Virus record (IMG/VR): IMGVR_UViG_3300032087_004567
DNA: 64,000 nt
Source of the DNA: a virus
Direction: 5' to 3' (one strand)
Shown: one piece after another, positions 1 through 64,000 of the stretch
How positions within the stretch are numbered: position 1 is the first letter of the stretch
Layout of the letters: each line of letters begins with the position of its first letter
The notes under the pieces: generated by a model
Told to the model about the DNA's origin: nothing
Databases searched by the model: none
What the model saw: only the letters and a program-made list of their open reading frames with translations
Translations under genes and position numbers: made by a program

Positions 1-1
1 A

Positions 2-1027
2 ATCAATAGTGATACAGAATATGTCTGTGATAGATGGAAGTTAATTAGTGATGGTAATAACATAGTTGATTTAGGCCGTGAAACTACTAACACACCAACT
101 TACACACATGGTAAAGAACAATATGCATTTAGATTTGATGTTGAAACCACAGGAAGTAAATTTGGAATAATACAATATATTGAAAGACAAAATTGTCAGG
201 ATATTATTGAGGCAGGTGTTGCCACTTTATCTTTTAAAGCAAAAACATCTGATGCAACTACTATTGATAATGTTAAGGCAGCTATTATTTCATGGTATGG
301 GGGTACTAATGGTTTATCTAATGATCCAATATCGGCATGGAATGCTGATGCTACTAACCCTACTCTTAATACTAATTTTAACTATGAAAATTCACCAGTA
401 AATTTAAATATATCTGATTCTGAATTTACAGATGTAACCATTACAGCTAGTTTTGCCGATCCTAGTCCAAGTACTATTCAGAATCTAGCGGTTATGATTT
501 GGTGTGATATTTCTGATGCAAATGTAGGTGACTTCCTATACATATCAAATGTACAGCTTGAAAAGGGAAGCGTTGCTACACCATTTGTTCGACCAGATCC
601 TGCTTTAAAAGCAGTACAGATGCAAAGATATTATGCTAAAACAGATGCTGATATAGATATGCAACTTATTTGTGCTGCAGCAGCTGATTCAGTATTTGGA
701 GGAGCAGTATTTACAAATGCTATAATGCCAAACGTTAGAGGAAGTACAGCAAGATGGATACGTAAAGGTTCTGGTACTGGTACTCGTAATACAACGTTTG
801 TTTTAGATATAGTACCTGATAATAATAGTCACCTTGGACGTTCTGGTGGCTATACAGTAAACAGTTTTGCAGTCGGTCAAGCATCACCTGAAGGTATAAG
901 TCGTTTAAGATATAATATGTCTTATGGGCATACTAAAACTGTAGTTTCAGGTGGTAATAGAGTAAATCAAGTATCAGATGGAGGAAGTCATCCATATGGT
1001 AAAATTGAATGGTTAGGAGAGTTATAA
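2..1027 (+). CDS. Fibre/adhesin protein with carbohydrate-binding-like domain, 5'-truncated by the window edge
   Basis: The frame of the 494..1027 ORF is open from position 2 (INSDTEYVCDRWKL...). It has VQLEKGSVATPF...MQRYY and ends in GEL, like paralogs 16076..17353 and 59283..60452. Confidence 0.7.
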   Translation: MNSDTEYVCDRWKLISDGNNIVDLGRETTNTPTYTHGKEQYAFRFDVETTGSKFGIIQYIERQNCQDIIEAGVATLSFKAKTSDATTIDNVKAAIISWYGGTNGLSNDPISAWNADATNPTLNTNFNYENSPVNLNISDSEFTDVTITASFADPSPSTIQNLAVMIWCDISDANVGDFLYISNVQLEKGSVATPFVRPDPALKAVQMQRYYAKTDADIDMQLICAAAADSVFGGAVFTNAIMPNVRGSTARWIRKGSGTGTRNTTFVLDIVPDNNSHLGRSGGYTVNSFAVGQASPEGISRLRYNMSYGHTKTVVSGGNRVNQVSDGGSHPYGKIEWLGEL

Positions 1028-1386
1028 TGTCATATCAGATAGTTAATGAAGAAGGTAATGAAATTATGCATCTAGAAGAAAAATATACTATCTTTACAGA
1101 TGGTCCTCCTAGTCAGCAATTAAGCATCTATAAAGAATGGTTAGCTGAAGGTAACGTACCCTTACCTAGAGCACCTATGTCTAATGATGATATATTACAA
1201 GGTATCAGAGATGATAGAAATCTAAAATTAGCTGAATCTGATTGGACACAATCTGGAGATGTTCTTACTTCTAGTAAAAGAGCAGAATGGGCAACATACA
1301 GACAGCAATTAAGAGATTTACCTGAAAGTATTACTAATCCACTAGAATGGAGAGAGGCAGACAACTGGCCATCAAAACCTGATTAA
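1027..1386 (+). CDS. Tail fibre assembly chaperone-like protein
   Basis: RxxRNxKLAESDWTQ...WATYRQQLRDLP...WPSKP signature. The ATG at 1027 overlaps the upstream TAA. Confidence 0.75.
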   Translation: MSYQIVNEEGNEIMHLEEKYTIFTDGPPSQQLSIYKEWLAEGNVPLPRAPMSNDDILQGIRDDRNLKLAESDWTQSGDVLTSSKRAEWATYRQQLRDLPESITNPLEWREADNWPSKPD

Positions 1387-1400
1387 ACTATAATTATATT

Positions 1401-3371
1401 ATGAATATTTTTGTTATTAATTTAAAGCATAGAGTTGATCGTCTTCAATATATTAAAAATCAACTAAAGGATTATCAATATACTATTATTGATGCAGTTG
1501 ATGGATACCACCTTGAAGATCAAGAATATAATATTTTTAAAAACTGGATAGACCCAACAACAGGTAGATTTGGTTTAACAAATGGTGAGATAGGATGTGC
1601 TCTATCACATATAAAAGCATGGAAAGAAGTTGTAAAATTAAATAAGCCTAGCATTATATTAGAAGATGACACGCTTTTAAGACAAAAGATAGATTTTAAT
1701 CTAATAAACGAACACATAAATGAATCAGGATTTCTTTATCTTTATCATAGAGAGATGCAACCTGAAAAAAGTAAATCAGTAGATTACTTTAAAAATATTC
1801 CTGCATATCCATATATGGCTAATGCATATATTTTAACCCCTATTTTTGCTAAAAAACTATTAGACTACAACTTACAAAATAATTTAATACCTGTTGATGA
1901 ATTTTTTCCTTTATTAAATGGTATGAATTATGAAACAGATTATATACATGATGCTGAAGCATGTTATAGTAAGCAGGTATTCTGTAATTTTAAAAAACTT
2001 AATAAACTATTTAATAAAGATTTAAAAGAAAAATTTTATGCTTTAAGATTAAAGGAAAATTTTAGACCTGCACGTAATACGTTTTCTTCTGATATAGAGT
2101 GTAGTTATAGTAATGAAAATCTTTTATCTGTTGTTACAGCATATGATGATGAATCTAAAGCTTCCATGCTTATTAAATCATGTAATGTAAATAAAATAAA
2201 AATAAAAAATTTATGTGAGGGTATACCATGGAATGGTGGTAGTATGAAATCTACCGGTGGGGGTCAAAAAGTAAATTTACTTTACGATCATTTATTAGAA
2301 CTTAAAAAACAAGATAAAGGTAACTTTATCGTATTATTTGTCGATGGTTTTGATGTTATAATAAATGATACTGAAAAAGAATTGTTGCAAAAATTTAATG
2401 ATATGAAAGTAAATATTGTTTTTGCAGCGGAGAAGAATTGTTGGCCTGATCAATCCTTAGCAAAATATTTTGAGTCATATGGAAACGATAACCGCTTTTT
2501 AAATAGTGGTTGTATAATAGGTTATGTTGATTCTTTATTAGAGTTAATTGAAAATAAAATAAAAGATACTGATGATGATCAATTATTCTATCAAAAGAAA
2601 TATCTTGATAAAAAGAAAGAACTAAATGCTGTTTTAGATTATGAATGTTACATCTTTACATGTCTTGCTGGTGCAGAACGAGAAATAGGATATTTAAGTA
2701 ATAGACAATTTGTAAATGGTTATACTAATTCTTGTCCATCTATCTTACATGGAAATGGTGGAGATAAATCAAAACAGAAGTATAAACAAATATGTGATGA
2801 ATATTTAAGCTTCAATCAAATACTACCTTCTACAACTAGTATAAGTGTTGTTGCACCTGAAATACTACAATGTAATTTTTTAAGTAAAGATGATTGTAAT
2901 CAAATAATTAGACAAGCAAACTATTTTGATAATTGGAAATCAATGCCAGGTGATAAGTTTCCAGGACAGGAAGTACGAATAAGAGACTTTAGTCATGTTA
3001 TTTTTAATATTATAAAAGATTATTTAAAGAGTAGAATTTATTCGGCAATAGAAGAATACTGGAAACCTTTATTAATGTACGGTATAAGAGATATGTTTGT
3101 AATTAAATATAGTGAAGGTGAACAAACTAGCCTACCCTTACATCATGATGCATCTCTTGTAAGTTTTAGTATTAAATTAAATGAGGATTATGAGGGGGGA
3201 GAACTTATATTTCCTAGACAGAATTTTTCTAATATAAACGTAAATGTAGGTGATGCTATTATATGGCCAGGTCAAGTAACACATGGTCATAGATGTAATA
3301 CTCTTACAAAAGGTACTAAATATAGCCTAACAATTTGGACATCAAGATACCCTAAAGATAAAAATTATTAA
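1401..3371 (+). CDS. Trifunctional GT25 glycosyltransferase / PLOD-type glycosyltransferase / 2OG-Fe(II) lysyl-hydroxylase-like dioxygenase
   Basis: N-term FVINL..R.DR, AVDG, GEIGCALSH, ILEDD (GT25). Middle GGGQKV, FVDGFDV, FAAEKNCWPD, FLNSG, DDDQLFY, HGNG (PLOD GT domain). C-term PLHHDAS, DYEGG, WPGQVTHGH, GTKY (HxD...H facial triad). Confidence 0.85.
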   Translation: MNIFVINLKHRVDRLQYIKNQLKDYQYTIIDAVDGYHLEDQEYNIFKNWIDPTTGRFGLTNGEIGCALSHIKAWKEVVKLNKPSIILEDDTLLRQKIDFNLINEHINESGFLYLYHREMQPEKSKSVDYFKNIPAYPYMANAYILTPIFAKKLLDYNLQNNLIPVDEFFPLLNGMNYETDYIHDAEACYSKQVFCNFKKLNKLFNKDLKEKFYALRLKENFRPARNTFSSDIECSYSNENLLSVVTAYDDESKASMLIKSCNVNKIKIKNLCEGIPWNGGSMKSTGGGQKVNLLYDHLLELKKQDKGNFIVLFVDGFDVIINDTEKELLQKFNDMKVNIVFAAEKNCWPDQSLAKYFESYGNDNRFLNSGCIIGYVDSLLELIENKIKDTDDDQLFYQKKYLDKKKELNAVLDYECYIFTCLAGAEREIGYLSNRQFVNGYTNSCPSILHGNGGDKSKQKYKQICDEYLSFNQILPSTTSISVVAPEILQCNFLSKDDCNQIIRQANYFDNWKSMPGDKFPGQEVRIRDFSHVIFNIIKDYLKSRIYSAIEEYWKPLLMYGIRDMFVIKYSEGEQTSLPLHHDASLVSFSIKLNEDYEGGELIFPRQNFSNINVNVGDAIIWPGQVTHGHRCNTLTKGTKYSLTIWTSRYPKDKNY

Positions 3372-3382
3372 GTTTCTTATCG

Positions 3383-3390
3383 TATAAATA
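3383..3390 (+). promoter_or_regulatory. T4-type late promoter
   Basis: Exact TATAAATA, intergenic, upstream of virion gene 3412. gp55 is encoded in the window. Confidence 0.75.
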
Positions 3391-3411
3391 AAAGTACGAT
3401 AAGGAAACTAT

Positions 3412-3741
3412 ATGGCAACTAAAGCAAATCTTGTTATTGATCAAGGCACTACATTTTCAACTACTGTTACTTTAACTGATGATAATGGTGATTTAGTTAA
3501 TTTAGTTGATTATACCGGTGCTGCACAAATAAGAAAACATTTTACTTCATCAACTGCAACAAGTTTTGATGTTACTTTAGGTGGTGCAAATGGAACGGTT
3601 ACAATTGCATTATCTGCTAATACTACATCTGGTCTTACAGCAGGTAGATATGTATATGATGTTGAATTAACTGATTCTGCATCTGCAGTATCAAGAGTAT
3701 TAGAAGGTATTGCAACAGTGACGCCTGAGGTAACTAAGTAA
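3412..3741 (+). CDS. Small beta-rich virion structural protein
   Basis: IDQGTTF...GRYVYDVEL...RVLEG..TVTPEVT pattern typical of T4-like virion proteins; follows a late promoter. Confidence 0.6.
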   Translation: MATKANLVIDQGTTFSTTVTLTDDNGDLVNLVDYTGAAQIRKHFTSSTATSFDVTLGGANGTVTIALSANTTSGLTAGRYVYDVELTDSASAVSRVLEGIATVTPEVTK

Positions 3742-4028
3742 TGCCTATTAATCAATCAGGATTAACAGTAACTGTAAGACAGAGTTCAGGTATATCTGCA
3801 CAATTAGGAAGCAGAACAAATATATCAAACACTGCACCAATAACCCTTAAGAGTCAATCAGTATCAGTAAGTCAATTAGCAAACTTACTAGATGTGGATG
3901 AAACCTTCGAAGCTAATGGAACTGTTCCTGATGGAAGTACATTAGTATATGATTTGGATACTGATAAATATATTGTAAAAAGAATAGAATCAGATGATAT
4001 TACGTCAGTAGACGGAGGAACATTTTAA
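3741..4028 (+). CDS. Hypothetical fibre-associated protein (ends in DGGTF)
   Basis: Coupled ORF sharing its C-terminal DGGTF with the next gene. Confidence 0.55.
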   Translation: MPINQSGLTVTVRQSSGISAQLGSRTNISNTAPITLKSQSVSVSQLANLLDVDETFEANGTVPDGSTLVYDLDTDKYIVKRIESDDITSVDGGTF

Positions 4029-5767
4029 TGGCGAACACCACAATTCAAATTAAAAGGAGTACATCAAATGCTGCTCCCGTATTACAACCTGGAGAGTTAG
4101 CATATACCGCAAATGGTGAAATCCTTTTTATTGGTAGTGCAGTTGGGTCAGATACCTCCAATACTATTCCAATAGCTGGAAAAAGAACACCAGGTACGTT
4201 AACTGCAAATCAAGCAATTGTAGCTAATAATTCAAGTTGGGTAGATAATTTATACACAGCCAACCTTGCAATAGGTACTCCAGCATCAAATAAAAATATT
4301 ACATCTATTACCGATGATGGTAACCTGGCATCTGTATCAAATAATATGCTTGTTACATCATGGGCTATTAAAGACTATGTTGATAATAATTCAGCTGCAG
4401 AGTTAACTGGTTTAGATGATGTAGATACAACAGGTATTGCAAATAATTATTATCTAGTATATGATAATACAGCATCTAGATGGGAACCACATTTTATTCA
4501 AGGTACTGCAAATGAGGTAGATGTTGCATTTAGTAATAATGATTTAACTATTGGCCTACCAGCCGATGTTGATATTACTACATCTTTAGATGTTGGTGAT
4601 GTTGCAGTAAATACAACTACAGTTGATGTCGGTAATTCTACAGTAAATGCTTTAGCTAATTCTACAACAGTTTTAGTTAGCGATGCAACAAATGTATTAA
4701 CAGTAAATAGTTCTGCAATTGATCTTGCAGGCTCAGTTGATATAGGAAACTCAACAGTAAATGCATTAGCAAATTCTACAAGTTTAAATGTAAGTGATGC
4801 AACTAATGTACTAGCTGTTAATTCATCTTATATCGATTTAGGATCAGGTGGTACAGTTGAGGTAGGTAATTCAACAGTTAACGTTGCCGCCAATTCTACT
4901 ATAGTAAGAGTTATAGATGCATCATCTAATGTTACTATTAATAGTACAGCACTTGCAGTAGGTAATTTAGTTGCTGCAGAAGATAGAATAGATATAGGTA
5001 ATTCAACTGTTAATACAGTTATTACACAAAATACAATTATAACCGATGGTTACTTAGATGTTACAGGTAATGCAACATTTGCAAATGTTATTACAGTTAC
5101 TGGCAATGCATCATTTAGTAATCAAATTACCGTTACTGGCAATGTAACTGTTACTAATGTTGCAACATTCCAAAATAATGTATCAATTGCAGGTACATTA
5201 ACAGTAGAAGATTTAACTGTACAAGGAACGCTAACATCACTTGAGACTACTAATTTAGAGGTAGAAGATGCAGTAATTAGACTTGCAAAAGGACAAGCAA
5301 ATACAGGAACATTTACAGATGCAACTGATATTGGATTTTATGGTGAGTATGGTAATACATCTGCAGAGACTTATACTGGTTTAGTAAGAGATATAACATC
5401 AAATACTTATATTTTATTTGATAATTTAACTACGGATCCAAGTTCTGATGGTGTAGATTCTAGTACAGATCTGGCTACTTTAAAAACGTTATTTGCATCA
5501 CCTGGATTAGTTTCTAATACAACAAATATTTCTATAACAGCTAATTCATCTTTTACTGCAAATATTGTTGCTAATACATTAACCTTATCAACTGATTTAG
5601 AGGTTGCCGAAGGCGGTACTGGACAGTCTTCATTTACTAATAATGGTATTTTATTTGGTAATACTGCAGGTGCAATATCAGTTACAGCAGCAGGAACAAA
5701 CGGACAGGTATTACAAGTAACATCAAACGTGCCAACATTTGGAATGCTAGATGGAGGTACATTTTAA
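4028..5767 (+). CDS. Tail fibre-like protein, Asn/Thr-rich with internal repeats
   Basis: N-term IQIKRS...GELAY; repeated VGNSTVNALANST units; GGTG; C-term DGGTF. Confidence 0.7.
   Translation: MANTTIQIKRSTSNAAPVLQPGELAYTANGEILFIGSAVGSDTSNTIPIAGKRTPGTLTANQAIVANNSSWVDNLYTANLAIGTPASNKNITSITDDGNLASVSNNMLVTSWAIKDYVDNNSAAELTGLDDVDTTGIANNYYLVYDNTASRWEPHFIQGTANEVDVAFSNNDLTIGLPADVDITTSLDVGDVAVNTTTVDVGNSTVNALANSTTVLVSDATNVLTVNSSAIDLAGSVDIGNSTVNALANSTSLNVSDATNVLAVNSSYIDLGSGGTVEVGNSTVNVAANSTIVRVIDASSNVTINSTALAVGNLVAAEDRIDIGNSTVNTVITQNTIITDGYLDVTGNATFANVITVTGNASFSNQITVTGNVTVTNVATFQNNVSIAGTLTVEDLTVQGTLTSLETTNLEVEDAVIRLAKGQANTGTFTDATDIGFYGEYGNTSAETYTGLVRDITSNTYILFDNLTTDPSSDGVDSSTDLATLKTLFASPGLVSNTTNISITANSSFTANIVANTLTLSTDLEVAEGGTGQSSFTNNGILFGNTAGAISVTAAGTNGQVLQVTSNVPTFGMLDGGTF
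4622..5015 (+). repeat. Degenerate coding tandem repeat (about 38-44 aa unit, VD(V/I)GNSTVN...)
   Basis: Units start at 4622, 4736 (+114) and 4856 (+120), with a fourth partial unit near 4990. Similarity is visible at DNA level. Confidence 0.75.
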
Positions 5768-5783
5768 TTATTGAAAGGATATT

Positions 5784-6260
5784 ATGGGTGGTGAAGATAC
5801 TGAATATATTAACATTTATATACAAAAACAACAAAAAGTAATAACCGATTTAACAAATAAAAATTTAATAAACGATACAAAGTTAGATCTAGTAACAAAA
5901 AAATATAATGATTTAAGTGGTGTATATGAAAATGAAAAGAAATCTCTTAGTGATAAAATTCAACAATTACAAGGTGAAGTTAATTCATTAGTTGAAAAAA
6001 ACAATAGAGATGTAAATAGTGCAAGACAAGAGTATATAGATAAGTACAAGGATTCTATTCATACTATACAAAATCTTGAAAAACGGATTAGAGAGCTAGA
6101 TAAAGGTATTAAAGATCAAGCAGGTATAATAGATGCATTAGAAAATAATTTAAAAAGTGAAAGAGAAAAAAATCATAATTTAGATGTTGAGAATAAAAGA
6201 CTAGTTGCAAAGGTAAATACTTTTAATACTAGAAAAAAAGTAACTGAAATGACTAAATAA
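5784..6260 (+). CDS. Coiled-coil hypothetical protein
   Basis: K/E/N/L-rich helical composition; RBS aagga upstream. Confidence 0.6.
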   Translation: MGGEDTEYINIYIQKQQKVITDLTNKNLINDTKLDLVTKKYNDLSGVYENEKKSLSDKIQQLQGEVNSLVEKNNRDVNSARQEYIDKYKDSIHTIQNLEKRIRELDKGIKDQAGIIDALENNLKSEREKNHNLDVENKRLVAKVNTFNTRKKVTEMTK

Positions 6261-6266
6261 CTACAG

Positions 6267-6274
6267 TATAAATA
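6267..6274 (+). promoter_or_regulatory. T4-type late promoter
   Basis: Exact TATAAATA, intergenic. Confidence 0.7.
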
Positions 6275-6277
6275 ATA

Positions 6278-6311
6278 TTGTCTTATATAAGACAAACTAA
6301 ACCTATATAGG
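6278..6311. repeat. Two perfect palindromes (TTGTCTTATATAAGACAA 6278-6295; CCTATATAGG 6302-6311)
   Basis: Read directly from sequence, between the late promoter and the ATG at 6321. Confidence 0.8.
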
Positions 6312-6320
6312 AATGTTTAC

Positions 6321-6605
6321 ATGGCAAGCAAATTTCAATTAAAGCGTACTACTGTATCTACGCGCACCCCAAACACTACTAATTCGGCTAATGGTGCCTT
6401 CATTGATGTGGGTGAATTAGCTATTAATGTTACTGATAGTAAGTTATTTTCCTCTAATGGAACAGTACAGTTTGAAGTAGGTGCAAATTTATCTAATATG
6501 CAAGTAACTGGAATTGCCACATTAAATAACATTTCTTTTTCTGATGGTTCAACACAAACTACCGCACCATTGGATCCAATAGTTTATGCAATAGCATTAG
6601 GATAA
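6321..6605 (+). CDS. Short fibre module (FQLKR...GELAIN N-terminus, ends in AIALG)
   Basis: N-terminus resembles that of the 4028 protein. Confidence 0.6.
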   Translation: MASKFQLKRTTVSTRTPNTTNSANGAFIDVGELAINVTDSKLFSSNGTVQFEVGANLSNMQVTGIATLNNISFSDGSTQTTAPLDPIVYAIALG

Positions 6606-6608
6606 TAT

Positions 6609-6959
6609 ATGGCAAGCACATTTAAAAATTATATTAAACAGGCAGTAGGTACAGGTAATACAGTAGTTTACAATCCTACAGCTTCAGGTATACAATCAAC
6701 AATTATTGGCATGACAGTGTCAAATAGAATAGCTAATAATATTTCAATAAGCGTTACAGTGTCTAATGGTGCTAACTCTGCACAAGCAGGAGCTAATACA
6801 GTTTACATTGTAAAGGATGCTGTAGTACCTTCAGGTGCTTCAATAGTACCAGTAGGAGGAGATCAAAAAGTAGTATTAGAAGAAAATGACTTTTTAGAAG
6901 TATCAGCTAATGCTGCATCATCTGCTGATGCATTAATATCTGTATTGGAGATTACATAA
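6609..6959 (+). CDS. Small virion adaptor-like protein
   Basis: Paralogous to 11448..11810 (VPxxxxxVxV...LEEND.....A.A....A.IS..EI). Confidence 0.6.
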   Translation: MASTFKNYIKQAVGTGNTVVYNPTASGIQSTIIGMTVSNRIANNISISVTVSNGANSAQAGANTVYIVKDAVVPSGASIVPVGGDQKVVLEENDFLEVSANAASSADALISVLEIT

Positions 6960-7471
6960 TGAGTTATCTTGGCAGATCAGGTGCTTTTGATACAAGACTA
7001 GAAGTAAGATCAGATGTATTTAGTGCTAATGGAACACAAACCGCCTTTGCATTAACTTATGCGGTTACCACTACAACTGATATTGAGGTATTAGTTAATA
7101 ACGTACAACAATCACCTTATGATGGAAGTTATTCTGTATCAGGATCAACATTAACATTTACAGGCGCACCGTCATCTGGTTCTAATAATGTTTATGTAAC
7201 ATATAGGGATTACTTTCAAGTAAATCCAAAAATAAATGATCAAGCAATTTTAACAGATAACTATGCTGCATTATCTGTCACTGAAGCAAAAATTGCAAAT
7301 TATGCAGTTACATCACAAAAGGTAGCAAACACAATTCAGTTTAACACAGTTACTTTGACCGGACCAAGTTCAGCGTCAAACACATTTTCAGTAAACACAA
7401 GAGCGCAATCTGCAAACCATGCAACACAAAAACAATACGTTGATGCGCTAACTATAGTATTTGGAGCGTAA
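6959..7471 (+). CDS. Fibre-associated protein
   Basis: MSYLG N-term; NGTQTAFAL...V.VNNVQQ.P...YSVSG..LTF..AP domain; ATQKQYVD; ends in IVFGA. Confidence 0.6.
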   Translation: MSYLGRSGAFDTRLEVRSDVFSANGTQTAFALTYAVTTTTDIEVLVNNVQQSPYDGSYSVSGSTLTFTGAPSSGSNNVYVTYRDYFQVNPKINDQAILTDNYAALSVTEAKIANYAVTSQKVANTIQFNTVTLTGPSSASNTFSVNTRAQSANHATQKQYVDALTIVFGA

Positions 7472-7474
7472 TTA

Positions 7475-10348
7475 ATGGCACGAAGATTTGTAAATAATGG
7501 TAATTATAGTTTTACACCATCGACTAGTACAATTAAGGTAACCGGGTTTGTACCTATAGAAAAATTTTTAATGATCACCCATATTAATTCTGGTGTGGTT
7601 ATTCAACAGTTTGCATCACCAGAATTAAGAATTACAACACATAGTTATTCTCCTACATCAACTGATTTAGATACAGATTCAGGTGTAACAACTATTGTAT
7701 TAAATTATGATACAACATCGTTAAATGCATCAGATAAGTTACAAATAATTATTGAAGAAACAGATATAAGGTCTAAACCATTTGATTTTGGAGTTGATGC
7801 AATTGAGAGGGCAAGAGTATCAAATCCTAACAGTTTAATTGACGCCGACTTTGAATATGGAACTCAAGGTACAAAATGGCATACATTTACTTCAGTAAAT
7901 CAATTACCAGGAATATATGAAATACCCGGATCAGAAATTACAGTATCTAATGTAGCTACTAATAACACATCACCGTATTCAACTATTACAGTTACAGCAA
8001 ACGGCCATGGATTAGTAGTTAATAGTACGTATCAAGATGCGGTATCAATTTTTGGTTTACAAAATTCACCACCTACTGCATCTAGAGCAGAAGGAACATT
8101 TTTGGTTAATTCAGTTACTAATGCAAATGTATTTACCTATCTTGCAAAAGGATATGTTGGTCCTAATACAACCGTTGATATAGTAACTCCATATACACAG
8201 GCAAGAAAAGCTGCATTTTATACTGGTGCATCACTTGCAGTTACTAATGCGGTATCTGATGGTGCCAATCCATCTATTATAACAGTTAACACCGCTAATG
8301 CCCATGGTTTATTTCCTGGTCATACACTAGCAGTAACAACATCAGGTGCTAATAATCACGATTATGCAAAAGGTAACTTTTTTGTTAAGTCAGTTGAGTC
8401 AGCAAATCAGTTTACTTACGAAGCACTTACAGGTGCAGTAGTAGGTGCCGGAATGTCTAATACTAATATGGTAGTATATTCAAGACCAGATGGATTTAAT
8501 ATTCATAGACCTTTTGATGGTGGAGTATTAATTGGTCCAAATTCACCAGCACACGGTGCAAATGTATTAAGACAATCAAAACAATATTTTAGATATCAAT
8601 CTGGTAAAGGTATATTATGGACTTCAGGTACTTTATATCAGCCTAATTACGATATAGAATCGGTTACTGCATCAGGTAATGCAATTGGTGCTGCTATTAC
8701 AGTAACAACAGAACAAGCCCATGGTATTCAAGCAGGTTCAACTGTTATACTTTCTGGTATTGATACAGGAGGATTTAATGGTTCATATACTGTTGCATCT
8801 ATTGTATCAGAAAATAGTTTAACAGTTACATCAACAGCTGAATTAGAATTTGTAGGAGCCAATACTGCTGACTTACAAAGACGACCAAGACTTGCAGTAT
8901 CTGCATGGAGAGGTTCATCAATAAGGGCAGGTTTATTTGATGAGCAAAATGGATTATTTTGGGAGAGTGATGGTCAAAGAGTATCAGTAGTAAAAAGAAG
9001 TTCTACATTTCAGATTGCAGGGACAGTTGCAGTATCTAATGGTAGTCATGAAATCGTAGGTACAGGTACAAGATTTGTATCACAAGTACATGTAGGTGAT
9101 AATATTATTATTAGAGGGCAATCTAAAAAAGTGGTAAGTATTGCCAACAATACGTACATGGTAGTTAATCCAATGATAACTATTGGTGGTTCGGCATCGG
9201 TGTCTGGTATTAAGCTTGCGTTAACTATAGATGAAAGAGTACCACAGGAAGACTTTAATAGAGATAGAATTGATGGTACGGGGGGTTCTGGTTATAATTT
9301 TGACTTTAATAAAATGCAGATGACCGGTATCGATTATTCATGGTACGGTGCCGGTTTTGCTGACTTTATTATTAGAGGGTTAAATGGAGATTTTGTAACA
9401 GTACATAGATTTAAAAATAATAATATAAATGATGAAGCATATATGAGATCTGGTAACTTACCAGCACGATATGAAATTGTAAATGAAGCTTCAAAATCTT
9501 ATTTAACTGTTGCAGCTAATACTACAAATGATTTTTTAACTCTTGCAAACACTTATTTCTTTCCTTCTAGTGGAACTTTATATGTTGATAATGAACTTGT
9601 ATCATACACTGGAAAAACAAATGCAAATAATACTTTAACTGGTGTATCAAGGGCGGCTTCTTTAAGTCAGTTTACTGGAGGGGAAACAAAAACATTTACA
9701 GCAGGTGCTGCAGCTGCACATGCAGTTGATGCAGGAGTAACTATAGCCGATGTTACATGTTCACCTACATTATCACACTGGGGATCATCTGTTATTATGG
9801 ATGGTGGTTTTGACTTAGATAGAGGTTACTTTTTTAATTATGGTGAAGAAAATAAAGCAGTAGGTGGTAATTCTACAGGTACTGGATTTTTAATAAGACT
9901 AGCACCATCGGTTAGTAACGGTCTTGCTGGCTCGTTAGGACAGCGTGAGTTAATAAACAGAGCGCTTATTTTATTACAAAAGGTTGAAATTATTACCAAT
10001 AGAGATACAATTGTACAAGGTATATTAAATCCAACGGGTGTAACAGGTATTACTTGGAGTAATATTAATTCATCTTCTTTTGGATCACAACCTTCATTTG
10101 TACAAATATCAAATAGCTTTACAGGTACTGCAGCACCAGGTGAACAAATATTTTCAACAATTGCATCAAGAGCAGGGGGTATTACAACATTTGATTTATC
10201 TGAACTTAAGGCATTAGGTAATGGTGTTGTAGGAGGTGATTTACAATATCCAGATGGACCTGATGTACTAGCAATAAATTTTGTAAACACAGATGCACAA
10301 AGCGCAAATATTCAAGTTAACTTATTCTGGACAGAAACACAGGCCTAA
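7475..10348 (+). CDS. Large virion structural / fibre protein (957 aa)
   Basis: Three ITV..T..HG(L/I) beta repeats; DADFEYG.Q.TKW, FRYQSGKG and DYSWYGAG motifs; located in the fibre cluster. Confidence 0.65.
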   Translation: MARRFVNNGNYSFTPSTSTIKVTGFVPIEKFLMITHINSGVVIQQFASPELRITTHSYSPTSTDLDTDSGVTTIVLNYDTTSLNASDKLQIIIEETDIRSKPFDFGVDAIERARVSNPNSLIDADFEYGTQGTKWHTFTSVNQLPGIYEIPGSEITVSNVATNNTSPYSTITVTANGHGLVVNSTYQDAVSIFGLQNSPPTASRAEGTFLVNSVTNANVFTYLAKGYVGPNTTVDIVTPYTQARKAAFYTGASLAVTNAVSDGANPSIITVNTANAHGLFPGHTLAVTTSGANNHDYAKGNFFVKSVESANQFTYEALTGAVVGAGMSNTNMVVYSRPDGFNIHRPFDGGVLIGPNSPAHGANVLRQSKQYFRYQSGKGILWTSGTLYQPNYDIESVTASGNAIGAAITVTTEQAHGIQAGSTVILSGIDTGGFNGSYTVASIVSENSLTVTSTAELEFVGANTADLQRRPRLAVSAWRGSSIRAGLFDEQNGLFWESDGQRVSVVKRSSTFQIAGTVAVSNGSHEIVGTGTRFVSQVHVGDNIIIRGQSKKVVSIANNTYMVVNPMITIGGSASVSGIKLALTIDERVPQEDFNRDRIDGTGGSGYNFDFNKMQMTGIDYSWYGAGFADFIIRGLNGDFVTVHRFKNNNINDEAYMRSGNLPARYEIVNEASKSYLTVAANTTNDFLTLANTYFFPSSGTLYVDNELVSYTGKTNANNTLTGVSRAASLSQFTGGETKTFTAGAAAAHAVDAGVTIADVTCSPTLSHWGSSVIMDGGFDLDRGYFFNYGEENKAVGGNSTGTGFLIRLAPSVSNGLAGSLGQRELINRALILLQKVEIITNRDTIVQGILNPTGVTGITWSNINSSSFGSQPSFVQISNSFTGTAAPGEQIFSTIASRAGGITTFDLSELKALGNGVVGGDLQYPDGPDVLAINFVNTDAQSANIQVNLFWTETQA

Positions 10349-10351
10349 AAT

Positions 10352-11437
10352 ATGTCATATATTGGTGTACAAACAGTAAAGACTGCAAGAATAGAAACAG
10401 AGATAACTGCAACAAATAACCAAACTACTTTTAATCCTAACGGGGGATATCAAAGAGGTTTTATTGATGTATACGTTGATGGTATAAAAAAGAATAGTGG
10501 AACAGATTTTAATGCAACAGATGGTGTATCAGTTGTATTTACATCTCATGTAACTAATAATTCGATTGTATCTTTGGTTGCCTTTGGTCCTGTTAACATG
10601 GCATCGGTAGTTTCAAGATCAGGTGATTCTATTACTGGGGATTTAACCTTACCTAATTTAACTGCATCGGCAAATGTACAGGCTAATAATTTTAATGGTA
10701 CACATTTAGATGTATCAAATTCAGTAACATTTCATTATGGTGCTAATATAACTGGTGCAACCACCCAAACCGGTGATATGACCGTTACTGGCAATTTAAC
10801 TATTGATGGTAGTTTATCTATCGTAGGATCAGCATCAGAGGTAACAACATCCTCATTAAGTGTTGATGATACAATAATTAAACTTGGTGGTAATAATACA
10901 TCTGATGTTTTAGATATTGGTTTTGCAGGTGCTTATTCAAATGGCTCGGCAAATTTATATGCTGGAGTTATACGAGATGGTGCATTAAAAAAGTTTTATT
11001 TCTTTAAAGATTATACTGCTGCAGTTAATAACAATATTGATACTGGTGATGCATCTTTTACAGTTGCAAATGTAGTTGGAAATTTTGAAGGTAATTTAAC
11101 TGCAAATTCAATTTTAACAGATTCGGTAAGTTCTGGTAATATATCTTTAACTGCAGGTATTCATGTAACTGGTGATGCAACTGGGTATAGACAAACTATG
11201 ACAACAAGTTATGGTGGTGCAGCAGGATCGGCTGAAGGAAGATTTGAATACCATGCTAATGCATGGAATTTTAATGCAGGTTCAGATAGTGCAAACCTTG
11301 CAGTATTTAGACGAGGTGGTACAATAGTTTCATATATAGATAATAATGGTGATTCGTATTATGCAAATGGTTCATCAATAGGTGGTGGCGGTGTTACCAC
11401 TGGTAAGTCAATTGCAATGGCAATTGTGTTCGGTTAG
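10352..11437 (+). CDS. Tail fibre-like protein
   Basis: MSYIG N-term; VTGNLTIDG...L.V.D.II.L...DIGF segment shared with the 4028 protein; ends in IAMAIVFG. Confidence 0.65.
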   Translation: MSYIGVQTVKTARIETEITATNNQTTFNPNGGYQRGFIDVYVDGIKKNSGTDFNATDGVSVVFTSHVTNNSIVSLVAFGPVNMASVVSRSGDSITGDLTLPNLTASANVQANNFNGTHLDVSNSVTFHYGANITGATTQTGDMTVTGNLTIDGSLSIVGSASEVTTSSLSVDDTIIKLGGNNTSDVLDIGFAGAYSNGSANLYAGVIRDGALKKFYFFKDYTAAVNNNIDTGDASFTVANVVGNFEGNLTANSILTDSVSSGNISLTAGIHVTGDATGYRQTMTTSYGGAAGSAEGRFEYHANAWNFNAGSDSANLAVFRRGGTIVSYIDNNGDSYYANGSSIGGGGVTTGKSIAMAIVFG

Positions 11438-11447
11438 AGGAAAATAA

Positions 11448-11810
11448 ATGGCAAATCCAAATATAGTAAATGTATCAGATATAAGAGGTAAAACAGTTGG
11501 TGCAAATCTTTCAACAACAGCCGCCAATGTGGTAACTAATTCAAGTGGTAGTAATAAGGTGTTTAAAGTTAATTCATTTGTTGTATCAAATATAGATGGT
11601 ACAAATGCTGCAGATGTTACCGCTGGGGTTTATAAAGGAGGATCGGTATTATATCATTTAGCATATACTATTTCAGTACCTGCCGATTCTACATTAGTTG
11701 TTGTATCAAAAGATACTGGAATATACTTAGAGGAGAATGATAGTATTAGAGCTACCGCATCAGCTAATTCTGATTTGCAAGCTGTAATTTCTTATGAAGA
11801 GATAAGCTAA
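11448..11810 (+). CDS. Small virion adaptor-like protein
   Basis: MANPNIVNV...VSNIDGTNAAD...ISVPADSTL...YLEEND...SYEEIS; paralog of 6609. Confidence 0.6.
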   Translation: MANPNIVNVSDIRGKTVGANLSTTAANVVTNSSGSNKVFKVNSFVVSNIDGTNAADVTAGVYKGGSVLYHLAYTISVPADSTLVVVSKDTGIYLEENDSIRATASANSDLQAVISYEEIS

Positions 11811-12658
11811 TGGGCTTTTATACTACTAATGGTGGTAAGATAGGTACTGGTGAAATACTTGAAAAAGATGGTGTGTTTGATCAAAAAACCAATTTAATTA
11901 AACCAATTATTACAACAGTTAGATCTACTCAAGCGTATCAAAGCGGAGTAATGGCAGGCGGTACGAGTCAAACAAATGTAACATCACAAACACAAAGTAT
12001 AGGTCTATCATCAGCCAACTATTCGTCAAATAGAAGATATGTTATAGCATTATTTGGATTTAGAGATTCAGGTGGTGCATTAACTAATAATCGAACACCT
12101 CAAGTAAATACAGTTACTCTTGGTGGTGTTGCTCTAACAAAATTAGATGAAGGACATAGTGATTTTAATTCCTCTATTATTGCAGCTGGATTTGTTAGCA
12201 GAACAGGTACTCAAAATTTTACTTTTACCTTTAACAATTCTATAAGTGGAGGTGCTGGTTATGTTAGCTTGCTTGTTTTTGATAGGGTTGATGGGGTAAG
12301 CTTTGCTTCTAAAACTTATAGTGCCAGTTCTTCAACTGGTAATGTAATAATAAATTCTAGTTCAGATATACCTGCAGGTATAGCAGGTACAGGAAGAGGT
12401 CAAACTGTTAGAGTTATAGGGTTAAATGCTTCTAATCCTAGTACTGCTCCAACTTGGACTGCAAGTGATGGATTTACTTACGCATCGTGGTTTAGCCAAG
12501 ATAATGGAACGACTGAATTTTCCGTAGGTCTTTATCATATATCAACTATAATTACAGGTACACAAAATAGTATTTCAGGTACGGTAGGAGGTGTAACTGC
12601 TGGTCAAGGTAAAGGATTTATTGGAGCTGATTTTAAAATGTTTTCATATACAGGATAA
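11810..12658 (+). CDS. Putative fibre tip / adhesin protein
   Basis: NGGKIG N-term; G/S/T-rich beta composition. Confidence 0.5.
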   Translation: MGFYTTNGGKIGTGEILEKDGVFDQKTNLIKPIITTVRSTQAYQSGVMAGGTSQTNVTSQTQSIGLSSANYSSNRRYVIALFGFRDSGGALTNNRTPQVNTVTLGGVALTKLDEGHSDFNSSIIAAGFVSRTGTQNFTFTFNNSISGGAGYVSLLVFDRVDGVSFASKTYSASSSTGNVIINSSSDIPAGIAGTGRGQTVRVIGLNASNPSTAPTWTASDGFTYASWFSQDNGTTEFSVGLYHISTIITGTQNSISGTVGGVTAGQGKGFIGADFKMFSYTG

Positions 12659-12674
12659 TTAATAGGGTTTATTT

Positions 12675-14564
12675 ATGCGAAGAAATTCGGGAATAGTTGG
12701 TAAAAGAATTATCACCACAACTAGCAATACCTCCGGTGTACATGATTTATTTGATGCTTTTAATAAAGTAAAGGATAATACCTATCAACCAACAATAAGA
12801 ATCACACAATATGGCAATACAACTTTAAATACTACTTCTAATACTTATGTTGAGAATTCTCGAAGATTAATACCAATATTTTTTAGTGGTATTACTGAAC
12901 AAACTTTTATATATTATAAGTTTTTAAACGTACAAAATACTACTGCAAACACTTTTGGTGGAAGACTACCGGGTGATTTTCTTGGCCAACTTAGTGATGG
13001 TGACGGTGCTGGTATCTTTAATGCGTATGCAAATAATTTTGGCGCACATTTTGTTGTTATTGGTATAGATGGTAGAAATAATAAACCTAATACACAATTT
13101 AAATTTGTATATTCAACGGGTGATTATTATGATAATGGAGGTTCAATAATAGGTGAAAGTGACATATTTACTATACCAAAAATTGCCTTTACAGAGAAAA
13201 CTTTTAGTTCAGCATCAATTGATGAAGGGAGTGCTAGTAGTAGTAGACCAACTATAAAAATAACACCAGACGCTAATACGTTTGGAGATTATCAAGCTGC
13301 CTGGGTATTTACTGGAATGAGATCTGGAGGTACCGCAAATAATGCTGAGGTAATTTATAATGTTCGTTATGCTAACTCGGAATTACAAAGTACTAAAAAT
13401 TGGGGGTCACATTCTAATACCGAGATGGTTATTGGCTCCAGCTTGAATTATTATGTGCGAGGCTCTGGTTCAACAGATTCAAATACTACTATTTATGCAG
13501 AGGTTGAAGGGGCAGGAGATTTTTTAACTGAAGGTAGTGAAACTTTTAATCCTGGCTTTATTATAGTTCCATATTATACTGTTGGTAGTAACGCTATAAT
13601 AAGTGCAACAGATCTTACCGATGATGAGATGTTCACTATGCCCCAACTTACAATTTCAGATACCTCCACTAATGCTACATTTACTGTTACGTCTAGCGTC
13701 ACTACAATTACTGAAGGTGGTTCAGTTAATATTGTTTTAACTGATACATCACAATCAAATAATAATGCTAACTTTTTTTATTCTCTTGATGGAACTAATA
13801 TTAATGCAAACGATTTTAGTATGACCCCTGGTAATGGTTACATAACAATGACCGGATCTACAGCAAACGTAACTGTTACAACCGCTCAAGATAGTGATAC
13901 AGGGACTGAAAATTTTACGGTTAATTTTAGAACAGGTAGTAATAGCGGTCCTATTGTTGCATCGAGTAACACTATTACGCTTAATGCACTTTCGCTATCT
14001 AATGCCCATGTTGTTTTTGCTGAACATAGATATGGATCAAATATAGGAACGGCTAGATTAAAAGTAGTTAATACTAGTGGTACAGAACTAGCAACATTAA
14101 GAACTGTATCTGGGCAGGTCGGTAACTTCTGGTCATTAATAACTGCTCCTGGAATTACTGGTTTAACTCCAGGTACACAAATAAGGTTTTTATGGCATTA
14201 TACTTCAGCAAGTTCATTTAGAGGTGATTATGCAATTGATTATGTACGATGGTACAAAGATGGTGTAGCACAAAGTTGGCCTTCTTCAACTTATGGTAAT
14301 TTTGAAAACAGTACAGATAGATCAGGATGGCTTACTAATAGAAGATCAACTACTAACTACACAACTGCTGCGGCCGCATTATCTGTTGCAACAAATTTAG
14401 CTGTCAGTACACAAAATCGTGTATGGAATGTTGATTCAGGAACCACACCTTCAAGTAGTACCGGACCTTCTGGTGCATACAATGGCACATACTTTGCATA
14501 TACTGAAGTTTCTTCAGCTTATGGTCGTGATTTTTGGTTATTTTCTCCAGTGGTAACAATATGA
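12675..14564 (+). CDS. Putative adhesin with Calx-beta/Ig-like repeats and a C-terminal circularly permuted MAM-like domain
   Basis: (I)xEG...D..T..E.F repeats. C-term FAEHRYG..IG, GDYAIDYV, then FE...GW, TPSSSTGP, YFAYTE.S, LFSP. Confidence 0.6.
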   Translation: MRRNSGIVGKRIITTTSNTSGVHDLFDAFNKVKDNTYQPTIRITQYGNTTLNTTSNTYVENSRRLIPIFFSGITEQTFIYYKFLNVQNTTANTFGGRLPGDFLGQLSDGDGAGIFNAYANNFGAHFVVIGIDGRNNKPNTQFKFVYSTGDYYDNGGSIIGESDIFTIPKIAFTEKTFSSASIDEGSASSSRPTIKITPDANTFGDYQAAWVFTGMRSGGTANNAEVIYNVRYANSELQSTKNWGSHSNTEMVIGSSLNYYVRGSGSTDSNTTIYAEVEGAGDFLTEGSETFNPGFIIVPYYTVGSNAIISATDLTDDEMFTMPQLTISDTSTNATFTVTSSVTTITEGGSVNIVLTDTSQSNNNANFFYSLDGTNINANDFSMTPGNGYITMTGSTANVTVTTAQDSDTGTENFTVNFRTGSNSGPIVASSNTITLNALSLSNAHVVFAEHRYGSNIGTARLKVVNTSGTELATLRTVSGQVGNFWSLITAPGITGLTPGTQIRFLWHYTSASSFRGDYAIDYVRWYKDGVAQSWPSSTYGNFENSTDRSGWLTNRRSTTNYTTAAAALSVATNLAVSTQNRVWNVDSGTTPSSSTGPSGAYNGTYFAYTEVSSAYGRDFWLFSPVVTI

Positions 14565-15049
14565 TCAAACACTTACAATTTTCATATAACGGGCAATATC
14601 CAATTATTTTTGAAAAATTACCAGATAGAATAAGGTTAAGTAATGGGCTTACTATTACAGATAAAGATAATTTTACATTAGAAAATTTAAGAGATGCAGG
14701 TTATATAGTTGCTCCTACCATACCTGATTATAATTGTAATAATGAGAAGTTAATATGGAATGGTAGTGATTGGGAGGTAGTTTCATTAACTGATAGTGAG
14801 TTAGATAATATAAAACAAGAATATGTAAATATAATGATAGAGGAAATTAATATAGAAATAAATGAATGTAATAATTTAATTTTTAATTCTGGAGATGATA
14901 TAGATACGGTAGAAAAAGAAGGATTAGATGCTGACTATGTAACTGCAATGAAGAATTATATTACTACTTTAAACACATTAAAGGATACTACTTTTCCTAA
15001 TGCAGATGATCCTTTTTCATTAAAAGTACCGAACAGACCTGAAGAATAA
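14561..15049 (+). CDS. Fibre assembly chaperone-like protein
   Basis: ATGA overlap with upstream stop; LPDRIRL..G.T.TD...L.DAGY...P.Y...EKL.WNG..W pattern. Confidence 0.5.
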   Translation: MIKHLQFSYNGQYPIIFEKLPDRIRLSNGLTITDKDNFTLENLRDAGYIVAPTIPDYNCNNEKLIWNGSDWEVVSLTDSELDNIKQEYVNIMIEEINIEINECNNLIFNSGDDIDTVEKEGLDADYVTAMKNYITTLNTLKDTTFPNADDPFSLKVPNRPEE

Positions 15050-15065
15050 TCTAATAATCCATACG

Positions 15066-15073
15066 TATAAATA
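15066..15073 (+). promoter_or_regulatory. T4-type late promoter
   Basis: Exact TATAAATA upstream of gp13. Confidence 0.75.
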
Positions 15074-15094
15074 CTTAAAAATCAGGAGTATTTA

Positions 15095-16072
15095 ATGGCC
15101 GTACCAATATCAAGAGCAGAATTCAAAGAATATTGCCTAAGAAAATTAGGCAAACCAGTTATAGAGATCAATGTAGACGACGATCAAGTAGATGATAGAG
15201 TTGATGAGTCACTTCGTTATTATTGGGATTATCATTTTGATGGGTCAGAAAGAACGTTTTACAAATATAAAGTTAGCGGTGGTGAAAGTCAAAAATCAGT
15301 AAAACAAATATCAATTTCTACACCAGGTTCTGGATATAGTAATAGCGATACAATTGTATTTACTGGTAGTGCAGATGAAAGTGCTGCAGCAACTCTTACT
15401 ACATATTCTAACGGTTCAATATCAGAAATTAAAATGACTAACTACGGTAGTGGATATACATCTGCACCCACAGTTAGCATTACAACATCAACCGGATCAG
15501 GTGCAGCATTAGATGCACATTTAGGTGATGGATCAATTACATTACCTGAAAACATAATAGGTGCAATACAAGTATTTCCAATAGGAGATCCAACAGTAAG
15601 TTCTAATGACTTATTTAATATAAGATATCAAATTGCACTTAACGATCTTTATACTTTAACTTCTGTATCAATGGTACCATATTATATGGTAATGCAACAC
15701 CTTGCATTAATACAAGAGGTATTAGTAGGTAAACAGGCCATAAGATATAACAGACATAAAAATCAATTACATTTAGATATGGACTGGGATAAGGTTAAAC
15801 AAAATGATATCTTATTGATAGAGGCATATCAAGTAGTTGACCCTGATGAATATACTAATGCATGGGGTGATAGATGGTTACAAACATATGCTACAGCAAA
15901 GATTAAATATCAATGGGGATCCAATCTAACTAAATTTAGTGGATTACAATTACCAGGTGGTGTTCAGTTTAATGGTGAAAAAATAATGGATGATGCTAAA
16001 GCTGAAATAGATAAGTTAGAACAAGAGATGATTAGTTCTTACTCACTACCAGTAATGGATATGATAGGATAA
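15095..16072 (+). CDS. gp13: Neck protein gp13 with GSGY-repeat insertion
   Basis: YCLRKLGKPVIEINVDDDQ, YHFDG, QWGSNLTKF.G.QLPGGV.FNG. Confidence 0.92.
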   Translation: MAVPISRAEFKEYCLRKLGKPVIEINVDDDQVDDRVDESLRYYWDYHFDGSERTFYKYKVSGGESQKSVKQISISTPGSGYSNSDTIVFTGSADESAAATLTTYSNGSISEIKMTNYGSGYTSAPTVSITTSTGSGAALDAHLGDGSITLPENIIGAIQVFPIGDPTVSSNDLFNIRYQIALNDLYTLTSVSMVPYYMVMQHLALIQEVLVGKQAIRYNRHKNQLHLDMDWDKVKQNDILLIEAYQVVDPDEYTNAWGDRWLQTYATAKIKYQWGSNLTKFSGLQLPGGVQFNGEKIMDDAKAEIDKLEQEMISSYSLPVMDMIG

Positions 16073-16075
16073 TAA

Positions 16076-17353
16076 ATGCCAATAACACATAATATTAAGA
16101 GTCCAGTTACACTGGCTGCAGCTGATATTACTGAAGCAGAGATAGCCAATGGTGCTGTAACTGATAATAAAGTTAATTTTACTAGTAGTATTGCAGTAGG
16201 TAATAGTACGGTTAATACAACTATAACAAATCAATCTATTGATACATATGCACCTATTACTAATAAAAATCTTATTATTAATGGTGGTATGAATGTTTAT
16301 CAAAGAACTGCAAATAGTGGTTCTACGTCGGCTAATGGGTATCATCTAGCAGATAGATTTGAGACTACTGGAACTAGCCATGGCTCTCAAACCCATGGTA
16401 TTACAACTGACGTACCATCAGGATATGGATTTACTAGTAGTTATAGAATTTACAGAGATGGTATAAATGATTCTTCAGCACCAAACCCATCAGCAGCTAC
16501 TATACTTACACTTTCACAAAAAATTGAAGGGCAGAATCTTCAGCATTTATGTAAGGGTACATCTAATGCAAAAGAATTAACATTAAGTTTTTGGAGTAAG
16601 TTTTCAAGCGGTAATGGTAATGTTTTTGTAGTAGAACTAGTTGATTTAGATAATAACAGACAAATATCTAAAGCACTTTCTTCATCGTCAGACTGGACAA
16701 AAAATACCGCTACATTTCCTGCTGATACTACTGGTGCATTTGATAATGATAATAATGCTAGCTTACAAGTAAATATTTGGCTTAATGCAGGAAGTAATTA
16801 TACTAGTGGAACTTTTAATGATTCGGCTTGGGCATCTACAACTGATGCAAATAGAGTTAAGTCAGATATTATGCATTTTATGTCTGTCGATAGCAGTACT
16901 GGTGCACCTACTAGTTTTCATTTTACAGGAGTGCAATTAGAGGTTGGTGATACAGCAACAGGGTTCGAGTTTGAACCATATGAAACATTATTAAGAAAAT
17001 GTCAAAGATATTTTGAGTTAACCGACCATGGAACCGATGATGTTCCTCCATGTGCAGTAGTTAATGGTAATGGTGTTTATAGAAGTCAGGCAATATTTTA
17101 TAAAGTTGAAAAAAGAGATAAACCTACTTGTGCACAAAGAGTTGCGTGGACTCCTCAATATTATAATGGTAGTAGTGTAAATGTAAATAATGATTATAAT
17201 TTTAATGGAAATAAGTATGGTTATGTTTTAGGTGGAACGGCATCTGGTAGAACCACGTATCAAGCTTTGGGTAGTTCTAGCGTTCCTTTTACAGGCCCTG
17301 CTGAAGGAGCAGGTTTATCAAATTATGTAATTGAATCAGATGCAGAATTATAG
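16076..17353 (+). CDS. Fibre/adhesin protein with carbohydrate-binding-like domain
   Basis: KNLIINGGM.V.QR, IEGQN.QH, TGVQLEVG..ATGFEFEP, CQRYF; ends in DAEL. Close paralog of 59283..60452. Confidence 0.7.
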   Translation: MPITHNIKSPVTLAAADITEAEIANGAVTDNKVNFTSSIAVGNSTVNTTITNQSIDTYAPITNKNLIINGGMNVYQRTANSGSTSANGYHLADRFETTGTSHGSQTHGITTDVPSGYGFTSSYRIYRDGINDSSAPNPSAATILTLSQKIEGQNLQHLCKGTSNAKELTLSFWSKFSSGNGNVFVVELVDLDNNRQISKALSSSSDWTKNTATFPADTTGAFDNDNNASLQVNIWLNAGSNYTSGTFNDSAWASTTDANRVKSDIMHFMSVDSSTGAPTSFHFTGVQLEVGDTATGFEFEPYETLLRKCQRYFELTDHGTDDVPPCAVVNGNGVYRSQAIFYKVEKRDKPTCAQRVAWTPQYYNGSSVNVNNDYNFNGNKYGYVLGGTASGRTTYQALGSSSVPFTGPAEGAGLSNYVIESDAEL

Positions 17354-17361
17354 GAGAAGAT

Positions 17362-17538
17362 ATGGATATTAGCTCGGCACAATATTATACTGATGGAATT
17401 CATTCAGAAAATTTTGGTATAAGAACAGTCATTAATGGTAAGACATTTTTTGTTCCACTAACACCAGGAAACAGATACTATGACGAAATTATGCGTCAGG
17501 TAGAAGCAGGAACATTAACCATAGCAGAGGCCGATTAA
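17362..17538 (+). CDS. 58-aa fibre chaperone-like protein (not in the ORF track)
   Basis: MDISSAQY...VPLTPGNRYYDEIMRQVEAGTLTIAEAD; RBS aggag; paralog at 59101..59274. Confidence 0.75.
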   Translation: MDISSAQYYTDGIHSENFGIRTVINGKTFFVPLTPGNRYYDEIMRQVEAGTLTIAEAD

Positions 17539-18266
17539 TGCCAACAAATGTATTTTTTAACAACTTTGGTTCAAGTCAAGAACAAAACTTAATAGAAAAC
17601 TTAATTGTTGAGTCAATTAAGATATATGGACATGATGTATTTTATTGTCCTAGAACTTTAGTTGATAAAGATACAATACTTGGTGAAGATGCATCATCAA
17701 AGTATACTAAAGCATTCGAAATAGAAATGTATATTAGAAACATAGAGGGCTTTGAGGGTGAAGGTGATTTACTTTCTAAATTTAATTTAGAGATAAGAGA
17801 TAGAATTACATTTACTCTTGCAGTACGTACATATGATAATGAAGTTGCAACTGTAGAAGGAGCCGGAAGACCTAACGAAGGTGATTTAATATACTTCCCG
17901 CTTAATAAAAAAATATATCAAATTAAATTTGTAGAACATGAGGCAATATTCTATCAATTAGGCTCATTACAAACATATGATCTACAATGCGAACTATTCG
18001 AATATAGTAATGAAATATTAGATACGGGTATTCCAGACATAGATGTAATAGAACAAAATCATAGTATTGCAACTACTAACTATGGTATCTTAACCGAGGA
18101 GTATAACAACTATCATTTATTAGATGAATCTGGATACTCATTAATGCTTGAATCATTTGATTTACAGGTTCAGGTACCTGATGCCGATAATGCACAACTA
18201 CAAATTGATAGTGATTCATTTATAGACTTTACCGAAATAGATCCATTCAGTGAGGGTAATGTATAA
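17538..18266 (+). CDS. gp14: Neck protein gp14
   Basis: EQNLIENLIVESIKIYG.DV.Y.PR, GDLLSKF, RPNEGDLIYFP, FYQLG, CELFEYS. Confidence 0.92.
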   Translation: MPTNVFFNNFGSSQEQNLIENLIVESIKIYGHDVFYCPRTLVDKDTILGEDASSKYTKAFEIEMYIRNIEGFEGEGDLLSKFNLEIRDRITFTLAVRTYDNEVATVEGAGRPNEGDLIYFPLNKKIYQIKFVEHEAIFYQLGSLQTYDLQCELFEYSNEILDTGIPDIDVIEQNHSIATTNYGILTEEYNNYHLLDESGYSLMLESFDLQVQVPDADNAQLQIDSDSFIDFTEIDPFSEGNV

Positions 18267-18925
18267 TGTTTGGAACTACCTTCTATCATGAGCATTTAAG
18301 AAAGTATGTAGTACTATTTGGTACTTTATTTAATGACATCTATATTAATAGGGCAAACTCTAGTGGTCAAATATTATCATCAATGAAGGTTCCTATTTCT
18401 TATTCACCAAAAGAAAAGATGATCGTAAGGGTTGATCAAGATCCAAATTTTGAAAGACCTGTTGCAATAGTATTACCTAGAATGGGTTTTGAAATGACTA
18501 CAATGGCTTATGCATCAGAAAGAAAATTATCATCTATAAAAAAGTTTGGCGTTAGACAAGATAATAACAATGATGAAAACTTAAAATATATTTACAATCC
18601 AGTACCATATGATATTGGTTTCTCTTTATACATTGCAGTAAAAAATACTGAAGACGGTACTAGAATATTAGAACAAATTTTACCATTCTTTACACCCGAA
18701 TGGACTGCAACAGTTAATTTAATACCAGATCTAAATATTAAAACAGATATACCTACTATATTAACCTCAGTAACATCACAAGATATTTACGATGGTGATT
18801 ATACATCAAGAAGGGCGTTAGTGTGGACTTTAGAATTTACTATGAAAGGTTACATATTTGGACCTGTTAAAGAGTCTGGTGTTATTACACTTGCAAATAC
18901 AAACTTCTACGAGGATGTATCATAA
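18266..18925 (+). CDS. gp15: Tail sheath stabiliser / tail terminator gp15 (core domain)
   Basis: FYHE..RKYV..FGTLFNDI, VPISY.PK.K, LPRMGFE, PVPY, EQILPFF.P. Confidence 0.92.
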   Translation: MFGTTFYHEHLRKYVVLFGTLFNDIYINRANSSGQILSSMKVPISYSPKEKMIVRVDQDPNFERPVAIVLPRMGFEMTTMAYASERKLSSIKKFGVRQDNNNDENLKYIYNPVPYDIGFSLYIAVKNTEDGTRILEQILPFFTPEWTATVNLIPDLNIKTDIPTILTSVTSQDIYDGDYTSRRALVWTLEFTMKGYIFGPVKESGVITLANTNFYEDVS

Positions 18926-19572
18926 TGGCATTAGAACCATCTGAAAGATTAGTTATTACACCTGGTCAATATGCAAATGGTGATGCATTAACTATGAGAG
19001 TTTCACGTGCAACAGCTACAGCTACTGTAACTGGTGGTGCAATATCGGCTATTACTGTAAAAAGTCAAGGGTATGGATATGATACTGCAACAGTAACTAT
19101 TGCCGCCCCTCCTGTTAGTAATACTATTCAAGCTACAGCAACTGCAACAGTCAATTTAGAGTCAAAAGAAGTTATTAGCTTTACAATATCAAATGGTGGT
19201 AGTGGTTATACATCTACCCCTACAGTAACTATAGCCGACCCGGATAGTGGTAATACGGCCACGGCAAATGCCACGCTTACAGACGGTGTCGTCACTTCAA
19301 TAAATTTAATTGATGGTGGTGATGGATATGGATTAAGTCCTGCTGTAACTATATCAGCACCTTCTTCTATTACTACAAAGACTGCCACAGGTACAGTTAC
19401 AGTATCAGGTAATGTGGTTACTTCTATTGCTGTAAGCAGCGGTGGTGCCGGTTATGTAACATCACCTAATGTAACAATATCAGCACCAGATAAAAGTGTT
19501 GCAAGAGAAACTGTACAAGCTAATTCAACATATGGATTTATTACTGAGATTGTGAGGTTAGATGATGAATGA
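18925..19572 (+). CDS. GGSGY/ATATAT-repeat virion protein, possibly a detached gp15 C-terminal region
   Basis: Four G.GY...P/T.VTI..P repeats flanked by ERLVITPG and ANSTYGF. TAATG-coupled to gp15. Confidence 0.6.
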   Translation: MALEPSERLVITPGQYANGDALTMRVSRATATATVTGGAISAITVKSQGYGYDTATVTIAAPPVSNTIQATATATVNLESKEVISFTISNGGSGYTSTPTVTIADPDSGNTATANATLTDGVVTSINLIDGGDGYGLSPAVTISAPSSITTKTATGTVTVSGNVVTSIAVSSGGAGYVTSPNVTISAPDKSVARETVQANSTYGFITEIVRLDDE

Positions 19573-19960
19573 TCCAATAAGTAAGGCATTGGATATAGAA
19601 CCAATGAAGAATGAAGTTAAACCAAAAGAAAAAACAGAAGTTCAACCAATAAAGGATAATAAGATAGAACAAGATTTTGAATTTGCAAGAATAAATCAAA
19701 TTCAAGTTATTGATAAAGGTAGAGAGGCATTAGATAATATGTTAGATGTAGCACAAATGTCACAACACCCACGTGGTTATGAAGTAGTTGCAACATTAAT
19801 GAATTCAATCACTACTGCTAATGAGAAGTTATTAGATCTAAGTAAAAGGAAAAAAGACTTAGAAGGTGAAAAGAATCCTACTACCATTAACAATAATCTA
19901 TTTGTAGGAAGTACAAATGAGTTGCAGAAACTACTAAAGAAAAATAATGAATCAGACTGA
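19562..19960 (+). CDS. gp16: Terminase small subunit gp16
   Basis: DFEFAR, HPRGYEV, NNNLFVGST.ELQKLL; directly upstream of gp17. Confidence 0.9.
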   Translation: MMNDPISKALDIEPMKNEVKPKEKTEVQPIKDNKIEQDFEFARINQIQVIDKGREALDNMLDVAQMSQHPRGYEVVATLMNSITTANEKLLDLSKRKKDLEGEKNPTTINNNLFVGSTNELQKLLKKNNESD

Positions 19961-21587
19961 AACTTATCTAGGTAATAAAAATCTAAAGAAACAATACGTT
20001 AATATAGAATGGACTAAAGATCTAATTAACGAATATATGAAGTGTGGACGTGATCCGGTTTACTTTGTTGAAAACTATATGAAGATTATTCATGTAGATC
20101 AAGGATTGGTTCCATTTAAACCATATAGTTTTCAAAAAGATATTATTAGATCATCGGTTATAGAAAGATTTTTAATATGTAAAATGCCAAGACAGGTTGG
20201 TAAAACAACCGTACTTACAGCAGTTATATTACATAATGTATTGTTTAATGAAAATTATTCTGTTGCAATATTGGCGCATAAAGCAGATCAGGCAAGAGAA
20301 ATATTAGGAAGAATACAACTTGCCTACGAACATTTACCTAAATGGTTACAACAAGGTATAATTAATTGGAATAAAGGATCGGTAGAATTAGAAAATGGTT
20401 CAAAGATACTTGCAAGTTCAACAGCATCAAGTGCAATTAGAGGAACATCTCAAAACTTAGTATACTTAGATGAGTTTGCATTTGTACCAGGACATATACA
20501 AGAGGAGTTCTTTGCATCAGTCTATCCTACTATTTCATCTGGACAAACTACAAAGGTACTAATTACATCTACACCTAAAGGTTTAAATCTATTTTATAAG
20601 TTATGGAAAGATAGTGAGGAAGGTAGAAATGATTATAAAAGAATTGATGTACATTGGAGCCAGGTACCAGGAAGAGATGAGAAGTGGAAAGAGGAAACTA
20701 TACGAAATACTTCTGAAGAACAATTTAGAGAAGAGTTTGAATGTGAATTCTTAGGTTCATCCTCAACTTTAATAAATGGTCAAAAGTTAAAATTATTAAC
20801 ATATAGTAACCCAATAAAGACTGATAACGAATTAAAGATATATTCAGAACCAGAACAAGATAGATTATATATGATTACGGTGGATACTGCAAGAGGTGTC
20901 GAAGGAGATTATTCAGCTTTTAAAGTATTTGATGTTACAGAAATGCCATATAAAGATGTAGCCTCCTATAGAAATAATACCGTAGATCCTATATTATATC
21001 CTAATATAATACATCCAGTTGCCAAACATTATAACAATGCATTTATTTTAATTGAAACTAATGATATTGGACAACAGGTAGCTGATATATTACATTATGA
21101 ATTAGAGTATTCTAATTTATTATATACTGCAAATCCTGATAAGAAAGGTGTTAGATTATCTGCAGGTTTTAGTGGACATTCACATGCAGGTGTAAGAACA
21201 ACACCTATAGTTAAGAAATTAGGTTGTAGTAATTTTAAAACTTTAGTAGAAAATGACAAATTAATAGTAAATGATTATGAGACTTTGCAAGAAATGTATA
21301 GATTTATACATAAGGGATCATCATTCGAAGCAGAAGAAGGCAATGACGACCTAGTTATGTGCTGTGTTTTGTTTTCATGGATGACAGATCAATTATATTT
21401 TAAAGAACTCACAAGTTCTGATTTTAGACAACGTTTAGAAAAAGAGAATGAAAAACGACTAGAAGATAACCTATTACCCTTTGGATTAAGAGAAAATGGT
21501 GTGGATGATGTTATTGATTGGACTGATGAAGAGCCAAAGGTAGTAGACTTAGAGAACATGTCGTTTGACGAGTGGATGAGAAATTGA
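19947..21587 (+). CDS. gp17: Terminase large subunit gp17
   Basis: YLGN.NLK, PRQVGKTT, LDEFAF, STPKG, DDLVM. Confidence 0.96.
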   Translation: MNQTETYLGNKNLKKQYVNIEWTKDLINEYMKCGRDPVYFVENYMKIIHVDQGLVPFKPYSFQKDIIRSSVIERFLICKMPRQVGKTTVLTAVILHNVLFNENYSVAILAHKADQAREILGRIQLAYEHLPKWLQQGIINWNKGSVELENGSKILASSTASSAIRGTSQNLVYLDEFAFVPGHIQEEFFASVYPTISSGQTTKVLITSTPKGLNLFYKLWKDSEEGRNDYKRIDVHWSQVPGRDEKWKEETIRNTSEEQFREEFECEFLGSSSTLINGQKLKLLTYSNPIKTDNELKIYSEPEQDRLYMITVDTARGVEGDYSAFKVFDVTEMPYKDVASYRNNTVDPILYPNIIHPVAKHYNNAFILIETNDIGQQVADILHYELEYSNLLYTANPDKKGVRLSAGFSGHSHAGVRTTPIVKKLGCSNFKTLVENDKLIVNDYETLQEMYRFIHKGSSFEAEEGNDDLVMCCVLFSWMTDQLYFKELTSSDFRQRLEKENEKRLEDNLLPFGLRENGVDDVIDWTDEEPKVVDLENMSFDEWMRN

Positions 21588-21593
21588 GTCATT

Positions 21594-21601
21594 TATAAAT
21601 A
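21594..21601 (+). promoter_or_regulatory. T4-type late promoter
   Basis: Exact TATAAATA upstream of gp18. Confidence 0.75.
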
Positions 21602-21646
21602 AAATAGACTTGTGCTAAATAATAACCTTAATGGGGAGATAATAAC

Positions 21647-23764
21647 ATGCCATTCCAAGTAAGTCCAGGAGTTAATGTATCTGAAATTGACTTATCTACG
21701 GTTGTCCCTGCGGTATCCACTACAGAAGGCGCACTTGCCGGTCTGTTTAGATGGGGACCGATAGACAAACGTTTATTAATCAGTTCAGAAGATGAGTTGG
21801 TCGAAAGATTCGGCAAACCAACTAATCATAATGCAGAAACTTTTTTTACTGCCGCAAATTTTTTATCTTACGGTAATAAGTTATATGTCGTAAGATCAGC
21901 TAATACAACTGATGCTGGTGGTTCTGCAGGTGTTCTAACATCATATGCTAATGTAGGTGCTGTAACTACTAATACAAACCTAATAGTAAAAAATGATGAT
22001 GACATTGATAGCAGTTCAGTACAAACATCACTAACAAGTGAAACAAATGTAATGTACGTTGCAAGATATCCAGGTGCAATAGGTAATTCATTAAAAATTA
22101 GTGTATGTGATACAGCAACAGCTTATTTTAGTAATACATCTATTACTGGTGGTGATGCAAATCTATCATCAAATGGAGAATTAACAAGTGTAGTTGCAAC
22201 TACAGGTTCAAATACAGTTAGTATTAAAATTGCTAATTCAGCAACAGGTGTTGTTTCAGAAGCTGAAACAAAAGTAACCGCCTTAAAAGCATTACTAACA
22301 GTAGGTGATCTTTTAGAGTTAGGAAACACATCTATAGGTACACAGACTAAAAAAATTACTGCTTTAGGTGCTGTAACTACTAATACTACTCATGCATCAG
22401 TAACCATTAATTTAGATAGTAACTATACACTCGCAACATTTGGCAATGAAGCTGTTGCTAATGTTGAGACAACTGATTCAGGTTACCTAAAGAGATATTG
22501 GGAGTATTATAATGCAGTAGATGCTGCACCAGGTACTTCTACATACCAAACAAATTTTGGTAACTCAGCTGCTGTTGATGAAGTACACGTAGTGGTAGCC
22601 GATGAAGATGGTTTAATTTCTGGTGTACCAGGAACTATTCTAGAAACATGGAGAGGTTTGTCTAGAGCTACAAATGCTAAATTAGAAGAAGGACAAACTA
22701 ACTACTATAGAGATGTAATTAATAATAACAGTAGATATATTTACCCAGCTGCAGTTAGAAGCTCAGGCTACGCTAATACAGCTGCAAATATTACTACACT
22801 TTCAAACACCTTACCACAAACAGTATCAATGGTAGGTGGTTCAGATGGTAATCCAGAAGGTAACGTTGCACTATCAACTATTCAGTTAGGATATGATCAC
22901 TTTAAATCAGCTGAAGATGTTGACATTTCATTAGTACTACAAGGTAAGGCAAGAGGTGGTACAAATGGAGAATCAGTTGCAAATTATATCATCGATAATA
23001 TTTGTGAAACAAGAAAAGATTGTGTAGCATTTGTTTCACCAGATAAAGATGATGTAGTATTACAGACAACAGGTGATGAAGAAACTCAAGTTAAGACTTA
23101 TAGAGATTCAGTTACAACATCATCATACGCTGTAATGGATTCTGGTTACAAGTATCAATATGACAAATACAATGACCTTTATCGTTATATTCCACTTAAC
23201 GGTGATGTAGCTGGTCTTTGTGTTAGAACAGATGAAACAAGAGATCCTTGGTATTCACCTGCAGGTTACAACAGAGGAGTAATTAAAAATGTTGTTAAGC
23301 TTGCATTTAATCCAGGCAAAGCCGAAAGAGACGTTCTTTATAAGTCAGGGGTAAATCCAGTAGTAACATTCCCAGGACAAGGAACATTACTTTTTGGAGA
23401 CAAGACACTATTAGCTAAGCCTTCAGCATTTGATAGAATTAATGTAAGAAGACTTTTCATAGTACTAGAGAAAGCGATTTCTACAGCAGCTAAATTTACA
23501 TTGTTTGAGTTCAATGATGAATTTACAAGAGCACAGTTTAAGAATTTGGTTGAACCATTCTTAAGAGATGTTCAAGGTAGAAGAGGTATCACTGACTTTA
23601 GAGTTGTTTGTGACGAAACAAACAATACTGGTGAGGTTATTGATAGAAACGAGTTTGTTGGAGACATTTACATCAAGCCCGCAAGATCAATTAACTTCAT
23701 TCAGCTTAATTTCGTTGCAGTAAGAACAGGTGTAGAGTTCTCTGAAATTGTCGGACAGTTTTAA
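21647..23764 (+). CDS. gp18: Tail sheath protein gp18
   Basis: SPGV.V.EID, ARYPG..GN, PWYSPAG.NRG, FDRINVRRLF, FEFNDEFTR. Confidence 0.96.
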   Translation: MPFQVSPGVNVSEIDLSTVVPAVSTTEGALAGLFRWGPIDKRLLISSEDELVERFGKPTNHNAETFFTAANFLSYGNKLYVVRSANTTDAGGSAGVLTSYANVGAVTTNTNLIVKNDDDIDSSSVQTSLTSETNVMYVARYPGAIGNSLKISVCDTATAYFSNTSITGGDANLSSNGELTSVVATTGSNTVSIKIANSATGVVSEAETKVTALKALLTVGDLLELGNTSIGTQTKKITALGAVTTNTTHASVTINLDSNYTLATFGNEAVANVETTDSGYLKRYWEYYNAVDAAPGTSTYQTNFGNSAAVDEVHVVVADEDGLISGVPGTILETWRGLSRATNAKLEEGQTNYYRDVINNNSRYIYPAAVRSSGYANTAANITTLSNTLPQTVSMVGGSDGNPEGNVALSTIQLGYDHFKSAEDVDISLVLQGKARGGTNGESVANYIIDNICETRKDCVAFVSPDKDDVVLQTTGDEETQVKTYRDSVTTSSYAVMDSGYKYQYDKYNDLYRYIPLNGDVAGLCVRTDETRDPWYSPAGYNRGVIKNVVKLAFNPGKAERDVLYKSGVNPVVTFPGQGTLLFGDKTLLAKPSAFDRINVRRLFIVLEKAISTAAKFTLFEFNDEFTRAQFKNLVEPFLRDVQGRRGITDFRVVCDETNNTGEVIDRNEFVGDIYIKPARSINFIQLNFVAVRTGVEFSEIVGQF

Positions 23765-23792
23765 TAAATAGAATAGACAAGGAGAATATTAA

Positions 23793-24344
23793 ATGGCCTT
23801 TACAGTAAACGAAATAAGAAGTCAATTATCACTTGGAGGAGCGAGAAATACGCTCTTCCAAGTACAGATACAGAATCCTGCGAACGGGGTAGCAGATATT
23901 AAAGTCCCGTTTATGGTAAGAACAGCAATTATCCCATCGAGTGACCTAGGTGTTATAGAGGTACCATACTTTGGTCGTAAGATTAGATTAGCTGGTGATA
24001 GAACTTTTGGAGATTGGACAGTAACAGTAATTAATGATGAGGACTTCCTTATCAGAAATGCAATGGAACAATGGTCCAACCAAATTAATTCTTTAAGAGG
24101 TAACTTAAGAACTTTTGGTGCAGCAGCTCCATCACTATACAAAGCTAACGCAACTGTAACTCAGTATTCTAAGACGGGTGTTCCAATAAGAACATATACC
24201 TTTAATGGTATATTTCCACAGTCTTTATCAACTATTGATTTAGATTGGAATGCAACAGATCAGATAGAAGAGTTTACAGTATCATTCCAATACGATTGGT
24301 GGGAGGTTACTGGTGGCATTACTGGCAACGCAGGCGGAGCTTAA
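23793..24344 (+). CDS. gp19: Tail tube protein gp19
   Basis: GGAR..LF.V, VPYFGR.I..AGDRTF.DW.VTV.NDEDF, IEEF.V.F.YD.W. Confidence 0.95.
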   Translation: MAFTVNEIRSQLSLGGARNTLFQVQIQNPANGVADIKVPFMVRTAIIPSSDLGVIEVPYFGRKIRLAGDRTFGDWTVTVINDEDFLIRNAMEQWSNQINSLRGNLRTFGAAAPSLYKANATVTQYSKTGVPIRTYTFNGIFPQSLSTIDLDWNATDQIEEFTVSFQYDWWEVTGGITGNAGGA

Positions 24345-24360
24345 TTGTTATTTTGATAAT

Positions 24361-24387
24361 AGAGGGATAGGAGACTATCCCTCTTTT
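24361..24387 (+). terminator. Intrinsic terminator after gp19
   Basis: AGAGGGATAG-GAGA-CTATCCCTCT: 10-bp stem with GNRA loop, followed by TTT. Confidence 0.8.
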
Positions 24388-24401
24388 GATATGGAGATAT
24401 A

Positions 24402-25973
24402 ATGAAAATATTTGGATTTGAAATAAAAAGACCTTCAGAAGAAAAAGAACCTTTATCTTTTACAGCGCCAACAGATGATGATGGAGCTGTAGTTGTAGCT
24501 GCAGGTGGTGTTTATGGCACCTATGTTGATTTAGAAGGTTCAGCTAAGACTGAAGCAGAGCTTGTTACAAAGTATCGTGATATGTTAAATCAACCAGAAG
24601 TTGATCTAGCTGTAGATGACATAGTCAATGAAGCTATCATACAAGAACCCGAACAACCTATTGTTAAAATTAATTTAGATCATTTACTTCATACGAAAGA
24701 AAATGTTAAGTCAATAGTTACACAAGAGTTTGATGAAATATTAGAACTTTTAAATTTTAACAATCAAGCATATGAAATATTTAAAAGGTTTTATGTTGAT
24801 GGTAGATTGTATTATCATGCAGTAATAGATGATAATGATGTTAAAGCTGGTATAAAAGAGTTAAGATATGTCGATGCTCGTAAGATAAGAAAAATAAAAG
24901 AAGTACAAAAGAAAAGAGATAAGTTAACAGGCGCATCTTTATCTAAAACTGTTAATGAATACTATTTGTATAGTGAAAAAGGCTATTGGAATGCCGGGAA
25001 CGGTAATCCAAGCTCACAAGGGGCTGCAACAGGCGGCTTAAAAATTGCAAAGGATAGTATTGTTCATGTTACCTCAGGACTTATGGATACTAATAATACG
25101 GTTGTACTTTCATATCTTCATAAGGCGATAAAAGTTTTAAATCAATTAAGAACTTTAGAGGATGCAACTGTAATTTATAGAATATCAAGAGCACCAGAAA
25201 GAAGAATTTTTTATATTGATGTTGGTAATTTACCAAAGATGAAAGCAGAGCAATACTTACGTGATATGATGTTAAGGCATAAAAACAGAACTGTTTATGA
25301 TGCTACAACAGGTGAGGTAAGAGATGATCGTAAGTTTATGACAATGTTAGAAGATTATTGGTTACCTAGAAGAGAAGGTAATAGAGGTACAGAGATAACT
25401 ACTCTACCTGGAGGTCAAAACTTAGGTGAGTTAACTGATGTACAATATTTTCAAAAGAAACTTTATAGAGCACTTCATGTACCTGAATCTAGATTGCAAG
25501 TTGAAACATCTTATAATATAGGTAGGTCAACAGAGATACAGAGAGATGAAGTTAAGTTTACTAAATTTATTAATAGATTAAGAGGTAAGTTCTCGCAACT
25601 ATTCTTAAAGTCATTAGAGAAGCAATTAGCACTTAAAGGACTAATGAATGTAGATGAATTTAAAGAAATATCACAAGATATTAAATTTGATTTTGCTATT
25701 GATAATTATTTCTCTGAGTTAAAAAATATTGACATTACAAGAGAAAGAGTTAGTGTATTAAGAGATTTAGATGAATATGCAGGAAGATATGTTTCCCATA
25801 AATGGGTAAGAAAAAATATCTTAAGACAGTCTGAGGAAGAGATTGAAAAAGAGGATGCAGAAATGGGAGAAGAAATGAACGATCCTAGATTTGCTACTCC
25901 ACAAGCTCAACCAGAAGGTGAAAGTGAACCAAGTCAACCTAGTAACGATCAAGGTGATGAAACTTCACAATAA
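24402..25973 (+). CDS. gp20: Portal protein gp20
   Basis: YVDGR, SYLHKAIK..NQLR.LED..VIYRISRAPERRIFYIDVGNLPK, EDYWLPRREG.RGTEI. Confidence 0.96.
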   Translation: MKIFGFEIKRPSEEKEPLSFTAPTDDDGAVVVAAGGVYGTYVDLEGSAKTEAELVTKYRDMLNQPEVDLAVDDIVNEAIIQEPEQPIVKINLDHLLHTKENVKSIVTQEFDEILELLNFNNQAYEIFKRFYVDGRLYYHAVIDDNDVKAGIKELRYVDARKIRKIKEVQKKRDKLTGASLSKTVNEYYLYSEKGYWNAGNGNPSSQGAATGGLKIAKDSIVHVTSGLMDTNNTVVLSYLHKAIKVLNQLRTLEDATVIYRISRAPERRIFYIDVGNLPKMKAEQYLRDMMLRHKNRTVYDATTGEVRDDRKFMTMLEDYWLPRREGNRGTEITTLPGGQNLGELTDVQYFQKKLYRALHVPESRLQVETSYNIGRSTEIQRDEVKFTKFINRLRGKFSQLFLKSLEKQLALKGLMNVDEFKEISQDIKFDFAIDNYFSELKNIDITRERVSVLRDLDEYAGRYVSHKWVRKNILRQSEEEIEKEDAEMGEEMNDPRFATPQAQPEGESEPSQPSNDQGDETSQ

Positions 25974-25996
25974 ATAAATAAAATGGAGACAATAAA

Positions 25997-26284
25997 ATGC
26001 CAAGTAGTATACAAGATATAATTGATGCAGCAGTAGAAGAAAAACCTCAAGAGGTTGCTTCTCATTTTAATGATGTACTAGGACAAAAAGTTTTAGATGC
26101 ATTGGATGCGAGAAAAAAACAATTAGCGCAGTCAATGTTTAGTAATAGTAACGATGATCAAGAGACTGAAACAGAAGTAGAAGCTCAAGATCAACAAGAA
26201 CCAGAACAGGAAATAGAGGCCCAAGATGCAGAAACCGAAGACACTGAGTCAACTGAAGAAGACGATACAACAAAAGAAGGGTGA
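25997..26284 (+). CDS. Acidic prohead core protein (gp67-like)
   Basis: Position after gp20; acidic tail; AATAAATA late-like box at 25969. Confidence 0.55.
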   Translation: MPSSIQDIIDAAVEEKPQEVASHFNDVLGQKVLDALDARKKQLAQSMFSNSNDDQETETEVEAQDQQEPEQEIEAQDAETEDTESTEEDDTTKEG

Positions 26285-26774
26285 GTCTGGCTCTGGGGCG
26301 TATTACCCTAAAGGCAAAGACGAACAAGAATTTGTTGATAAGCATGAAATAGAAAAAACTGATGATGCAAATGGTAATGGTGATGAAGTCTTTAGCGCAA
26401 GTAATGTAAAAGTTGCAAAGCGTTCAGAAGAAAAACATGGCTACGATAAAGATAAAGATGATGATGTATATGAAGAAGTAAATGAAATGTCAGATAGTGA
26501 AAAAAAGAAAGCAGAAACTATCGTTAAAGGCATGAAAAAGAATATGTCATCTTTTAAAAAGCAATATGGTAAAGATGCTGAATCAGTTATGTATGCAACA
26601 GCAAACAAATTAGCACAAGAAGAAGTTGAAGAAGGCGAGGATGTAGATACAGCTTTACTTGAACTCTATGCTGAACTAACATCAGATAATAAGCTAATCA
26701 TGGAACAAATGTTAGAGGAAGGATTACAAGACGAGCTTCTAGAAGCTTTAAAAGAAGAGGAACAAAATGGCTGA
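26226..26774 (+). CDS. Prohead core-associated hypothetical protein
   Basis: Lies between gp20 and gp21; highly charged; contains K.YGKDA..VMYATA.K.A motif. Confidence 0.55.
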   Translation: MQKPKTLSQLKKTIQQKKGESGSGAYYPKGKDEQEFVDKHEIEKTDDANGNGDEVFSASNVKVAKRSEEKHGYDKDKDDDVYEEVNEMSDSEKKKAETIVKGMKKNMSSFKKQYGKDAESVMYATANKLAQEEVEEGEDVDTALLELYAELTSDNKLIMEQMLEEGLQDELLEALKEEEQNG

Positions 26775-27042
26775 TATTCTTAAAATAAAAAACTCTGAAA
26801 TAACAGTTCCAGCTACTGCTAATACTGTTGATGACGCCTCTTTAGTAAGATTAATTAACACATCATCAGATACTAATTTTACTATTACACAAAAATATGC
26901 CAATGGTGATACTATTGGTACATTTACGATAGGATTTGCAGGTACAGATGAAAGTGTTGTTTATCTTATGAAAGAGCCAACAGAAACTATAGAGGTAAAT
27001 TCTGGCACATCTGTTAAAGGTGTTTCAGTAGCGTTTTACTAA
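26767..27042 (+). CDS. Small conserved head-region protein
   Basis: ORF directly upstream of gp21. Confidence 0.55.
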   Translation: MADILKIKNSEITVPATANTVDDASLVRLINTSSDTNFTITQKYANGDTIGTFTIGFAGTDESVVYLMKEPTETIEVNSGTSVKGVSVAFY

Positions 27043-27053
27043 AAGGAAAAGAG

Positions 27054-27725
27054 ATGAAATTAATTAGCGAACTCGTAACAGAACAAGTAAAGTTGTTAGT
27101 TGAAGAAGATTCTGATGATAAAGAAAAGAAAAACTATTTTATCGAAGGTGTTTTCTTACAAGGTAACTTAAAGAATAGAAATGGTCGTGTTTATCCGATG
27201 GAGGTTCTAGATAAAGAAGTTGAGCGATATAATAAAGAGTATATCGAAAAAAATAGAGCTTATGGTGAACTTGGACACCCACAGGGTCCAACTATTAATT
27301 TAGAGCGTGTATCACATATGGTTAAAGGGCTTGAAAAGCAAGGCGACAACTATATTGGTAAAGCAAAAATTATGGACACTCCATATGGCAATATTGTAAA
27401 GAATTTAATGAACGAAGGAGCAATGTTAGGTGTTTCTTCAAGAGGTATGGGTAGTTTAAAAGACAATAAAGGTGTTATGGAAGTACAAGATGATTTTTAT
27501 CTTGCAACTGCAGCAGATATAGTTGCAGATCCTTCTGCCCCTGACGCATTCGTTAGAGGTGTTATGGAAGGTGTTGAATGGGTTATGGATCCAGATGCAG
27601 GCTTAAAAATGATTAAAGTAGCAGATGAAACACAGAAGCAAGTTAAAAAAATGTCTGTAAAACAAATAGAGGAGCAAAAGCTTGCAATATTTGATAACTA
27701 CTTAAAAAGTTTATTAGGTAAATAG
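27054..27725 (+). CDS. gp21: Prohead protease gp21
   Basis: NRNGRVYP, GELGHP, GVSSRGMGS, D.VADPSAPDAFV. Confidence 0.95.
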   Translation: MKLISELVTEQVKLLVEEDSDDKEKKNYFIEGVFLQGNLKNRNGRVYPMEVLDKEVERYNKEYIEKNRAYGELGHPQGPTINLERVSHMVKGLEKQGDNYIGKAKIMDTPYGNIVKNLMNEGAMLGVSSRGMGSLKDNKGVMEVQDDFYLATAADIVADPSAPDAFVRGVMEGVEWVMDPDAGLKMIKVADETQKQVKKMSVKQIEEQKLAIFDNYLKSLLGK

Positions 27726-27731
27726 TATTTT

Positions 27732-27739
27732 TATAAATA
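27732..27739 (+). promoter_or_regulatory. T4-type late promoter
   Basis: Exact TATAAATA upstream of gp22. Confidence 0.75.
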
Positions 27740-27769
27740 ATAATAGATATTTTATACGGGAGTAATACA

Positions 27770-28750
27770 ATGTCAAAAAAGAAACTAGACGAGAAGGTAG
27801 TCGTTAAAGGGGGAGAGAATGGTGATCAAATCATTCCTGAGCCTACTGACGCTAAAGCTACTCTCCCTAAGTCGAAAGACCAGGGTGAAAAGCAACCTCC
27901 TCTTAGAACAGCATCTGATCTAGAAGCTGGTACACCTAAAGCTGGTGAGGCAAGTGCAGACGCAAATAAAGCGACTCTTAACATGAAGCCTTCTGACGCA
28001 TCTCCAAAAACTGTGGAGACATTAAATATGTCTTTAGAAGTAGCTTTTGAAGGTGAAGATTTATCAGAAGAATTTAAAGAGAAAGCTTCTACTATTTTTG
28101 AAGCTGCTGTTGCTGCTAAAGTTAAAGGTATTGAAAAGCAACTAGAAGAAGAACAACAAAAACATATTGAAGAGACTGTTGAAGCAGTAACTAAGGATCT
28201 TCATGAAAAAGTTGATAATTATTTGAATTATGTTGTTGAACAATGGATGGAGCAAAACGAACTAGCCGTTGAGTCATCACTTAAGTCAGAAATTACTGAA
28301 GAATTTATTGATGGTCTTAAGAAGTTATTCGCAGAGAATTACATCGAAGTGCCAGAAGATAAGTTAGATGTTTTAGGTGAATTAGCTCAAAAAGTTGAGG
28401 AACTTGAGTCCAAACTTGATGAGTCTATAAACGATAACATCAAGCTAAAAAACAATCTTAAAGAGCAACAAAAAACTAAACTACTCGCACAAGTCAGTGA
28501 AAGTTTAACTGTAGCTCAGAAAGAGAAGTTTGCAGATTTAGCAGAGGGTGTTGATTTTGTAGACGAAGAGTCATATGTCAAAAAGCTAAACATTGTCAAA
28601 GAGAATTATTTCAAAGTTGACAAAAAAGGCGCTGACATTGTTGAGTCTGAAGTCGAATCAGCTGAAGAGCCAGAACAGGAAACAAAACAAGTCCTATCAG
28701 GACCTGTAAGTTCTTATGTTAAGGCTATATCAAGATCATTAAAACGATAA
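27770..28750 (+). CDS. gp22: Prohead scaffold protein gp22
   Basis: LSEEFKEKA.TIFEAAV, VDNYLNYVVEQW...N.LA.E, F.ENYI.VP. Confidence 0.92.
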   Translation: MSKKKLDEKVVVKGGENGDQIIPEPTDAKATLPKSKDQGEKQPPLRTASDLEAGTPKAGEASADANKATLNMKPSDASPKTVETLNMSLEVAFEGEDLSEEFKEKASTIFEAAVAAKVKGIEKQLEEEQQKHIEETVEAVTKDLHEKVDNYLNYVVEQWMEQNELAVESSLKSEITEEFIDGLKKLFAENYIEVPEDKLDVLGELAQKVEELESKLDESINDNIKLKNNLKEQQKTKLLAQVSESLTVAQKEKFADLAEGVDFVDEESYVKKLNIVKENYFKVDKKGADIVESEVESAEEPEQETKQVLSGPVSSYVKAISRSLKR

Positions 28751-28785
28751 ATAAATTTTAACAATAATAATAAGGGGAAGTTGAA

Positions 28786-30141
28786 ATGCAACTATCAGAA
28801 GACGTCCAAAATAAGTGGAAGCCAGTCTTAGAGCATCCCGATCTCGAAAAGATCGATGATGGTCATAAGCGCGCGGTAACTGCTCAAATTTTAGAGAACA
28901 CTGAAAGGGCCTTAAGAGAAGCATCATATCAGGCTCCTGGAAGTCAATCATTAACAGAGGCTGCTCCTACTAATGCAATGGGTGGATCATCTTCAGTTGC
29001 CGGTGACGGTGCTGTTGATATTTTTGATCCAGTACTCATTAGCTTGGTAAGAAGAGCAATGCCTAACCTTATTGCATATGATATTTGTGGTGTCCAGCCA
29101 ATGACTGGTCCTACAGGTCTTATCTTTGCAATGAGATCAAGAGTAACTAGCCAAACTGGTGACGAAGTATTCTACAACGAAGCTAACACTTTACATTCAG
29201 CTAACGCTGCTACAGGTGGTACAGAAGTAGGTAATAATCACTTAGGTTCAACAGGTGCTGGTGCTAACTTAACTCAGTTAGCTACTAACACACAGATTAA
29301 CTTTGCATCTGGTGCTACTACAGATCTTTTAGAGAGAGCAGGATCTAACTCAACTGTGCTATTTAATCAAATGGCATTCTCAATTGAGAAAGTAACTGTA
29401 ACAGCTAAAGGTAGAGCGCTAAAAGCTGAGTACTCAATGGAACTTGCTCAAGATCTTAAAGCAGTACACGGTCTTGATGCAGAATCAGAGCTTTCTAACA
29501 TTCTTTCTGCTGAAATCTTAGCTGAGATCAACAGAGAAGTAGTTAGAACAATCTACGTTACTTCTAAAGTAGGTGCTCAATCAGATACAACAACTACTGG
29601 TAAGTTCGACTTAGATGTTGACTCAAACGGTAGATGGTCTGTTGAGAAGTTCAAAGGTCTAATGTTCCAATTAGAGAGAGAAGCAAACGCCATTGCAAAA
29701 GGAACTCGTAGAGGAAAAGGTAACATCGTTATTTGTTCTTCAGACGTAGCTTCTGCATTACAAATGGCAGGTGTTTTAGATTACGCTCCAGCTTTAAATT
29801 CTAACAATCTAAACGTTGATGATACTGGTAATACATTTGCTGGTGTTCTTAACGGTAGAATGAGAGTTTATATTGATCCATATGCTGGTGGTAACTATAT
29901 GATCGCAGGTTACAAAGGTTCAAATGCGTTTGACGCTGGACTGTTCTACTGCCCATATGTTCCACTACAGATGGTAAGAGCCGTTGATCCAGATACATTC
30001 CAACCTAAGATTGGTTTCAAGACTAGGTACGGTATGGTAGCTAATCCATTTAACGATGGTATTACAGGTGCTGGAACAGGTGCTTTATCAGAAGACACAA
30101 ATGAATATTACAGAAGAGTCAGAGTAGACAACATTATGTAA
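28786..30141 (+). CDS. gp23: Major capsid protein gp23
   Basis: KW.PVL, LVRRAMPNLIAYDICGVQPMTGPTGLIFAMR, RALKAEYS.ELAQDLKAVHGLDAE, FQPKIGFKTRYG. Confidence 0.97.
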   Translation: MQLSEDVQNKWKPVLEHPDLEKIDDGHKRAVTAQILENTERALREASYQAPGSQSLTEAAPTNAMGGSSSVAGDGAVDIFDPVLISLVRRAMPNLIAYDICGVQPMTGPTGLIFAMRSRVTSQTGDEVFYNEANTLHSANAATGGTEVGNNHLGSTGAGANLTQLATNTQINFASGATTDLLERAGSNSTVLFNQMAFSIEKVTVTAKGRALKAEYSMELAQDLKAVHGLDAESELSNILSAEILAEINREVVRTIYVTSKVGAQSDTTTTGKFDLDVDSNGRWSVEKFKGLMFQLEREANAIAKGTRRGKGNIVICSSDVASALQMAGVLDYAPALNSNNLNVDDTGNTFAGVLNGRMRVYIDPYAGGNYMIAGYKGSNAFDAGLFYCPYVPLQMVRAVDPDTFQPKIGFKTRYGMVANPFNDGITGAGTGALSEDTNEYYRRVRVDNIM

Positions 30142-30177
30142 ATTCAAATATTATAATAATAATATATACCTCGCACT

Positions 30178-30205
30178 AAGGGCTCTTAATTGAGCCCTTT
30201 TTTTT
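30178..30205 (+). terminator. Intrinsic terminator after gp23
   Basis: AAGGGCTC-TTAATT-GAGCCCTT followed by a T-run. Confidence 0.85.
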
Positions 30206-30211
30206 GGCTTG

Positions 30212-30219
30212 TATAAATA
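30212..30219 (+). promoter_or_regulatory. T4-type late promoter
   Basis: Exact TATAAATA just upstream of the ATG at 30225. Confidence 0.7.
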
Positions 30220-30224
30220 CTAAT

Positions 30225-30773
30225 ATGGCAGCTATAGCAAACACACCTACAAATAAAAACTTTTTATCACCATTAGGGTTTACTTTTTCTATAAAGAAAC
30301 TTCCTAATGTTAACTATTTTGTACAAACAGCAGAGATACCTGGTATTACTTTAGGTCAAGCTGATATACAAACACCCTTTACTCGTTTACCTGTTTATGG
30401 TGATCATATTGAATTTGGAGTTCTTAATATTACATTTGCAATAGATGAAGATATGGTTAACTATACTGAGTTGTTTAATTGGATTAATGCACTAGGTACA
30501 CCTGAAAGTGGTGCACAACATAAGTCAGTATTTCCCGCCGATAGGCCTGGCTTTGAAGGGACTGCACAACCTATGACTGGTGATGGTGCATATTCAGATG
30601 CATCTTTAATGGTTCTTAATTCAGTAAAAGCACCCGTAAAAGAATTTGTATTTAAAGATCTATATCCTACCTCATTAACTGATGTTGCATTTGATGTTAC
30701 TGCAACAGATGTTAGTTATGTAATTGCATCTGTAGCATTTGCATTCCGAAACTTCACGTTGAACTCTGTTTAA
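30225..30773 (+). CDS. gp3: Tail tube terminator / tail completion protein (gp3-like)
   Basis: NFLSPLGF.F...KLP.V.YF.Q...IPG, F.IDEDM.NY.E..NW, SDA.L, F.DLYP.SL. Confidence 0.8.
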   Translation: MAAIANTPTNKNFLSPLGFTFSIKKLPNVNYFVQTAEIPGITLGQADIQTPFTRLPVYGDHIEFGVLNITFAIDEDMVNYTELFNWINALGTPESGAQHKSVFPADRPGFEGTAQPMTGDGAYSDASLMVLNSVKAPVKEFVFKDLYPTSLTDVAFDVTATDVSYVIASVAFAFRNFTLNSV

Positions 30774-30787
30774 GTTTAGTCTATAAT
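30759..30787 (+). promoter_or_regulatory. Sigma70-like early/middle promoter (uvsY)
   Basis: TTGAAC-N17-TATAAT. Confidence 0.65.
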
Positions 30788-30817
30788 ATAAAGACTGTTA
30801 TAAATTATTTTTTTATT

Positions 30818-31252
30818 ATGAAACTAGAAGAAATTCAAACTATATGGCGTAATGATTCTAATATAGATAGAACCGAACTTGGTGAAGAAAGTTTACGCAT
30901 ACCTCAATTACATTCAAAATATTATAATATGTTCTCTGCTGAAAGAATGCAACTAAGAAAACTAGAACAAGATTATAATTTATTATACAAGTTGAAATTT
31001 GAGTATTATAATGGTACAATAAGTGAAGAAGAATTAAAAGAGAATGCATGGGAGCCTTTTCAGTTAAAAATACTAAAAACTGATTTATCTATTTACATGC
31101 AATCGGATGTACATCTAAAAAATTTATCACTTAAGATAGCTGTACAAAAAGAGAAAGTTGAATTTTTAGAATCAGTAATAAAGAATTTACCTGCTAGAGG
31201 TTATCAGATAAACGCAGCTATAACATGGGAAAAGTTTAAAGTTGGAGCTTAG
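30818..31252 (+). CDS. uvsY: Recombination mediator UvsY
   Basis: W..DS.ID..EL.EES..IPQLHSKY, YY.G, RGYQI..AI.W.KF. Confidence 0.88.
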   Translation: MKLEEIQTIWRNDSNIDRTELGEESLRIPQLHSKYYNMFSAERMQLRKLEQDYNLLYKLKFEYYNGTISEEELKENAWEPFQLKILKTDLSIYMQSDVHLKNLSLKIAVQKEKVEFLESVIKNLPARGYQINAAITWEKFKVGA

Positions 31253-32693
31253 AGTAGAAAAGATAAACGATGTACATATGAAGATACATTGTGAGAATGA
31301 TCTTGCATATGAATTATCAGACTATTTTACTTTTAATGTACCAGGTGCTAGATTTTCTCCTGCATTTAGAAATAGAGTATGGGATGGAAAGATAAGATTA
31401 TTTTCTAAAGCAACACATTATCTTTATCTTGGATTATTACCATATGTACAAAGATTTGCTAAAGAGAGAGGTTATGAGCTTACCCTTGACTTGTCAGAGT
31501 TCTCTGACATTAACTTTAATTTAAAGGAAGCGGAAGAGTTTATATCCTCTCTTAACCTAACTCTTAAACCAAGAGACTATCAATTAGATGCATTTGTACA
31601 TGCAATAAAAAAGAAAAGAGCATTATTATTATCTCCTACTGCATCAGGCAAGTCATTAATAATATATTTGGTATCAAAGTATTATGAATCTGATCCTGAA
31701 AAAGTATTAATTATTGTACCTACAACTTCATTAGTACATCAAATGTCATCTGACTTTGTTAGTTATGGTTGTAATGAAAATCAAATACATAAAATATTTT
31801 CCGGTCAAGATAAAGTAACTGATTGTAATTATGTTATTACAACCTGGCAATCGATATATAAAATGCCCAAGCCTTGGTTTACACAATTTCATTGTGTTAT
31901 AGGAGATGAGGCGCATTTATTTAAAGCTAAAAGTTTAACTTCTATAATGACTAAGTTAATTGAATGTCCTTACAAGTATGGTTTTACTGGTACTTTAGAT
32001 GGTACGCAAACACATAAGCTTGTACTAGAAGGTTTATTTGGTAAAGTAGAAAAAATAACTACTACTGCAGAATTAATAGAACAAAAACATTTATCTAATT
32101 TTAAAATAAAAGCAATTGCATTAAACTATAACGATGAAATAAAGAAGCAACTTAAAGGTATAGACTATCAATCAGAAGTTGATTATATTAATTCATATGA
32201 ACCAAGAAATAAATTTATATCAAATCTCATATCAACCTTAGAAGGCAATACATTATTGTTATTTAAGATTATAGATCATGGTAAGAAACTATTTGATTTA
32301 ATTAAGAAAACAATCGATAATAGAAAAGTATACTATGTAGATGGATCGGTTGATGGTATGTTACGAGAAGATATAAGAGAAGATATTGAAAAGCAAAAAG
32401 ATGGTATTATAGTTGCATCACTAGGTACATTCTCAACAGGTGTAAATATACGTAACCTACATAATATAGTATTTGCAAGTCCTAGTAAGTCAAGAATAAA
32501 AACCCTACAATCGATTGGAAGAGGTTTAAGACTAGGTAAAAATAAAACTGTTGCAACACTGTATGATTTAGTAGATGATATATCATGGAAGTCAAAAAAG
32601 AACTATACTCTACTACATTTTATTGAAAGAGTAAAAATGTATGATGATGAAAAATTTGATTATAAAATCTATAACGTTAACCTAGGTAATTAA
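31242..32693 (+). CDS. uvsW: DNA helicase UvsW
   Basis: WDGKIRL, PRDYQ, SPTASGKS, DEAH, QSIGRGLR. Confidence 0.93.
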   Translation: MELRVEKINDVHMKIHCENDLAYELSDYFTFNVPGARFSPAFRNRVWDGKIRLFSKATHYLYLGLLPYVQRFAKERGYELTLDLSEFSDINFNLKEAEEFISSLNLTLKPRDYQLDAFVHAIKKKRALLLSPTASGKSLIIYLVSKYYESDPEKVLIIVPTTSLVHQMSSDFVSYGCNENQIHKIFSGQDKVTDCNYVITTWQSIYKMPKPWFTQFHCVIGDEAHLFKAKSLTSIMTKLIECPYKYGFTGTLDGTQTHKLVLEGLFGKVEKITTTAELIEQKHLSNFKIKAIALNYNDEIKKQLKGIDYQSEVDYINSYEPRNKFISNLISTLEGNTLLLFKIIDHGKKLFDLIKKTIDNRKVYYVDGSVDGMLREDIREDIEKQKDGIIVASLGTFSTGVNIRNLHNIVFASPSKSRIKTLQSIGRGLRLGKNKTVATLYDLVDDISWKSKKNYTLLHFIERVKMYDDEKFDYKIYNVNLGN

Positions 32694-32694
32694 A

Positions 32695-33102
32695 ATGTAT
32701 ACAATAATAAAATTACATAATGGTTCTGAAATAATTGGAGTATTACTTGATGATAAAGATGATTATTTAATGCAAAATCCTTTTCAAATATTCTACCTTA
32801 GAGATAAAACTATATCGCAAAGACCTCAAATATCAGTACAGAAGTTTATGCCTTTAAGTAAAGAAAAAACATTTGTATTTAGAAAAGAAGATGTACTAAC
32901 TTTATCAACACCAATAGATGGTATACAAAAATATTATGACACAGCATTAAAATATTATGATGATGCAGAAAAAGAATTAAATACAGAACTATCTAAAGCA
33001 GCAAAAGAATTAGACGAAGAAGAAATATTATACAGTGAGCGAGATGCAGATCTTAAAGATGCATACATTGAATACGCAACAAAGAAACCAACTATAAATT
33101 AA
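32695..33102 (+). CDS. Conserved hypothetical protein (Sm-like N-terminus)
   Basis: IIKL.NG.EIIG N-term; located between uvsW and gp55. Confidence 0.55.
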   Translation: MYTIIKLHNGSEIIGVLLDDKDDYLMQNPFQIFYLRDKTISQRPQISVQKFMPLSKEKTFVFRKEDVLTLSTPIDGIQKYYDTALKYYDDAEKELNTELSKAAKELDEEEILYSERDADLKDAYIEYATKKPTIN

Positions 33103-33110
33103 GGTAAATA

Positions 33111-33674
33111 ATGGCTGAATCACATTATGTAGATAATAAAAAACTATATCAAGCAATATTAGAATATAAAAAAGACGTTAAATTAAAATTAGATCAAGGC
33201 AAAGATAAACCACCAATACCAAGATATGTTGGTCATTGTATGTTAATGATTGCAAATAGACTATCCCTTAAACCTAACTTTGCAAATTATTCTTATAGAG
33301 AAGAAATGATATCTGATGGTGTAGAAAATTGTGTATGCTATTTTGATAACTATGATCCAGAAAGATATAATAATCCATTTGCATATTTTACCCAGATAAT
33401 TTATTTTGCATTCTTAAGAAGAATACAGAAAGAAAAGAAACAACTTTATATTAAACATAAGTCATTAGAGAATAGCTTAATATTAGAAGAATTACATAAT
33501 CAAGGTGAGCATGATGATGGTAAATATAAACCAGCTTACATTGATATTGATAATGAAAATATGCAAGAGTTTGTAAAGACTTTTGAAACTAATTTACTTA
33601 ATAAACGTAAGAAGAAGAAAAAAGGCGTTGAGAAATTTATAGAGGAAGATAATGAAAATAGCTCTACTGGGTGA
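33111..33674 (+). CDS. gp55: Late-transcription sigma factor gp55
   Basis: HYVDNK, IANRLS.KPNF.NY.YREEMISDG.ENC, NPFAYFTQI.Y.AFLRRI.KEK. Confidence 0.93.
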   Translation: MAESHYVDNKKLYQAILEYKKDVKLKLDQGKDKPPIPRYVGHCMLMIANRLSLKPNFANYSYREEMISDGVENCVCYFDNYDPERYNNPFAYFTQIIYFAFLRRIQKEKKQLYIKHKSLENSLILEELHNQGEHDDGKYKPAYIDIDNENMQEFVKTFETNLLNKRKKKKKGVEKFIEEDNENSSTG

Positions 33675-34713
33675 TACCCACTTTGGTGCTAGAGGTGATA
33701 ATATACATTTTCATAGGTACTTTAAAAAGTTTTATGATAATGTCTTTTTTCCATATCTAGAAGAACATAATATAAATCGCATAATACAATTCGGTGATAT
33801 ATTTGATAGAAGAAAATATATAAACTTTCATTCATTACAATTATGTAAAGAATATTTCTTTGATAAACTAAAAGAAAAGAAAATACCAGCATGGATACTT
33901 ACCGGTAATCATGATACGTATTTTAAAAATACTAATAATGTTAATTCACCTAATCTACTACTACAAGAATATGATAACTTAGCATTAATAAACGAACCTG
34001 TAGATATAACTATGGATGGTTTAGATTTATTATTAGTACCTTGGATGTGTTTAGATAATCATCAAATGTGTATGGATGCAATGAAGAATACTAAATCGCA
34101 AATAGTAATAGGTCATTTTGAGATAAAAGGTTTTGAAATGCATATTGGTGCATTTTGTGATAAAGGTCTGAATGAAGATATTTTTAGTAAATTTGATACA
34201 GTACTATCGGGTCATTTTCATCATAAGTCTAATCGTAAAAATATAACTTATGTTGGTACACCATATGAAATGACTTGGTCTGATTTTGAAGATCCTAAAG
34301 GCTTTCATATTTTAGATACTGAAACTAGAGAAATAGAATATGTAAGAAATCCATATACTATGTTCCATAAAGTATGGTATGATGATAGTAATGCATCGAT
34401 GGATGAAATACTTGCACAAGATGTAGAGAAATATAACGGATGTATAGTTAAAGTAATAATTAAGAATAAACTTAATCCGGTATGGTTTGATATGTTTATT
34501 GAAAAGATAGAAAAGTCTGGTGTAGTAGATATGCAAATTGTAGAAGATCATCTAAACTTAAATTTAGAAGATGATGAAGATATTATTTCGGAAGCAGAAG
34601 ATACACCTACAATCCTTAGCAAATACATAGATTCCTTAGATATAAAGGCAGATAAAAAACAGCTTGAAAATTTATTGAGAAGTTTATATAATGAAGCTTT
34701 AACACTTGGATAG
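33652..34713 (+). CDS. gp47: Recombination endonuclease gp47 (Mre11/SbcD-like)
   Basis: GDTHFG, GD.FD.R, GNHD, SGHFH. Confidence 0.93.
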   Translation: MKIALLGDTHFGARGDNIHFHRYFKKFYDNVFFPYLEEHNINRIIQFGDIFDRRKYINFHSLQLCKEYFFDKLKEKKIPAWILTGNHDTYFKNTNNVNSPNLLLQEYDNLALINEPVDITMDGLDLLLVPWMCLDNHQMCMDAMKNTKSQIVIGHFEIKGFEMHIGAFCDKGLNEDIFSKFDTVLSGHFHHKSNRKNITYVGTPYEMTWSDFEDPKGFHILDTETREIEYVRNPYTMFHKVWYDDSNASMDEILAQDVEKYNGCIVKVIIKNKLNPVWFDMFIEKIEKSGVVDMQIVEDHLNLNLEDDEDIISEAEDTPTILSKYIDSLDIKADKKQLENLLRSLYNEALTLG

Positions 34714-34715
34714 TT

Positions 34716-35249
34716 ATGAATATTTTTATATTAGATCTTGATATGGAAGAATGTGCAAAGGCTATGGTCGATCGACATATAGTTAAGATGCCTACTGAAT
34801 CATTACAGCTTTTAAGTACATCGCATAGAATGTTAGATGGTAATATGTACACCACTTGGAATAAACGTGGTGCTAAGATGACAAAATATTATCTTAATGA
34901 TGGTAGAGAAGATATTATAGCTAAAGACTGTCATCATAAACATCCGTGTCAGATATGGCTACAAAAATCACCTCGTAATTACGATTACTTATTCAGACTT
35001 ACTAAAGTAATGTGTAAAGAATATACATTTAGATATGGTAGGGTTCATGGTGTTGAAAAACGTTTAGATGATATAAAATCTCCACCACGTAATATTGGTA
35101 AGGATCCTTTTACATTACCACCTCAAGCTATGGATGAAGAATATAGACGTAACGACTTAGTAGAAGGTTATAAGAACTATTATAGAAAGGCTAAAAAACA
35201 TCTAGCAGCATGGAAAAATAGACCAGTACCTGCTTGGTATAATATATGA
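34716..35249 (+). CDS. Pyrimidine-dimer DNA glycosylase-like protein (DenV/EndoV family)
   Basis: MNIF.LD...A....D.H.VKM..E..QLLS..H, H..HP...W, EYT.RYG..H, PQAM..EY, Y..YY...K, W..R..P.W. Confidence 0.72.
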   Translation: MNIFILDLDMEECAKAMVDRHIVKMPTESLQLLSTSHRMLDGNMYTTWNKRGAKMTKYYLNDGREDIIAKDCHHKHPCQIWLQKSPRNYDYLFRLTKVMCKEYTFRYGRVHGVEKRLDDIKSPPRNIGKDPFTLPPQAMDEEYRRNDLVEGYKNYYRKAKKHLAAWKNRPVPAWYNI

Positions 35250-36961
35250 TAATATTTGAATCGGTTAAATGGAAAAATCTATTAAGTACTGGTAACTCAT
35301 TTACTAAAATAGATATAACTAAAAATAAAAATACTCTAATGATTGGATCTAATGGTGCTGGTAAAAGTACTATATTAGATGCATTATGTTTTGGTTTATA
35401 TAATAAACCTTTTAGAAAGATACCTAAAGGTCATTTAGTAAATATGATCAATCAAAAGAACTTAGAGGTAGAAATAGAGTTTAGAGTGGGTAAAAGAAAT
35501 TATCGTATAGTTAGAGGTATAAAACCTAATAAGTTTGAAATATACTTAGATGATAATCTTATAGATCAAAATGCTGATGCAAAAGAGTATCAAGAATACT
35601 TAGAGAAGAATATACTAAAACTTAATCATAAATCGTTTTGTCAAATAGTTGTACTAGGTTCAGCTAACTTTCAACCTTTTATGCAATTATCTGTTACCAA
35701 TAGAAGACAAATAATAGAAGATTTATTAGACATACAAATATTTTCATTAATGAATAATATTTTAAAAACTAAGTTAAGTGATAATAAGTTAGAACTTAAT
35801 GAGGCTAGTTTTAATATTAGAAATAATGCAGATAAAATTACAATGCTTAAAGAGCATTTAGAAAAGCTTAAACAGAATAATGAAGATCTTATTAAACAAA
35901 AAGAAGATAAGATAGATGAGTATAGAAAGCAAATAGCTACTAATAATAAAACTATAAAAGATCTTACTGTTGATCTAAAAGCAAAACTAGATAGTATCTC
36001 TGATGGTGAAAAGCTTAAACTAAAAGATAAAGAAGTATGGAAATCTATACAAACACTTTCTGCTAAAAAGAGTCAGATAGAATCAGAAATAGAATTCTTT
36101 ACTGATCATAATGATTGTCCTACTTGTAAGCAGGGTATAGATCATGAACATAAACAAAGTATAGTTTCAAAAGATAACGAAAAGATAGAAGAGATAACTG
36201 AAATAGAAAAAAAGCTTGACGATACTCATGATAAGATAGCTGCTAGGTTTAAAGAAATAAATGCTATTAAAGTAAAGATAGATGAGCTTAATAAGACCAT
36301 ATCAAATTGCACAGTACAAATTGAGACTTATAACAATTTTATAACTGACCTGACTACTGAGATAACTAAGATAAAAAAGGATTCTAAAGATGGTGAGGAT
36401 AATTCTGAAGAGTTAAAGAAGTATAAAAACGATCTTAAAAAAGCTATAGAGAATAAAGAAACGTTAGCAAAGGATAAACAGTTATTAGATATTGCAGTTC
36501 ATATATTACGTGATAGTGGTATAAAGACAAAGATTATAAAGCAGTATGTACCAGTAATGAATAAATTAATAAATAAGTATCTCGCTGCATTAGACTTCTT
36601 TGTTAATTTTAACCTTAATGAAAATTTTGAAGAGACAATAAAGTCTAGACATAGAGATAATTTTGTATATGAAAATTTTTCTCAAGGTGAGAAACTTAGA
36701 ATTGATTTAGCGTTATTATTTACTTGGAGGGCAATAGCTAAGTTAAGAAATAGTGCTAATACTAATTTATTAATTATGGATGAAATATTAGATTCATCTT
36801 TAGATATGGATGGTACTGATGAGTTTCTAAAGTTGATACAACAGTTGACTGAAGAAACAAATGTCTTTATAATATCCCATAAAGGTGATCAATTATTTGA
36901 AAAATTTGATAATGTAATGAGATTTGAGAAATATAAAAACTTTTCGAGGATGATAGTATGA
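35246..36961 (+). CDS. gp46: Recombination ATPase gp46 (Rad50/SbcC-like)
   Basis: GSNGAGKST, CPTC zinc hook, FSQGEK, MDE..DSSLD, ISH. Confidence 0.94.
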   Translation: MIIFESVKWKNLLSTGNSFTKIDITKNKNTLMIGSNGAGKSTILDALCFGLYNKPFRKIPKGHLVNMINQKNLEVEIEFRVGKRNYRIVRGIKPNKFEIYLDDNLIDQNADAKEYQEYLEKNILKLNHKSFCQIVVLGSANFQPFMQLSVTNRRQIIEDLLDIQIFSLMNNILKTKLSDNKLELNEASFNIRNNADKITMLKEHLEKLKQNNEDLIKQKEDKIDEYRKQIATNNKTIKDLTVDLKAKLDSISDGEKLKLKDKEVWKSIQTLSAKKSQIESEIEFFTDHNDCPTCKQGIDHEHKQSIVSKDNEKIEEITEIEKKLDDTHDKIAARFKEINAIKVKIDELNKTISNCTVQIETYNNFITDLTTEITKIKKDSKDGEDNSEELKKYKNDLKKAIENKETLAKDKQLLDIAVHILRDSGIKTKIIKQYVPVMNKLINKYLAALDFFVNFNLNENFEETIKSRHRDNFVYENFSQGEKLRIDLALLFTWRAIAKLRNSANTNLLIMDEILDSSLDMDGTDEFLKLIQQLTEETNVFIISHKGDQLFEKFDNVMRFEKYKNFSRMIV

Positions 36962-37479
36962 TATATGATTTAGTACCTGAAGATGATCCTATACTTCAAA
37001 GAAGACTAGATAACTTTAACGTAGCAGAACCTCCGATAGACCCAAGAGAGCTTGCAAATAATCTAATAGAGACTATGGTGGAGCATAATGGACTAGGTAT
37101 ATCAGCTAATCAATGTGGTTTACCTTATAGGGTGTTCGTAATGAGATCAATAGAACCATTAGTAGTAATTAATCCAAGAATAGTTGATACATCTACTAAA
37201 GAAGTACTAATGGAAGAAGGTTGTATATCTTTTCCTAATCTGGTTATAAAAATTAAAAGACCAGAAAAAATTAAAGTACGATATGTTACCTTAAAAGAAT
37301 TTGAACCGATGCAGTTAGATACAATAACTGAAACTTTTCATGGAATGTCTGCAAGGGTATTCCAACACGAACTCGATCATTTAAATGGAATTGACTATAG
37401 AACTAGAGCAAATAGTATTCATTTAGATAGAGGAATGAGAAAGCGAAAGAGACTAGAGAGACAATCTAGAAGTCTGTGA
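36958..37479 (+). CDS. def: Peptide deformylase
   Basis: GLGISANQCG, EGCISFP, QHELDHL.G. Confidence 0.92.
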   Translation: MIYDLVPEDDPILQRRLDNFNVAEPPIDPRELANNLIETMVEHNGLGISANQCGLPYRVFVMRSIEPLVVINPRIVDTSTKEVLMEEGCISFPNLVIKIKRPEKIKVRYVTLKEFEPMQLDTITETFHGMSARVFQHELDHLNGIDYRTRANSIHLDRGMRKRKRLERQSRSL

Positions 37480-37504
37480 CCTTCCACAATAACTAGGAGA
37501 ATAA

Positions 37505-38353
37505 ATGCAAAAAATAAAAGTAGCTGAAATATTTTATAGTATTCAGGGTGAAGGCTTGTACGCTGGTGTACCTAGTATATTTTTAAGAACCTTTGGATGT
37601 AATTTTACATGTTCAGGTTTTGGTATGCCAAGAGGACAAGTTAGCGATGAAAGAAATAAAATACCTATTACTGAGACAAGTACATATGATAATTTACCAT
37701 TAGTAAAGACCGGTTGTGATTCATATGCATCTTGGGATCCAAGATTTAAAAATCTATCTAAGTTCTATACATTAGAAGAGATAGAAGATATTATTATAGA
37801 TTTATTACCGTATAAGGAATGGAGAGATGAGCATCTTATCATTACTGGTGGTGAACCATTACTTGGTTGGCAAAAGGCATATATTAATCTCTTACAGAGA
37901 GATAAGATGAAGAAATGTAAACATATTACTTTTGAAACTAATGGCACGCAAGAATTAAGAGATGAGTTTAGTGAGTTTTTAAATAACTGGTCTGTTGATA
38001 ATGAAACTAACTTTACATTTAGTGTAAGTACTAAACTAAGCCCTTCTGGTGAAAAATTTGAAGATGCAGTTAAACCAGAAGTTATATCTAGTTACAGTAT
38101 AGGTAATCAATTATTTTTTAAATTTGTAATTGATAGTGACGAAGATGTAGAAGAGATAGAAAAAGCACTTAAGGTCTATGATCTAAAAGAAGTAACCGGT
38201 CATGAACCTATAGTATATGTTATGCCTGTTGGTGGCACGTCAGATTTATACGATGTCAACAGAAGAAAGGTTGCAGAAATAGCTATGAAAAAAGGTTGGA
38301 GATTTAGTCCACGTCTGCAGGTTGATATTTGGAAAAACGCATGGGGTACTTAA
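37505..38353 (+). CDS. queE: 7-carboxy-7-deazaguanine synthase (radical SAM)
   Basis: EIFYSIQGEG...G.P.IFLR..GCN..C...CDS, ITGGEPL, FETNGT, S.KL, SPRL.V..W. Confidence 0.9.
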   Translation: MQKIKVAEIFYSIQGEGLYAGVPSIFLRTFGCNFTCSGFGMPRGQVSDERNKIPITETSTYDNLPLVKTGCDSYASWDPRFKNLSKFYTLEEIEDIIIDLLPYKEWRDEHLIITGGEPLLGWQKAYINLLQRDKMKKCKHITFETNGTQELRDEFSEFLNNWSVDNETNFTFSVSTKLSPSGEKFEDAVKPEVISSYSIGNQLFFKFVIDSDEDVEEIEKALKVYDLKEVTGHEPIVYVMPVGGTSDLYDVNRRKVAEIAMKKGWRFSPRLQVDIWKNAWGT

Positions 38354-38354
38354 T

Positions 38355-38849
38355 ATGAATTATTCGTATAGTATGATGGCTAGAGCAATACATGGTATTT
38401 GTAGTAATGTAGAAGCATCTAAAATAAAATTTGATTATATTGTAGGATTATCAAGAGGTGGGTTAGTACCTGCGGTAAGATTATCACATTGTTTAAATTT
38501 AGATCTTGTACCATTAAGATGGTCATTACGTGATCATAAGGCAAGAGATGTAAGAATACTTTCTAATATTCTAAGCGATCTAACTGAAGGTAAAAAAATA
38601 TTAATGGTAGATGATCTTATTGATTCAGGTGAATCAATTGATGTAATGTTACATCAGATGGCAAGAATAAGAGGTCAATTACAATTTAATTTATTTGATA
38701 AAACTTGGGAAAATAATTTAGATATTGCAGTATTATTATTTAATACTGATCAAAAGAAAGTAAGACGTCCTAGGTTTGCATATGAAAATTTTAGTAGAAA
38801 AGAACGTCCTGAATGGATTAATTTTTGGTGGGAGGCAAAAGCAGCATGA
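38355..38849 (+). CDS. Type I purine phosphoribosyltransferase (gpt-like)
   Basis: IVGLSRGGLVPA, PRPP loop ILMVDDLIDSGES, C-term WI.FWWE. Confidence 0.85.
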   Translation: MNYSYSMMARAIHGICSNVEASKIKFDYIVGLSRGGLVPAVRLSHCLNLDLVPLRWSLRDHKARDVRILSNILSDLTEGKKILMVDDLIDSGESIDVMLHQMARIRGQLQFNLFDKTWENNLDIAVLLFNTDQKKVRRPRFAYENFSRKERPEWINFWWEAKAA

Positions 38850-39343
38850 AATGGTATAGTACAAAAACGTATGGTAATGATCAAGGATTAAGTTGTTGTT
38901 TTAGACAATGGAAAGCTGATCATAGTCATTGTTCGTTAATACATGGTTATAGTTTAGGTTTTAAATTAGTATTTGAATGCGATAAATTAGATGCTAGAAA
39001 CTGGGTAATGGACTTTGGAGGATTAAAAGATCTTAAAGAATGGTTAAAGTATATGTTCGATCATACTTTGGTTATAGCTGAAAGTGATCCAAAGTATGAT
39101 GAGTTAGAAAGATTAGGTAAGATAGGTCTTGCTGATGTTAGAGTAGTAGATGCAGTTGGAGCTGAAAAGTTTGCAGAATTAGTCTTTCGTAAGATGACTG
39201 AAATATTAGATAAAGCAAGAGAGGATGGTAAGTTACTTAATCCTTCAGTTAAGGTGAAGAGTGTAGAATGTTTTGAGCATGGTGCTAATTCTGCAATCTT
39301 TGAAGAAGATAATGTAGAAAGTGAATTTGGGACTTTATTATGA
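38846..39343 (+). CDS. queD: 6-carboxytetrahydropterin synthase
   Basis: HCSLIHGY, WVMDFGGLK, FDH, E.FA, E...NSA. Confidence 0.88.
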   Translation: MKWYSTKTYGNDQGLSCCFRQWKADHSHCSLIHGYSLGFKLVFECDKLDARNWVMDFGGLKDLKEWLKYMFDHTLVIAESDPKYDELERLGKIGLADVRVVDAVGAEKFAELVFRKMTEILDKAREDGKLLNPSVKVKSVECFEHGANSAIFEEDNVESEFGTLL

Positions 39344-40023
39344 GTTGCTGGGAAAAGATAACTGAAAAAATGATTAAAGATGGCCATAGATTCTATGCTG
39401 CCGATAATGTATCTAAGTATATTGAACCACATGAAAAAGAAATACTAATTGATGAATGTACTAGAGCGTTTGAGTTTGTTCTTGATAGTTTATTAGTAGA
39501 TAGAAAGAACGATCCTAATAGTCAAGGTACTGCAAGACGATTAGCTAAGATGTATTATAATGAAATATTTGCAGGTAGATATACTCCTACACCTAATGCT
39601 ACTGCATTTCCTAACACTGGTGATGACAAGTATGACGGTATGTTAGTGGTAAGGGCAGAGTTAAGATCTATTTGTTCGCATCATCATCAACCTGTAAAGG
39701 GTGTTGCTTATATTGCAATTATACCTAATGAAAAGTTAATTGGTTTATCTAAGTATGTTAGACTTGCACAACATCTTGCAAGACGTGGTACATTGCAAGA
39801 AGAGTTATGTAATAGAATAGTAAATAGTATTCGTGAGGCTACTGGTTCAGATGATGTAGCTGTTTATATTTCTGCAACACATGGTTGTATGGAAAATAGA
39901 GGTATTAATGCTACTTCATCTCTTACTCAAACTACTAGATTAAGCGGTCAATTCCATGATCCTGATGTTAAGAAAGAGTTCTTTGATAATATTGCACTAC
40001 AGCAATCGTATGGTGAGAAGTAG
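39340..40023 (+). CDS. folE: GTP cyclohydrolase I
   Basis: T..R.AKMY, S.CSHH..P..G, GLSK..R, QEEL, HGCM..RG. Confidence 0.92.
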   Translation: MSCWEKITEKMIKDGHRFYAADNVSKYIEPHEKEILIDECTRAFEFVLDSLLVDRKNDPNSQGTARRLAKMYYNEIFAGRYTPTPNATAFPNTGDDKYDGMLVVRAELRSICSHHHQPVKGVAYIAIIPNEKLIGLSKYVRLAQHLARRGTLQEELCNRIVNSIREATGSDDVAVYISATHGCMENRGINATSSLTQTTRLSGQFHDPDVKKEFFDNIALQQSYGEK

Positions 40024-40052
40024 TTGATTTAATTTAGGAAATATATTATAAT
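40024..40052 (+). promoter_or_regulatory. Sigma70-like early/middle promoter inside the deazaguanine cluster
   Basis: TTGATT-N17-TATAAT. Confidence 0.7.
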
Positions 40053-40074
40053 ATTATTTTATTATGGAGGTAAT

Positions 40075-40335
40075 ATGATTAGTCAACTAAGTTCAAAAGC
40101 TAGAGTTAAACAAGATGGCATTGGTGAAGATACAATGCATACATTATGGGATTATCATGCTAGTGCTCATACAGATGAATATAGAGTTATGTGTAAAGAT
40201 GCTATTAAGAAGTCATCTGGTAAAAATGAGACTAAATCTAACGCATGTGATGCATTAGATAAAATGACATCTAAAACTAAAATGATGCAGTTTGTAACTA
40301 ATTATTTTCTTAAAGGTGAAGGAAGAGGTGTCTAA
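40075..40335 (+). CDS. Hypothetical protein
   Basis: Strong RBS ggagg; first ORF after the 40024 promoter. Confidence 0.65.
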   Translation: MISQLSSKARVKQDGIGEDTMHTLWDYHASAHTDEYRVMCKDAIKKSSGKNETKSNACDALDKMTSKTKMMQFVTNYFLKGEGRGV

Positions 40336-40688
40336 TGCCTAAGATGTATTTTGCAGAGTTTACCAAAGACAATAAAGTATTTCAAAAGTTTGGTCATACA
40401 GGTCATAACGATGCAATGATAAGACTTAATAATATTACAAAAGAATATCCGCAGTTTAAGGCAAGAGTCTTAGCTGCGGCATATCATAATGATATTACAA
40501 AGTGTCAAGGGGCAGAAGAAGCTTTTAAATGTATGTACCCTAAGAATTTTTGGTTAGAAGAAAAAATATCTGGTATTACCGAATGTGTTGTATTAGATCA
40601 ATCGACTAGAAATTCTGTTATTCAAGCAGTGAGAAAATTGAATACTAAATTTAAGGAGGAGTGTTTTGGCAATCAAGATAGCGCATGA
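40335..40688 (+). CDS. GIY-YIG superfamily (T5orf172/MUG113-like) putative nuclease
   Basis: Y......KFGHT......R...E......SGITEC resembles the Y..KIG.T...R...E...G.TE.F pattern. Confidence 0.5.
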   Translation: MPKMYFAEFTKDNKVFQKFGHTGHNDAMIRLNNITKEYPQFKARVLAAAYHNDITKCQGAEEAFKCMYPKNFWLEEKISGITECVVLDQSTRNSVIQAVRKLNTKFKEECFGNQDSA

Positions 40689-41508
40689 ATGTCCCTTAGG
40701 AGTTTTTTATAGAGTTCAAGAACTTACTGATTATGATTATGCATTAGTTCATTTATTTGAAGAGTCAGAAGAATACTATAATAAATTTCTTATGGCTAAA
40801 ATGGCAGGTAGAGAAATTATTTTAGATAATTCTATATTTGAATTAGGTGAGGCATTTGATGCAGAGAAGTATGCATATTGGATAGAAAAGCTTAAACCTG
40901 ATTGGTATATAGTACCTGATAGTTTAGAGAATAAAAATGAAACTATTTCTAACTATGAAAACTGGATTAAGAATTATAATGACTTACCTGGTAAAAAGAT
41001 TGGAGTTGTACAAGGTAAAAATTATGATGAGGCAGTTGATTGTTATAAATATTTTTCTGTAGCGCCATATTGTGAAAAGGTAGCAATATCATTTGACTAT
41101 TCTTTTTACGAGACTATGAATCATAACTTAGAGTTTCCAACTAAGTATCATGCATGGTGTTTAGGTAGACAAGTATTTTTAGATAGGTTAATTAGAGATG
41201 ATTGGATTAATTATAAGAGACCTCATCATTTACTTGGTTGTAGTTTACCTCAAGAGTTTTTATACTATAAAACGAACGATAAGTTTAGATTTATAGAATC
41301 TTTAGATACTTCTAATCCAGTAGTTGCAGGATTAAAGGGGATAGTTTATAATGATACTATGGGTTTAGATGATAAACCTTCAGAAAAATTATATACGATG
41401 ATTGAGAGTGATGTGAGTAAAAATACGCTCAGTCTTATTGAAAAAAATATAGATGCATTTAGGAGAATATGTAATGAACTGGGTAGCGCTTTTCAGTCAA
41501 ACGGGTAG
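40666..41508 (+). CDS. dpdA: TGT/DpdA-like TIM-barrel 7-deazaguanine transglycosylase/transferase (DpdA3-like)
   Basis: IILDNSIFE, VPD, GVVQG, HHLLG and SLDTS correspond to TGT-family DSGGF / GIVQG / LG / catalytic D strands. No Zn-binding tail. TTG start with RBS aggagga; lies within the que cluster. Confidence 0.65.
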   Translation: MAIKIAHECPLGVFYRVQELTDYDYALVHLFEESEEYYNKFLMAKMAGREIILDNSIFELGEAFDAEKYAYWIEKLKPDWYIVPDSLENKNETISNYENWIKNYNDLPGKKIGVVQGKNYDEAVDCYKYFSVAPYCEKVAISFDYSFYETMNHNLEFPTKYHAWCLGRQVFLDRLIRDDWINYKRPHHLLGCSLPQEFLYYKTNDKFRFIESLDTSNPVVAGLKGIVYNDTMGLDDKPSEKLYTMIESDVSKNTLSLIEKNIDAFRRICNELGSAFQSNG

Positions 41509-41998
41509 TGAAATAGATACTCTAAGTAGAAATCTAAATCAAAAACCTGATCAAATACTTACTAACAATAAAGACTATGATGGACCTTTAGAAGTTACAA
41601 AAGGTACACATAAAGAATTAATGGATATGTTAGAGGAGTTAGATCCTTATACTTTAGTTACTTTACATGGTTATTTAAGAATAATACCTGAACGTATTAC
41701 CTCCCATTGTAAAAGAATGTATAACGGTCATCCTGCTCTTGCTAATGTATATCCTGAACTAAGAGGATTAGATCCACAAAAGAGAACATGGCAGAATATA
41801 GAAAGATATGCTGCGGTTGGATCTATTGTTCATCATGTAATACCCGAGGTAGATGCAGGGGACGTAGTTGCATATGAATCTATTGTAATACCACATAGTG
41901 ACTATACAGAAGAGGCGTTATATGGTGATTTAAGAACATGTTCAATAGTATCATGGAAGAAATTTTTAATGGAGTACTTTAATGAAAATCGGCATTAG
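41474..41998 (+). CDS. dpdN: Divergent PurN-like formyltransferase, putative preQ1 N-formyltransferase (DpdN-like)
   Basis: ALFSQTGSEI, LHGYLRII, N.HP.L and GS.VHHV..EVDAG retain the formyltransferase N/H/D catalytic residues with an altered substrate loop. Confidence 0.65.
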   Translation: MNWVALFSQTGSEIDTLSRNLNQKPDQILTNNKDYDGPLEVTKGTHKELMDMLEELDPYTLVTLHGYLRIIPERITSHCKRMYNGHPALANVYPELRGLDPQKRTWQNIERYAAVGSIVHHVIPEVDAGDVVAYESIVIPHSDYTEEALYGDLRTCSIVSWKKFLMEYFNENRH

Positions 41999-42503
41999 TG
42001 GTGTGCATGGTAGTGGTAAGACTACTTTACTTAATAATGAAATGTTTAGAAGTTGCACTAAATGCGATGAAGTAACTAGAACGGTTAAAAAAGAGTATAA
42101 CGTTGAGATAAACGAACAAGGTAATGATGTTACTCAGAAGTTAATTATGAGAGAACATATGGCAAATCTTATACTCAATAATAATATGGTAACTGATAGA
42201 ACTGTTATTGATTGTATGGCCTATACCCATTACCTTTATGATAATAAACAAGTAAGTAAAGATACGTTTAATTATATTTCTATGTGCTATAGTAAACTAG
42301 TTAAGAAATATGATCTTATATTTTATCTTGTACCAGTTGAAGATAAAATTGCCGATGATGGTGTTAGATCTACTAATGTAGAATTTAGAGATAAAATGAT
42401 AGAGTATTTTGAAAAGTATATTAATCATTTTAATGTAGTAAAGGTTAAAGGTGATTATAAAGAACGTATAAGGTTTTGTAGAGAAACTTTATGCTTATTT
42501 TAA
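41982..42503 (+). CDS. P-loop nucleotide kinase (AAA_28/NadR-like), putative dNMP kinase
   Basis: GVHGSGKTT, E..R, DRT..D..AY, YDLIFY, DDGVR. Confidence 0.75.
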   Translation: MKIGISGVHGSGKTTLLNNEMFRSCTKCDEVTRTVKKEYNVEINEQGNDVTQKLIMREHMANLILNNNMVTDRTVIDCMAYTHYLYDNKQVSKDTFNYISMCYSKLVKKYDLIFYLVPVEDKIADDGVRSTNVEFRDKMIEYFEKYINHFNVVKVKGDYKERIRFCRETLCLF

Positions 42504-42512
42504 AGGAGAAGA

Positions 42513-43442
42513 ATGGATAATCAAAAGAAACTTAACGAACTAGTAAGTGTTCATTTAGGTAAAGCCGGGGATGGTTCAGTAGTTAAACCTTATGTAACCC
42601 CTGATGAAGTTGATCCTAGTTTACTTGTAGGTGTACCTAGACAATTAAATAGAACGCAATATGATTTAGATGATGGCAATCTACCTTTCGTCGGTTACGA
42701 CGTATGGAACGGCTATGAATTTTCAACTTTACTTACTAGTGGGTTTCCTGTATCGGGATGGGTTAAGTTTAGCTATAGTTCAAGTACACCTTTTATTGTA
42801 GAAAGTAAATCGGTTAAACTTTATCTTAACTCTTTTAATATGGCAAAGATAATTGAGACTGAAAAAGATATAGAAGTTATAGAGACTAAAATTAAGAATG
42901 ATATAGGTGAGGTAGTAAAAGGTGATGTTGACGTTAGAGTGTTTATTGATCCTAAGGAAACAAAAGAACCTTTTAAGAAACCTTTCTATAGTATAGAAAA
43001 ATTAGTTGATGTAGAAAATATAAAGTTTGATCGTTATAATGAATCTGAAGACATACTAAAAATCATACCCATGGGTGAATGTCCGTTGAAAGGATATTAT
43101 AGATCCTATTCGTTACGTTCTAATTGTAGGGTAACTAATCAACCTGATTGGGGTGATGTATACATTTATATCAAAGGTGCTATGACGGTAAGTTTAGAGT
43201 CATTATTACAATATATTGTTTCTATGAGAAGAGAGAATCATTTTCATGAGGAAATATGTGAATGTATCTATAAACGATTACATGATCTATTGTCACCTAT
43301 TGAGTTATTTGTTGGTTGTTTATATACTAGACGTGGTGGGATTGATATTAATCCTATTAGGGCAACATCTATGGAAACTGTTAAGGCAGTAAGTAATATT
43401 CATAATGTAAATAGACCATCAACTAAGACTGCAAGACAATGA
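42513..43442 (+). CDS. queF: NADPH-dependent preQ0 reductase, bimodular type
   Basis: QueF motif ESKSVKLYLNSF; SNC..T.QPDWG; FHE; YTRRGGIDINP.R. Confidence 0.92.
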   Translation: MDNQKKLNELVSVHLGKAGDGSVVKPYVTPDEVDPSLLVGVPRQLNRTQYDLDDGNLPFVGYDVWNGYEFSTLLTSGFPVSGWVKFSYSSSTPFIVESKSVKLYLNSFNMAKIIETEKDIEVIETKIKNDIGEVVKGDVDVRVFIDPKETKEPFKKPFYSIEKLVDVENIKFDRYNESEDILKIIPMGECPLKGYYRSYSLRSNCRVTNQPDWGDVYIYIKGAMTVSLESLLQYIVSMRRENHFHEEICECIYKRLHDLLSPIELFVGCLYTRRGGIDINPIRATSMETVKAVSNIHNVNRPSTKTARQ

Positions 43443-43717
43443 TTGAATACAAATATAATGAACCTGAACATTTAGATAGTTTAAAGAAGTATATTGATAA
43501 TACCTATAATCAACATTATGCAAAAGGTAGTATACAGGCAACAGAATATATTATTGATTCGGGTTTAGGTAAAGGTTTTTGTATTGGGAATGTAATTAAG
43601 TATGCCTCCCGATATGGAAAGAAAGAGGGTAAGAATAAGAATGATTTATATAAAATCGTTCATTACATCATAATGGAACTAAATAGTTTAGATAAGGAAC
43701 AAAATGAATCTAAGTGA
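43439..43717 (+). CDS. DUF3310-like small helical protein
   Basis: YKYNE...YI..TY.QHY, GFC.GN..KY..RYGKK.G..DL.K..HY. Confidence 0.7.
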   Translation: MIEYKYNEPEHLDSLKKYIDNTYNQHYAKGSIQATEYIIDSGLGKGFCIGNVIKYASRYGKKEGKNKNDLYKIVHYIIMELNSLDKEQNESK

Positions 43718-44459
43718 GGCTTTAAACGTATTACCGGACACCGATAACAAAGTTCTATCTGTACATTCCGGAGGTATGGATTCTTCTATAATGACTATGT
43801 TGTTGGTAGAAAAATATGGTAAAGACAAAGTGGAGACTGTTTCTTATCGGTACGGTCAGAAACAGGCTGAAGAACTAGTAAGAGCGCAGGAGTTCTGCAG
43901 AACGTTAGGTATCTTAAGACATGAACTAGATCTAACCATCTTAGGTTATATTGCAAGAGAAATCTCCGCTAACATTGTAGAGAGTCATATTAAGATGCCA
44001 ACCATTAAAGAGGTACTAGGAGATCCTCAGCCTAAGACCTACGTACCGTTTAGAAACTTAATTCTACTTTCTATGACTCTTGCCCAGGCCGAGGCAAGAA
44101 ACTGTAATTATATATTTACCGGATTACAAGTACATGATGAATATGGCTACTGGGATACATCACAGAAGTTTGTTGATAGTATAAATGCTGTTGCCGATCA
44201 AAATAGAACGCATAAGGTAAAAATTATTGCACCCTTTAGTCATTTATCTAAGTATGATGAAATAAAATTATGCCAGGAGATGGGTAAAGAAGAGTTATTA
44301 GAACATACTCTAACGTGTTATAATCCTGATTCAGAAGGAAGATCATGCGGTGTATGTCCTTCTTGTTCTGAACGTATTGCTAATTTTATTAAAGCAGGGG
44401 TAAGAGATCCAATAGTGTATGTAAAAGATTTGCCGTGGACACAATTATTAAATAAATAG
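43704..44459 (+). CDS. queC: 7-cyano-7-deazaguanine synthase
   Basis: SGGMDS, YGQ, TYVPFRN, TCY...CG.C.SC..R zinc site. Confidence 0.93.
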   Translation: MNLSEALNVLPDTDNKVLSVHSGGMDSSIMTMLLVEKYGKDKVETVSYRYGQKQAEELVRAQEFCRTLGILRHELDLTILGYIAREISANIVESHIKMPTIKEVLGDPQPKTYVPFRNLILLSMTLAQAEARNCNYIFTGLQVHDEYGYWDTSQKFVDSINAVADQNRTHKVKIIAPFSHLSKYDEIKLCQEMGKEELLEHTLTCYNPDSEGRSCGVCPSCSERIANFIKAGVRDPIVYVKDLPWTQLLNK

Positions 44460-44463
44460 TTAT

Positions 44464-44997
44464 ATGGCAAAATATAATCATAGAACTATACATACAGTAT
44501 ATCTTGATATGGATGGGGTTCTATGTGATTTCGATTCATATTACAGATCAATATACGGGGTAAATTGCAGAGATGACGATAATGAAGATAATTGGTACGA
44601 GTTTGTCAATAATCAAGGATTTCAAGAGCTCGATAGAATGCCAGGTTACGATGATCTGTTTTCAATGCTCAACGAGCTGTATGTGGATATCGAGATTCTT
44701 TCCTGTATTACTAGTAGGAAGAATAATAAAGAGGTTGCAAAACAAAAAGTAGAATGGTTATTTAGAAATAGTTTAGAAAATAATGTAATTAACTTTACTA
44801 TAACAAAACAAGGTAAAGGTAATTATGCTAATCCAAATGTATTGCTGATTGATGATTCTGATGAATGTATTTCAGCATTTAAACAAAGTGGGGGGTATGC
44901 TTTAAAGTATACCGGTATTGATAAGCTAAAATTTGAGATTGAATATTTATTAAGTGAAGATATATTATGTGTGCGATCGTTGGGTCATTTCAGTTAG
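44464..44997 (+). CDS. HAD-family 5'(3')-deoxyribonucleotidase-like protein
   Basis: YLDMDGVL.DF, ILS, K..WL, K..YA, LIDD. Confidence 0.8.
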   Translation: MAKYNHRTIHTVYLDMDGVLCDFDSYYRSIYGVNCRDDDNEDNWYEFVNNQGFQELDRMPGYDDLFSMLNELYVDIEILSCITSRKNNKEVAKQKVEWLFRNSLENNVINFTITKQGKGNYANPNVLLIDDSDECISAFKQSGGYALKYTGIDKLKFEIEYLLSEDILCVRSLGHFS

Positions 44998-45590
44998 ATA
45001 AACTTAAAGAACTAATCAAGTTAAATTCCTATAGAGGTTCTCATTCATACTCTATATCGTTTTATGATATAGAAAATGGTACGTTGAATAATGTTATAAA
45101 AGACTTTGGTGAATTAGATGTTGATACTATAAGAATACCTTATGGTGATTATTGTATAGCACATATACAAGCGCCTACAACAACTAAAAAAGATAAAGAT
45201 TCAATTCATCCGGCAACTGTCGATGATTGTTATCTATGGCATAATGGTATAATAAAAGAAATGACAATTGAGAAGTTTAGTAAAGAGTATAATACTAAAT
45301 GGGATACTAAGTTACTACTTGAAGGAATTAAAAAAGTAGGTTATAATATACTCAATGAAATGGATGGTACGTTTAGTTGTTTAATGTATAAAGATAAGAA
45401 TTTATTATTATTTCGTAATGAAATATCTCCGATGTTTATAGATGATGATTTTAATATTTCATCAACGAAGTTTGATAATAGTAGAGAAACAGATCCTAAT
45501 AAAGTTATACAAATGGATCTAAAGAATAAAAGTCTACAAACAGTAGATAGATTTAAAACGTATTTTAACCCTTATTACTTTGGAGATTAA
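44967..45590 (+). CDS. Stand-alone class II (Ntn) glutamine amidotransferase
   Basis: N-terminal MC.I.G nucleophile, RG..S, H...PT, HP, WHNGII, DT, G.FS, FRN. Confidence 0.8.
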   Translation: MCAIVGSFQLDKLKELIKLNSYRGSHSYSISFYDIENGTLNNVIKDFGELDVDTIRIPYGDYCIAHIQAPTTTKKDKDSIHPATVDDCYLWHNGIIKEMTIEKFSKEYNTKWDTKLLLEGIKKVGYNILNEMDGTFSCLMYKDKNLLLFRNEISPMFIDDDFNISSTKFDNSRETDPNKVIQMDLKNKSLQTVDRFKTYFNPYYFGD

Positions 45591-45939
45591 TGTGAGTAAT
45601 TTTACAAGAATAAAAGAATGGTCTGATGAAAGACTTATTACCCAACAAGAACCTGATCGTAATGGTTTTATTTCTATGATAGTAGAAGAGTGTGGTGAGT
45701 TTTTAGCAGCTGAATCTACAGAAGGTAGAATAGATGCAATGGCCGATATGATTGTATTTTGTTATGGTGAAATAGCAAAGTATGGATATGATGGTGATAA
45801 AGTTATGGATGAGGTAATTAAAGAGATAAGTTCTCGTACTGGTTCATATAGTCCTGAAACTAAGAAGTGGCAAAAGGATAAATCTCCAGAAGCACAAGCA
45901 AAGTGGTATTCTGCTAATTTTAATAATTGTAAGTTATAA
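45580..45939 (+). CDS. MazG-like all-alpha NTP pyrophosphohydrolase (true start may be GTG 45592)
   Basis: EE..EF...DA..D...F acidic motif; SR.G......KW.K. Confidence 0.7.
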   Translation: MEINVSNFTRIKEWSDERLITQQEPDRNGFISMIVEECGEFLAAESTEGRIDAMADMIVFCYGEIAKYGYDGDKVMDEVIKEISSRTGSYSPETKKWQKDKSPEAQAKWYSANFNNCKL

Positions 45940-45948
45940 TGAAGAAAG

Positions 45949-46812
45949 GTGACTATGAAAATAGAAATTAATATTAATGAGCTGAGAAAGGCAAAGCTCT
46001 TTGTAGCTACTCCTATGTATGGTGGTCAATGTGCAGGGTTGTATACAAAGTCTATTGCCGATCTATCAGCATTATGTGCAAAGTATGGCTTGCAATTGCA
46101 ACTGTATTATTTGTTTAATGAGTCGTTGATTACTAGAGCTAGAAACTACTGCTGTGATGAGTTTCTAAGAAGTGGTGCAACACATTTACTATTCTTAGAT
46201 TCTGATATTGGTTTTAATCCGCATGATGTTATTGCTATGTTAACGTTAATGTTACAGAATCCTGGTAAGTTTGACATTATGGGTGCGCCTTATCCTAAGA
46301 AATGTATCTCATGGGAGAAGATTTTACAGGCGGTTAATAAAGGTGTTGCTGATGAGAATCCTAACGAGTTAGATAACTTTGTTGGTGATTTTGTATTTAA
46401 TCCTAAAGGTGGTGCACAAACTATACCATTAGGTGAACCTGCCGAGGTAATGGAGCTAGGTACTGGCTTTATGATGATACAGAGGGAAGTATTTAAGAAG
46501 TATGACGAGAAGTTTCCTGAGTTAAAATATAAACCTGATCATGTTCGTACTGAGCATTTTGATGGTACAAGAGAAATTATGGCATACTTTGATTGTATTA
46601 TCGATCCTAAGTCTAAGAGGTATCTATCTGAAGATTATATGTTCTGTTATAATGCTGAAAAGGCTGGTATTAGAACTTGGTTATGTCCTTGGATGAAAAC
46701 TACCCATGTTGGTTCTTATATGTTTGGTGGAAGCTTAAGCCATCTTGCAACTGTGGGGGCATCTGCTACTGCCGATCCTGGTAAACTTAAAAAGAAAGGT
46801 GCCATAAAATGA
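45949..46812 (+). CDS. GT-A fold glycosyltransferase
   Basis: FVATPMYGG, NESLITRARN, LFLDSDIGF (DxD), GTGFM.I.R, LSEDY.FC. Confidence 0.8.
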   Translation: MTMKIEININELRKAKLFVATPMYGGQCAGLYTKSIADLSALCAKYGLQLQLYYLFNESLITRARNYCCDEFLRSGATHLLFLDSDIGFNPHDVIAMLTLMLQNPGKFDIMGAPYPKKCISWEKILQAVNKGVADENPNELDNFVGDFVFNPKGGAQTIPLGEPAEVMELGTGFMMIQREVFKKYDEKFPELKYKPDHVRTEHFDGTREIMAYFDCIIDPKSKRYLSEDYMFCYNAEKAGIRTWLCPWMKTTHVGSYMFGGSLSHLATVGASATADPGKLKKKGAIK

Positions 46813-47495
46813 TGAAACTAGAAGGACGTACGCTTCAGATACTTAAAAATTATGCTACTATAAATCCTTCTTTGCAGTTTAAAGAAGGGGATAGTAATGG
46901 TAGTGTTTTAGTTACTGTATCTCCTAATAAGACTGTAATGGCTAAAGCTAAAGTTACAGAGTCTATTCCATCACCTTTTGCAATTTATGATCTATCTAGA
47001 TTTTTAGGTGTATTATCTTTATTTGATAAACCTAATATAAAGTTAGAAGATAAGTTTTTGGTTGTTAACTCTGGTAATAACTCAGGTAGAACAGTAAAGT
47101 ATACTTATGCCGATCCTAAACTTATAGTTGCACCTGGTGATAAAGAAATTAAACTACCTGATCCAGAAATTAAATTTCAACTTAGTAGTGATGTGTTACT
47201 AAGTGTATTAAGGGCTATGTCTGTTATGGGACTACCCGAACTATCTATTACTGGTGAAGATGGTAATATGTTTATTGAGGCGATAGATTCTAAGAATCCA
47301 TCTTCTGATAATTATAGAGTACCTGTTGGTAGTACTAATGATGTATTTAAAATGATATTTTTAGCTGAGAATATAAAAATTCTTCCTGAAGATTATGATA
47401 TAGAAATCTCTTCTAAAGGTATCGCTCACTTTAAAGGAAAGGATATTGAATATTGGATAGCTACTGAAAGTAGTTCAACTTATACAAAAGGTTAA
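46809..47495 (+). CDS. gp45: Sliding clamp gp45
   Basis: T..ILKN.A.IN.S, FAIYDL..FL, EN.K.LP.DY...ISSK, YWIA.E. Confidence 0.92.
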   Translation: MMKLEGRTLQILKNYATINPSLQFKEGDSNGSVLVTVSPNKTVMAKAKVTESIPSPFAIYDLSRFLGVLSLFDKPNIKLEDKFLVVNSGNNSGRTVKYTYADPKLIVAPGDKEIKLPDPEIKFQLSSDVLLSVLRAMSVMGLPELSITGEDGNMFIEAIDSKNPSSDNYRVPVGSTNDVFKMIFLAENIKILPEDYDIEISSKGIAHFKGKDIEYWIATESSSTYTKG

Positions 47496-47501
47496 TATAT
47501 T

Positions 47502-48443
47502 ATGCTAAATGATGAAATGCTCTGGGGGCAGAAATATCGCCCTAGAACAGTAAGTGATACGATTTTACCTAACGAATTGAAAGATACTTTTCAAGAGTTT
47601 GTAAATCAAAAGAATGTACCTAATTTACTTTTATCTGGTTCTCCAGGTACTGGTAAAACTACAGCTGCAAAAGCTATGTTAGAAGAAGTAGATTGTGATT
47701 ATATTGTTATTAACGGTAGTTTAAATGGTAATATTGATACGTTAAGAAATGATATAAAGTCATTTGCATCTGCTGTATCTTTATCTGGTGGTAGAAAATA
47801 TGTAATACTAGATGAAGCTGATTATCTAAATCCTAATTCAACTCAACCTGCTCTTCGTAACTTTATGGAAGAGTATTCTAAGAATTGTGGTTTTATTCTA
47901 ACGTGTAACTTTAAGAATAGAATTATAGAACCTCTACATTCAAGATGTGGTGTTGTTGAATTTAAAATACCTAAACAAGATAAACCTAAACTTGCTAAAA
48001 GTTTCTTTCAAAGAGTTAAAGAAATATTAGATCAAGAAAATATTGAGTATGATCAAAAGGTAGTTGCCTCTTTAGTACAGAAACATTTTCCAGACTTCAG
48101 AAGAACTATAAATGAACTGCAAAGATATTCTGCTACCGGTAAAATAGATTCAGGTATACTATCTAATCATAAAGAAGAATCGTTGAAGATGGTTATGGGT
48201 TTATTGAAAGAGAAAAACTTTACTGAGGTTAGAAAATGGGTAGGTGAAAATTCTGATGTTGATACTACTACATTTTTTAGAAGTTTATATGATACAGCAT
48301 CTGAATTTTTAAAGCCTGCATCTATACCTCAGTTAGTTTTACTATTAGCTGATTATCAATATAAGGCTGCATTTGTAGCTGATCCTGAAATTAATATTAT
48401 GGCCTGCTTAACTGAAATAATGGTTGAAGCAGAATTTAAATAG
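47502..48443 (+). CDS. gp44: Clamp loader large subunit gp44
   Basis: W..KYRP, G.PGTGKTT, LDEAD, QPALR.FME, SRC. Confidence 0.94.
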   Translation: MLNDEMLWGQKYRPRTVSDTILPNELKDTFQEFVNQKNVPNLLLSGSPGTGKTTAAKAMLEEVDCDYIVINGSLNGNIDTLRNDIKSFASAVSLSGGRKYVILDEADYLNPNSTQPALRNFMEEYSKNCGFILTCNFKNRIIEPLHSRCGVVEFKIPKQDKPKLAKSFFQRVKEILDQENIEYDQKVVASLVQKHFPDFRRTINELQRYSATGKIDSGILSNHKEESLKMVMGLLKEKNFTEVRKWVGENSDVDTTTFFRSLYDTASEFLKPASIPQLVLLLADYQYKAAFVADPEINIMACLTEIMVEAEFK

Positions 48444-49021
48444 TGGGTAAAGTAGGAGTATTAATTTCTGGTACTGGATCTAATCTTAAAGCTCTTGTGG
48501 ATGCTTTAGTCCCAATAGCTTGGGTTGGATCCAACAATCCAGATGCAAAAGGTTTGGATTTTGCTCATAAGAAGAACATCCATACCTTTGTGGAACCAAA
48601 GATTGCCGAACTTGAAAAGATCTTAGATCATTTTATGAAAGAGGTTGAGTTTTTGGTTCTTGCAGGTTTTATGAGAGTACTATCTCCTGAATTTGTGAAG
48701 AAGTATCCCAAAAGGATTATAAATATTCATCCAAGTTTGTTACCTGCATTCAAAGGTAAGGATGCTATTCGTAGAGCATATGATTATGGTTGTAAAGTTA
48801 TGGGTGTTACTATCCATTATGTTAATGAGAAAGTAGATGAAGGTGAGATCATTGCACAAGAACCTCTTTGGATTGTGAATACAATTTTAAATCATAATGC
48901 ACAACATACTAATCAAGTACGATATACTTACAAAGAAGTCGAACAACAAGTTCATAAGCTAGAACATAGTATGTATCACAAAGTCGTTCGAGATATGTTA
49001 GGTATTGGTGGTTGGGGATAA
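48443..49021 (+). CDS. purN: Phosphoribosylglycinamide formyltransferase (canonical PurN-like)
   Basis: VLISGTGSNL.AL, LAGFMRVL, INIHPSLLP.F.G, GVTIHYV...VD.G.II.Q, EH. Confidence 0.88.
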   Translation: MGKVGVLISGTGSNLKALVDALVPIAWVGSNNPDAKGLDFAHKKNIHTFVEPKIAELEKILDHFMKEVEFLVLAGFMRVLSPEFVKKYPKRIINIHPSLLPAFKGKDAIRRAYDYGCKVMGVTIHYVNEKVDEGEIIAQEPLWIVNTILNHNAQHTNQVRYTYKEVEQQVHKLEHSMYHKVVRDMLGIGGWG

Positions 49022-49024
49022 GAT

Positions 49025-49174
49025 ATGTTTAGAGTTTATTTTTTTGAAACGGATTGTTTTCATGATGTTACTTTTAAGACACTAGAAGATGCAAGAGAGT
49101 GTGCAAAGAAAACAGGATATCATGCAAACATTTTTGAAGGTGATAATTATATTGAAACAATTAAGGGAAAATGA
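49025..49174 (+). CDS. 49-aa hypothetical protein (not in the ORF track)
   Basis: MFRVYFFE...FKTLEDARECAK...; fills the gap, with an ATGA overlap into the next ORF. Confidence 0.5.
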   Translation: MFRVYFFETDCFHDVTFKTLEDARECAKKTGYHANIFEGDNYIETIKGK

Positions 49175-49368
49175 TTATGAAAATTATAAGTGAATATTTT
49201 TTTGAAGATAATGAAAACAAACAAGCAGTAATAGTTGAAGAAGAAAAAGGATACTTCGTCCATATAAAAGAAAATACTAAGACTATTAAAATTATAGATG
49301 TATCAGATCATTCATTACGATATGCTGAAGATACAGCTGAAAACTATTGCCTAGGTATTGCTAAATGA
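49171..49368 (+). CDS. Hypothetical protein
   Basis: HSL.YAED.AENY C-term; coupled to gp62. Confidence 0.6.
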   Translation: MIMKIISEYFFEDNENKQAVIVEEEKGYFVHIKENTKTIKIIDVSDHSLRYAEDTAENYCLGIAK

Positions 49369-49748
49369 AACCTTTTGATTTTGTTAATAGTATCAATATC
49401 ACAAAGAAAAACTTAATGAAAGGTAGTTACAATGATGAACTATCAGAGAAGGCGTATATACCCTTTTTAACTAATAGATCTCTATCATATTTCACAGATA
49501 CTCTATTATATGCTAATGAAATGAATAGATATCCTACATTAGACAATAAGCTTCAATATGAGTATCTCCTAAATAGTATTAGAACTAAGAAAAGATTTAG
49601 TAAATGGTTTAAAAAAGGAGATGCTAAACAATTAGAATTAATTGCAAAGTATTTAAAAGTCAGTCTACGAGAAGCTAAAGAGTACCAGAAAGTACTTACC
49701 GATAATCAAAAAGAACAAATAGAAAAGCAATTCGAAGACTTAGAATAA
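49365..49748 (+). CDS. gp62: Clamp loader small subunit gp62
   Basis: PFDF.NSIN, Y.PF..NR.LS...DT...ANEMN, RFSKW.K. Confidence 0.9.
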   Translation: MKPFDFVNSINITKKNLMKGSYNDELSEKAYIPFLTNRSLSYFTDTLLYANEMNRYPTLDNKLQYEYLLNSIRTKKRFSKWFKKGDAKQLELIAKYLKVSLREAKEYQKVLTDNQKEQIEKQFEDLE

Positions 49749-49766
49749 GAATAAGAGAAAGTAATT

Positions 49767-50165
49767 ATGGAACTGTTAGATAGTTTAGTTGAAGTGAAGC
49801 TCGTTAAGGAAGACGATTTTCTCAAAGTTAGAGAAACCCTTACACGTATAGGCGTCGCTTCAAGAAAAGATAAAATTTTATATCAGTCCTGTCACATACT
49901 TCATAAACAGGGAAGATATTACATTGTACATTTTAAAGAATTATTTGCGCTAGATGGCAAGCCAACTAACTTTACCGATGATGATAAAGGTAGAAGAAAT
50001 GCTATTGCTAACTTAATAGCTGAATGGGGTCTAGTACAACTCATTAATCCATCAAAGTCAAAAGATCCAATTGCACCTTTATCACAGATTAAAATTCTTC
50101 CGCATAAAGATAAAGATGGTTGGGAACTAGTTGCAAAGTATAATATAGGCAAAAAAAGTAGTTGA
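49767..50165 (+). CDS. regA: Translational repressor RegA
   Basis: DDFLKVRETLTRIGVAS, QSCHILHKQG.YYIVHFKELF.LDG. Confidence 0.95.
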   Translation: MELLDSLVEVKLVKEDDFLKVRETLTRIGVASRKDKILYQSCHILHKQGRYYIVHFKELFALDGKPTNFTDDDKGRRNAIANLIAEWGLVQLINPSKSKDPIAPLSQIKILPHKDKDGWELVAKYNIGKKSS

Positions 50166-50190
50166 TTTAATTTATTGTCTATATTATAAT
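50162..50190 (+). promoter_or_regulatory. Sigma70-like early/middle promoter
   Basis: TTGATT-N17-TATAAT. Confidence 0.7.
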
Positions 50191-50217
50191 TATAGTATAT
50201 AACTTGTGAGGTGTATT

Positions 50218-50622
50218 ATGGCAATGATTTATACTAATACTAGTAGTAGACGTACTAGACGTAAACAACATTTGAAGAATAAAGCAGCTTATGAAGAGCA
50301 GCAAAGAAGCTATGGTAATGATCCTAGAAAAAAATATAAACCTAGTGAAAAAATATCTGGCTTTAGTGTTGTAGGCAATATAAATAAGCGTGTAGGTTAT
50401 GACGATCATGATAAGATTCCTTCTCTGAATCCTAAACAAGTGTCGAGCATGTATAAGACTAAAGTAAAATATACAGGTGAGATGGCTGAAAGAGAGAAGA
50501 AAGCTCAGGAAGAAATAGCTTACAAAAAAACGTGCGTTGCTTCATTACATAAATCGAACTTTATTTATGTGACGCCAGGGATTAATCCTTCCGGTCTCGG
50601 ACGGAAGAATGAAACTCTTTAA
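50218..50622 (+). CDS. Basic hypothetical protein
   Basis: RBS gagg; follows promoter; YTG...LHKSN motif. Confidence 0.6.
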   Translation: MAMIYTNTSSRRTRRKQHLKNKAAYEEQQRSYGNDPRKKYKPSEKISGFSVVGNINKRVGYDDHDKIPSLNPKQVSSMYKTKVKYTGEMAEREKKAQEEIAYKKTCVASLHKSNFIYVTPGINPSGLGRKNETL

Positions 50623-50695
50623 TGAAGAAATTGTAAAACTGTAAATGCCCATTTTGGGGTTTACTTATTTTAAACTTGCTTAAAAGGAGAAAACT

Positions 50696-51205
50696 ATGAC
50701 GTTCGACGACGTATTTCATTTTGGTTCTAAAGACTTAGATAAATTCTTTATAGGTTCTAATAACCCGTTTACAAGAGTAAACAAAATATATGATGAGGTG
50801 CAAAGATCATCTTATCCTCCATATAATATTAAGAGACTTGGCGATGACAAGTTCTCAATTGAATTAGCTGTTGCAGGGTTTACCCAATCAGATATTGATA
50901 TTGAGGTAGTACCTGAAGAAAACAAATTAGTAGTAAGTGGTAAGAGCGATGATAACAGTTCTGATTACTTACATAGAGGTATAGCTAATAGGGCGTTCAC
51001 AAGATCATTTGCATTAGATGAACATGTTGAAGTAAGATCTGCAGATCTATCTAACGGTATGTTGATAATTAACTTAGAGAGAATAGTTCCAGAGCATAAA
51101 AAACCTAGAAAGATTAAGGTCAACGATGCCATAGAGCACTCCTCCAAGCAGCTACTTACGGAGGATAAAAATGCAGAAATCAAAACTAAAGAGAAGGTTG
51201 CGTAA
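50696..51205 (+). CDS. hsp20: Small heat shock protein (Hsp20/IbpA-like)
   Basis: YPPYNI, IELAVAGF, YLHRGIA.R.F.R.F.L, A.L.NG.L.I.L.R.VPE..KPRKI. Confidence 0.93.
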   Translation: MTFDDVFHFGSKDLDKFFIGSNNPFTRVNKIYDEVQRSSYPPYNIKRLGDDKFSIELAVAGFTQSDIDIEVVPEENKLVVSGKSDDNSSDYLHRGIANRAFTRSFALDEHVEVRSADLSNGMLIINLERIVPEHKKPRKIKVNDAIEHSSKQLLTEDKNAEIKTKEKVA

Positions 51206-51395
51206 AGTAAACATCTTTCTAAGAAAGTTTATGAGAGCTTTATACAATTCAATTAAACACGCAAGACTTGCCCAGGCAAGAGTACATATGCATAGATTTG
51301 ATCAAGACTATGCACAATGGTACTTAAGTCAATCAAAAGATAATTTTGATTTTGAAAAGCGTGAAAGAGAATTAATGTACAAACGCCTTTTATAA
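51171..51395 (+). CDS. Hypothetical protein
   Basis: YLSQSKD..DFE.RE.EL C-term; ends just before a terminator. Start uncertain. Confidence 0.5.
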   Translation: MQKSKLKRRLRKVNIFLRKFMRALYNSIKHARLAQARVHMHRFDQDYAQWYLSQSKDNFDFEKRERELMYKRLL

Positions 51396-51416
51396 CTTTC
51401 ATATCACCTAAATAAA

Positions 51417-51446
51417 AGAGAGGTCCCTAAAAAGACCTCTTTTTTT
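51417..51446 (+). terminator. Intrinsic terminator
   Basis: AGAGGTC-CCTAAAAA-GACCTCT followed by a T-run. Confidence 0.75.
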
Positions 51447-51605
51447 CAATTAACTCAGCATTAATGAAAACGTCTTAATTATCCAAGACACTATATTATT
51501 GTAATGCTTTATAGCGCTATTTCGCTTAGTTATAAGAGGGGATAATAAAAACAATATAGTATACTAAAGTCTGATAAGATTAGCGCATAAGAAAGGAGAG
51601 TCCTT

Positions 51606-51779
51606 ATGAATACTCACGTTTATTCGCTAGATTATTATTTTACTAAGTTAAAGAAGTTAGAAAATATTGTACATGATTTACAGACCGAGATAGAGGTGAC
51701 GAGAAGCAAACTAAAATCTCAGACTGATAGTACAAAATTTGATAAACCGAGAGTACGAATAGGTCCAGATGATGTATAA
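51606..51779 (+). CDS. 57-aa hypothetical protein (not in the ORF track)
   Basis: MNTHVYSLDYYF...; strong RBS aaggag. Confidence 0.55.
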   Translation: MNTHVYSLDYYFTKLKKLENIVHDLQTEIEVTRSKLKSQTDSTKFDKPRVRIGPDDV

Positions 51780-51795
51780 CTTAATGGAGATATAG

Positions 51796-52137
51796 ATGGT
51801 GCAAAAGAAGTTGCAAAAAGGTTCAGAGTATGCAAAGTATGATTTGGATGGAGATGGTATTGTGAGTGATGAGGAATTAGATATGGATGAAAAGATGTTA
51901 AGACTTCAAGATTTAAAGTCTGATATCGAAAATGAAGATAAGAAACAAGATTCGCAGCGACAAATGGCATGGATGGCTTTAATAGGAATGTTATTCTATC
52001 CTCTTGTCACTATTGCTGCTGATTATTTTGGTTTAAAAGCTGACATATTAGCTTCAATGGCTGATTTGTATTTTATTGCTAGTGCTGGTATTGTTGCAGC
52101 ATTCTACGGAAAAGAAGCATATCTCGGTAGAAAATAA
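51796..52137 (+). CDS. Small two-TM membrane protein with EF-hand-like loop (holin-like candidate)
   Basis: DLDGDGIVSDEE followed by two hydrophobic segments. Confidence 0.6.
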   Translation: MVQKKLQKGSEYAKYDLDGDGIVSDEELDMDEKMLRLQDLKSDIENEDKKQDSQRQMAWMALIGMLFYPLVTIAADYFGLKADILASMADLYFIASAGIVAAFYGKEAYLGRK

Positions 52138-52143
52138 TACCTG

Positions 52144-52172
52144 TTGATTTTATTATGTTCGTATGATATAAT
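52144..52172 (+). promoter_or_regulatory. Sigma70-like promoter (gp43)
   Basis: TTGATT-N17-TATAAT, 6 nt before the ATG (probably a near-leaderless mRNA). Confidence 0.7.
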
Positions 52173-52178
52173 TGTGAT

Positions 52179-54728
52179 ATGAGTAAATTTTATACAAGTG
52201 TCTTTATGAATCGCGGTGATGTATTGCTACGTGGTTATGAGAACGGTAAGCGAGTACAACATGCAATACATTACAAACCATATCTTTTTGTTGGTTCAAG
52301 GATAAAAGATACTGATTATCGAACTATCAAAGGTAAGCCTGTTGATAAAATAGAGTTTGGTAGTGTATATGAAGCACGCGAGTTTTTAAGAAAGTATAAA
52401 GGTGTAGATGGAATGGACATCTACGGTCTGACTAATTTTATCTACACCTTTATTCATGATCATTATCCGGGCACAATCGACTACGACCCTAAACTAATCT
52501 CCGTTGTCTCGATCGATATTGAGACGTCCGCCGAAGGAGGTTTTCCAGATATTCAATCTGCTGATAAAGAAATAACTGCCATTACTATTAGTAAAAAAGG
52601 CAAAATGGTTGTGCTTGGATATAATGATTTCGAAATACCCCAAGGTGAAGAAGATAACATTACCTATTTGAAATGTGAATCTGAATCAGATCTACTTAAT
52701 AAGTTTATAAAGGTATGGAGATCCACACAATTTATTCCTGATGTTGTTACTGGTTGGAACTGTGAGTTCTTTGATATGCCCTACATTATAAATCGTATTA
52801 GTAGAATTATTGGACCTGAAAGTGCAAAAAGACTATCGCCTTGGGGTATAATATCGTATCGTGAAGTAGAGATAGCAGGTAGACAATATAGTATTCCTGA
52901 GATAGTAGGTATTACTATCTTAGATTATATGCAGTTGTATAAGAAGTTCTCTTTTACAATGCAAGAAAGTTACAAATTAGATTACATTGCCCAGGTCGTC
53001 CTTGGTGAGCGTAAACTTGATTATGATGCTCTTGGTTATGCTAACTTAGATGAGTTCTATAAAGGAAATTATCAAAAGTACATTGAATATAATATTCAGG
53101 ACGTGCGACTGGTAGATAGATTAGAAGATAAACTTAAATTCATAGAACAGGTGTTCGCCCTTGCCTATGATGGAAAGACTAATTATCTAGATACGTTTAC
53201 CTCAGTACGATCTTGGGACATGTATATCCATAATGAGTTACTATCTAAGAAGATAGTTATACCTCAGTTTGATCCATCAGAAAGAGCTAAAGATAATCCT
53301 ATTGAAGGTGCCTATGTTAAAGAACCTAAAGTAGGTATGCATAAATGGGTTGTATCTTTTGACTTAAATAGTCTATACCCTCATTTGATCATGCAATATA
53401 ATATCTCACCTGAAACCTTTGTAGATACTATATCTTCTCTGAGTGTGAAAGATGGAGTGGATAAGATACTTAATGGTGCATTGAATGATCCTGCAATAAG
53501 AAATGAAATGGAATCACAAAATGTAACTGTTGCTGCAACCGGTTGTATGTTTGATAAAGACTATCAAGGCTTTTTACCTCAGATGATGCAACGACTATAT
53601 GATGATAGGGTAAAGTTTAAGAATCAGATGATCGAGGCTAAGAAGAAGTATGAGAAAGAAAAAACATATGAACTAGAAAAGGAGATAGCACGTTGTCATA
53701 ATATGCAGCTTGCTAAAAAGATTCAGCTTAACTCGGTTTATGGTGCATTAGGTAACAAGTACTTTAGATGGTATGATCCTAGATATGCTGAATCGATTAC
53801 TAAGTCCGGTCAGTTATCTATTCGTTGGATGGAGAATAAAATAAATGGTTATCTGAATAAAGTACTTAAGACTGATAATGAAGATTATGTAATAGCTGTT
53901 GATACTGATTCGATGTATATAAACTTAGATGAGTTTGTACAAAAGACTTGTGAAGGTAAAACTACAGAGGATATAGTTAAGTACTTAGATAAAGTTTGTA
54001 ATGATGTCTTTGAACCTTTCATTGATAGATGCTATGAAGAGTTAGGTAAGTATGTTAATGCCTATGATCAGAAGATGAAGATGAAAAGAGAGGCAATAGC
54101 TGATAAAGGTATATGGACTGCTAAAAAGAGATATATTCTTAATGTAAGAAATAACGAGGGTGTTCAATATAAAGAACCTCAGTTAAAGATTATGGGTATT
54201 GAGGCAGTTAGATCTTCTACTCCTGCTATAATTAGACAAACGATTAAAGATGCATTGAAACTAATTATGACTAAGACTGAAGATGATGTAATTGATTTTA
54301 TTGCACAGCAACGAGAAGACTTTCGTGGTAGACCTTTTGAAGATGTAGCCTTTCCAAGAGGTTGTAAAGAGATAGAAAAATGGATGGATAATAGTACCAG
54401 TATAAAAGTATATAAGTCTGGTTGTCCTATTCATGTGAAAGGTGCTATACTATATAATCTTTTATTAGAACAAAAGAAGCTAACTAATAAATATGAGAAG
54501 ATAAACAGGGGTGAGAAAATAAAGTTTAGTTATCTTAAGATGCCTAACTTTATTGGAGAACATGTAATTAGTTCACCTGATAAATTACCTGAAGAGTTTG
54601 AATTGAATGAGTTTATAGATTATGATATGCAATTTCAAAAGTCCTTCCTTGACCCTTTAAAAACTATTCTTGATGTCATAGGTTGGGAAACAGAACGACG
54701 TAATACATTGGAGAATTTTTTCGCATGA
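52179..54728 (+). CDS. gp43: Family B DNA polymerase gp43
   Basis: DIET, GWN..FFD, SFDLNSLYP, K...NS.YG, DTDS, KKRY, GIEAVRSSTP. Confidence 0.97.
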   Translation: MSKFYTSVFMNRGDVLLRGYENGKRVQHAIHYKPYLFVGSRIKDTDYRTIKGKPVDKIEFGSVYEAREFLRKYKGVDGMDIYGLTNFIYTFIHDHYPGTIDYDPKLISVVSIDIETSAEGGFPDIQSADKEITAITISKKGKMVVLGYNDFEIPQGEEDNITYLKCESESDLLNKFIKVWRSTQFIPDVVTGWNCEFFDMPYIINRISRIIGPESAKRLSPWGIISYREVEIAGRQYSIPEIVGITILDYMQLYKKFSFTMQESYKLDYIAQVVLGERKLDYDALGYANLDEFYKGNYQKYIEYNIQDVRLVDRLEDKLKFIEQVFALAYDGKTNYLDTFTSVRSWDMYIHNELLSKKIVIPQFDPSERAKDNPIEGAYVKEPKVGMHKWVVSFDLNSLYPHLIMQYNISPETFVDTISSLSVKDGVDKILNGALNDPAIRNEMESQNVTVAATGCMFDKDYQGFLPQMMQRLYDDRVKFKNQMIEAKKKYEKEKTYELEKEIARCHNMQLAKKIQLNSVYGALGNKYFRWYDPRYAESITKSGQLSIRWMENKINGYLNKVLKTDNEDYVIAVDTDSMYINLDEFVQKTCEGKTTEDIVKYLDKVCNDVFEPFIDRCYEELGKYVNAYDQKMKMKREAIADKGIWTAKKRYILNVRNNEGVQYKEPQLKIMGIEAVRSSTPAIIRQTIKDALKLIMTKTEDDVIDFIAQQREDFRGRPFEDVAFPRGCKEIEKWMDNSTSIKVYKSGCPIHVKGAILYNLLLEQKKLTNKYEKINRGEKIKFSYLKMPNFIGEHVISSPDKLPEEFELNEFIDYDMQFQKSFLDPLKTILDVIGWETERRNTLENFFA

Positions 54729-55018
54729 GTACAAAGTTTGAAGTAGACGATTTTGATAATGATTTTGGTTTTTCAGCTGTTAGTGAAGATGAGTTAAAGT
54801 CATTAGAAAGACAACAAGCAGATGAGTTGCAACAAAAGGATAAGAAGTTAGAAGAAATTGAAACTACTTATAAAGGTAAATTAGAACAATTATATAAAAC
54901 TATTATTCCTTTGTTAAAAAATCTTGCTAAAGATGACGATAAAGATTATATCTATTGGCCTAATAGAAAGGCTAGAATGGAAAAGTTTATTCATAAAATA
55001 GATAGAATAGTAGGTTAA
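54725..55018 (+). CDS. Conserved hypothetical protein
   Basis: DFGFSAV, PLL.NL...KDYI.WPNR. Confidence 0.65.
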   Translation: MSTKFEVDDFDNDFGFSAVSEDELKSLERQQADELQQKDKKLEEIETTYKGKLEQLYKTIIPLLKNLAKDDDKDYIYWPNRKARMEKFIHKIDRIVG

Positions 55019-55965
55019 TGTTAAATTACATTCTACTACTTACTGCATTGCTATTGTCTGGTGTTGCAGCTTATTATTCTATAGTAGGATTAACTGCTAT
55101 ATTTGCTGCTGCCTTTTGGCCTATAGTCATTATGGGTAGTACGTTAGAGTTAGGTAAGGTTGTAGGTACTTCATGGGTGTATAGAAACTGGCATGAGGCT
55201 CCTGCATTAATAAAATATTATCTTGCATCTGCAATTGTTATACTTTCAATAATTACATCACTTGGTATATTTGGATTTCTATCTAAAGCACATTTAGATC
55301 AAGCATTACCTGTGGGTGATATAGATGATCAAGTACAGCTTTATGATCAACAAATACAAAATGAAAGAGATAATATAACACAGTTAAAAACCTTATTACA
55401 ACAGATGGATGATGTTGTAAAGAGTAAACTAAACCAAGAAGGTAGAACGTTAAAGAGAAAAGGTTTAGAAAATGAAGAGGGTGAAACTGAATACTATCTT
55501 GAGAAAGAAGATGTAACTGAACGTGCACTTAGAATTAGAAGAAGTCAGGCAAAAGATAGAGCTAAAATTATAGATGAGATAAAAGTAAGTCAAAATAAAA
55601 TTATAGAATTAACAAAAGAGAAAGCACCTATTGAAAAAGAATATAGAAACTTAGAGGCAGAAGTAGGACCTATTAAGTATGTTGCTGAGTTAATCTATGG
55701 TGATTCTGATAGAGAATTATTAGAACAAGCAGTAAGAGCTGTTATTATTCTAATTGTATTTGTATTTGATCCTTTAGCGCTAATGCTTATTATAGCTGCT
55801 AACTTTGGTATAAAATATTCTAAACCTGTAGAGGAAAAAAGAGGTAGAGGTAGACCAAAAGGTTCTACTAATAAACCTAAATGGGTTGAAAGAGTAGTAG
55901 TACACAAAGAAAAGAGAGATCCAAATAAAGTAGAGATAGATAAAGACTCAATTGTTAAAATGTAG
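55018..55965 (+). CDS. Membrane protein with coiled coil and C-terminal AT-hook
   Basis: Three N-terminal TM helices, GIFGFLS.AH, EVGPIKY, IVFVFDPLA TM, then KRGRGRPKGS. Confidence 0.7.
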   Translation: MLNYILLLTALLLSGVAAYYSIVGLTAIFAAAFWPIVIMGSTLELGKVVGTSWVYRNWHEAPALIKYYLASAIVILSIITSLGIFGFLSKAHLDQALPVGDIDDQVQLYDQQIQNERDNITQLKTLLQQMDDVVKSKLNQEGRTLKRKGLENEEGETEYYLEKEDVTERALRIRRSQAKDRAKIIDEIKVSQNKIIELTKEKAPIEKEYRNLEAEVGPIKYVAELIYGDSDRELLEQAVRAVIILIVFVFDPLALMLIIAANFGIKYSKPVEEKRGRGRPKGSTNKPKWVERVVVHKEKRDPNKVEIDKDSIVKM

Positions 55966-55970
55966 TCAAG

Positions 55971-55999
55971 TTGAACTAATAATGTTTATTGTATATAAT
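55971..55999 (+). promoter_or_regulatory. Sigma70-like promoter (uvsX)
   Basis: TTGAAC-N17-TATAAT. Confidence 0.65.
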
Positions 56000-56019
56000 T
56001 AAATTTTTATAGGTGAATT

Positions 56020-57084
56020 ATGAATTTTTTTAGAGATTTAGTAAAAGAGATAAAAGATGAAGATACTTCTATTGCCGCTGACGGTGCCGGTTCTGCTGAG
56101 TTTGGTAGTTTTATTGATACTGGTAGCTACATGCTCAATGCTGTGCTCTCGGGCAGCATATATGGTGGCGTTCCTGATAACAAAGTTACTGCATTTGCAG
56201 GAGAGTCCGCTACTGGAAAAACTTATTTCGTATTGGGTGTCGTTAGATCCTTCCTCGAAAAAAACCCCGAAGGAGGAGTAGTTTATTACGATACTGAAGC
56301 TGCTGTAACTAAAGGTATGATGGAGGAGAGAGGGATTGATACTACCAGGGTAATACTCTCTGAACCTGATACGATTCAGAAATTTAAAACTCATGCATTA
56401 AAGATGATTGATGCATATGATAAGCAACCAGAGGAGACTAGACCTCCAATGTTGTTTGTTCTAGATAGTTTAGGCCTTCTATCTACCACGAAAGAAATGG
56501 AAGATAGTTTGGAAGGTAAGGATACGAGAGATATGACTAAGGCGCAAGTTATTAAAGCTGCCTTTCGCGTACTCACGTTAAAGTTGGCAAAGGTAAATGT
56601 ACCTATGCTAGTTACTAACCATGTGTATGATCTTGTTGGATCATATGTACCAATGAAGGAGCTAGGTGGTGGATCAGGACTTAAATATGCTGCCAGTACT
56701 GTTGCGATGCTCACTAAGAAGAAAGAAAAAGACTCTTCAGGGGCAATCGTCGGTAATGTCATCAAAGTTAAGATGTATAAATCCCGACTATCAAAAGAAC
56801 ATAAACAAGTCGAAGTGCTACTTACTTACGACAAAGGTCTAGATAGGTATTATGGTCTTTTAGATTTAGCCGAGAAGTATAGTATCTTTAAAAAAGTATC
56901 TACGCGATATGAATTGCCAGATGGTAGTAAGGCGTTTGGTAAACAAATTAATAATAATCCAGAAAAATATTATACTGAAGATATTCTAAAGCAAATAGAA
57001 GAGGCTGCAGGTAAAGAATATAAGTATGGATCGGTTGAGGGAATAGATGATAGAGAAGACGATACTGAGCAGACTGCTGCATGA
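56020..57084 (+). CDS. uvsX: RecA-like recombinase UvsX
   Basis: [39 protein letters not shown]. Confidence 0.94.
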
Positions 57085-58435
57085 TGATGATTTCTTAAGA
57101 AAAACAATACCATTTCTTAAAGCAGAGTATTTTACAGATAGACATTTTCAATCTTTATATAACGTAATAAATGACTATGTTGAGAAGTATAACAATAGTC
57201 CTACCATACCTGCGTTAAAGATAGAAGTAGAAAATCTAACTGGTGTTAGTGATGATGATATAAAAGAAATCTATAACACTATAAATGAATTTAAAGAAGA
57301 TGATAGTAACCAGCAATGGCTACTTGATGAGACTGAAAAGTTTTGTCAGAATAAGGCAATCTATAATGCTATAATGAAATCTATTTCTATCATGGATGGT
57401 AGAGATAAAGAGAATGCAAAAGGTAATATACCTGATATACTTTCAAAGGCTTTAGCGGTATCTTTTGATACCCATATTGGTCATGACTTCTTAGATGATT
57501 ATAATGAAAGATATGATTTTTATCATAAAAAAGAAATACGTATACCTTTTGATTTAGATTACTTAAATAGAATAACTAAAGGTGGTCTACCTAAGAAGAC
57601 TTTAAATATAGCCCTTGCCGGTACCGGTGTTGGTAAGTCGTTATTCATGTGTCACTGTGCTGCAGCTAATCTTACTGCAGGTCAAAATGTACTTTACATC
57701 TCCCTAGAGATGTCCGAGGAAAAGATAGCAGAACGTATAGATGCCAACTTACTGAATGTACAAGTAGATGAACTAACCGTATTACCTAGAGATGCATATG
57801 AAAAGAAAGTAAATAGAGTACGAGAAAAGACAGCAGGTAAGTTAATTATAAAAGAGTATCCTACTGCTGCAGCTGGTGCAAATCACTTTAGACATCTACT
57901 TAACGAACTAAAACTTAAAAAATCCTTTATCCCTGATATCATATATGTTGATTACCTAAATATTTGTATATCCTCACGGTTAAGGTATGGATCTAATATT
58001 AACACATATAGTTACATTAAGTCTATATCAGAAGAGTTGAGAGGATTAGCTGTAGAGTATGATTTACCAATTGTTAGTGCTACCCAGACTACTCGTTCGG
58101 GTTACTCTAATACTGATTTAGGTTTAGAAGATACGTCTGAATCGTTTGGATTACCTGCTACTGCTGACTTAATGTTTGCTTTAATATCCTCTGAAGAATT
58201 GGAGAATTTAGGTCAAATGATGGTTAAGCAGTTGAAAAATAGATATAATGATCCAACGTTATATAAGAAGTTTGTTATTGGTGTCGATAGATCTAAAATG
58301 AAATTATATGATGTAGAACAAAGAGCTCAAGAAGATATAGTAGATGATAAGCCGTTATTTGATGACTCTAAAACAGGTAAGAGAGTTGGTTCTGAGCGTA
58401 AATCCAGACAGGATGTATTTAAGGAGTTAATATGA
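57047..58435 (+). CDS. gp41: Replicative helicase gp41
   Basis: [42 protein letters not shown]. Confidence 0.95.
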
Positions 58436-58593
58436 GAAAGCTTTTAATTTGGTCAATAATGTTTCCTATACAATGCTTTACCATTATTGGTGTTTATGCG
58501 TTAAATATTACGAGAAGTCTACTACAGGCACCATCTGATGCATGGGTTCATGCTGAAATTTTAAATGATACAATAGAAGATGAAGTGGAGTGA
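58432..58593 (+). CDS. 53-aa hydrophobic hypothetical protein (not in the ORF track)
   Basis: [11 protein letters not shown]...; RBS aaggag; ATGA overlap with gp41. Confidence 0.5.
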   Translation: MRKLLIWSIMFPIQCFTIIGVYALNITRSLLQAPSDAWVHAEILNDTIEDEVE

Positions 58594-59104
58594 ATACGAT
58601 ACATATAATTATTGGTACCCTAAAAATCATATTATGCAAATTGAAGTCACCGGACACAGGTCTAAAAAGATAAAAGAAATTGTTTATAGAGCTGTAGAAT
58701 ATTATTGTACATTATTATTAGATAAAAGACGTGCAAAGTCTTTATGGATTGAAGTTGAATTAAAAAATAGACTTGATAACGATGCAGAAGGCTATTGCTT
58801 CTATGAAGGGTACGATAGAGGCAATAGAGACTTTACTATACAAATTGCCAAACATTTTAAACTAGAAAATATTCTTAAGAACATAGCCCATGAATGTGTT
58901 CATCTTAAACAATTTGCAAAAGGTGAACTTAAGGATAACTTTAATCGATCAAGTTTTTGGATGGGTAAGAAGTTTGATGATCAGGCACATGACTACTATG
59001 ATCTACCATGGGAGATAGAGGCATTTGGTAGAGAACAAGGATTGTATTATAAATTTTTAAGAGATAATCCAATAGAAAAAAGTCTATTGAATAAGTTTAT
59101 TTAA
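58580..59104 (+). CDS. HEXXH zinc metallopeptidase-like protein
   Basis: AHECVHLKQ, PWEIEA. Confidence 0.75.
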   Translation: MKWSEYDTYNYWYPKNHIMQIEVTGHRSKKIKEIVYRAVEYYCTLLLDKRRAKSLWIEVELKNRLDNDAEGYCFYEGYDRGNRDFTIQIAKHFKLENILKNIAHECVHLKQFAKGELKDNFNRSSFWMGKKFDDQAHDYYDLPWEIEAFGREQGLYYKFLRDNPIEKSLLNKFI

Positions 59105-59274
59105 TCAGCATCTGCTATTGTTAATATTCCTTCATTAACCTGACGCATGATTTCGGCATAATGAGTGTTATCCAAATCTATTGGGACAGACCAAGTAACT
59201 CCGTCTATAGTACAACTTACTGATTGAAGTTCTCCATCAGTCCCTCTCGCATATTGTGCATTAGTAATTTCCAT
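59101..59274 (-). CDS. 57-aa fibre chaperone-like protein (not in the ORF track)
   Basis: MEITNAQY...VPIDLDNTHYAEIMRQVNEGILTIADAD; paralog of 17362..17538. Confidence 0.75.
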   Translation of the reverse strand: MEITNAQYARGTDGELQSVSCTIDGVTWSVPIDLDNTHYAEIMRQVNEGILTIADAD

Positions 59275-59282
59275 ATTAACTC

Positions 59283-60452
59283 CTATAGTTCTGCGTCTGC
59301 TTCATAATGAAATAAAAGTCCCCCTCCAGTATTACCACCAACGGTAACAGTAAAATAAGGGAATCCAGTTCTTCCTCTATCGATAACAGAAACTGTTCCT
59401 AAATCTGTATCTGCTGCAGTTGTAGTACCATCAACACCTAAATATTTATGGGCATCACCAGCCACATTATCACTTGGCCTTCTTATAGTAACTGATGGAA
59501 ATGCTCTCATTGTAACAGGAAATGTAGTGCCTGATGCATAACGAGTGCCTGATATCCCATGAGCAAATGAAGCTCCAGGGTATGTACTTCCACTTATTTG
59601 CCTTGTATTATAATAATACCTAAAACATTTTTGTTCTATTTTATCAACTGGCTCGAACTCAAATCCTGTAGCTTGATCTCCTACTTCTAGTTGCCAACCT
59701 GTGGTTAAAAATTCGTTACTTGTAGAATCTGCTAGATTGACTTGGTTAGGTGATACCCTATTTGCATTAGTAGCAGTCGCCCAAGCCGAATCGTTAAAAG
59801 TTCCTGATGTAAAAGTAGTACCAGCACCTAACCAAATTTGTGTTTCGAACGCAAGTCCATTATTATTATTAACTCCCTCTGTAGTATCACCTGGTATGGT
59901 AACTGTTTTTTTCTCCCAAGTATTTGCGTTGTTTATTGTTATTTCTTTAGCTATTTGTCTTTGTGTAGAAGTTCCATACTTATAAAATTCTACAGTGTAT
60001 ACTCCAGTTTTATTTGATTTTACCCAGCAACTAAATGTTAATTGCTTAGCATTACTAGTTCCATGCGCAATATGTTGTATGTTTTGTCCTTCTATGTTTT
60101 GTAAGATCGAATTATAATCCCCAGCTGCTGGACTTGCATCGGCAGTCGTACAATCTATTTTTAAACTGTATCCAAAACCTTGTCCTGATGGAACATCAGT
60201 TGATTGTGCATGCGTCCAGGTTCCCATAGAATTTAATGAGTTACGTATTCTATCTACACTATGATAACCACCAGAAGTTTTACCTGTTGCACTAGTACTT
60301 CTTTGCCAAACATTCATGCCGCCATTGATTAGTAGATTTTTACTTGTTGTTGGATATACTGCATTAACTGTATGCGTTCCATCAGCATTAAATGTGATAT
60401 TATTTGATGTTGCTGAAGGATGTTGAAATGCTTTTGCTTTTATTGTACTCAT
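59283..60452 (-). CDS. Fibre/adhesin protein with carbohydrate-binding-like domain
   Basis: KNLLINGGM.VWQR, IEGQN.QH, QLEVG..ATGFEFEP, CFRYY; ends in DAEL. Confidence 0.7.
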   Translation of the reverse strand: MSTIKAKAFQHPSATSNNITFNADGTHTVNAVYPTTSKNLLINGGMNVWQRSTSATGKTSGGYHSVDRIRNSLNSMGTWTHAQSTDVPSGQGFGYSLKIDCTTADASPAAGDYNSILQNIEGQNIQHIAHGTSNAKQLTFSCWVKSNKTGVYTVEFYKYGTSTQRQIAKEITINNANTWEKKTVTIPGDTTEGVNNNNGLAFETQIWLGAGTTFTSGTFNDSAWATATNANRVSPNQVNLADSTSNEFLTTGWQLEVGDQATGFEFEPVDKIEQKCFRYYYNTRQISGSTYPGASFAHGISGTRYASGTTFPVTMRAFPSVTIRRPSDNVAGDAHKYLGVDGTTTAADTDLGTVSVIDRGRTGFPYFTVTVGGNTGGGLLFHYEADAEL

Positions 60453-60748
60453 GAATTATCCTTTGGATACTTATCTTTTATTGCTTGAATTTTAGCGGCC
60501 ATATCATCAGGAAATGCTCCTGCTTTAAATAATGCATCTAACTGATCACCAATAGATGGATACTCTGGTTGTCTTTTTCTTTGATATTCTTTTGCATCAT
60601 ATTCAGCTTGTAATCTAGTAATCTCTGCTTGAATCTCATCTTCAGTAGGCTGGGAGATTCCAGGCGATAACCACTCAATAACTTCACCACGAATAATCCA
60701 TTCTGCTGTTGGTAACAAAGACTTAAGTGCTGTTCCTTTATCTATCAT
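60449..60748 (-). CDS. XkdW-like fibre assembly chaperone
   Basis: AL..L.P.AEW...W......PT..EI...Y...R..EYP.I.DQLD....IK.KYPK. Confidence 0.65.
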   Translation of the reverse strand: MIDKGTALKSLLPTAEWIIRGEVIEWLSPGISQPTEDEIQAEITRLQAEYDAKEYQRKRQPEYPSIGDQLDALFKAGAFPDDMAAKIQAIKDKYPKDNS

Positions 60749-61278
60749 ACCACTATCTCCATCAAAGTTATAACACAATTATACAAATAAAAATTATTTC
60801 CCCCACTAGGACTCATATCAGCACTAACTCTATATGTAACTTGACTTGTAGTTGCTGGAGAATCTAAATGTGTAAGAGCAGCGTGTGACCTAGAATTATT
60901 ATTATGTTGATAATTCATAGCATTTCCCCAATTTTGAACAATTTCAGTAGAATCTCTAAAAAGACTAATCCAACAATAATTCGCACCAGAACCACCTCCT
61001 CTTTCAGTAAAACAAGTACTTGTTACTAAAATTTTATTTGAAGATGACGTTGGAGTTATAGTTTGCGAGTGAAAAGTAACATCAGTACTTGTTGAAGTAC
61101 CTGTTTGTATTGTAGATGGATTTTTAGAAGAAACAACCTGAATAATCGTTCCATTACCAGCAGCAATAACACCAGCTCTATCAGGTAATGTTAGTGTTCT
61201 ATCAGTAGAACTATTAGGTGGTTGTATAGTAAAATCACCTGTGTTTGCTGAACTTCCTTTTATTTTAATTACACTCAT
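60745..61278 (-). CDS. Short fibre/spike module
   Basis: DRTLTLPD, IIQVV, ITPTSSSNKILV, LDSPATTS.VTY, ITLMEI. Confidence 0.65.
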   Translation of the reverse strand: MSVIKIKGSSANTGDFTIQPPNSSTDRTLTLPDRAGVIAAGNGTIIQVVSSKNPSTIQTGTSTSTDVTFHSQTITPTSSSNKILVTSTCFTERGGGSGANYCWISLFRDSTEIVQNWGNAMNYQHNNNSRSHAALTHLDSPATTSQVTYRVSADMSPSGGNNFYLYNCVITLMEIVV

Positions 61279-61281
61279 ATT

Positions 61282-61458
61282 TTATTCCGTAATCGCATCT
61301 AATTGTGCTTGAGTTGGTTTTGCTAATGTTGGATGATTCCATACAGCAATGAAGTCACCATTACCATCACTATTATTTTGTAATGTAATAACTCCTGTTG
61401 AAAAATCAAAAGTTTCTAACTCTGGGTATATTGTTACTATTTTGTTATATAAACTCAT
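61282..61458 (-). CDS. 58-aa XkdW-like protein (not in the ORF track)
   Basis: MSLYNKIVTIYPEL...LQNNSDG.GDFI..WNHPTL.KPT..QL; TAATG-coupled. Confidence 0.7.
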   Translation of the reverse strand: MSLYNKIVTIYPELETFDFSTGVITLQNNSDGNGDFIAVWNHPTLAKPTQAQLDAITE

Positions 61459-61985
61459 TAATCTGTCCTCGATAACATTATTTCAATATAAGTAAATGCT
61501 CTGCCACTATTTGAAATATTTACAGTACCACCATTTTGCCAAACATAAATTTCAAAATAATCTGTTGAACCATTACAATGAACTAAACAATTTCCTGATA
61601 GTGCTAAATCAGTAACTGAGTTTTTAACACTTTCTGTTGACGTTCTTGCGTATTCAGCACCATTTCTCCAGACTGCTATGTAAGCAACTTGATTTTGGAG
61701 ACCTAAAAAATATGCTTGGGCCCTCACATAATAATAACCAGCTTGTTGTGGTGTATACCTACTTGACGCAAACCAACCATCTGTGTCAATTTCTTCAGCA
61801 TTAAAAGTTACTTTTGTCCAAGTGCTAGATGAAACTGATTGAGTAGCATCATCTTTATATGCAACAAGCAAAGGAACTTTAGGTGGGGTTGTTGATTCCG
61901 TAGATAGTATTGATCCATTTGTTGATCCTGGTACATCTAAATTGTTTAACTTTCCAGTGCTTGTCCCTGATACTGTTATAGTCAT
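61458..61985 (-). CDS. C1q/TNF-like fibre head protein
   Basis: WTKV.F..E..D...F..SRYTP..AGYY, NG..DY.E.YV.Q. Confidence 0.6.
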   Translation of the reverse strand: MTITVSGTSTGKLNNLDVPGSTNGSILSTESTTPPKVPLLVAYKDDATQSVSSSTWTKVTFNAEEIDTDGWFASSRYTPQQAGYYYVRAQAYFLGLQNQVAYIAVWRNGAEYARTSTESVKNSVTDLALSGNCLVHCNGSTDYFEIYVWQNGGTVNISNSGRAFTYIEIMLSRTD

Positions 61986-61994
61986 TTATTTTCC

Positions 61995-62471
61995 TTATAT
62001 AACTGTCCATACAGCATCATTAGATACTGTTACTGTAACATTATTTGATATCTCTATTGGACCTGCTGACATTGCATTCTTATCATTTGGAATGGTGTAG
62101 TTTGTGGTTACAACTTGATCATTGAGATGGAAGACCTGATCTGATCCTCCTCCTGTTGCACCTCCACCTACAGAAGCCCATGCAGATCCATTATAACCTT
62201 CAAAGCTACTATCTTCTGTATTAAATCTTAACTTACCTGTTACAGCTGATCCTCTTTGTCCAGTATTACCTGTGGGTACTGTAATAGAATCATTTCCAGG
62301 CAATACAATATTGTCTTCTAATTTACCAGATGTTATATTACTATCGGCTATTTTAACTGTAGTAATAGTACCATCGGCAATATCAGAAGCAACAACTGTA
62401 TTACTTGCTATTTTGTCTGCATTGATTGCATCATCGGCAATCGCATCTGTTCCAATTTTTGATAAAGCCAT
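61995..62471 (-). CDS. Fibre-associated protein
   Basis: MALSKI, IAD..IT..KI repeats, P.G.T.QR...G..RFN....FEGY.G..W, GGG.D..F..N...T.NYTI...NAMSAGP. Confidence 0.65.
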   Translation of the reverse strand: MALSKIGTDAIADDAINADKIASNTVVASDIADGTITTVKIADSNITSGKLEDNIVLPGNDSITVPTGNTGQRGSAVTGKLRFNTEDSSFEGYNGSAWASVGGGATGGGSDQVFHLNDQVVTTNYTIPNDKNAMSAGPIEISNNVTVTVSNDAVWTVI

Positions 62472-62476
62472 ATTCT

Positions 62477-62498
62477 TATTTATATGTCGTTATAAATA
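62477..62498. promoter_or_regulatory. Back-to-back divergent T4-type late promoters
   Basis: TATTTATA at 62477-62484 (TATAAATA on the minus strand) and TATAAATA at 62491-62498. Confidence 0.7.
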
Positions 62499-62569
62499 AC
62501 GATGTAAATGTTGGAACTATATTACGTCTGACCCCACCAGATTGATTAAATTATCCTTATTAATTTTTT

Positions 62570-63109
62570 TTGGAGAACAATTTGATCGATCCGATCACAG
62601 CCATTACTGCGGCTACAGCTGCATTTAATGGAGTCAAAAAATTAGTACAAGCAGGAAGAGAAATAGAGGATGTTACCGGGCAAATAGGTAAATGGTTCAC
62701 TGCGGTTTCTGATTTTAATCATGCAAGGAGTGAGGCAGAGAATCCTTCTAGTATGAAAAAGTTTATGTCTCCTAAGTCAGTTGAACAAGAGGCATTAGAT
62801 ATTGTAATTCATAAGAAGAAAATCCAGGAGATGGAAGCAGAACTTGCAACCATGATTAAATGGAGATATGGCGGTACTGTTTATGAAGAAATGATTGCAA
62901 TGAGAAGAAAGTTGAGAGCTCAAAGAGAGCAAGCCGTCTATGCAAAATTAAGAAGAAAAAAACAAATAAGAGATGCAATCATAGCATTTGCTATTGCAGG
63001 AATTGGATTATATCTAACATGGTTAATTGCCGATACAGCACTTAAGATGCATGAGAAGAAAAATCCACCAGAGGAAAAATATAAAGTAGAATTGCCCACA
63101 TCACCATGA
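62570..63109 (+). CDS. Hypothetical protein with C-terminal TM helix
   Basis: IDPITA..AA..AF..VK N-term; hydrophobic AIIAFAIAGIGLYLTWLI. Start may be TTG 62582. Confidence 0.65.
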   Translation: MENNLIDPITAITAATAAFNGVKKLVQAGREIEDVTGQIGKWFTAVSDFNHARSEAENPSSMKKFMSPKSVEQEALDIVIHKKKIQEMEAELATMIKWRYGGTVYEEMIAMRRKLRAQREQAVYAKLRRKKQIRDAIIAFAIAGIGLYLTWLIADTALKMHEKKNPPEEKYKVELPTSP

Positions 63110-63303
63110 TATTAGAGAATAGAGATAGCGGTAACAAACAGTTTATAGTTTATAATTCATGTAATGAAGTTATACTAATAACGGCTAATTTAAAGATAGC
63201 ACAATATTATGATAAGTTTTTAGATGGTAAATGTAATCCTATAAATGTCTATACTGTTAAAGATGGTAAGACTATTGCTGATAATCAAGGACCTATCGTC
63301 TAA
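63106..63303 (+). CDS. Hypothetical protein
   Basis: ATGA-coupled to the upstream ORF. Confidence 0.45.
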   Translation: MILENRDSGNKQFIVYNSCNEVILITANLKIAQYYDKFLDGKCNPINVYTVKDGKTIADNQGPIV

Positions 63304-63808
63304 AAAAGTTTACATTCTCAGGTGATCTACCCCATAGCATTTGAGGAAGTAAAACATAACCTCTTTTTTCCTCACCTGTAATTGGATTGTGCATCCATCT
63401 TTTAGTTCCTATTGGATTACGACCCATACGTTTAAATGCTATTTTTGCCTTAGTTTCAGGTGTATGTCGTTTACCTGCAAAGTGTCTATACTTTCTTGCA
63501 GCAAGAGATAGTTTTCTTTTATGCTCATCAGTCTTTTTATACTTGCTTAGACTTTCAGATATTTTTACTCTAATCTTTTCTTGTATTTCAGGCGACCAAT
63601 ACTTCCAACCAAATTTCATCTTAACTGTATAATCTCTTATAACATCTTTTGGTTTGTATTGTTTTATAATTTTATCAAGAATAATATCTACATTTTCGGC
63701 ATCTTTAAGAATAGAAATCTGTTCATACATTTTATGATCAACTCTAAACTCTTTCTCAGTCTTATCTGTTATGTAAATTTTATCTTGTACCAGGTATAGT
63801 CTTAACAT
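63293..63808 (-). CDS. NUMOD3-repeat DNA-binding protein (homing-endonuclease-related)
   Basis: SPEIQEKIR.KIS, TDEHKRKLS, GKRHTPETKAKI, W..N...E...W.GR. Confidence 0.65.
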   Translation of the reverse strand: MLRLYLVQDKIYITDKTEKEFRVDHKMYEQISILKDAENVDIILDKIIKQYKPKDVIRDYTVKMKFGWKYWSPEIQEKIRVKISESLSKYKKTDEHKRKLSLAARKYRHFAGKRHTPETKAKIAFKRMGRNPIGTKRWMHNPITGEEKRGYVLLPQMLWGRSPENVNFFRR

Positions 63809-63825
63809 AACTTTATATATACATG

Positions 63826-63854
63826 TTGATTAAATATTTAATTTCGTATATAAT
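63826..63854 (+). promoter_or_regulatory. Sigma70-like promoter
   Basis: TTGATT-N17-TATAAT, 6 nt before the ATG at 63861. Confidence 0.65.
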
Positions 63855-63860
63855 AAATTG

Positions 63861-64000
63861 ATGTTTACAGAAGACAAAATATTAGTAATAGAAAACTTTT
63901 TTAATAATCCTTTATCTATTAGGGATAGTGCGTTAAAATGCGATTACTTTAAATGTAGTGAAGAATTACAAGAAAATAATATATTTTTTACACAGCAAAG
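63861..64000 (+). CDS. 3'-truncated ORF, possibly a 2OG-Fe(II) oxygenase-like protein
   Basis: MFTEDKILVIENFFNNPLSIRDSAL; an I.VI.NF..NP..IR N-terminus is common in phage dioxygenase-like proteins. Confidence 0.45.
   Translation, partial: MFTEDKILVIENFFNNPLSIRDSALKCDYFKCSEELQENNIFFTQQ

Follow-up and report, generated by a model that had tools for sequence, protein, structure and literature searches.

The gene island at positions 37505-45939 of an uncultured marine T4-like phage (IMGVR_UViG_3300032087_004567; the whole 64,000-nucleotide stretch analysed is called the window here) is a copy of the gene set already published for formylated 7-deazaguanine DNA, not a new type, and it is likely that the island makes 7-(formylamino)methyl-7-deazaguanine (fdPreQ1) replace guanine in the phage DNA. 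This judgement concerns the identity of the island and its product, and not the route of base exchange. In the DNA of Flavobacterium phage immuto_2-6A (immuto), dG is absent and fdPreQ1 amounts to 345,000 per 10^6 nt (PMC10516641 Table 1). Since fdPreQ1 replaces all dG in a phage with the same gene set, the proposal of an earlier sequence-only reading that N-formyl-preQ1 takes the place of guanine is well supported, with further backing from the orthology and synteny of the DpdA3 and DpdN genes with those of immuto. By comparison of sequences, the window phage would make fdPreQ1 DNA as immuto does, at a replacement level that is probably at or near 100%.

The 8.4-kb island comprises 15 co-directional genes on the + strand, in the order QueE-like, phosphoribosyltransferase (PRTase), QueD, FolE, two small genes, TGT-fold protein (DpdA3), PurN paralogue (DpdN), kinase, QueF, DUF3310, QueC, NT5C/HAD nucleotidase, class II glutaminase and MazG/PRA-PH-like NTPase. 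Packing is tight, with overlaps of 1-56 nt between most adjacent genes and no gap wider than 51 nt (40024-40074). All genes that the sequence-only reading had listed in this cluster were recovered at their coordinates on this strand, and its assignment of the genome to the T4-like phages was borne out by the presence of gp23, portal, sheath, TerL, gp46/47, gp45, gp44, gp43, UvsX and gp41. The island is flanked, also on the + strand, by the backbone genes def (peptide deformylase, 36958-37479, Pfam Pep_deformylase 6e-34) and a phrog_1574 gene (45949-46812, 1e-58). The latter had been read as a glycosyltransferase; its place at the right flank holds, but it belongs to the backbone and recurs in the island-free genomes of DLP_6 (64%), phiM12, pelagiphages and cyanophages, and a GT-A glycosyltransferase function is a language-model lead. 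In Stenotrophomonas phage DLP_6 the empty site reads def, two small ORFs, phrog_1574 gene, dsbA and gp45, with def and the phrog_1574 gene ~650 bp apart, which confirms the island boundaries.

The same backbone site holds the same island in several related loci (L004, L005, L007, L008 and others), and in L005, L007 and L008 the gene set is identical or near-identical, with its order conserved. The island was also found intact, at ~99.7% identity, in 16 DNA runs from 7 studies of independent marine metagenomes, and the phage carrying it is widespread in marine samples.

The pathway from GTP to preQ1 is complete by HMM, as the sequence-only reading had proposed. FolE (GTP cyclohydrolase I, 39340-40023, Pfam GTP_cyclohydroI 4.3e-40) is present in all 38 DpdA3 loci with full flanks, and QueD (6-carboxytetrahydropterin synthase, 38825-39343, Pfam PTPS 1.7e-14) shares 45% identity with QueD of immuto. 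The QueE-like radical SAM enzyme (7-carboxy-7-deazaguanine synthase, 37505-38353) is divergent: five NCBIfam QueE models match it at 9e-18 to 2e-11, every one below cut-off, and the Pfam Radical_SAM and Fer4_12 matches are weak. It has 54% identity to its positional counterpart in L004 and L005 and conserves Cys 32, 36 and 71, with a ~25-aa insertion compared to immuto-type QueE. QueC (preQ0 synthase, 43704-44459, Pfam QueC 2.4e-49) shares 49-60% identity with its counterparts in KVP40-like Vibrio phages, in which a free glutaminase adjoins QueC. The free-standing class II (Ntn) glutaminase (44967-45590, phrog_12378 4.8e-52) begins with Met-Cys, and C2, R23-G24, H92-N93-G94 and D113-T114 are invariant; a profile search relates it to the GlmS glutaminase domain (3e-5), and its homologues adjoin QueC in 49 Vibrio phage records. 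It most likely supplies QueC with ammonia. QueF, a bimodular NADPH-dependent preQ0 reductase (42513-43442, Pfam QueF_N 4.7e-28 and QueF 1.3e-20), is 46% identical to QueF of immuto and occurs in 69/69 loci with enough downstream sequence.

The TGT-fold protein (40666-41508, phrog_19058) is a DpdA3-subfamily guanine transglycosylase homologue with a minimal TGT barrel. It has 55% identity to immuto DpdA3 (E 1e-94) and 39% to the CP220 homologue. A Pfam search, which included the TGT model, gave no match. The AF2 model (pLDDT 90) has only TGTs as top Foldseek matches (~1e-8), and VIA aligned it to tRNA-guanine transglycosylases with Z 18.3 and an rmsd of 3.1 Å over 240 residues. The protein therefore has the TGT fold, as its earlier reading as a TGT/DpdA-like barrel requires. 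Four Asp residues (D54, D85, D144, D214) are invariant and are candidate counterparts of the catalytic Asp residues of TGTs, and the zinc motif CxCxxC of the TGT subdomain that serves tRNA binding is absent from 24 of 24 DpdA3 members. The family extends to 3,061 representative clusters at E<=1e-3. DpdA3 activity could not be demonstrated in E. coli (PMC10516641).

The next gene (41453-41998, likely true start at 41474, slightly downstream of that of the longest ORF; Pfam Formyl_trans_N 5e-13) encodes a PurN paralogue that, by sequence, is a DpdN orthologue, a predicted preQ1/dPreQ1 N-formyltransferase. It scores 46 bits with the PurN equivalog model, whose cut-off is 150, and immuto DpdN is likewise low (55 bits). 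In a search of 50,697 phage records, immuto was the sole match, with 37% identity. Three invariant residues, N91, H93 and D134, correspond in the alignment to the NxHP and D motifs found in PurN chains of solved structure. In 64 of 69 loci DpdN is the gene that immediately follows DpdA3, and natural DpdA3-DpdN fusions occur in two metagenomic clusters (P0177 and P0203, two independent contigs). The link drawn earlier between DpdN and formyl-dPreQ1 in a Flavobacterium phage proved correct; in that literature its activity is a prediction (PMC10516641). The block of DpdA3, DpdN, kinase and QueF is syntenic with that of immuto (identities 55, 37, 34 and 46%). Identity to characterised proteins is moderate (37-55%).

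Three small genes accompany these enzymes. An 86-aa protein of unassigned function (40075-40335) gave no match in Pfam, PHROGs, NCBIfam or Atlas; its orthologues occur in 11/80 loci, every one on a T4-like backbone. The gene for a 117-aa protein (40335-40688; present in 14/80 loci) shares 23 nt with the start of DpdA3. HMM searches with this protein gave no match. Its AF2 model (pLDDT 88) has a beta-beta-alpha-beta-alpha core, and the best five chains in an unbiased VIA search of 48,161 chains were GIY-YIG nucleases with weak Z of 5.8-4.2 (HIGLE, Slx1 twice, I-TevI and PD-T4-3). Together with the motif pattern (invariant Y5, G20-H21-T22, R30, N71 and E75), this fold match weakly favours the proposed GIY-YIG-like label, to which the HMM searches lent nothing. 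The DUF3310 protein (43439-43717, Pfam DUF3310 1.1e-12) occupies a variable slot, in which relatives have unrelated small ORFs; in one representative (P0259) DUF3310 is joined to the C-terminus of DpdA3.

In the proposed scheme, FolE, QueD, QueE and QueC would convert GTP to preQ0, with the glutaminase supplying ammonia to QueC, and QueF would reduce preQ0 to preQ1. DpdA3 would exchange guanine for the 7-deazaguanine, and DpdN would formylate the aminomethyl group with a formyl-folate as donor. It is unlikely that the base in the DNA is a different one, either because the pathway stops at dPreQ1, with another role for DpdN, or because the glutaminase and other accessory genes give rise to a mixture or to a more elaborate derivative, for example dG+. 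The function of DpdN being a prediction (PMC10516641), the presence of a second, canonical PurN in the window (48443-49021), by which the phage uses formyl metabolism otherwise, and the retention of DpdA3, kinase and QueF without DpdN in three relatives (L058, L060, L061) would fit such a product. So would the dG+ traces reported for Vibrio phage nt-1, which has the QueC-glutaminase pair (PMC8306585), and a minor second product is therefore possible. However, DpdN is tightly linked or even fused to DpdA3 and its catalytic residues are conserved. Moreover, immuto, whose core genes are identical in kind, has fdPreQ1 only, and phi-Grn1, with the QueC-glutaminase pair and QueF, has no dG+ (PMC10516641). 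The island also has nothing requiring more than fdPreQ1, which leaves the suggested derivative beyond N-formyl-preQ1 unsupported. A role in tRNA modification (queuosine-type), or simply in raising the host preQ1 supply, with unmodified phage DNA, is very improbable. Such a role would fit the tRNA-guanine transglycosylase fold and the many T4-like marine phages with que genes. However, DpdA3 has no zinc motif, and its sequence does not match the Pfam TGT model. That model also found no other TGT-family gene in the records of immuto, CP220 and phiST, whose DNA is fully modified, a weak check because the model misses DpdA3 itself.

The remaining genes handle nucleotides. The type I purine-type PRTase (38322-38849, probable start ~38355, slightly downstream of that of the longest ORF; Pfam Pribosyltran 2.5e-11, phrog_8995) has xanthine PRTase as its best NCBIfam match (1.2e-10, below cut-off) and homologues in immuto (31% identity), in phiST (CGPG_00045) and in 32/80 DpdA3 loci. 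The P-loop kinase (41982-42503, Pfam AAA_28 1.7e-11) belongs to the deoxynucleoside-kinase (dNK)/thymidylate-kinase (TMPK)/NadR-RNK group: it matches phrog_2107 'thymidylate kinase' at 8e-27, and a PDB profile search placed deoxynucleoside kinase best (2.6e-5, DR motif aligned) and TMPK at 6e-4. It is 34% identical to the immuto kinase and 37% to CP220 gp057. The HAD-family 5'(3')-deoxyribonucleotidase-like protein (44464-44997, phrog_2643 1.7e-26; Pfam NT5C 1e-4, narrowly under cut-off) is present in 14/80 loci. The final gene (45580-45939, Pfam PRA-PH 1.1e-5) encodes a MazG/PRA-PH-like all-alpha NTP pyrophosphohydrolase, ~80% identical in six T4-like loci; PRA-PH is the family common to it and the immuto NTP-PPase (3e-10). 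A DCD-family gene occupies its slot in the remaining T4-like loci. The suggestion that this accessory set may define a new variant was not upheld: immuto carries PRTase, kinase and NTP pyrophosphatase, CP220 the kinase, phiST a PRTase and a MazG, and KVP40-like Vibrio phages the free glutaminase; nearly the same rich set is present in L007 and L008, and PRTase, kinase and NTPase recur in many metagenomic loci.

This gene neighbourhood suggests that the base may be swapped at the level of free nucleotides, whereas the literature assumes a swap on finished DNA; both routes share one product, fdPreQ1. Because the dNK-like kinase recurs in 53/69 loci, NTPases are present and the zinc subdomain is missing, a pre-replicative route is about as likely as the published post-replicative one. 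We give it close to an even chance. The NTPase, with or without the nucleotidase, would take dGTP to dGMP or dG, DpdA3 would swap the base on the free deoxynucleoside or deoxynucleotide and DpdN would formylate it, after which the dNK-like kinase would re-phosphorylate the product, the polymerase would incorporate the analogue and the PRTase would recycle the released guanine. Such a route would parallel the T4 gp56, gp42, gp1 route to hmdCTP and the MazZ, PurZ, DatZ route to dZTP. The kinase lies <=2.6 kb downstream of DpdA3 in those 53 loci, adjoins both DpdA3-DpdN fusions, on opposite sides in the two, and stays beside DpdA3 across four backbones and despite gene-order changes. DpdA3 also has an NTP phosphohydrolase gene as neighbour in phiST, CP220 and immuto-like loci, the enzymes being of three non-orthologous folds. 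A tblastn search of the phiSM cluster and of the DpdA1 cluster in phage WildeMaa found neither kinase nor NTP phosphohydrolase genes. The PRTase and nucleotidase genes point the same way. Against this, we know of no TGT-fold enzyme that works on mononucleotides; 16 of 69 islands (23%), all of them T4-like, lack a kinase gene in the DpdN-QueF interval; the DCD-family gene in the NTPase slot of most T4-like loci may be a backbone dCTP deaminase; and DNA turnover could supply cytoplasmic nucleoside. All of the support comes from gene neighbourhood and fold.

Substantial probability, below even, also attaches to the published post-replicative route, in which DpdA3 is a DNA transglycosylase that replaces G in replicated DNA by preQ1 or formyl-preQ1 and the accessory genes serve supply. 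The excised guanine would be salvaged by PRTase and kinase, via GMP and GDP, to GTP for FolE, with the MazG-like enzyme and nucleotidase as general nucleotide-pool housekeeping. All characterised TGT-family enzymes act on a polynucleotide. Many islands are without PRTase and HAD genes, as others are without the kinase; the xanthine/guanine-type PRTase match is consistent with guanine salvage; and in the window lineage the gene overlapping the DpdA3 start is GIY-YIG-like (DNA-acting). Insertion after replication has been proposed for every DpdA subfamily, but the DNA-acting DpdA1, DpdA2, DpdA4 and bDpdA reach <=30% replacement, and complete replacement was seen only with DpdA3 (PMC10516641). 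This difference, like the missing zinc motif and the conserved kinase and NTP phosphohydrolases, argues against exchange on finished DNA and for the pre-replicative route. A mixed or other route is rather unlikely. If the pre-replicative route is true, base exchange on free nucleotides would depart from the published post-replicative model.

The block at 37505-45939 contains 15 co-directional ORFs on the plus strand, most of which overlap their neighbours, the biggest gap being 51 nt (40024-40074). HMM scans assigned these, in order, as a QueE-like radical SAM enzyme (37505-38353; several QueE models, the best at 9e-18, all below cut-off), a type I phosphoribosyltransferase (PRTase; 38322-38849, top family match of the xanthine/guanine type), QueD (38825-39343; Pfam PTPS, 1.7e-14), FolE (39340-40023; GTP_cyclohydroI, 4e-40), two small unknowns with no HMM match (40075-40335 and 40335-40688), the TGT-fold protein DpdA3 (40666-41508, 280 aa; phrog_19058, no Pfam match), the Formyl_trans_N protein DpdN (41453-41998, probable start 41474; Pfam, 5e-13), an AAA_28 P-loop kinase (41982-42503; PHROG 'thymidylate kinase'), a bimodular QueF (42513-43442; QueF_N, 4.7e-28), a DUF3310 protein (43439-43717; Pfam, 1.1e-12), QueC (43704-44459; Pfam, 2e-49), an NT5C/HAD deoxyribonucleotidase-like protein (44464-44997; phrog_2643, 2e-26), a class II glutaminase with a Met-Cys start (44967-45590) and a PRA-PH/MazG-like NTP pyrophosphohydrolase (45580-45939; Pfam, 1.1e-5).

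The surrounding backbone is T4-like, with genes for a gp23-type capsid, portal, sheath, TerL, gp47/gp46, gp45, gp44, gp43, UvsX and gp41. The capsid protein is nearest to that of Stenotrophomonas phage DLP_6 (67%), followed by Methylophilales and Pelagibacter myophages and cyanomyophages. In DLP_6, gp46 is followed by several genes, def, two small ORFs, a phrog_1574 gene, dsbA and gp45, and the 8.4-kb block of the window lies between the counterparts of two of these, def (36958-37479) and the phrog_1574 gene (45949-46812). The limits proposed in the sequence-only reading are therefore correct, and its observation of a 7-deazaguanine island is borne out by the HMM scans, the 15 genes and the DLP_6 boundaries. 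A role for def as an fdPreQ1 deformylase was rejected, as it is a backbone gene found at the same site in the island-free DLP_6. The phrog_1574 'GT' gene was likewise rejected as an island member, since it occurs in island-free phiM12, pelagiphages and cyanophages; its identity as a glycosyltransferase is a language-model lead only. Promoter-like sites showed no excess over shuffled sequence (57 compared with 63.8 ± 8.7), and thus no operon structure is claimed. Elsewhere in the window, a 656-aa protein (1401-3371, plus strand) matches phrog_61 '2OG-Fe(II) oxygenase' over its full length (5e-93), with a further match, to a DNA endonuclease PHROG, in the C-terminal part.

[quoted passage not shown] FolE, QueD, QueC and QueF exceed the Pfam gathering scores. 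The QueE-like protein is the weakest of the five members, with five QueE models all below cut-off; the EIFxSIQGEG-type N-terminus and three Cys residues are kept. [quoted passage not shown]

The protein encoded at 44967-45590 is a predicted class II (Ntn) glutamine amidotransferase with every hallmark of an active Ntn glutaminase: C2, R23, H92-N93-G94 and D113 do not vary among 13 sequences, its profile aligns to the glutaminase domain of GlmS from residue 1 (3e-5), and Pfam GATase_6 and GATase_7 fall just below their cut-offs. Its homologues directly adjoin QueC in the KVP40-like Vibrio phages (Schizotequatrovirus), and its simplest role would be the supply of ammonia to QueC. These phages resemble the window in their T4-like backbone, in QueC (49%) and in the free glutaminase beside it (35-38%); they differ in having low-level dPreQ1/mdPreQ1 and, as the tailoring enzyme, the methyltransferase DpdM instead of DpdN (PMC10516641). 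The level reported for phi-Grn1 and phi-ST2 is 668-816 dPreQ1 per 10^6 nt (PMC10516641), and a search of Vibrio phage records gave no DpdA3 homologue. The glutaminase was rejected as a sign of dG+, as phi-Grn1, in which a homologue adjoins QueC, contains dPreQ1 and mdPreQ1 but not dG+ (PMC10516641); the traces of dG+, dPreQ0 and dADG reported for Vibrio phage nt-1 (PMC8306585) leave a small doubt on this point.

The 86-aa protein (40075-40335) had no match in the Atlas. The 117-aa protein (40335-40688) has a confident predicted fold (pLDDT 88), for which the five best matches among 48,161 chains were all GIY-YIG nucleases, at low Z (5.8-4.2) and with Foldseek E-values of 0.4 or worse. Its invariant residues Y5, R30, N71 and E75 fit the GIY-YIG family. 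No match was obtained in Pfam, PHROGs or NCBIfam, including to GIY-YIG and T5orf172 at E ≤ 1, and the PDB sequence profile search gave coiled-coil noise. With T4 endonuclease II as an analogue, one may speculate that this protein could attack unmodified DNA.

By sequence similarity, fold and gene neighbourhood, the protein encoded at 40666-41508 belongs to the DpdA3 subfamily of DpdA/TGT. Immuto provided the sole nucleotide-level match to the island among 50,697 phage records, over its annotated DpdA gene. The window protein is 55% identical to immuto DpdA3 (96% of length, E = 1e-94) and 39% identical to a homologue encoded, without annotation, by Campylobacter phages CP220 and CP21 (94% of length). 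An AF2 model built from a 24-sequence alignment reached pLDDT 90, and its top Foldseek matches were all tRNA-guanine transglycosylases (TGTs), at ~1e-8 (1.7e-8). In the VIA structure search, the TIM-barrel fold common to DpdA3 and bacterial TGT (PF01702) aligned with Z 18.3 and an rmsd of 3.1 Å over 240 residues. In contrast, the sequence identity to bacterial TGT is ~12%, and DpdA3 is a minimal barrel, ~100 residues shorter and without the CxCxxC zinc motif (0/24 members). The Pfam TGT model has no match in immuto, CP220 or the Cellulophaga phage phiST, nor to the window DpdA3, and the DpdA3 sequence profile found no meaningful match in the PDB. The relationship between DpdA3 and TGT is invisible to sequence methods, and the family is identified by fold search only. 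Four Asp residues are invariant in the 24 DpdA3 sequences, D54 (LDNS), D85, D144 (SFD) and D214 (SxDTSNP), and by motif order these may include the equivalents of the catalytic D102, D156 and D280 of TGT. Taken as an indicator of DNA binding, the isoelectric point was not discriminating (median 5.2 for DpdA3 versus 6.3 for a DpdA1). A DpdA-like ORF of Bacillus phage BSTP12, annotated 'NadR', was considered as a kinase fusion and rejected, as it is a plain 262-aa barrel. In a single representative cluster (P0259, 344 aa), a DUF3310 domain is fused to the DpdA3 C-terminus, and this fusion hints that the island DUF3310 gene (43439-43717) may be functionally linked rather than filler.

The window encodes two formyltransferases. 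DpdN (41453-41998), which is 37% identical to immuto DpdN, scores 46 bits against the PurN equivalog model, compared with 55 bits for immuto DpdN and a cut-off of 150, and in tblastn against the 50,697 phage records immuto was its only match. On these scores and searches, DpdN appears distinct from genuine PurN and groups with immuto DpdN. N91, H93 and D134 of DpdN are the same in all 17 sequences compared and line up with the NxHP and D motifs of PurN chains with solved structures. The second formyltransferase (48443-49021, plus strand), located just after gp44, is only 27% identical to DpdN and passes the PurN cut-off (153.7 versus 150.1 bits; phrog_9240, 1e-33); it is a canonical PurN, or GAR transformylase, gene. 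Its slot is variable among related loci, with other genes in L005, while L004 continues straight to gp62. Natural DpdA3-DpdN fusions of 447 aa were found on two independent contigs (P0177, L092 2262-3605; P0203, L093 554-1897), and an AAA_28 kinase gene abuts both, downstream in L092 and upstream in L093.

The closest characterized system is that of immuto, in which DpdA3, DpdN, the kinase and QueF form a block in the same order as in the window (55, 37, 34 and 46% identity). QueD, FolE, QueE, the PRTase and an NTPase are also common to both, the Pfam family PRA-PH being shared by the immuto NTPase and the window MazG-like protein, and the predicted product is the same. The two differ in backbone, immuto having PolA and GroEL/ES whereas the window is T4-like with a gp43 family B polymerase, and in QueE subtype (only 21% identity). 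Relative to immuto, the window has the free glutaminase, the NT5C/HAD nucleotidase, DUF3310 and the GIY-YIG-like gene as additions, and its QueC gene lies within the island. Immuto DNA contains 345,000 fdPreQ1 (7-(formylamino)methyl-7-deazaguanine) per 10^6 nt and no dG, and DpdN, including its formylation of preQ1 or dPreQ1, was predicted from gene neighbourhood only (PMC10516641). The formyl-preQ1 product anticipated from the sequence is supported by DpdA3/DpdN orthology and synteny with immuto, and by the complete preQ1 pathway. The island enzymes would turn GTP into preQ1, DpdA3 would swap guanine for the 7-deazaguanine and DpdN would formylate the latter, giving virion DNA that carries fdPreQ1 for G. 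We consider this outcome likely, an assessment that refers to the identity of the island and its product only.

To place the island among its relatives, DpdA3 loci were surveyed in sequence databases. The family comprises 4,080 proteins at E ≤ 1e-5 in 90% clusters. An IMG/VR locus search with a single DpdA3 protein returned nothing and an alignment query was required; DpdA3 occurs in more than 584 IMG/VR stretches. The best 80 loci, probed by tblastn with the window proteins and variants from relatives, fall mainly into T4-like backbones (32), again flanked by def and phrog_1574, and immuto-like backbones with PolA and GroEL (31). Downstream sequence was sufficient in 69 loci: DpdN lies immediately after DpdA3 in 64 of these, QueF lies downstream in all 69, and FolE and QueF are both present in 38/38 full-flank loci. 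A homologous kinase was found within 2.6 kb in 53/69 loci, which is the fuller count, the 37/38 obtained from full-flank loci reflecting a long-contig bias. The 16 kinase-free loci are T4-like 'minimal' islands with a DpdN-QueF spacing of only 250-370 nt. Among the 80 loci, the PRTase is present in 32, the glutaminase in 25 (T4-like only), and the HAD and GIY-YIG-like genes in 14 each; the immuto-type PRA-PH NTPase lies ≤1 kb upstream of DpdA3 in 27.

In T4-like loci, the last slot is occupied by a MazG-like gene of the window type (45580-45939) or by a DCD-family gene. The former is ~80% identical across L007, L008, L014, L035, L045, L072 and the window, compared with 45-55% for the other genes, and the pattern as a whole would fit a cassette swap or unusually strong constraint. 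L007 and L008 have nearly the same rich gene set as the window, and L002 is a 99% relative. The accessory set is therefore a recurring configuration, its components being found across DpdA3 loci, and the earlier suggestion that its richness might define a new variant is not supported. In L002, an additional 237-aa ORF (6879-7592) without a Pfam match, which is not in the window, lies between QueD and FolE, and L004 has a NUMOD3 homing-endonuclease-like gene close to that site. In immuto-like islands a carbamoyltransferase (Carbam_trans_N/C) adjoins QueC (L006 4040-5707; 8/38 full-flank immuto-like loci). In three further loci (L058, L060 and L061), DpdA3 is followed directly by the kinase and QueF with no DpdN, and these are predicted to end at unformylated dPreQ1.

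Two other phages with known modifications carry DpdA3 in related settings. CP220 (Firehammervirus) has a phosphohydrolase, the DpdA3 homologue (39%) and, directly after it, a homologous kinase (37%, E = 6e-30), but lacks QueF and DpdN. In its DNA dADG replaces 100% of G, and the phosphohydrolase combines an HD domain and an AAA_33 P-loop domain in one protein and is not of the MazG type. phiST encodes FolE, QueD, QueE and a member of the DpdA3 subfamily, with a MazG-like NTPase two genes from the last of these, and a PRTase homologue adjoins its RNR gene. It differs in having dDG at 100% of G through DpdL decarboxylase chemistry and in lacking QueC, QueF and DpdN; a search of its first 50 kb gave no kinase homologue. 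In a limited control, no kinase, PRTase or NTPase homologues were found within 6 kb in the WildeMaa DpdA1 cluster or the phiSM cluster.

The stage at which DpdA3 acts can be considered in light of these neighbours. In profile searches, the island kinase is nearest to deoxynucleoside kinase (dNK; 2.6e-5, with the DR motif aligned), then to NadR-type ribosylnicotinamide kinase and then to thymidylate kinase. In the T4 hydroxymethylcytosine pathway (gp56 dCTPase, gp42 dCMP hydroxymethylase, gp1 dNMP kinase) and the Z-genome pathway (MazZ, PurZ, DatZ), an enzyme that alters the base is paired with a nucleotide kinase and an NTP pyrophosphatase, and complete replacement of one base accompanies both pathways; the proteins are unrelated to those of the island, and the likeness could be one of working principle only. 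We tentatively favour, at somewhat less than an even chance, exchange at the level of the free nucleoside or nucleotide before replication in DpdA3 systems, including the window island. The NTP pyrophosphatase or nucleotidase would supply free deoxyguanosine or deoxyguanylate, on which the zinc-less TGT barrel would swap the base; DpdN would then formylate it, the dNK-like kinase would re-phosphorylate the product, and the phage polymerase would insert the analogue triphosphate. Pointing to pre-replicative exchange are the loss of the zinc subdomain from DpdA3, the encoded nucleotidase, the non-orthologous NTP phosphohydrolases (HD, MazG, PRA-PH) beside DpdA3, and the link to a dNK-type kinase, which is kept across four backbones and through gene-order change. 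In addition, complete replacement occurs only with DpdA3 (CP220 dADG, phiST dDG and immuto fdPreQ1), other DpdA types giving ≤30%; the ADG nucleoside was reported in infected cells; and the activity of DpdA3 alone could not be demonstrated in E. coli (PMC10516641).

The published model, in which DpdA3 exchanges the base on DNA after replication, is nearly as likely in our assessment. That DpdA is always present was the basis for proposing that all these modifications are post-replicative; the main text of that study does not contain the words kinase, phosphoribosyltransferase or dGTP (PMC10516641), and no later papers on DpdA3 or fdPreQ1 were found. Exchange on DNA has the precedent of the TGT family and is consistent with the absence of the kinase from 23% of islands; the PRTase and kinase could plausibly serve guanine salvage. 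A mixed or other scheme is unlikely. These comparisons give sharper form to a genuine doubt about the accepted mechanism and turn a loose question of route into one that can be tested at the bench. Across four phage backbones, DpdA3 co-occurs with an NTP phosphohydrolase, a kinase of the dNK-like type and, in many cases, a PRTase. We know of no TGT-fold enzyme that acts on mononucleotides, and DpdA3 would be the first if exchange precedes replication; the accepted model would then be wrong for the most efficient members of this class of DNA modification.

Seven studies of seawater, sediment, biofilm and marine metagenomes yielded 16 DNA runs that contain the island nearly whole (≥94% of sampled words), and one biofilm contig spans 37868-46088 with 25 differences. 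Short matching contigs also occur in one RNA-Seq library, where DNA carry-over is possible. These matches come from Illumina data (reads and contigs), in which base modification is invisible, and joints with short sides were disregarded. The T4-like carrier phage is geographically or ecologically widespread. The fdPreQ1 system has so far been described in one cultured Flavobacterium phage and three uncultured contigs, and the island extends it to a marine T4-like lineage, a backbone absent among cultured fdPreQ1 phages. Given the 3,061 representative clusters of the DpdA3 family (E ≤ 1e-3), complete replacement of guanine may be a common trait of aquatic phages, which would bear on restriction and CRISPR evasion, host prediction and the native-DNA sequencing of viromes.

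Follow-up and report, generated by a model that had tools for sequence, protein, structure and literature searches.

The DNA analysed here (the window) is a 64,000-nucleotide viral stretch from a marine phage with a T4-like backbone (gp43/44/45/46/47/55, the gp43 polymerase at 52179-54728), and its deazaguanine genes, all on the + strand, are closely packed and mostly overlapping (38355-45939 region); every gene named in the original prediction was found where it had been placed. QueE, a radical SAM 7-carboxy-7-deazaguanine synthase (37505-38353), gave weak Pfam Radical_SAM/Fer4_12 matches, and its homologues take the equivalent position in 40 of 44 related loci. Between QueE and QueD, the CPH4 synthase (38825-39343; PF01242, E 1.7e-14; 45% identity to immuto QueD), lies a Gpt-like 6-oxopurine phosphoribosyltransferase (PRTase; 38322-38849, ATG at 38355; PF00156, E 2.5e-11), and FolE, GTP cyclohydrolase I (39340-40023; PF01227, E 4.3e-40), follows. 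Upstream of DpdA3, two small ORFs (86 and 117 aa; 40075-40688) had no match in the Pfam search and have homologues in ~20 related loci; in the atlas feature search these small ORFs matched T5orf172 clusters at scores of 0.93-0.94, and a T5orf172/GIY-YIG-like nature of the 117-aa ORF is a lead only. Then come the DpdA3-type 7-deazaguanine transglycosylase (40666-41508), the DpdN-type PurN-like formyltransferase overlapping its stop (41453-41998; PF00551, E 5.3e-13), a P-loop (deoxy)nucleoside/nucleotide kinase of the AAA_28 type (Kin; 41982-42503; AAA_28, E 1.7e-11; phrog_2107, E 8e-27), the preQ0-to-preQ1 reductase QueF (42513-43442; QueF_N, E 4.7e-28; QueF, E 1.3e-20), a DUF3310 protein with the nucleotide-kinase domain of T7 gp1.7 (43439-43717; PF11753, E 1.1e-12) and the preQ0 synthase QueC (43704-44459; PF06508, E 2.4e-49). 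The remaining genes encode a HAD/NT5C-type 5'-deoxyribonucleotidase-like protein (44464-44997), a free-standing class-II glutamine-amidotransferase-like protein (44967-45590; phrog_12378, E 4.8e-52; GATase_6/7 below the Pfam cut-off), whose gene comes after QueC in 27 loci, and a MazG/HisE-like all-alpha NTP pyrophosphohydrolase (45580-45939; PF01503, 26.2 bits versus a cut-off of 21.3) with a weak match to the DR2231 MazG-like protein.

Sequence comparison shows this island to be homologous to the fdPreQ1 system that Flavobacterium phage immuto_2-6A carries, with identities of 55% for DpdA3 (over 96% of the protein), 37% for DpdN, 34% for the kinase and 46% for QueF; QueD, FolE and the PRTase are homologous as well, and the core order DpdA3-DpdN-kinase-QueF is common to both. 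In immuto_2-6A, 100% of G is replaced, i.e. the dG peak has disappeared, with fdPreQ1 in its place (PMC10516641). Because the homologous system fully replaces G, the near-complete replacement foreseen in the original prediction is to be expected here. The two phages also differ: immuto_2-6A is a PolA myovirus with MazG just upstream of DpdA3, whereas the backbone here is T4-like and a MazG of a different subfamily lies downstream; DUF3310, HAD, the free amidotransferase and the two small ORFs are extras here; and G replacement is a measurement in immuto_2-6A and a prediction for the present phage.

DpdA3 belongs to phrog_19058, has 4080 metagenomic homologues and found no match in the Pfam search; it is 39% identical to CP220 gp056, and its family profile found phiST gp042 (E 3.7e-13) and retrieved no TGT by sequence. 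The AF2 model (pLDDT 92) is a TGT-type TIM barrel, with Foldseek probability 1.0 to TGT, QTRT1, ArcTGT and DpdA 7ui4, and VIA Z 17.5-18.2 against TGT folds (rmsd 3.0-3.5 Å, 234-245 residues). D54 (LDNS) and D214 (SLDTSNP), candidate counterparts of the catalytic Asp pair D102/D280 of TGT, were invariant in 32 sequences and follow the TGT motif order. Past the SLDTSNP motif there are one Cys and no His, and therefore no CxCxxC...H zinc site, bearing out the earlier description of a short protein (280 aa) devoid of the Zn module; as modelled, DpdA3 is a minimal TGT barrel. The DpdA3 proteins are acidic, with pI values of 4.6-6.4 and net charges between -2 and -22. A TGT-superfamily enzyme, a preQ0 pathway and a 7-deazaguanine as the modified base are shared with the DpdA1/DpdA2 and bacterial DpdA-DpdB systems (phage 9g, CAjan; Salmonella Dpd, PDB 7ui4), whereas the enzymes there are longer (317 aa for 9g DpdA), modify only partially and often at specific motifs, rarely have a kinase or MazG as neighbour, and are proven to act on DNA.

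DpdN, a PurN-fold formyltransferase, is encoded here beside DpdA3 and together with the full FolE-to-QueF pathway; it is present in 60 of 62 loci, and its catalytic residues N-x-H...D are conserved. The DpdN profile matched GAR transformylases over their full length, and Fmt, ArnA and PurU in the core only. Its N-terminal loop reads FSQTGSE here, and the pattern FS[QHN][TS]G[STK]E[IL] is kept in 59 of 65 sequences; DpdN thereby retains the PurN-specific loop, which presumably binds the 5'-phosphate of GAR.

Among 55 non-identical DpdA3 loci, a kinase gene accompanied DpdA3 in all 55, with a P-loop deoxynucleos(t)ide-kinase-fold gene in 38 and a DUF3310 gene in 17, and no locus had both or neither. 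The two families are unrelated and mutually exclusive in this set, and one or the other usually occupies the DpdN-x-QueF slot (the P-loop kinase in 36 loci); the window here encodes both. Mapping Kin versus DUF3310 onto the DpdA3 tree takes four changes, only one of which is forced by well-supported branches. The P-loop kinase model (pLDDT 91) has TMPK, dCK, dNK and NadR-RNK as its closest folds, and the P-loop, DR motif and arginine lid are present; judged from the model, it is a small-molecule kinase fold as in thymidylate/deoxynucleoside kinases, not a DNA-motor fold. Pfam bears out the DUF3310 assignment and places this domain at residues 122-184 of T7 gp1.7. That protein phosphorylates dGMP and dTMP (PMC11897194), and we assume a kinase activity for the small DUF3310-only proteins, which are devoid of the N-terminal two thirds of gp1.7. 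The kinase adjoins DpdA3 in distant cultured phages as well, i.e. immuto, CP220, CC_R7, Bacillus BSTP12 and phiST (via gp041; phiST also has a PRT and the dNMP kinase gp065 beside RNR). A natural Kin-DpdA3 fusion, followed by QueC, occurs on a single 2.9-kb contig (P0127), and a Kin-FolE2 fusion (P0126) fits a GTP-supply role equally well. Kin homologues were found in 89 Streptomyces phage records; in Coruscant, the one such locus inspected, no deazaguanine genes were near the homologue. The kinase arm of the originally predicted route is thus backed, by comparative genomics only, through constant linkage to DpdA3 and the one Kin-DpdA3 fusion.

As a control, 18 DpdA1 loci of partial modification were used, a phylogenetically narrow set of the 9g lineage and relatives, mostly Queuovirinae. 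These yielded no Kin, no HAD, one DUF3310 and two MazG genes, and so the kinase and pyrophosphatase gene classes are nearly absent from the sampled DpdA1 loci.

The MazG, PRTase and HAD genes were counted in 36 DpdA3 loci with wide flanks. A MazG-type gene (three subfamilies) was found in 25 of them, and in the other 11 a dCTP-deaminase/dUTPase-fold (DCD/dUTPase) gene took that slot, with no locus having both or neither; in T4-like loci, the slot lies at the island edge, adjoining gp45. MazG, dUTPase-fold and kinase genes are commonly found in phage replication modules. The HAD protein has a DMDGV motif, an NT5C match below the Pfam cut-off (E 1e-4) and a match to phrog_2643, a 5'-3' deoxyribonucleotidase (E 1.7e-26), and with a presence in 5/36 loci it is accessory. 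Hence the dNTP-pool depletion arm of the original prediction persists as a dNTP-pyrophosphatase-superfamily gene in 36/36 loci and loses the HAD enzyme as a regular member; the G specificity that was ascribed to both enzymes was an earlier reader's supposition.

The PRTase contains a type I PRPP motif (MVDDLIDSG) with the third Asp of DDxxD[ST]G, the residue that touches N7 in 6-oxopurine PRTases. It also has a Gpt-like W-I motif with a purine-stacking aromatic near the C-terminus (WINFWWE, i.e. WI..WWE), and both motifs mark the 6-oxopurine (Gpt/Hpt) type. The solved structures that it matched best are 1vdm, a purine PRTase (E 2e-10), GpT-2 of Sulfolobus and XGPRT of E. coli, and it scored 41 bits against the NCBIfam xanthine PRTase (cut-off 138 bits), so is not an equivalog. 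It was found in 22/36 wide-flank loci (61%), only alongside the P-loop kinase and in none together with a DUF3310-type kinase. This patchy presence and the retained 6-oxopurine motifs speak against the PRTase as the entry point of the base, as had been proposed; they agree with the alternative that it recycles released guanine, and from its motifs the PRTase is likely an accessory enzyme for which guanine recycling fits best.

The reading that we favour, at slightly better than an even chance, is an exchange of guanine at the dGMP level on a pre-replicative route to N-formyl-preQ1 DNA. By homology, FolE, QueD and QueE, along with QueC and QueF, convert GTP to the free base preQ1, the free amidotransferase perhaps supplying ammonia to QueC. 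The dNTP pyrophosphatase (MazG-like here) would cleave dGTP to dGMP, both draining dGTP and providing substrate, DpdA3 would swap the guanine on dGMP (or dG) for preQ1, and the PurN-derived DpdN would formylate the aminomethyl group of a nucleotide resembling its ancestral substrate GAR. A dedicated kinase (the P-loop Kin and/or the DUF3310 protein) would make the diphosphate and the host NDP kinase the triphosphate, which gp43 would incorporate, while the Gpt-like PRTase would return the released guanine via GMP to GTP for FolE. A modified-dGTP route was earlier proposed for Campylobacter phages (PMC6884629), and CP220-infected cells showed the ADG nucleoside in their cytoplasm (PMC10516641). 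The dNTP-pool route of the original prediction therefore stands in part: a kinase and a pyrophosphatase-type gene are present in all loci counted, but entry through the PRTase is unsupported and the published model is post-replicative.

That model, proposed by the fdPreQ1 authors (Cui/Hutinet, NAR 2023; PMC10516641), is a serious rival, which we rate as a real possibility but well short of an even chance. In it, DpdA3 flips each G from new DNA and inserts preQ1, DpdN formylates the latter either within the DNA or while still a free base, and the PRTase, kinase and pyrophosphatases serve only supply, i.e. guanine to GMP, GDP and GTP for FolE, and pool balancing. The fold family of DpdA3 favours it, and counts against the dGMP-level reading, as all TGT/DpdA enzymes characterised have a polynucleotide, tRNA or DNA, as their substrate, with phage DpdA1/2 and bacterial DpdA putting deazaguanines into DNA (PMC10516641, PMC6884629). 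However, DpdA3 could not be made active in E. coli in a DNA assay that works for DpdA1/2 (PMC10516641), and the protein is acidic and without the Zn module. A Gpt-like PRTase suits the recycling of stoichiometric guanine, which is released under either model, the Kin-FolE2 fusion ties the kinase to GTP use, and from the DpdA3-QueF fusions that occur it follows only that DpdA3 accepts the free base. Yet salvage needs the PRTase first, and it is missing in 14/36 loci while the kinase is never missing; the host Gmk, an essential enzyme, should cover the step from GMP to GDP; and the kinase and pyrophosphatase genes are the very classes scarce in the DpdA1 loci. Moreover, a complete 44-kb phage keeps MazG-DUF3310-x-DpdA3-DpdN adjoining PolA, and because it is without any que genes, feeding FolE cannot be their role there.

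Very improbable is a ribonucleotide entry as for tubercidin/toyocamycin, in which the PRTase joins the deazaguanine base to PRPP to give a ribonucleoside monophosphate, the kinase takes this to the diphosphate, ribonucleotide reductase yields the deoxy form that the polymerase incorporates, and DpdA3 only mops up residual G: the PRTase gene does lie between queE and queD here, and in phiST the PRTase is followed by a dNMP kinase, a single ORF and the RNR large subunit, but 39% of the wide-flank loci and all DUF3310-type loci lack the PRTase, whereas DpdA3 is universal, and the PRTase retains the third Asp although 7-deazapurines have no N7 to contact. The antibiotic clusters (TubE/ToyH) likewise combine FolE, QueD and QueE with a purine-type PRTase, and there the route from deazaguanine base to nucleotide is proven, TubE joining 7-carboxy-7-deazaguanine to PRPP; TubE rejected plain 7-deazaguanine, however, and the pathway leads to a ribonucleoside antibiotic instead of DNA and has no TGT-fold enzyme (PMC6112128).

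For the dGMP-level exchange that we favour, two features of a T4-type module, a linked putative dNTP pyrophosphatase gene and linked candidate dNMP-kinase-type genes, were found here. The T4 hmC pathway comprises the gp56 dCTPase, the gp42 dCMP hydroxymethylase and the gp1 dNMP kinase, and the analogy would lie in the triad of dNTP pyrophosphatase, dNMP-level base-altering enzyme and dedicated dNMP kinase, by which one base is fully replaced; the differences are that gp42 is a hydroxymethylase of the thymidylate-synthase fold whereas a TGT-fold base exchanger would act here, on a purine and presumably at dGMP. The Z-genome cluster of cyanophage S-2L-type phages (PurZ/MazZ/DatZ) is similar in that a MazG-type (d)GTP pyrophosphatase feeds dNMP-level synthesis, the canonical dNTP is removed and a purine is fully replaced. 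PurZ and DatZ homologues are absent here, no HD-type triphosphohydrolase is found in the window, and the base would be made separately and then exchanged in, in contrast to being built on the nucleotide. The gene set by which phages exchange all G of their DNA for a formylated 7-deazaguanine was already known, to which the locus comparison of kinase and dNTP-cleaving genes is added here. That a kinase and a dNTP-cleaving enzyme constantly accompany DpdA3 suggests, without proving, that the modified base, contrary to the published insertion into finished DNA, arises on free nucleotides before the DNA is copied.

The window phage is T4-like and of low GC (about 32%), with genes for a gp55-like late sigma, gp47/46-like SbcCD, gp45, gp44 and the gp43 polymerase (52179-54728). 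All genes listed in the original prediction were found in a single tightly packed + strand island, which lies between peptide deformylase (36958-37479), one border of the region, and gp45 and comprises QueE (37505-38353), a phosphoribosyltransferase (PRTase, 38322-38849), QueD (38825-39343), FolE (39340-40023), two small ORFs (40075-40688), a DpdA-like protein (40666-41508), a PurN-like formyltransferase (DpdN, 41453-41998), a P-loop kinase (Kin, 41982-42503), QueF (42513-43442), DUF3310 (43439-43717), QueC (43704-44459), an HAD/NT5C-like protein (44464-44997), a class-II amidotransferase-like protein (44967-45590) and a MazG/HisE-like protein (45580-45939). The closest described system is that of the Flavobacterium phage immuto_2-6A, which has the same core order DpdA3-DpdN-kinase-QueF and whose proteins share 55% (DpdA3), 37% (DpdN), 34% (kinase), 46% (QueF), 45% (QueD), 37% (FolE) and 31% (PRTase) identity with those of the window. 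The gene set is therefore already known, and the locus belongs to the described DpdA3/DpdN type, both names coming from the immuto_2-6A study (PMC10516641). In immuto_2-6A the dG peak has disappeared, with fdPreQ1 in its place (PMC10516641), so that near-complete G replacement, as originally predicted for the window phage, is sound as a prediction by homology.

Several further genes accompany the island. A 117-aa ORF (40335-40688) overlaps the DpdA3 start and has homologues 5′ of DpdA3 in about 19 loci; its resemblance to T5orf172/MUG113 (GIY-YIG-like) comes from protein-atlas features only. The amidotransferase-like gene (phrog_12378) comes after queC in 27 related loci, either directly or, as in the window, with the HAD gene in between, and this free protein may be a split Gat-QueC fusion giving QueC its ammonia, despite the presence of QueF. 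Between the island and gp45 lies a conserved 287-aa protein (phrog_1574, 45949-46812), which atlas leads connect with nucleotide-diphospho-sugar (GT-A) glycosyltransferases and whose homologue in a related locus (L007) has a weak Anp1 match (E 0.004); an extra step of DNA or base glycosylation by it is possible. A canonical second PurN (48443-49021, PF00551, E 9e-38) brackets the region together with peptide deformylase, and of the two PurN-fold enzymes in the phage only the divergent one neighbours DpdA3. DNA nearly identical to that of the phage is present in metagenomes of seawater and sediment from at least five studies. Parts of the island are covered by short RNA-library contigs; such contigs cannot show transcription or mechanism. 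A contig joint skipping 41334-42014, one side of which has 21 bases, was set aside.

The DpdA-like protein had no match in Pfam or NCBIfam, and the NCBIfam search likewise gave none for the kinase, HAD or MazG of the island. Its AlphaFold model (pLDDT 92) is a TGT barrel, matched by Foldseek with probability 1.0 to bacterial TGT, human TGT, ArcTGT and DpdA 7ui4, and VIA yielded a Z of about 18 at 3.0-3.5 Å over 234-245 of the 280 residues. Since the DpdA3 profile found no TGT among PDB sequences (one chance match, E 1.5), the homology of DpdA3 to TGT is seen by fold only. The Zn-binding module was indeed lacking, as had been noticed from the sequence, for beyond the SLDTSNP motif there are one Cys and no His. 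The family comprises 4080 metagenomic protein clusters at E<=1e-3 and 567 confirmed IMG/VR stretches, from which a sample of 80 loci was taken; its proteins are acidic throughout (pI 4.6-6.4). A search for fused forms above 490 aa yielded only DpdA3-QueF proteins and one with an uncharacterised N-terminal domain (P0121, 315 aa joined to DpdA3), and no DNA-binding domain. The DpdA3-QueF fusions suggest that the incoming substrate of DpdA3 is the free base preQ1, so DpdN would act after the exchange.

The window kinase carries a P-loop, a DR motif and a DDGVRS...FR lid, and its model (pLDDT 91) is nearest to thymidylate kinase, dCK, dNK, dAK and the NadR RNK domain. It is thus, as modelled, a putative small-molecule (deoxy)nucleoside or nucleotide kinase and no DNA ATPase; the idea that it partners a DNA enzyme as a DpdB-like ATPase was rejected, because fold and motifs are those of thymidylate/deoxynucleoside kinases. 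Kin was detected by tblastn in 41 of 62 DpdA3 loci, and an iterative profile search revealed a DUF3310 ORF, confirmed by Pfam at 34-78 bits, in every DpdA3 locus devoid of Kin. Among 55 non-identical DpdA3 loci with enough flank, 38 had Kin and 17 DUF3310, with none having both or neither; the window is unusual in carrying both. DUF3310 occupies the same DpdN-x-QueF slot in 14 loci, while the small PolA phage clade has the order MazG-DUF3310-x-DpdA3. According to Pfam, the DUF3310 domain spans residues 122-184 of T7 gp1.7, which acts as a nucleotide kinase on dGMP and dTMP (PMC11897194). On the DpdA3 tree the Kin/DUF3310 switch takes four changes, of which well-supported branches force just one.

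Adjacency of kinase and DpdA3 extends to distant cultured phages, namely CP220 (DpdA3 gp056, Kin gp057), CC_R7 (QueC, DpdA3-like, Kin, PolB), phiST (FolE, MazG gp039, gp040, P-loop gp041, DpdA3 gp042; at a second site PRTase, dNMP kinase gp065, one ORF and RNR) and Bacillus BSTP12 (phrog_761 kinase, DpdA-like, PolA). In the BSTP12 locus (L084, 255-7692) the middle protein is DpdA3/DpdA4-like with a weak DUF6610 match, and phages of the Bacillus BSP7/BSTP group have Gat-QueC, QueD and FolE, followed by the same three genes; their DNA modification appears to be without a published description. Kinase and DpdA3 are also joined in one 473-aa protein (P0127; Kin 1-176, DpdA3 190-466, E 1.7e-72), followed by QueC on a single 2.9-kb contig, and another protein (P0126) fuses an AAA_28 kinase to the type I GTP cyclohydrolase FolE2. 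Kin is not specific to deazaguanine phages, as 89 records of Streptomyces phages contain homologues, and Coruscant, the sole such locus inspected, has no nearby deazaguanine genes. CP220 gp055 (HD + AAA_33), considered as a dGTPase, looks like a polynucleotide kinase/phosphatase (phrog_505) and was left uncounted.

A similar exchange was observed for the pyrophosphatase. Three MazG/HisE-type subfamilies occur in DpdA3 loci, those of the window, of immuto (‘NTPPH’) and of phiST and L047 (PF03819), and T4-like loci without the window type have a gene of the dCTP-deaminase/dUTPase (DCD) fold (PF22769, E 2.4e-14) between the amidotransferase and the next gene. In L007 (15133-15633) and 24 other loci, the DCD-fold gene sits in the exact slot of the window's MazG-like gene. 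Of 36 wide-flank loci, 25 were of MazG type and 11 of DCD type, with none having both or neither. That unrelated kinases, and likewise unrelated pyrophosphatases, take each other's place in the same slot suggests that both functions are required parts of the DpdA3 module. In the control set of 18 DpdA1 loci, which is phylogenetically narrow, being phage 9g (partially modified DNA) and relatives retrieved with its DpdA, the counts were Kin 0, DUF3310 1, MazG 2, DCD 0, HAD 0 and PRTase 1. One exception is L110 (3458-6985), a DpdA1-like locus (40% identical to 9g DpdA) with an adjoining MazG-DUF3310 pair and a weak PRTase match.

The N-terminal loop of DpdN, FS[QHN][TS]G[STK]E[IL], is kept in 59 of 65 distinct sequences and corresponds in the alignment to the PurN loop ISGxGSNL, which binds the 5′-phosphate of GAR. 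A DpdN-dominated profile matched GAR transformylases over the full length, whereas Fmt, ArnA, PurU and sugar formyltransferases were matched only from about position 50. A (d)preQ1 5′-monophosphate shares with GAR features such as its sugar phosphate, short linker and primary amine. The PRTase, present in 22 of the 36 wide-flank loci (22 of 28 with the P-loop kinase versus none of 8 with DUF3310), retains the 6-oxopurine motif DDxxD[ST]G and a Gpt-like W-I motif, and among solved structures it is nearest to purine and xanthine-guanine PRTases; to judge from these motifs, a role in recycling the guanine released by any base exchange would fit. Because the HAD is found in just 5 of the 36 loci, a nucleoside-level variant, in which it produces dG and the kinase re-phosphorylates, is kept only as a sub-option.

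The immuto_2-6A authors concluded that every deazaguanine modification of DNA is made post-replicatively, and they reported that DpdA3 could not be made functional in their E. coli assay (PMC10516641). For Campylobacter phages, an earlier paper of the same group mentions a previously proposed route through modified dGTP (PMC6884629). The words ‘kinase’ and ‘phosphoribosyltransferase’ have 0 occurrences in the text of PMC10516641, ‘kinase’ has none in either of the 2019 and 2023 deazaguanine papers, and our literature search, in which the name DpdA3 turned up in one relevant paper, found none that settles the DpdA3 substrate. The gene-neighbourhood pattern points the other way, and we somewhat favor insertion of the base before replication, at the dNMP level. 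In T4, pre-replicative replacement has the signature of a dNTP pyrophosphatase, a base-altering enzyme and a dedicated dNMP kinase, a triad paralleled in the DpdA3 module. Chances seem even that DpdA3 is no DNA enzyme but the first TGT-superfamily transglycosylase to act on dGMP (or dG) as a free deoxynucleotide, partnered by a putative dGTP pyrophosphatase, a PurN-derived formyltransferase of nucleotides and dedicated kinases that can stand in for one another, which would make it the center of a third kind of pre-replicative base replacement beside hmC/hmU and the Z-genome. Against the dNMP-level model, all known TGT-fold enzymes act on polynucleotides, genes of the MazG and kinase types are frequent in replication modules, Kin homologues are found in Streptomyces phages, the DpdA1 control is narrow, and the Kin-DpdA3 fusion comes from one contig. 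Post-replicative exchange with these enzymes in nucleotide supply or salvage is a less probable but serious alternative; the Kin-FolE2 fusion would suit a role in GTP supply, but a small PolA phage (L047, IMG/VR, rated 100% complete, 44 kb) has MazG, DUF3310, a 186-aa ORF, DpdA3, DpdN and PolA consecutively (8893-13533) and no FolE or Que genes, so that its kinase and MazG cannot serve FolE, and it must take preQ1 from the host. A ribonucleotide route entering through PRTase and RNR is improbable, although TubE, a purine-type PRTase, is able to use a deazaguanine (PMC6112128).

The dNMP-level reading runs counter to the published post-replicative proposal and is directly testable, the neighborhood pattern reducing the question of timing to a few simple enzyme assays. 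Full replacement of G by 7-deazaguanine makes phage DNA resist most restriction enzymes, and whether insertion precedes or follows replication determines which enzymes host defences really target, how the phage keeps dGTP out and whether the enzymes are usable for making 7-deaza-dGTP analogues. If the free-nucleotide reading is true, the more than 4000 metagenomic clusters of the DpdA3 family would mean that wholesale pre-replicative G replacement by this route is common in aquatic phages.
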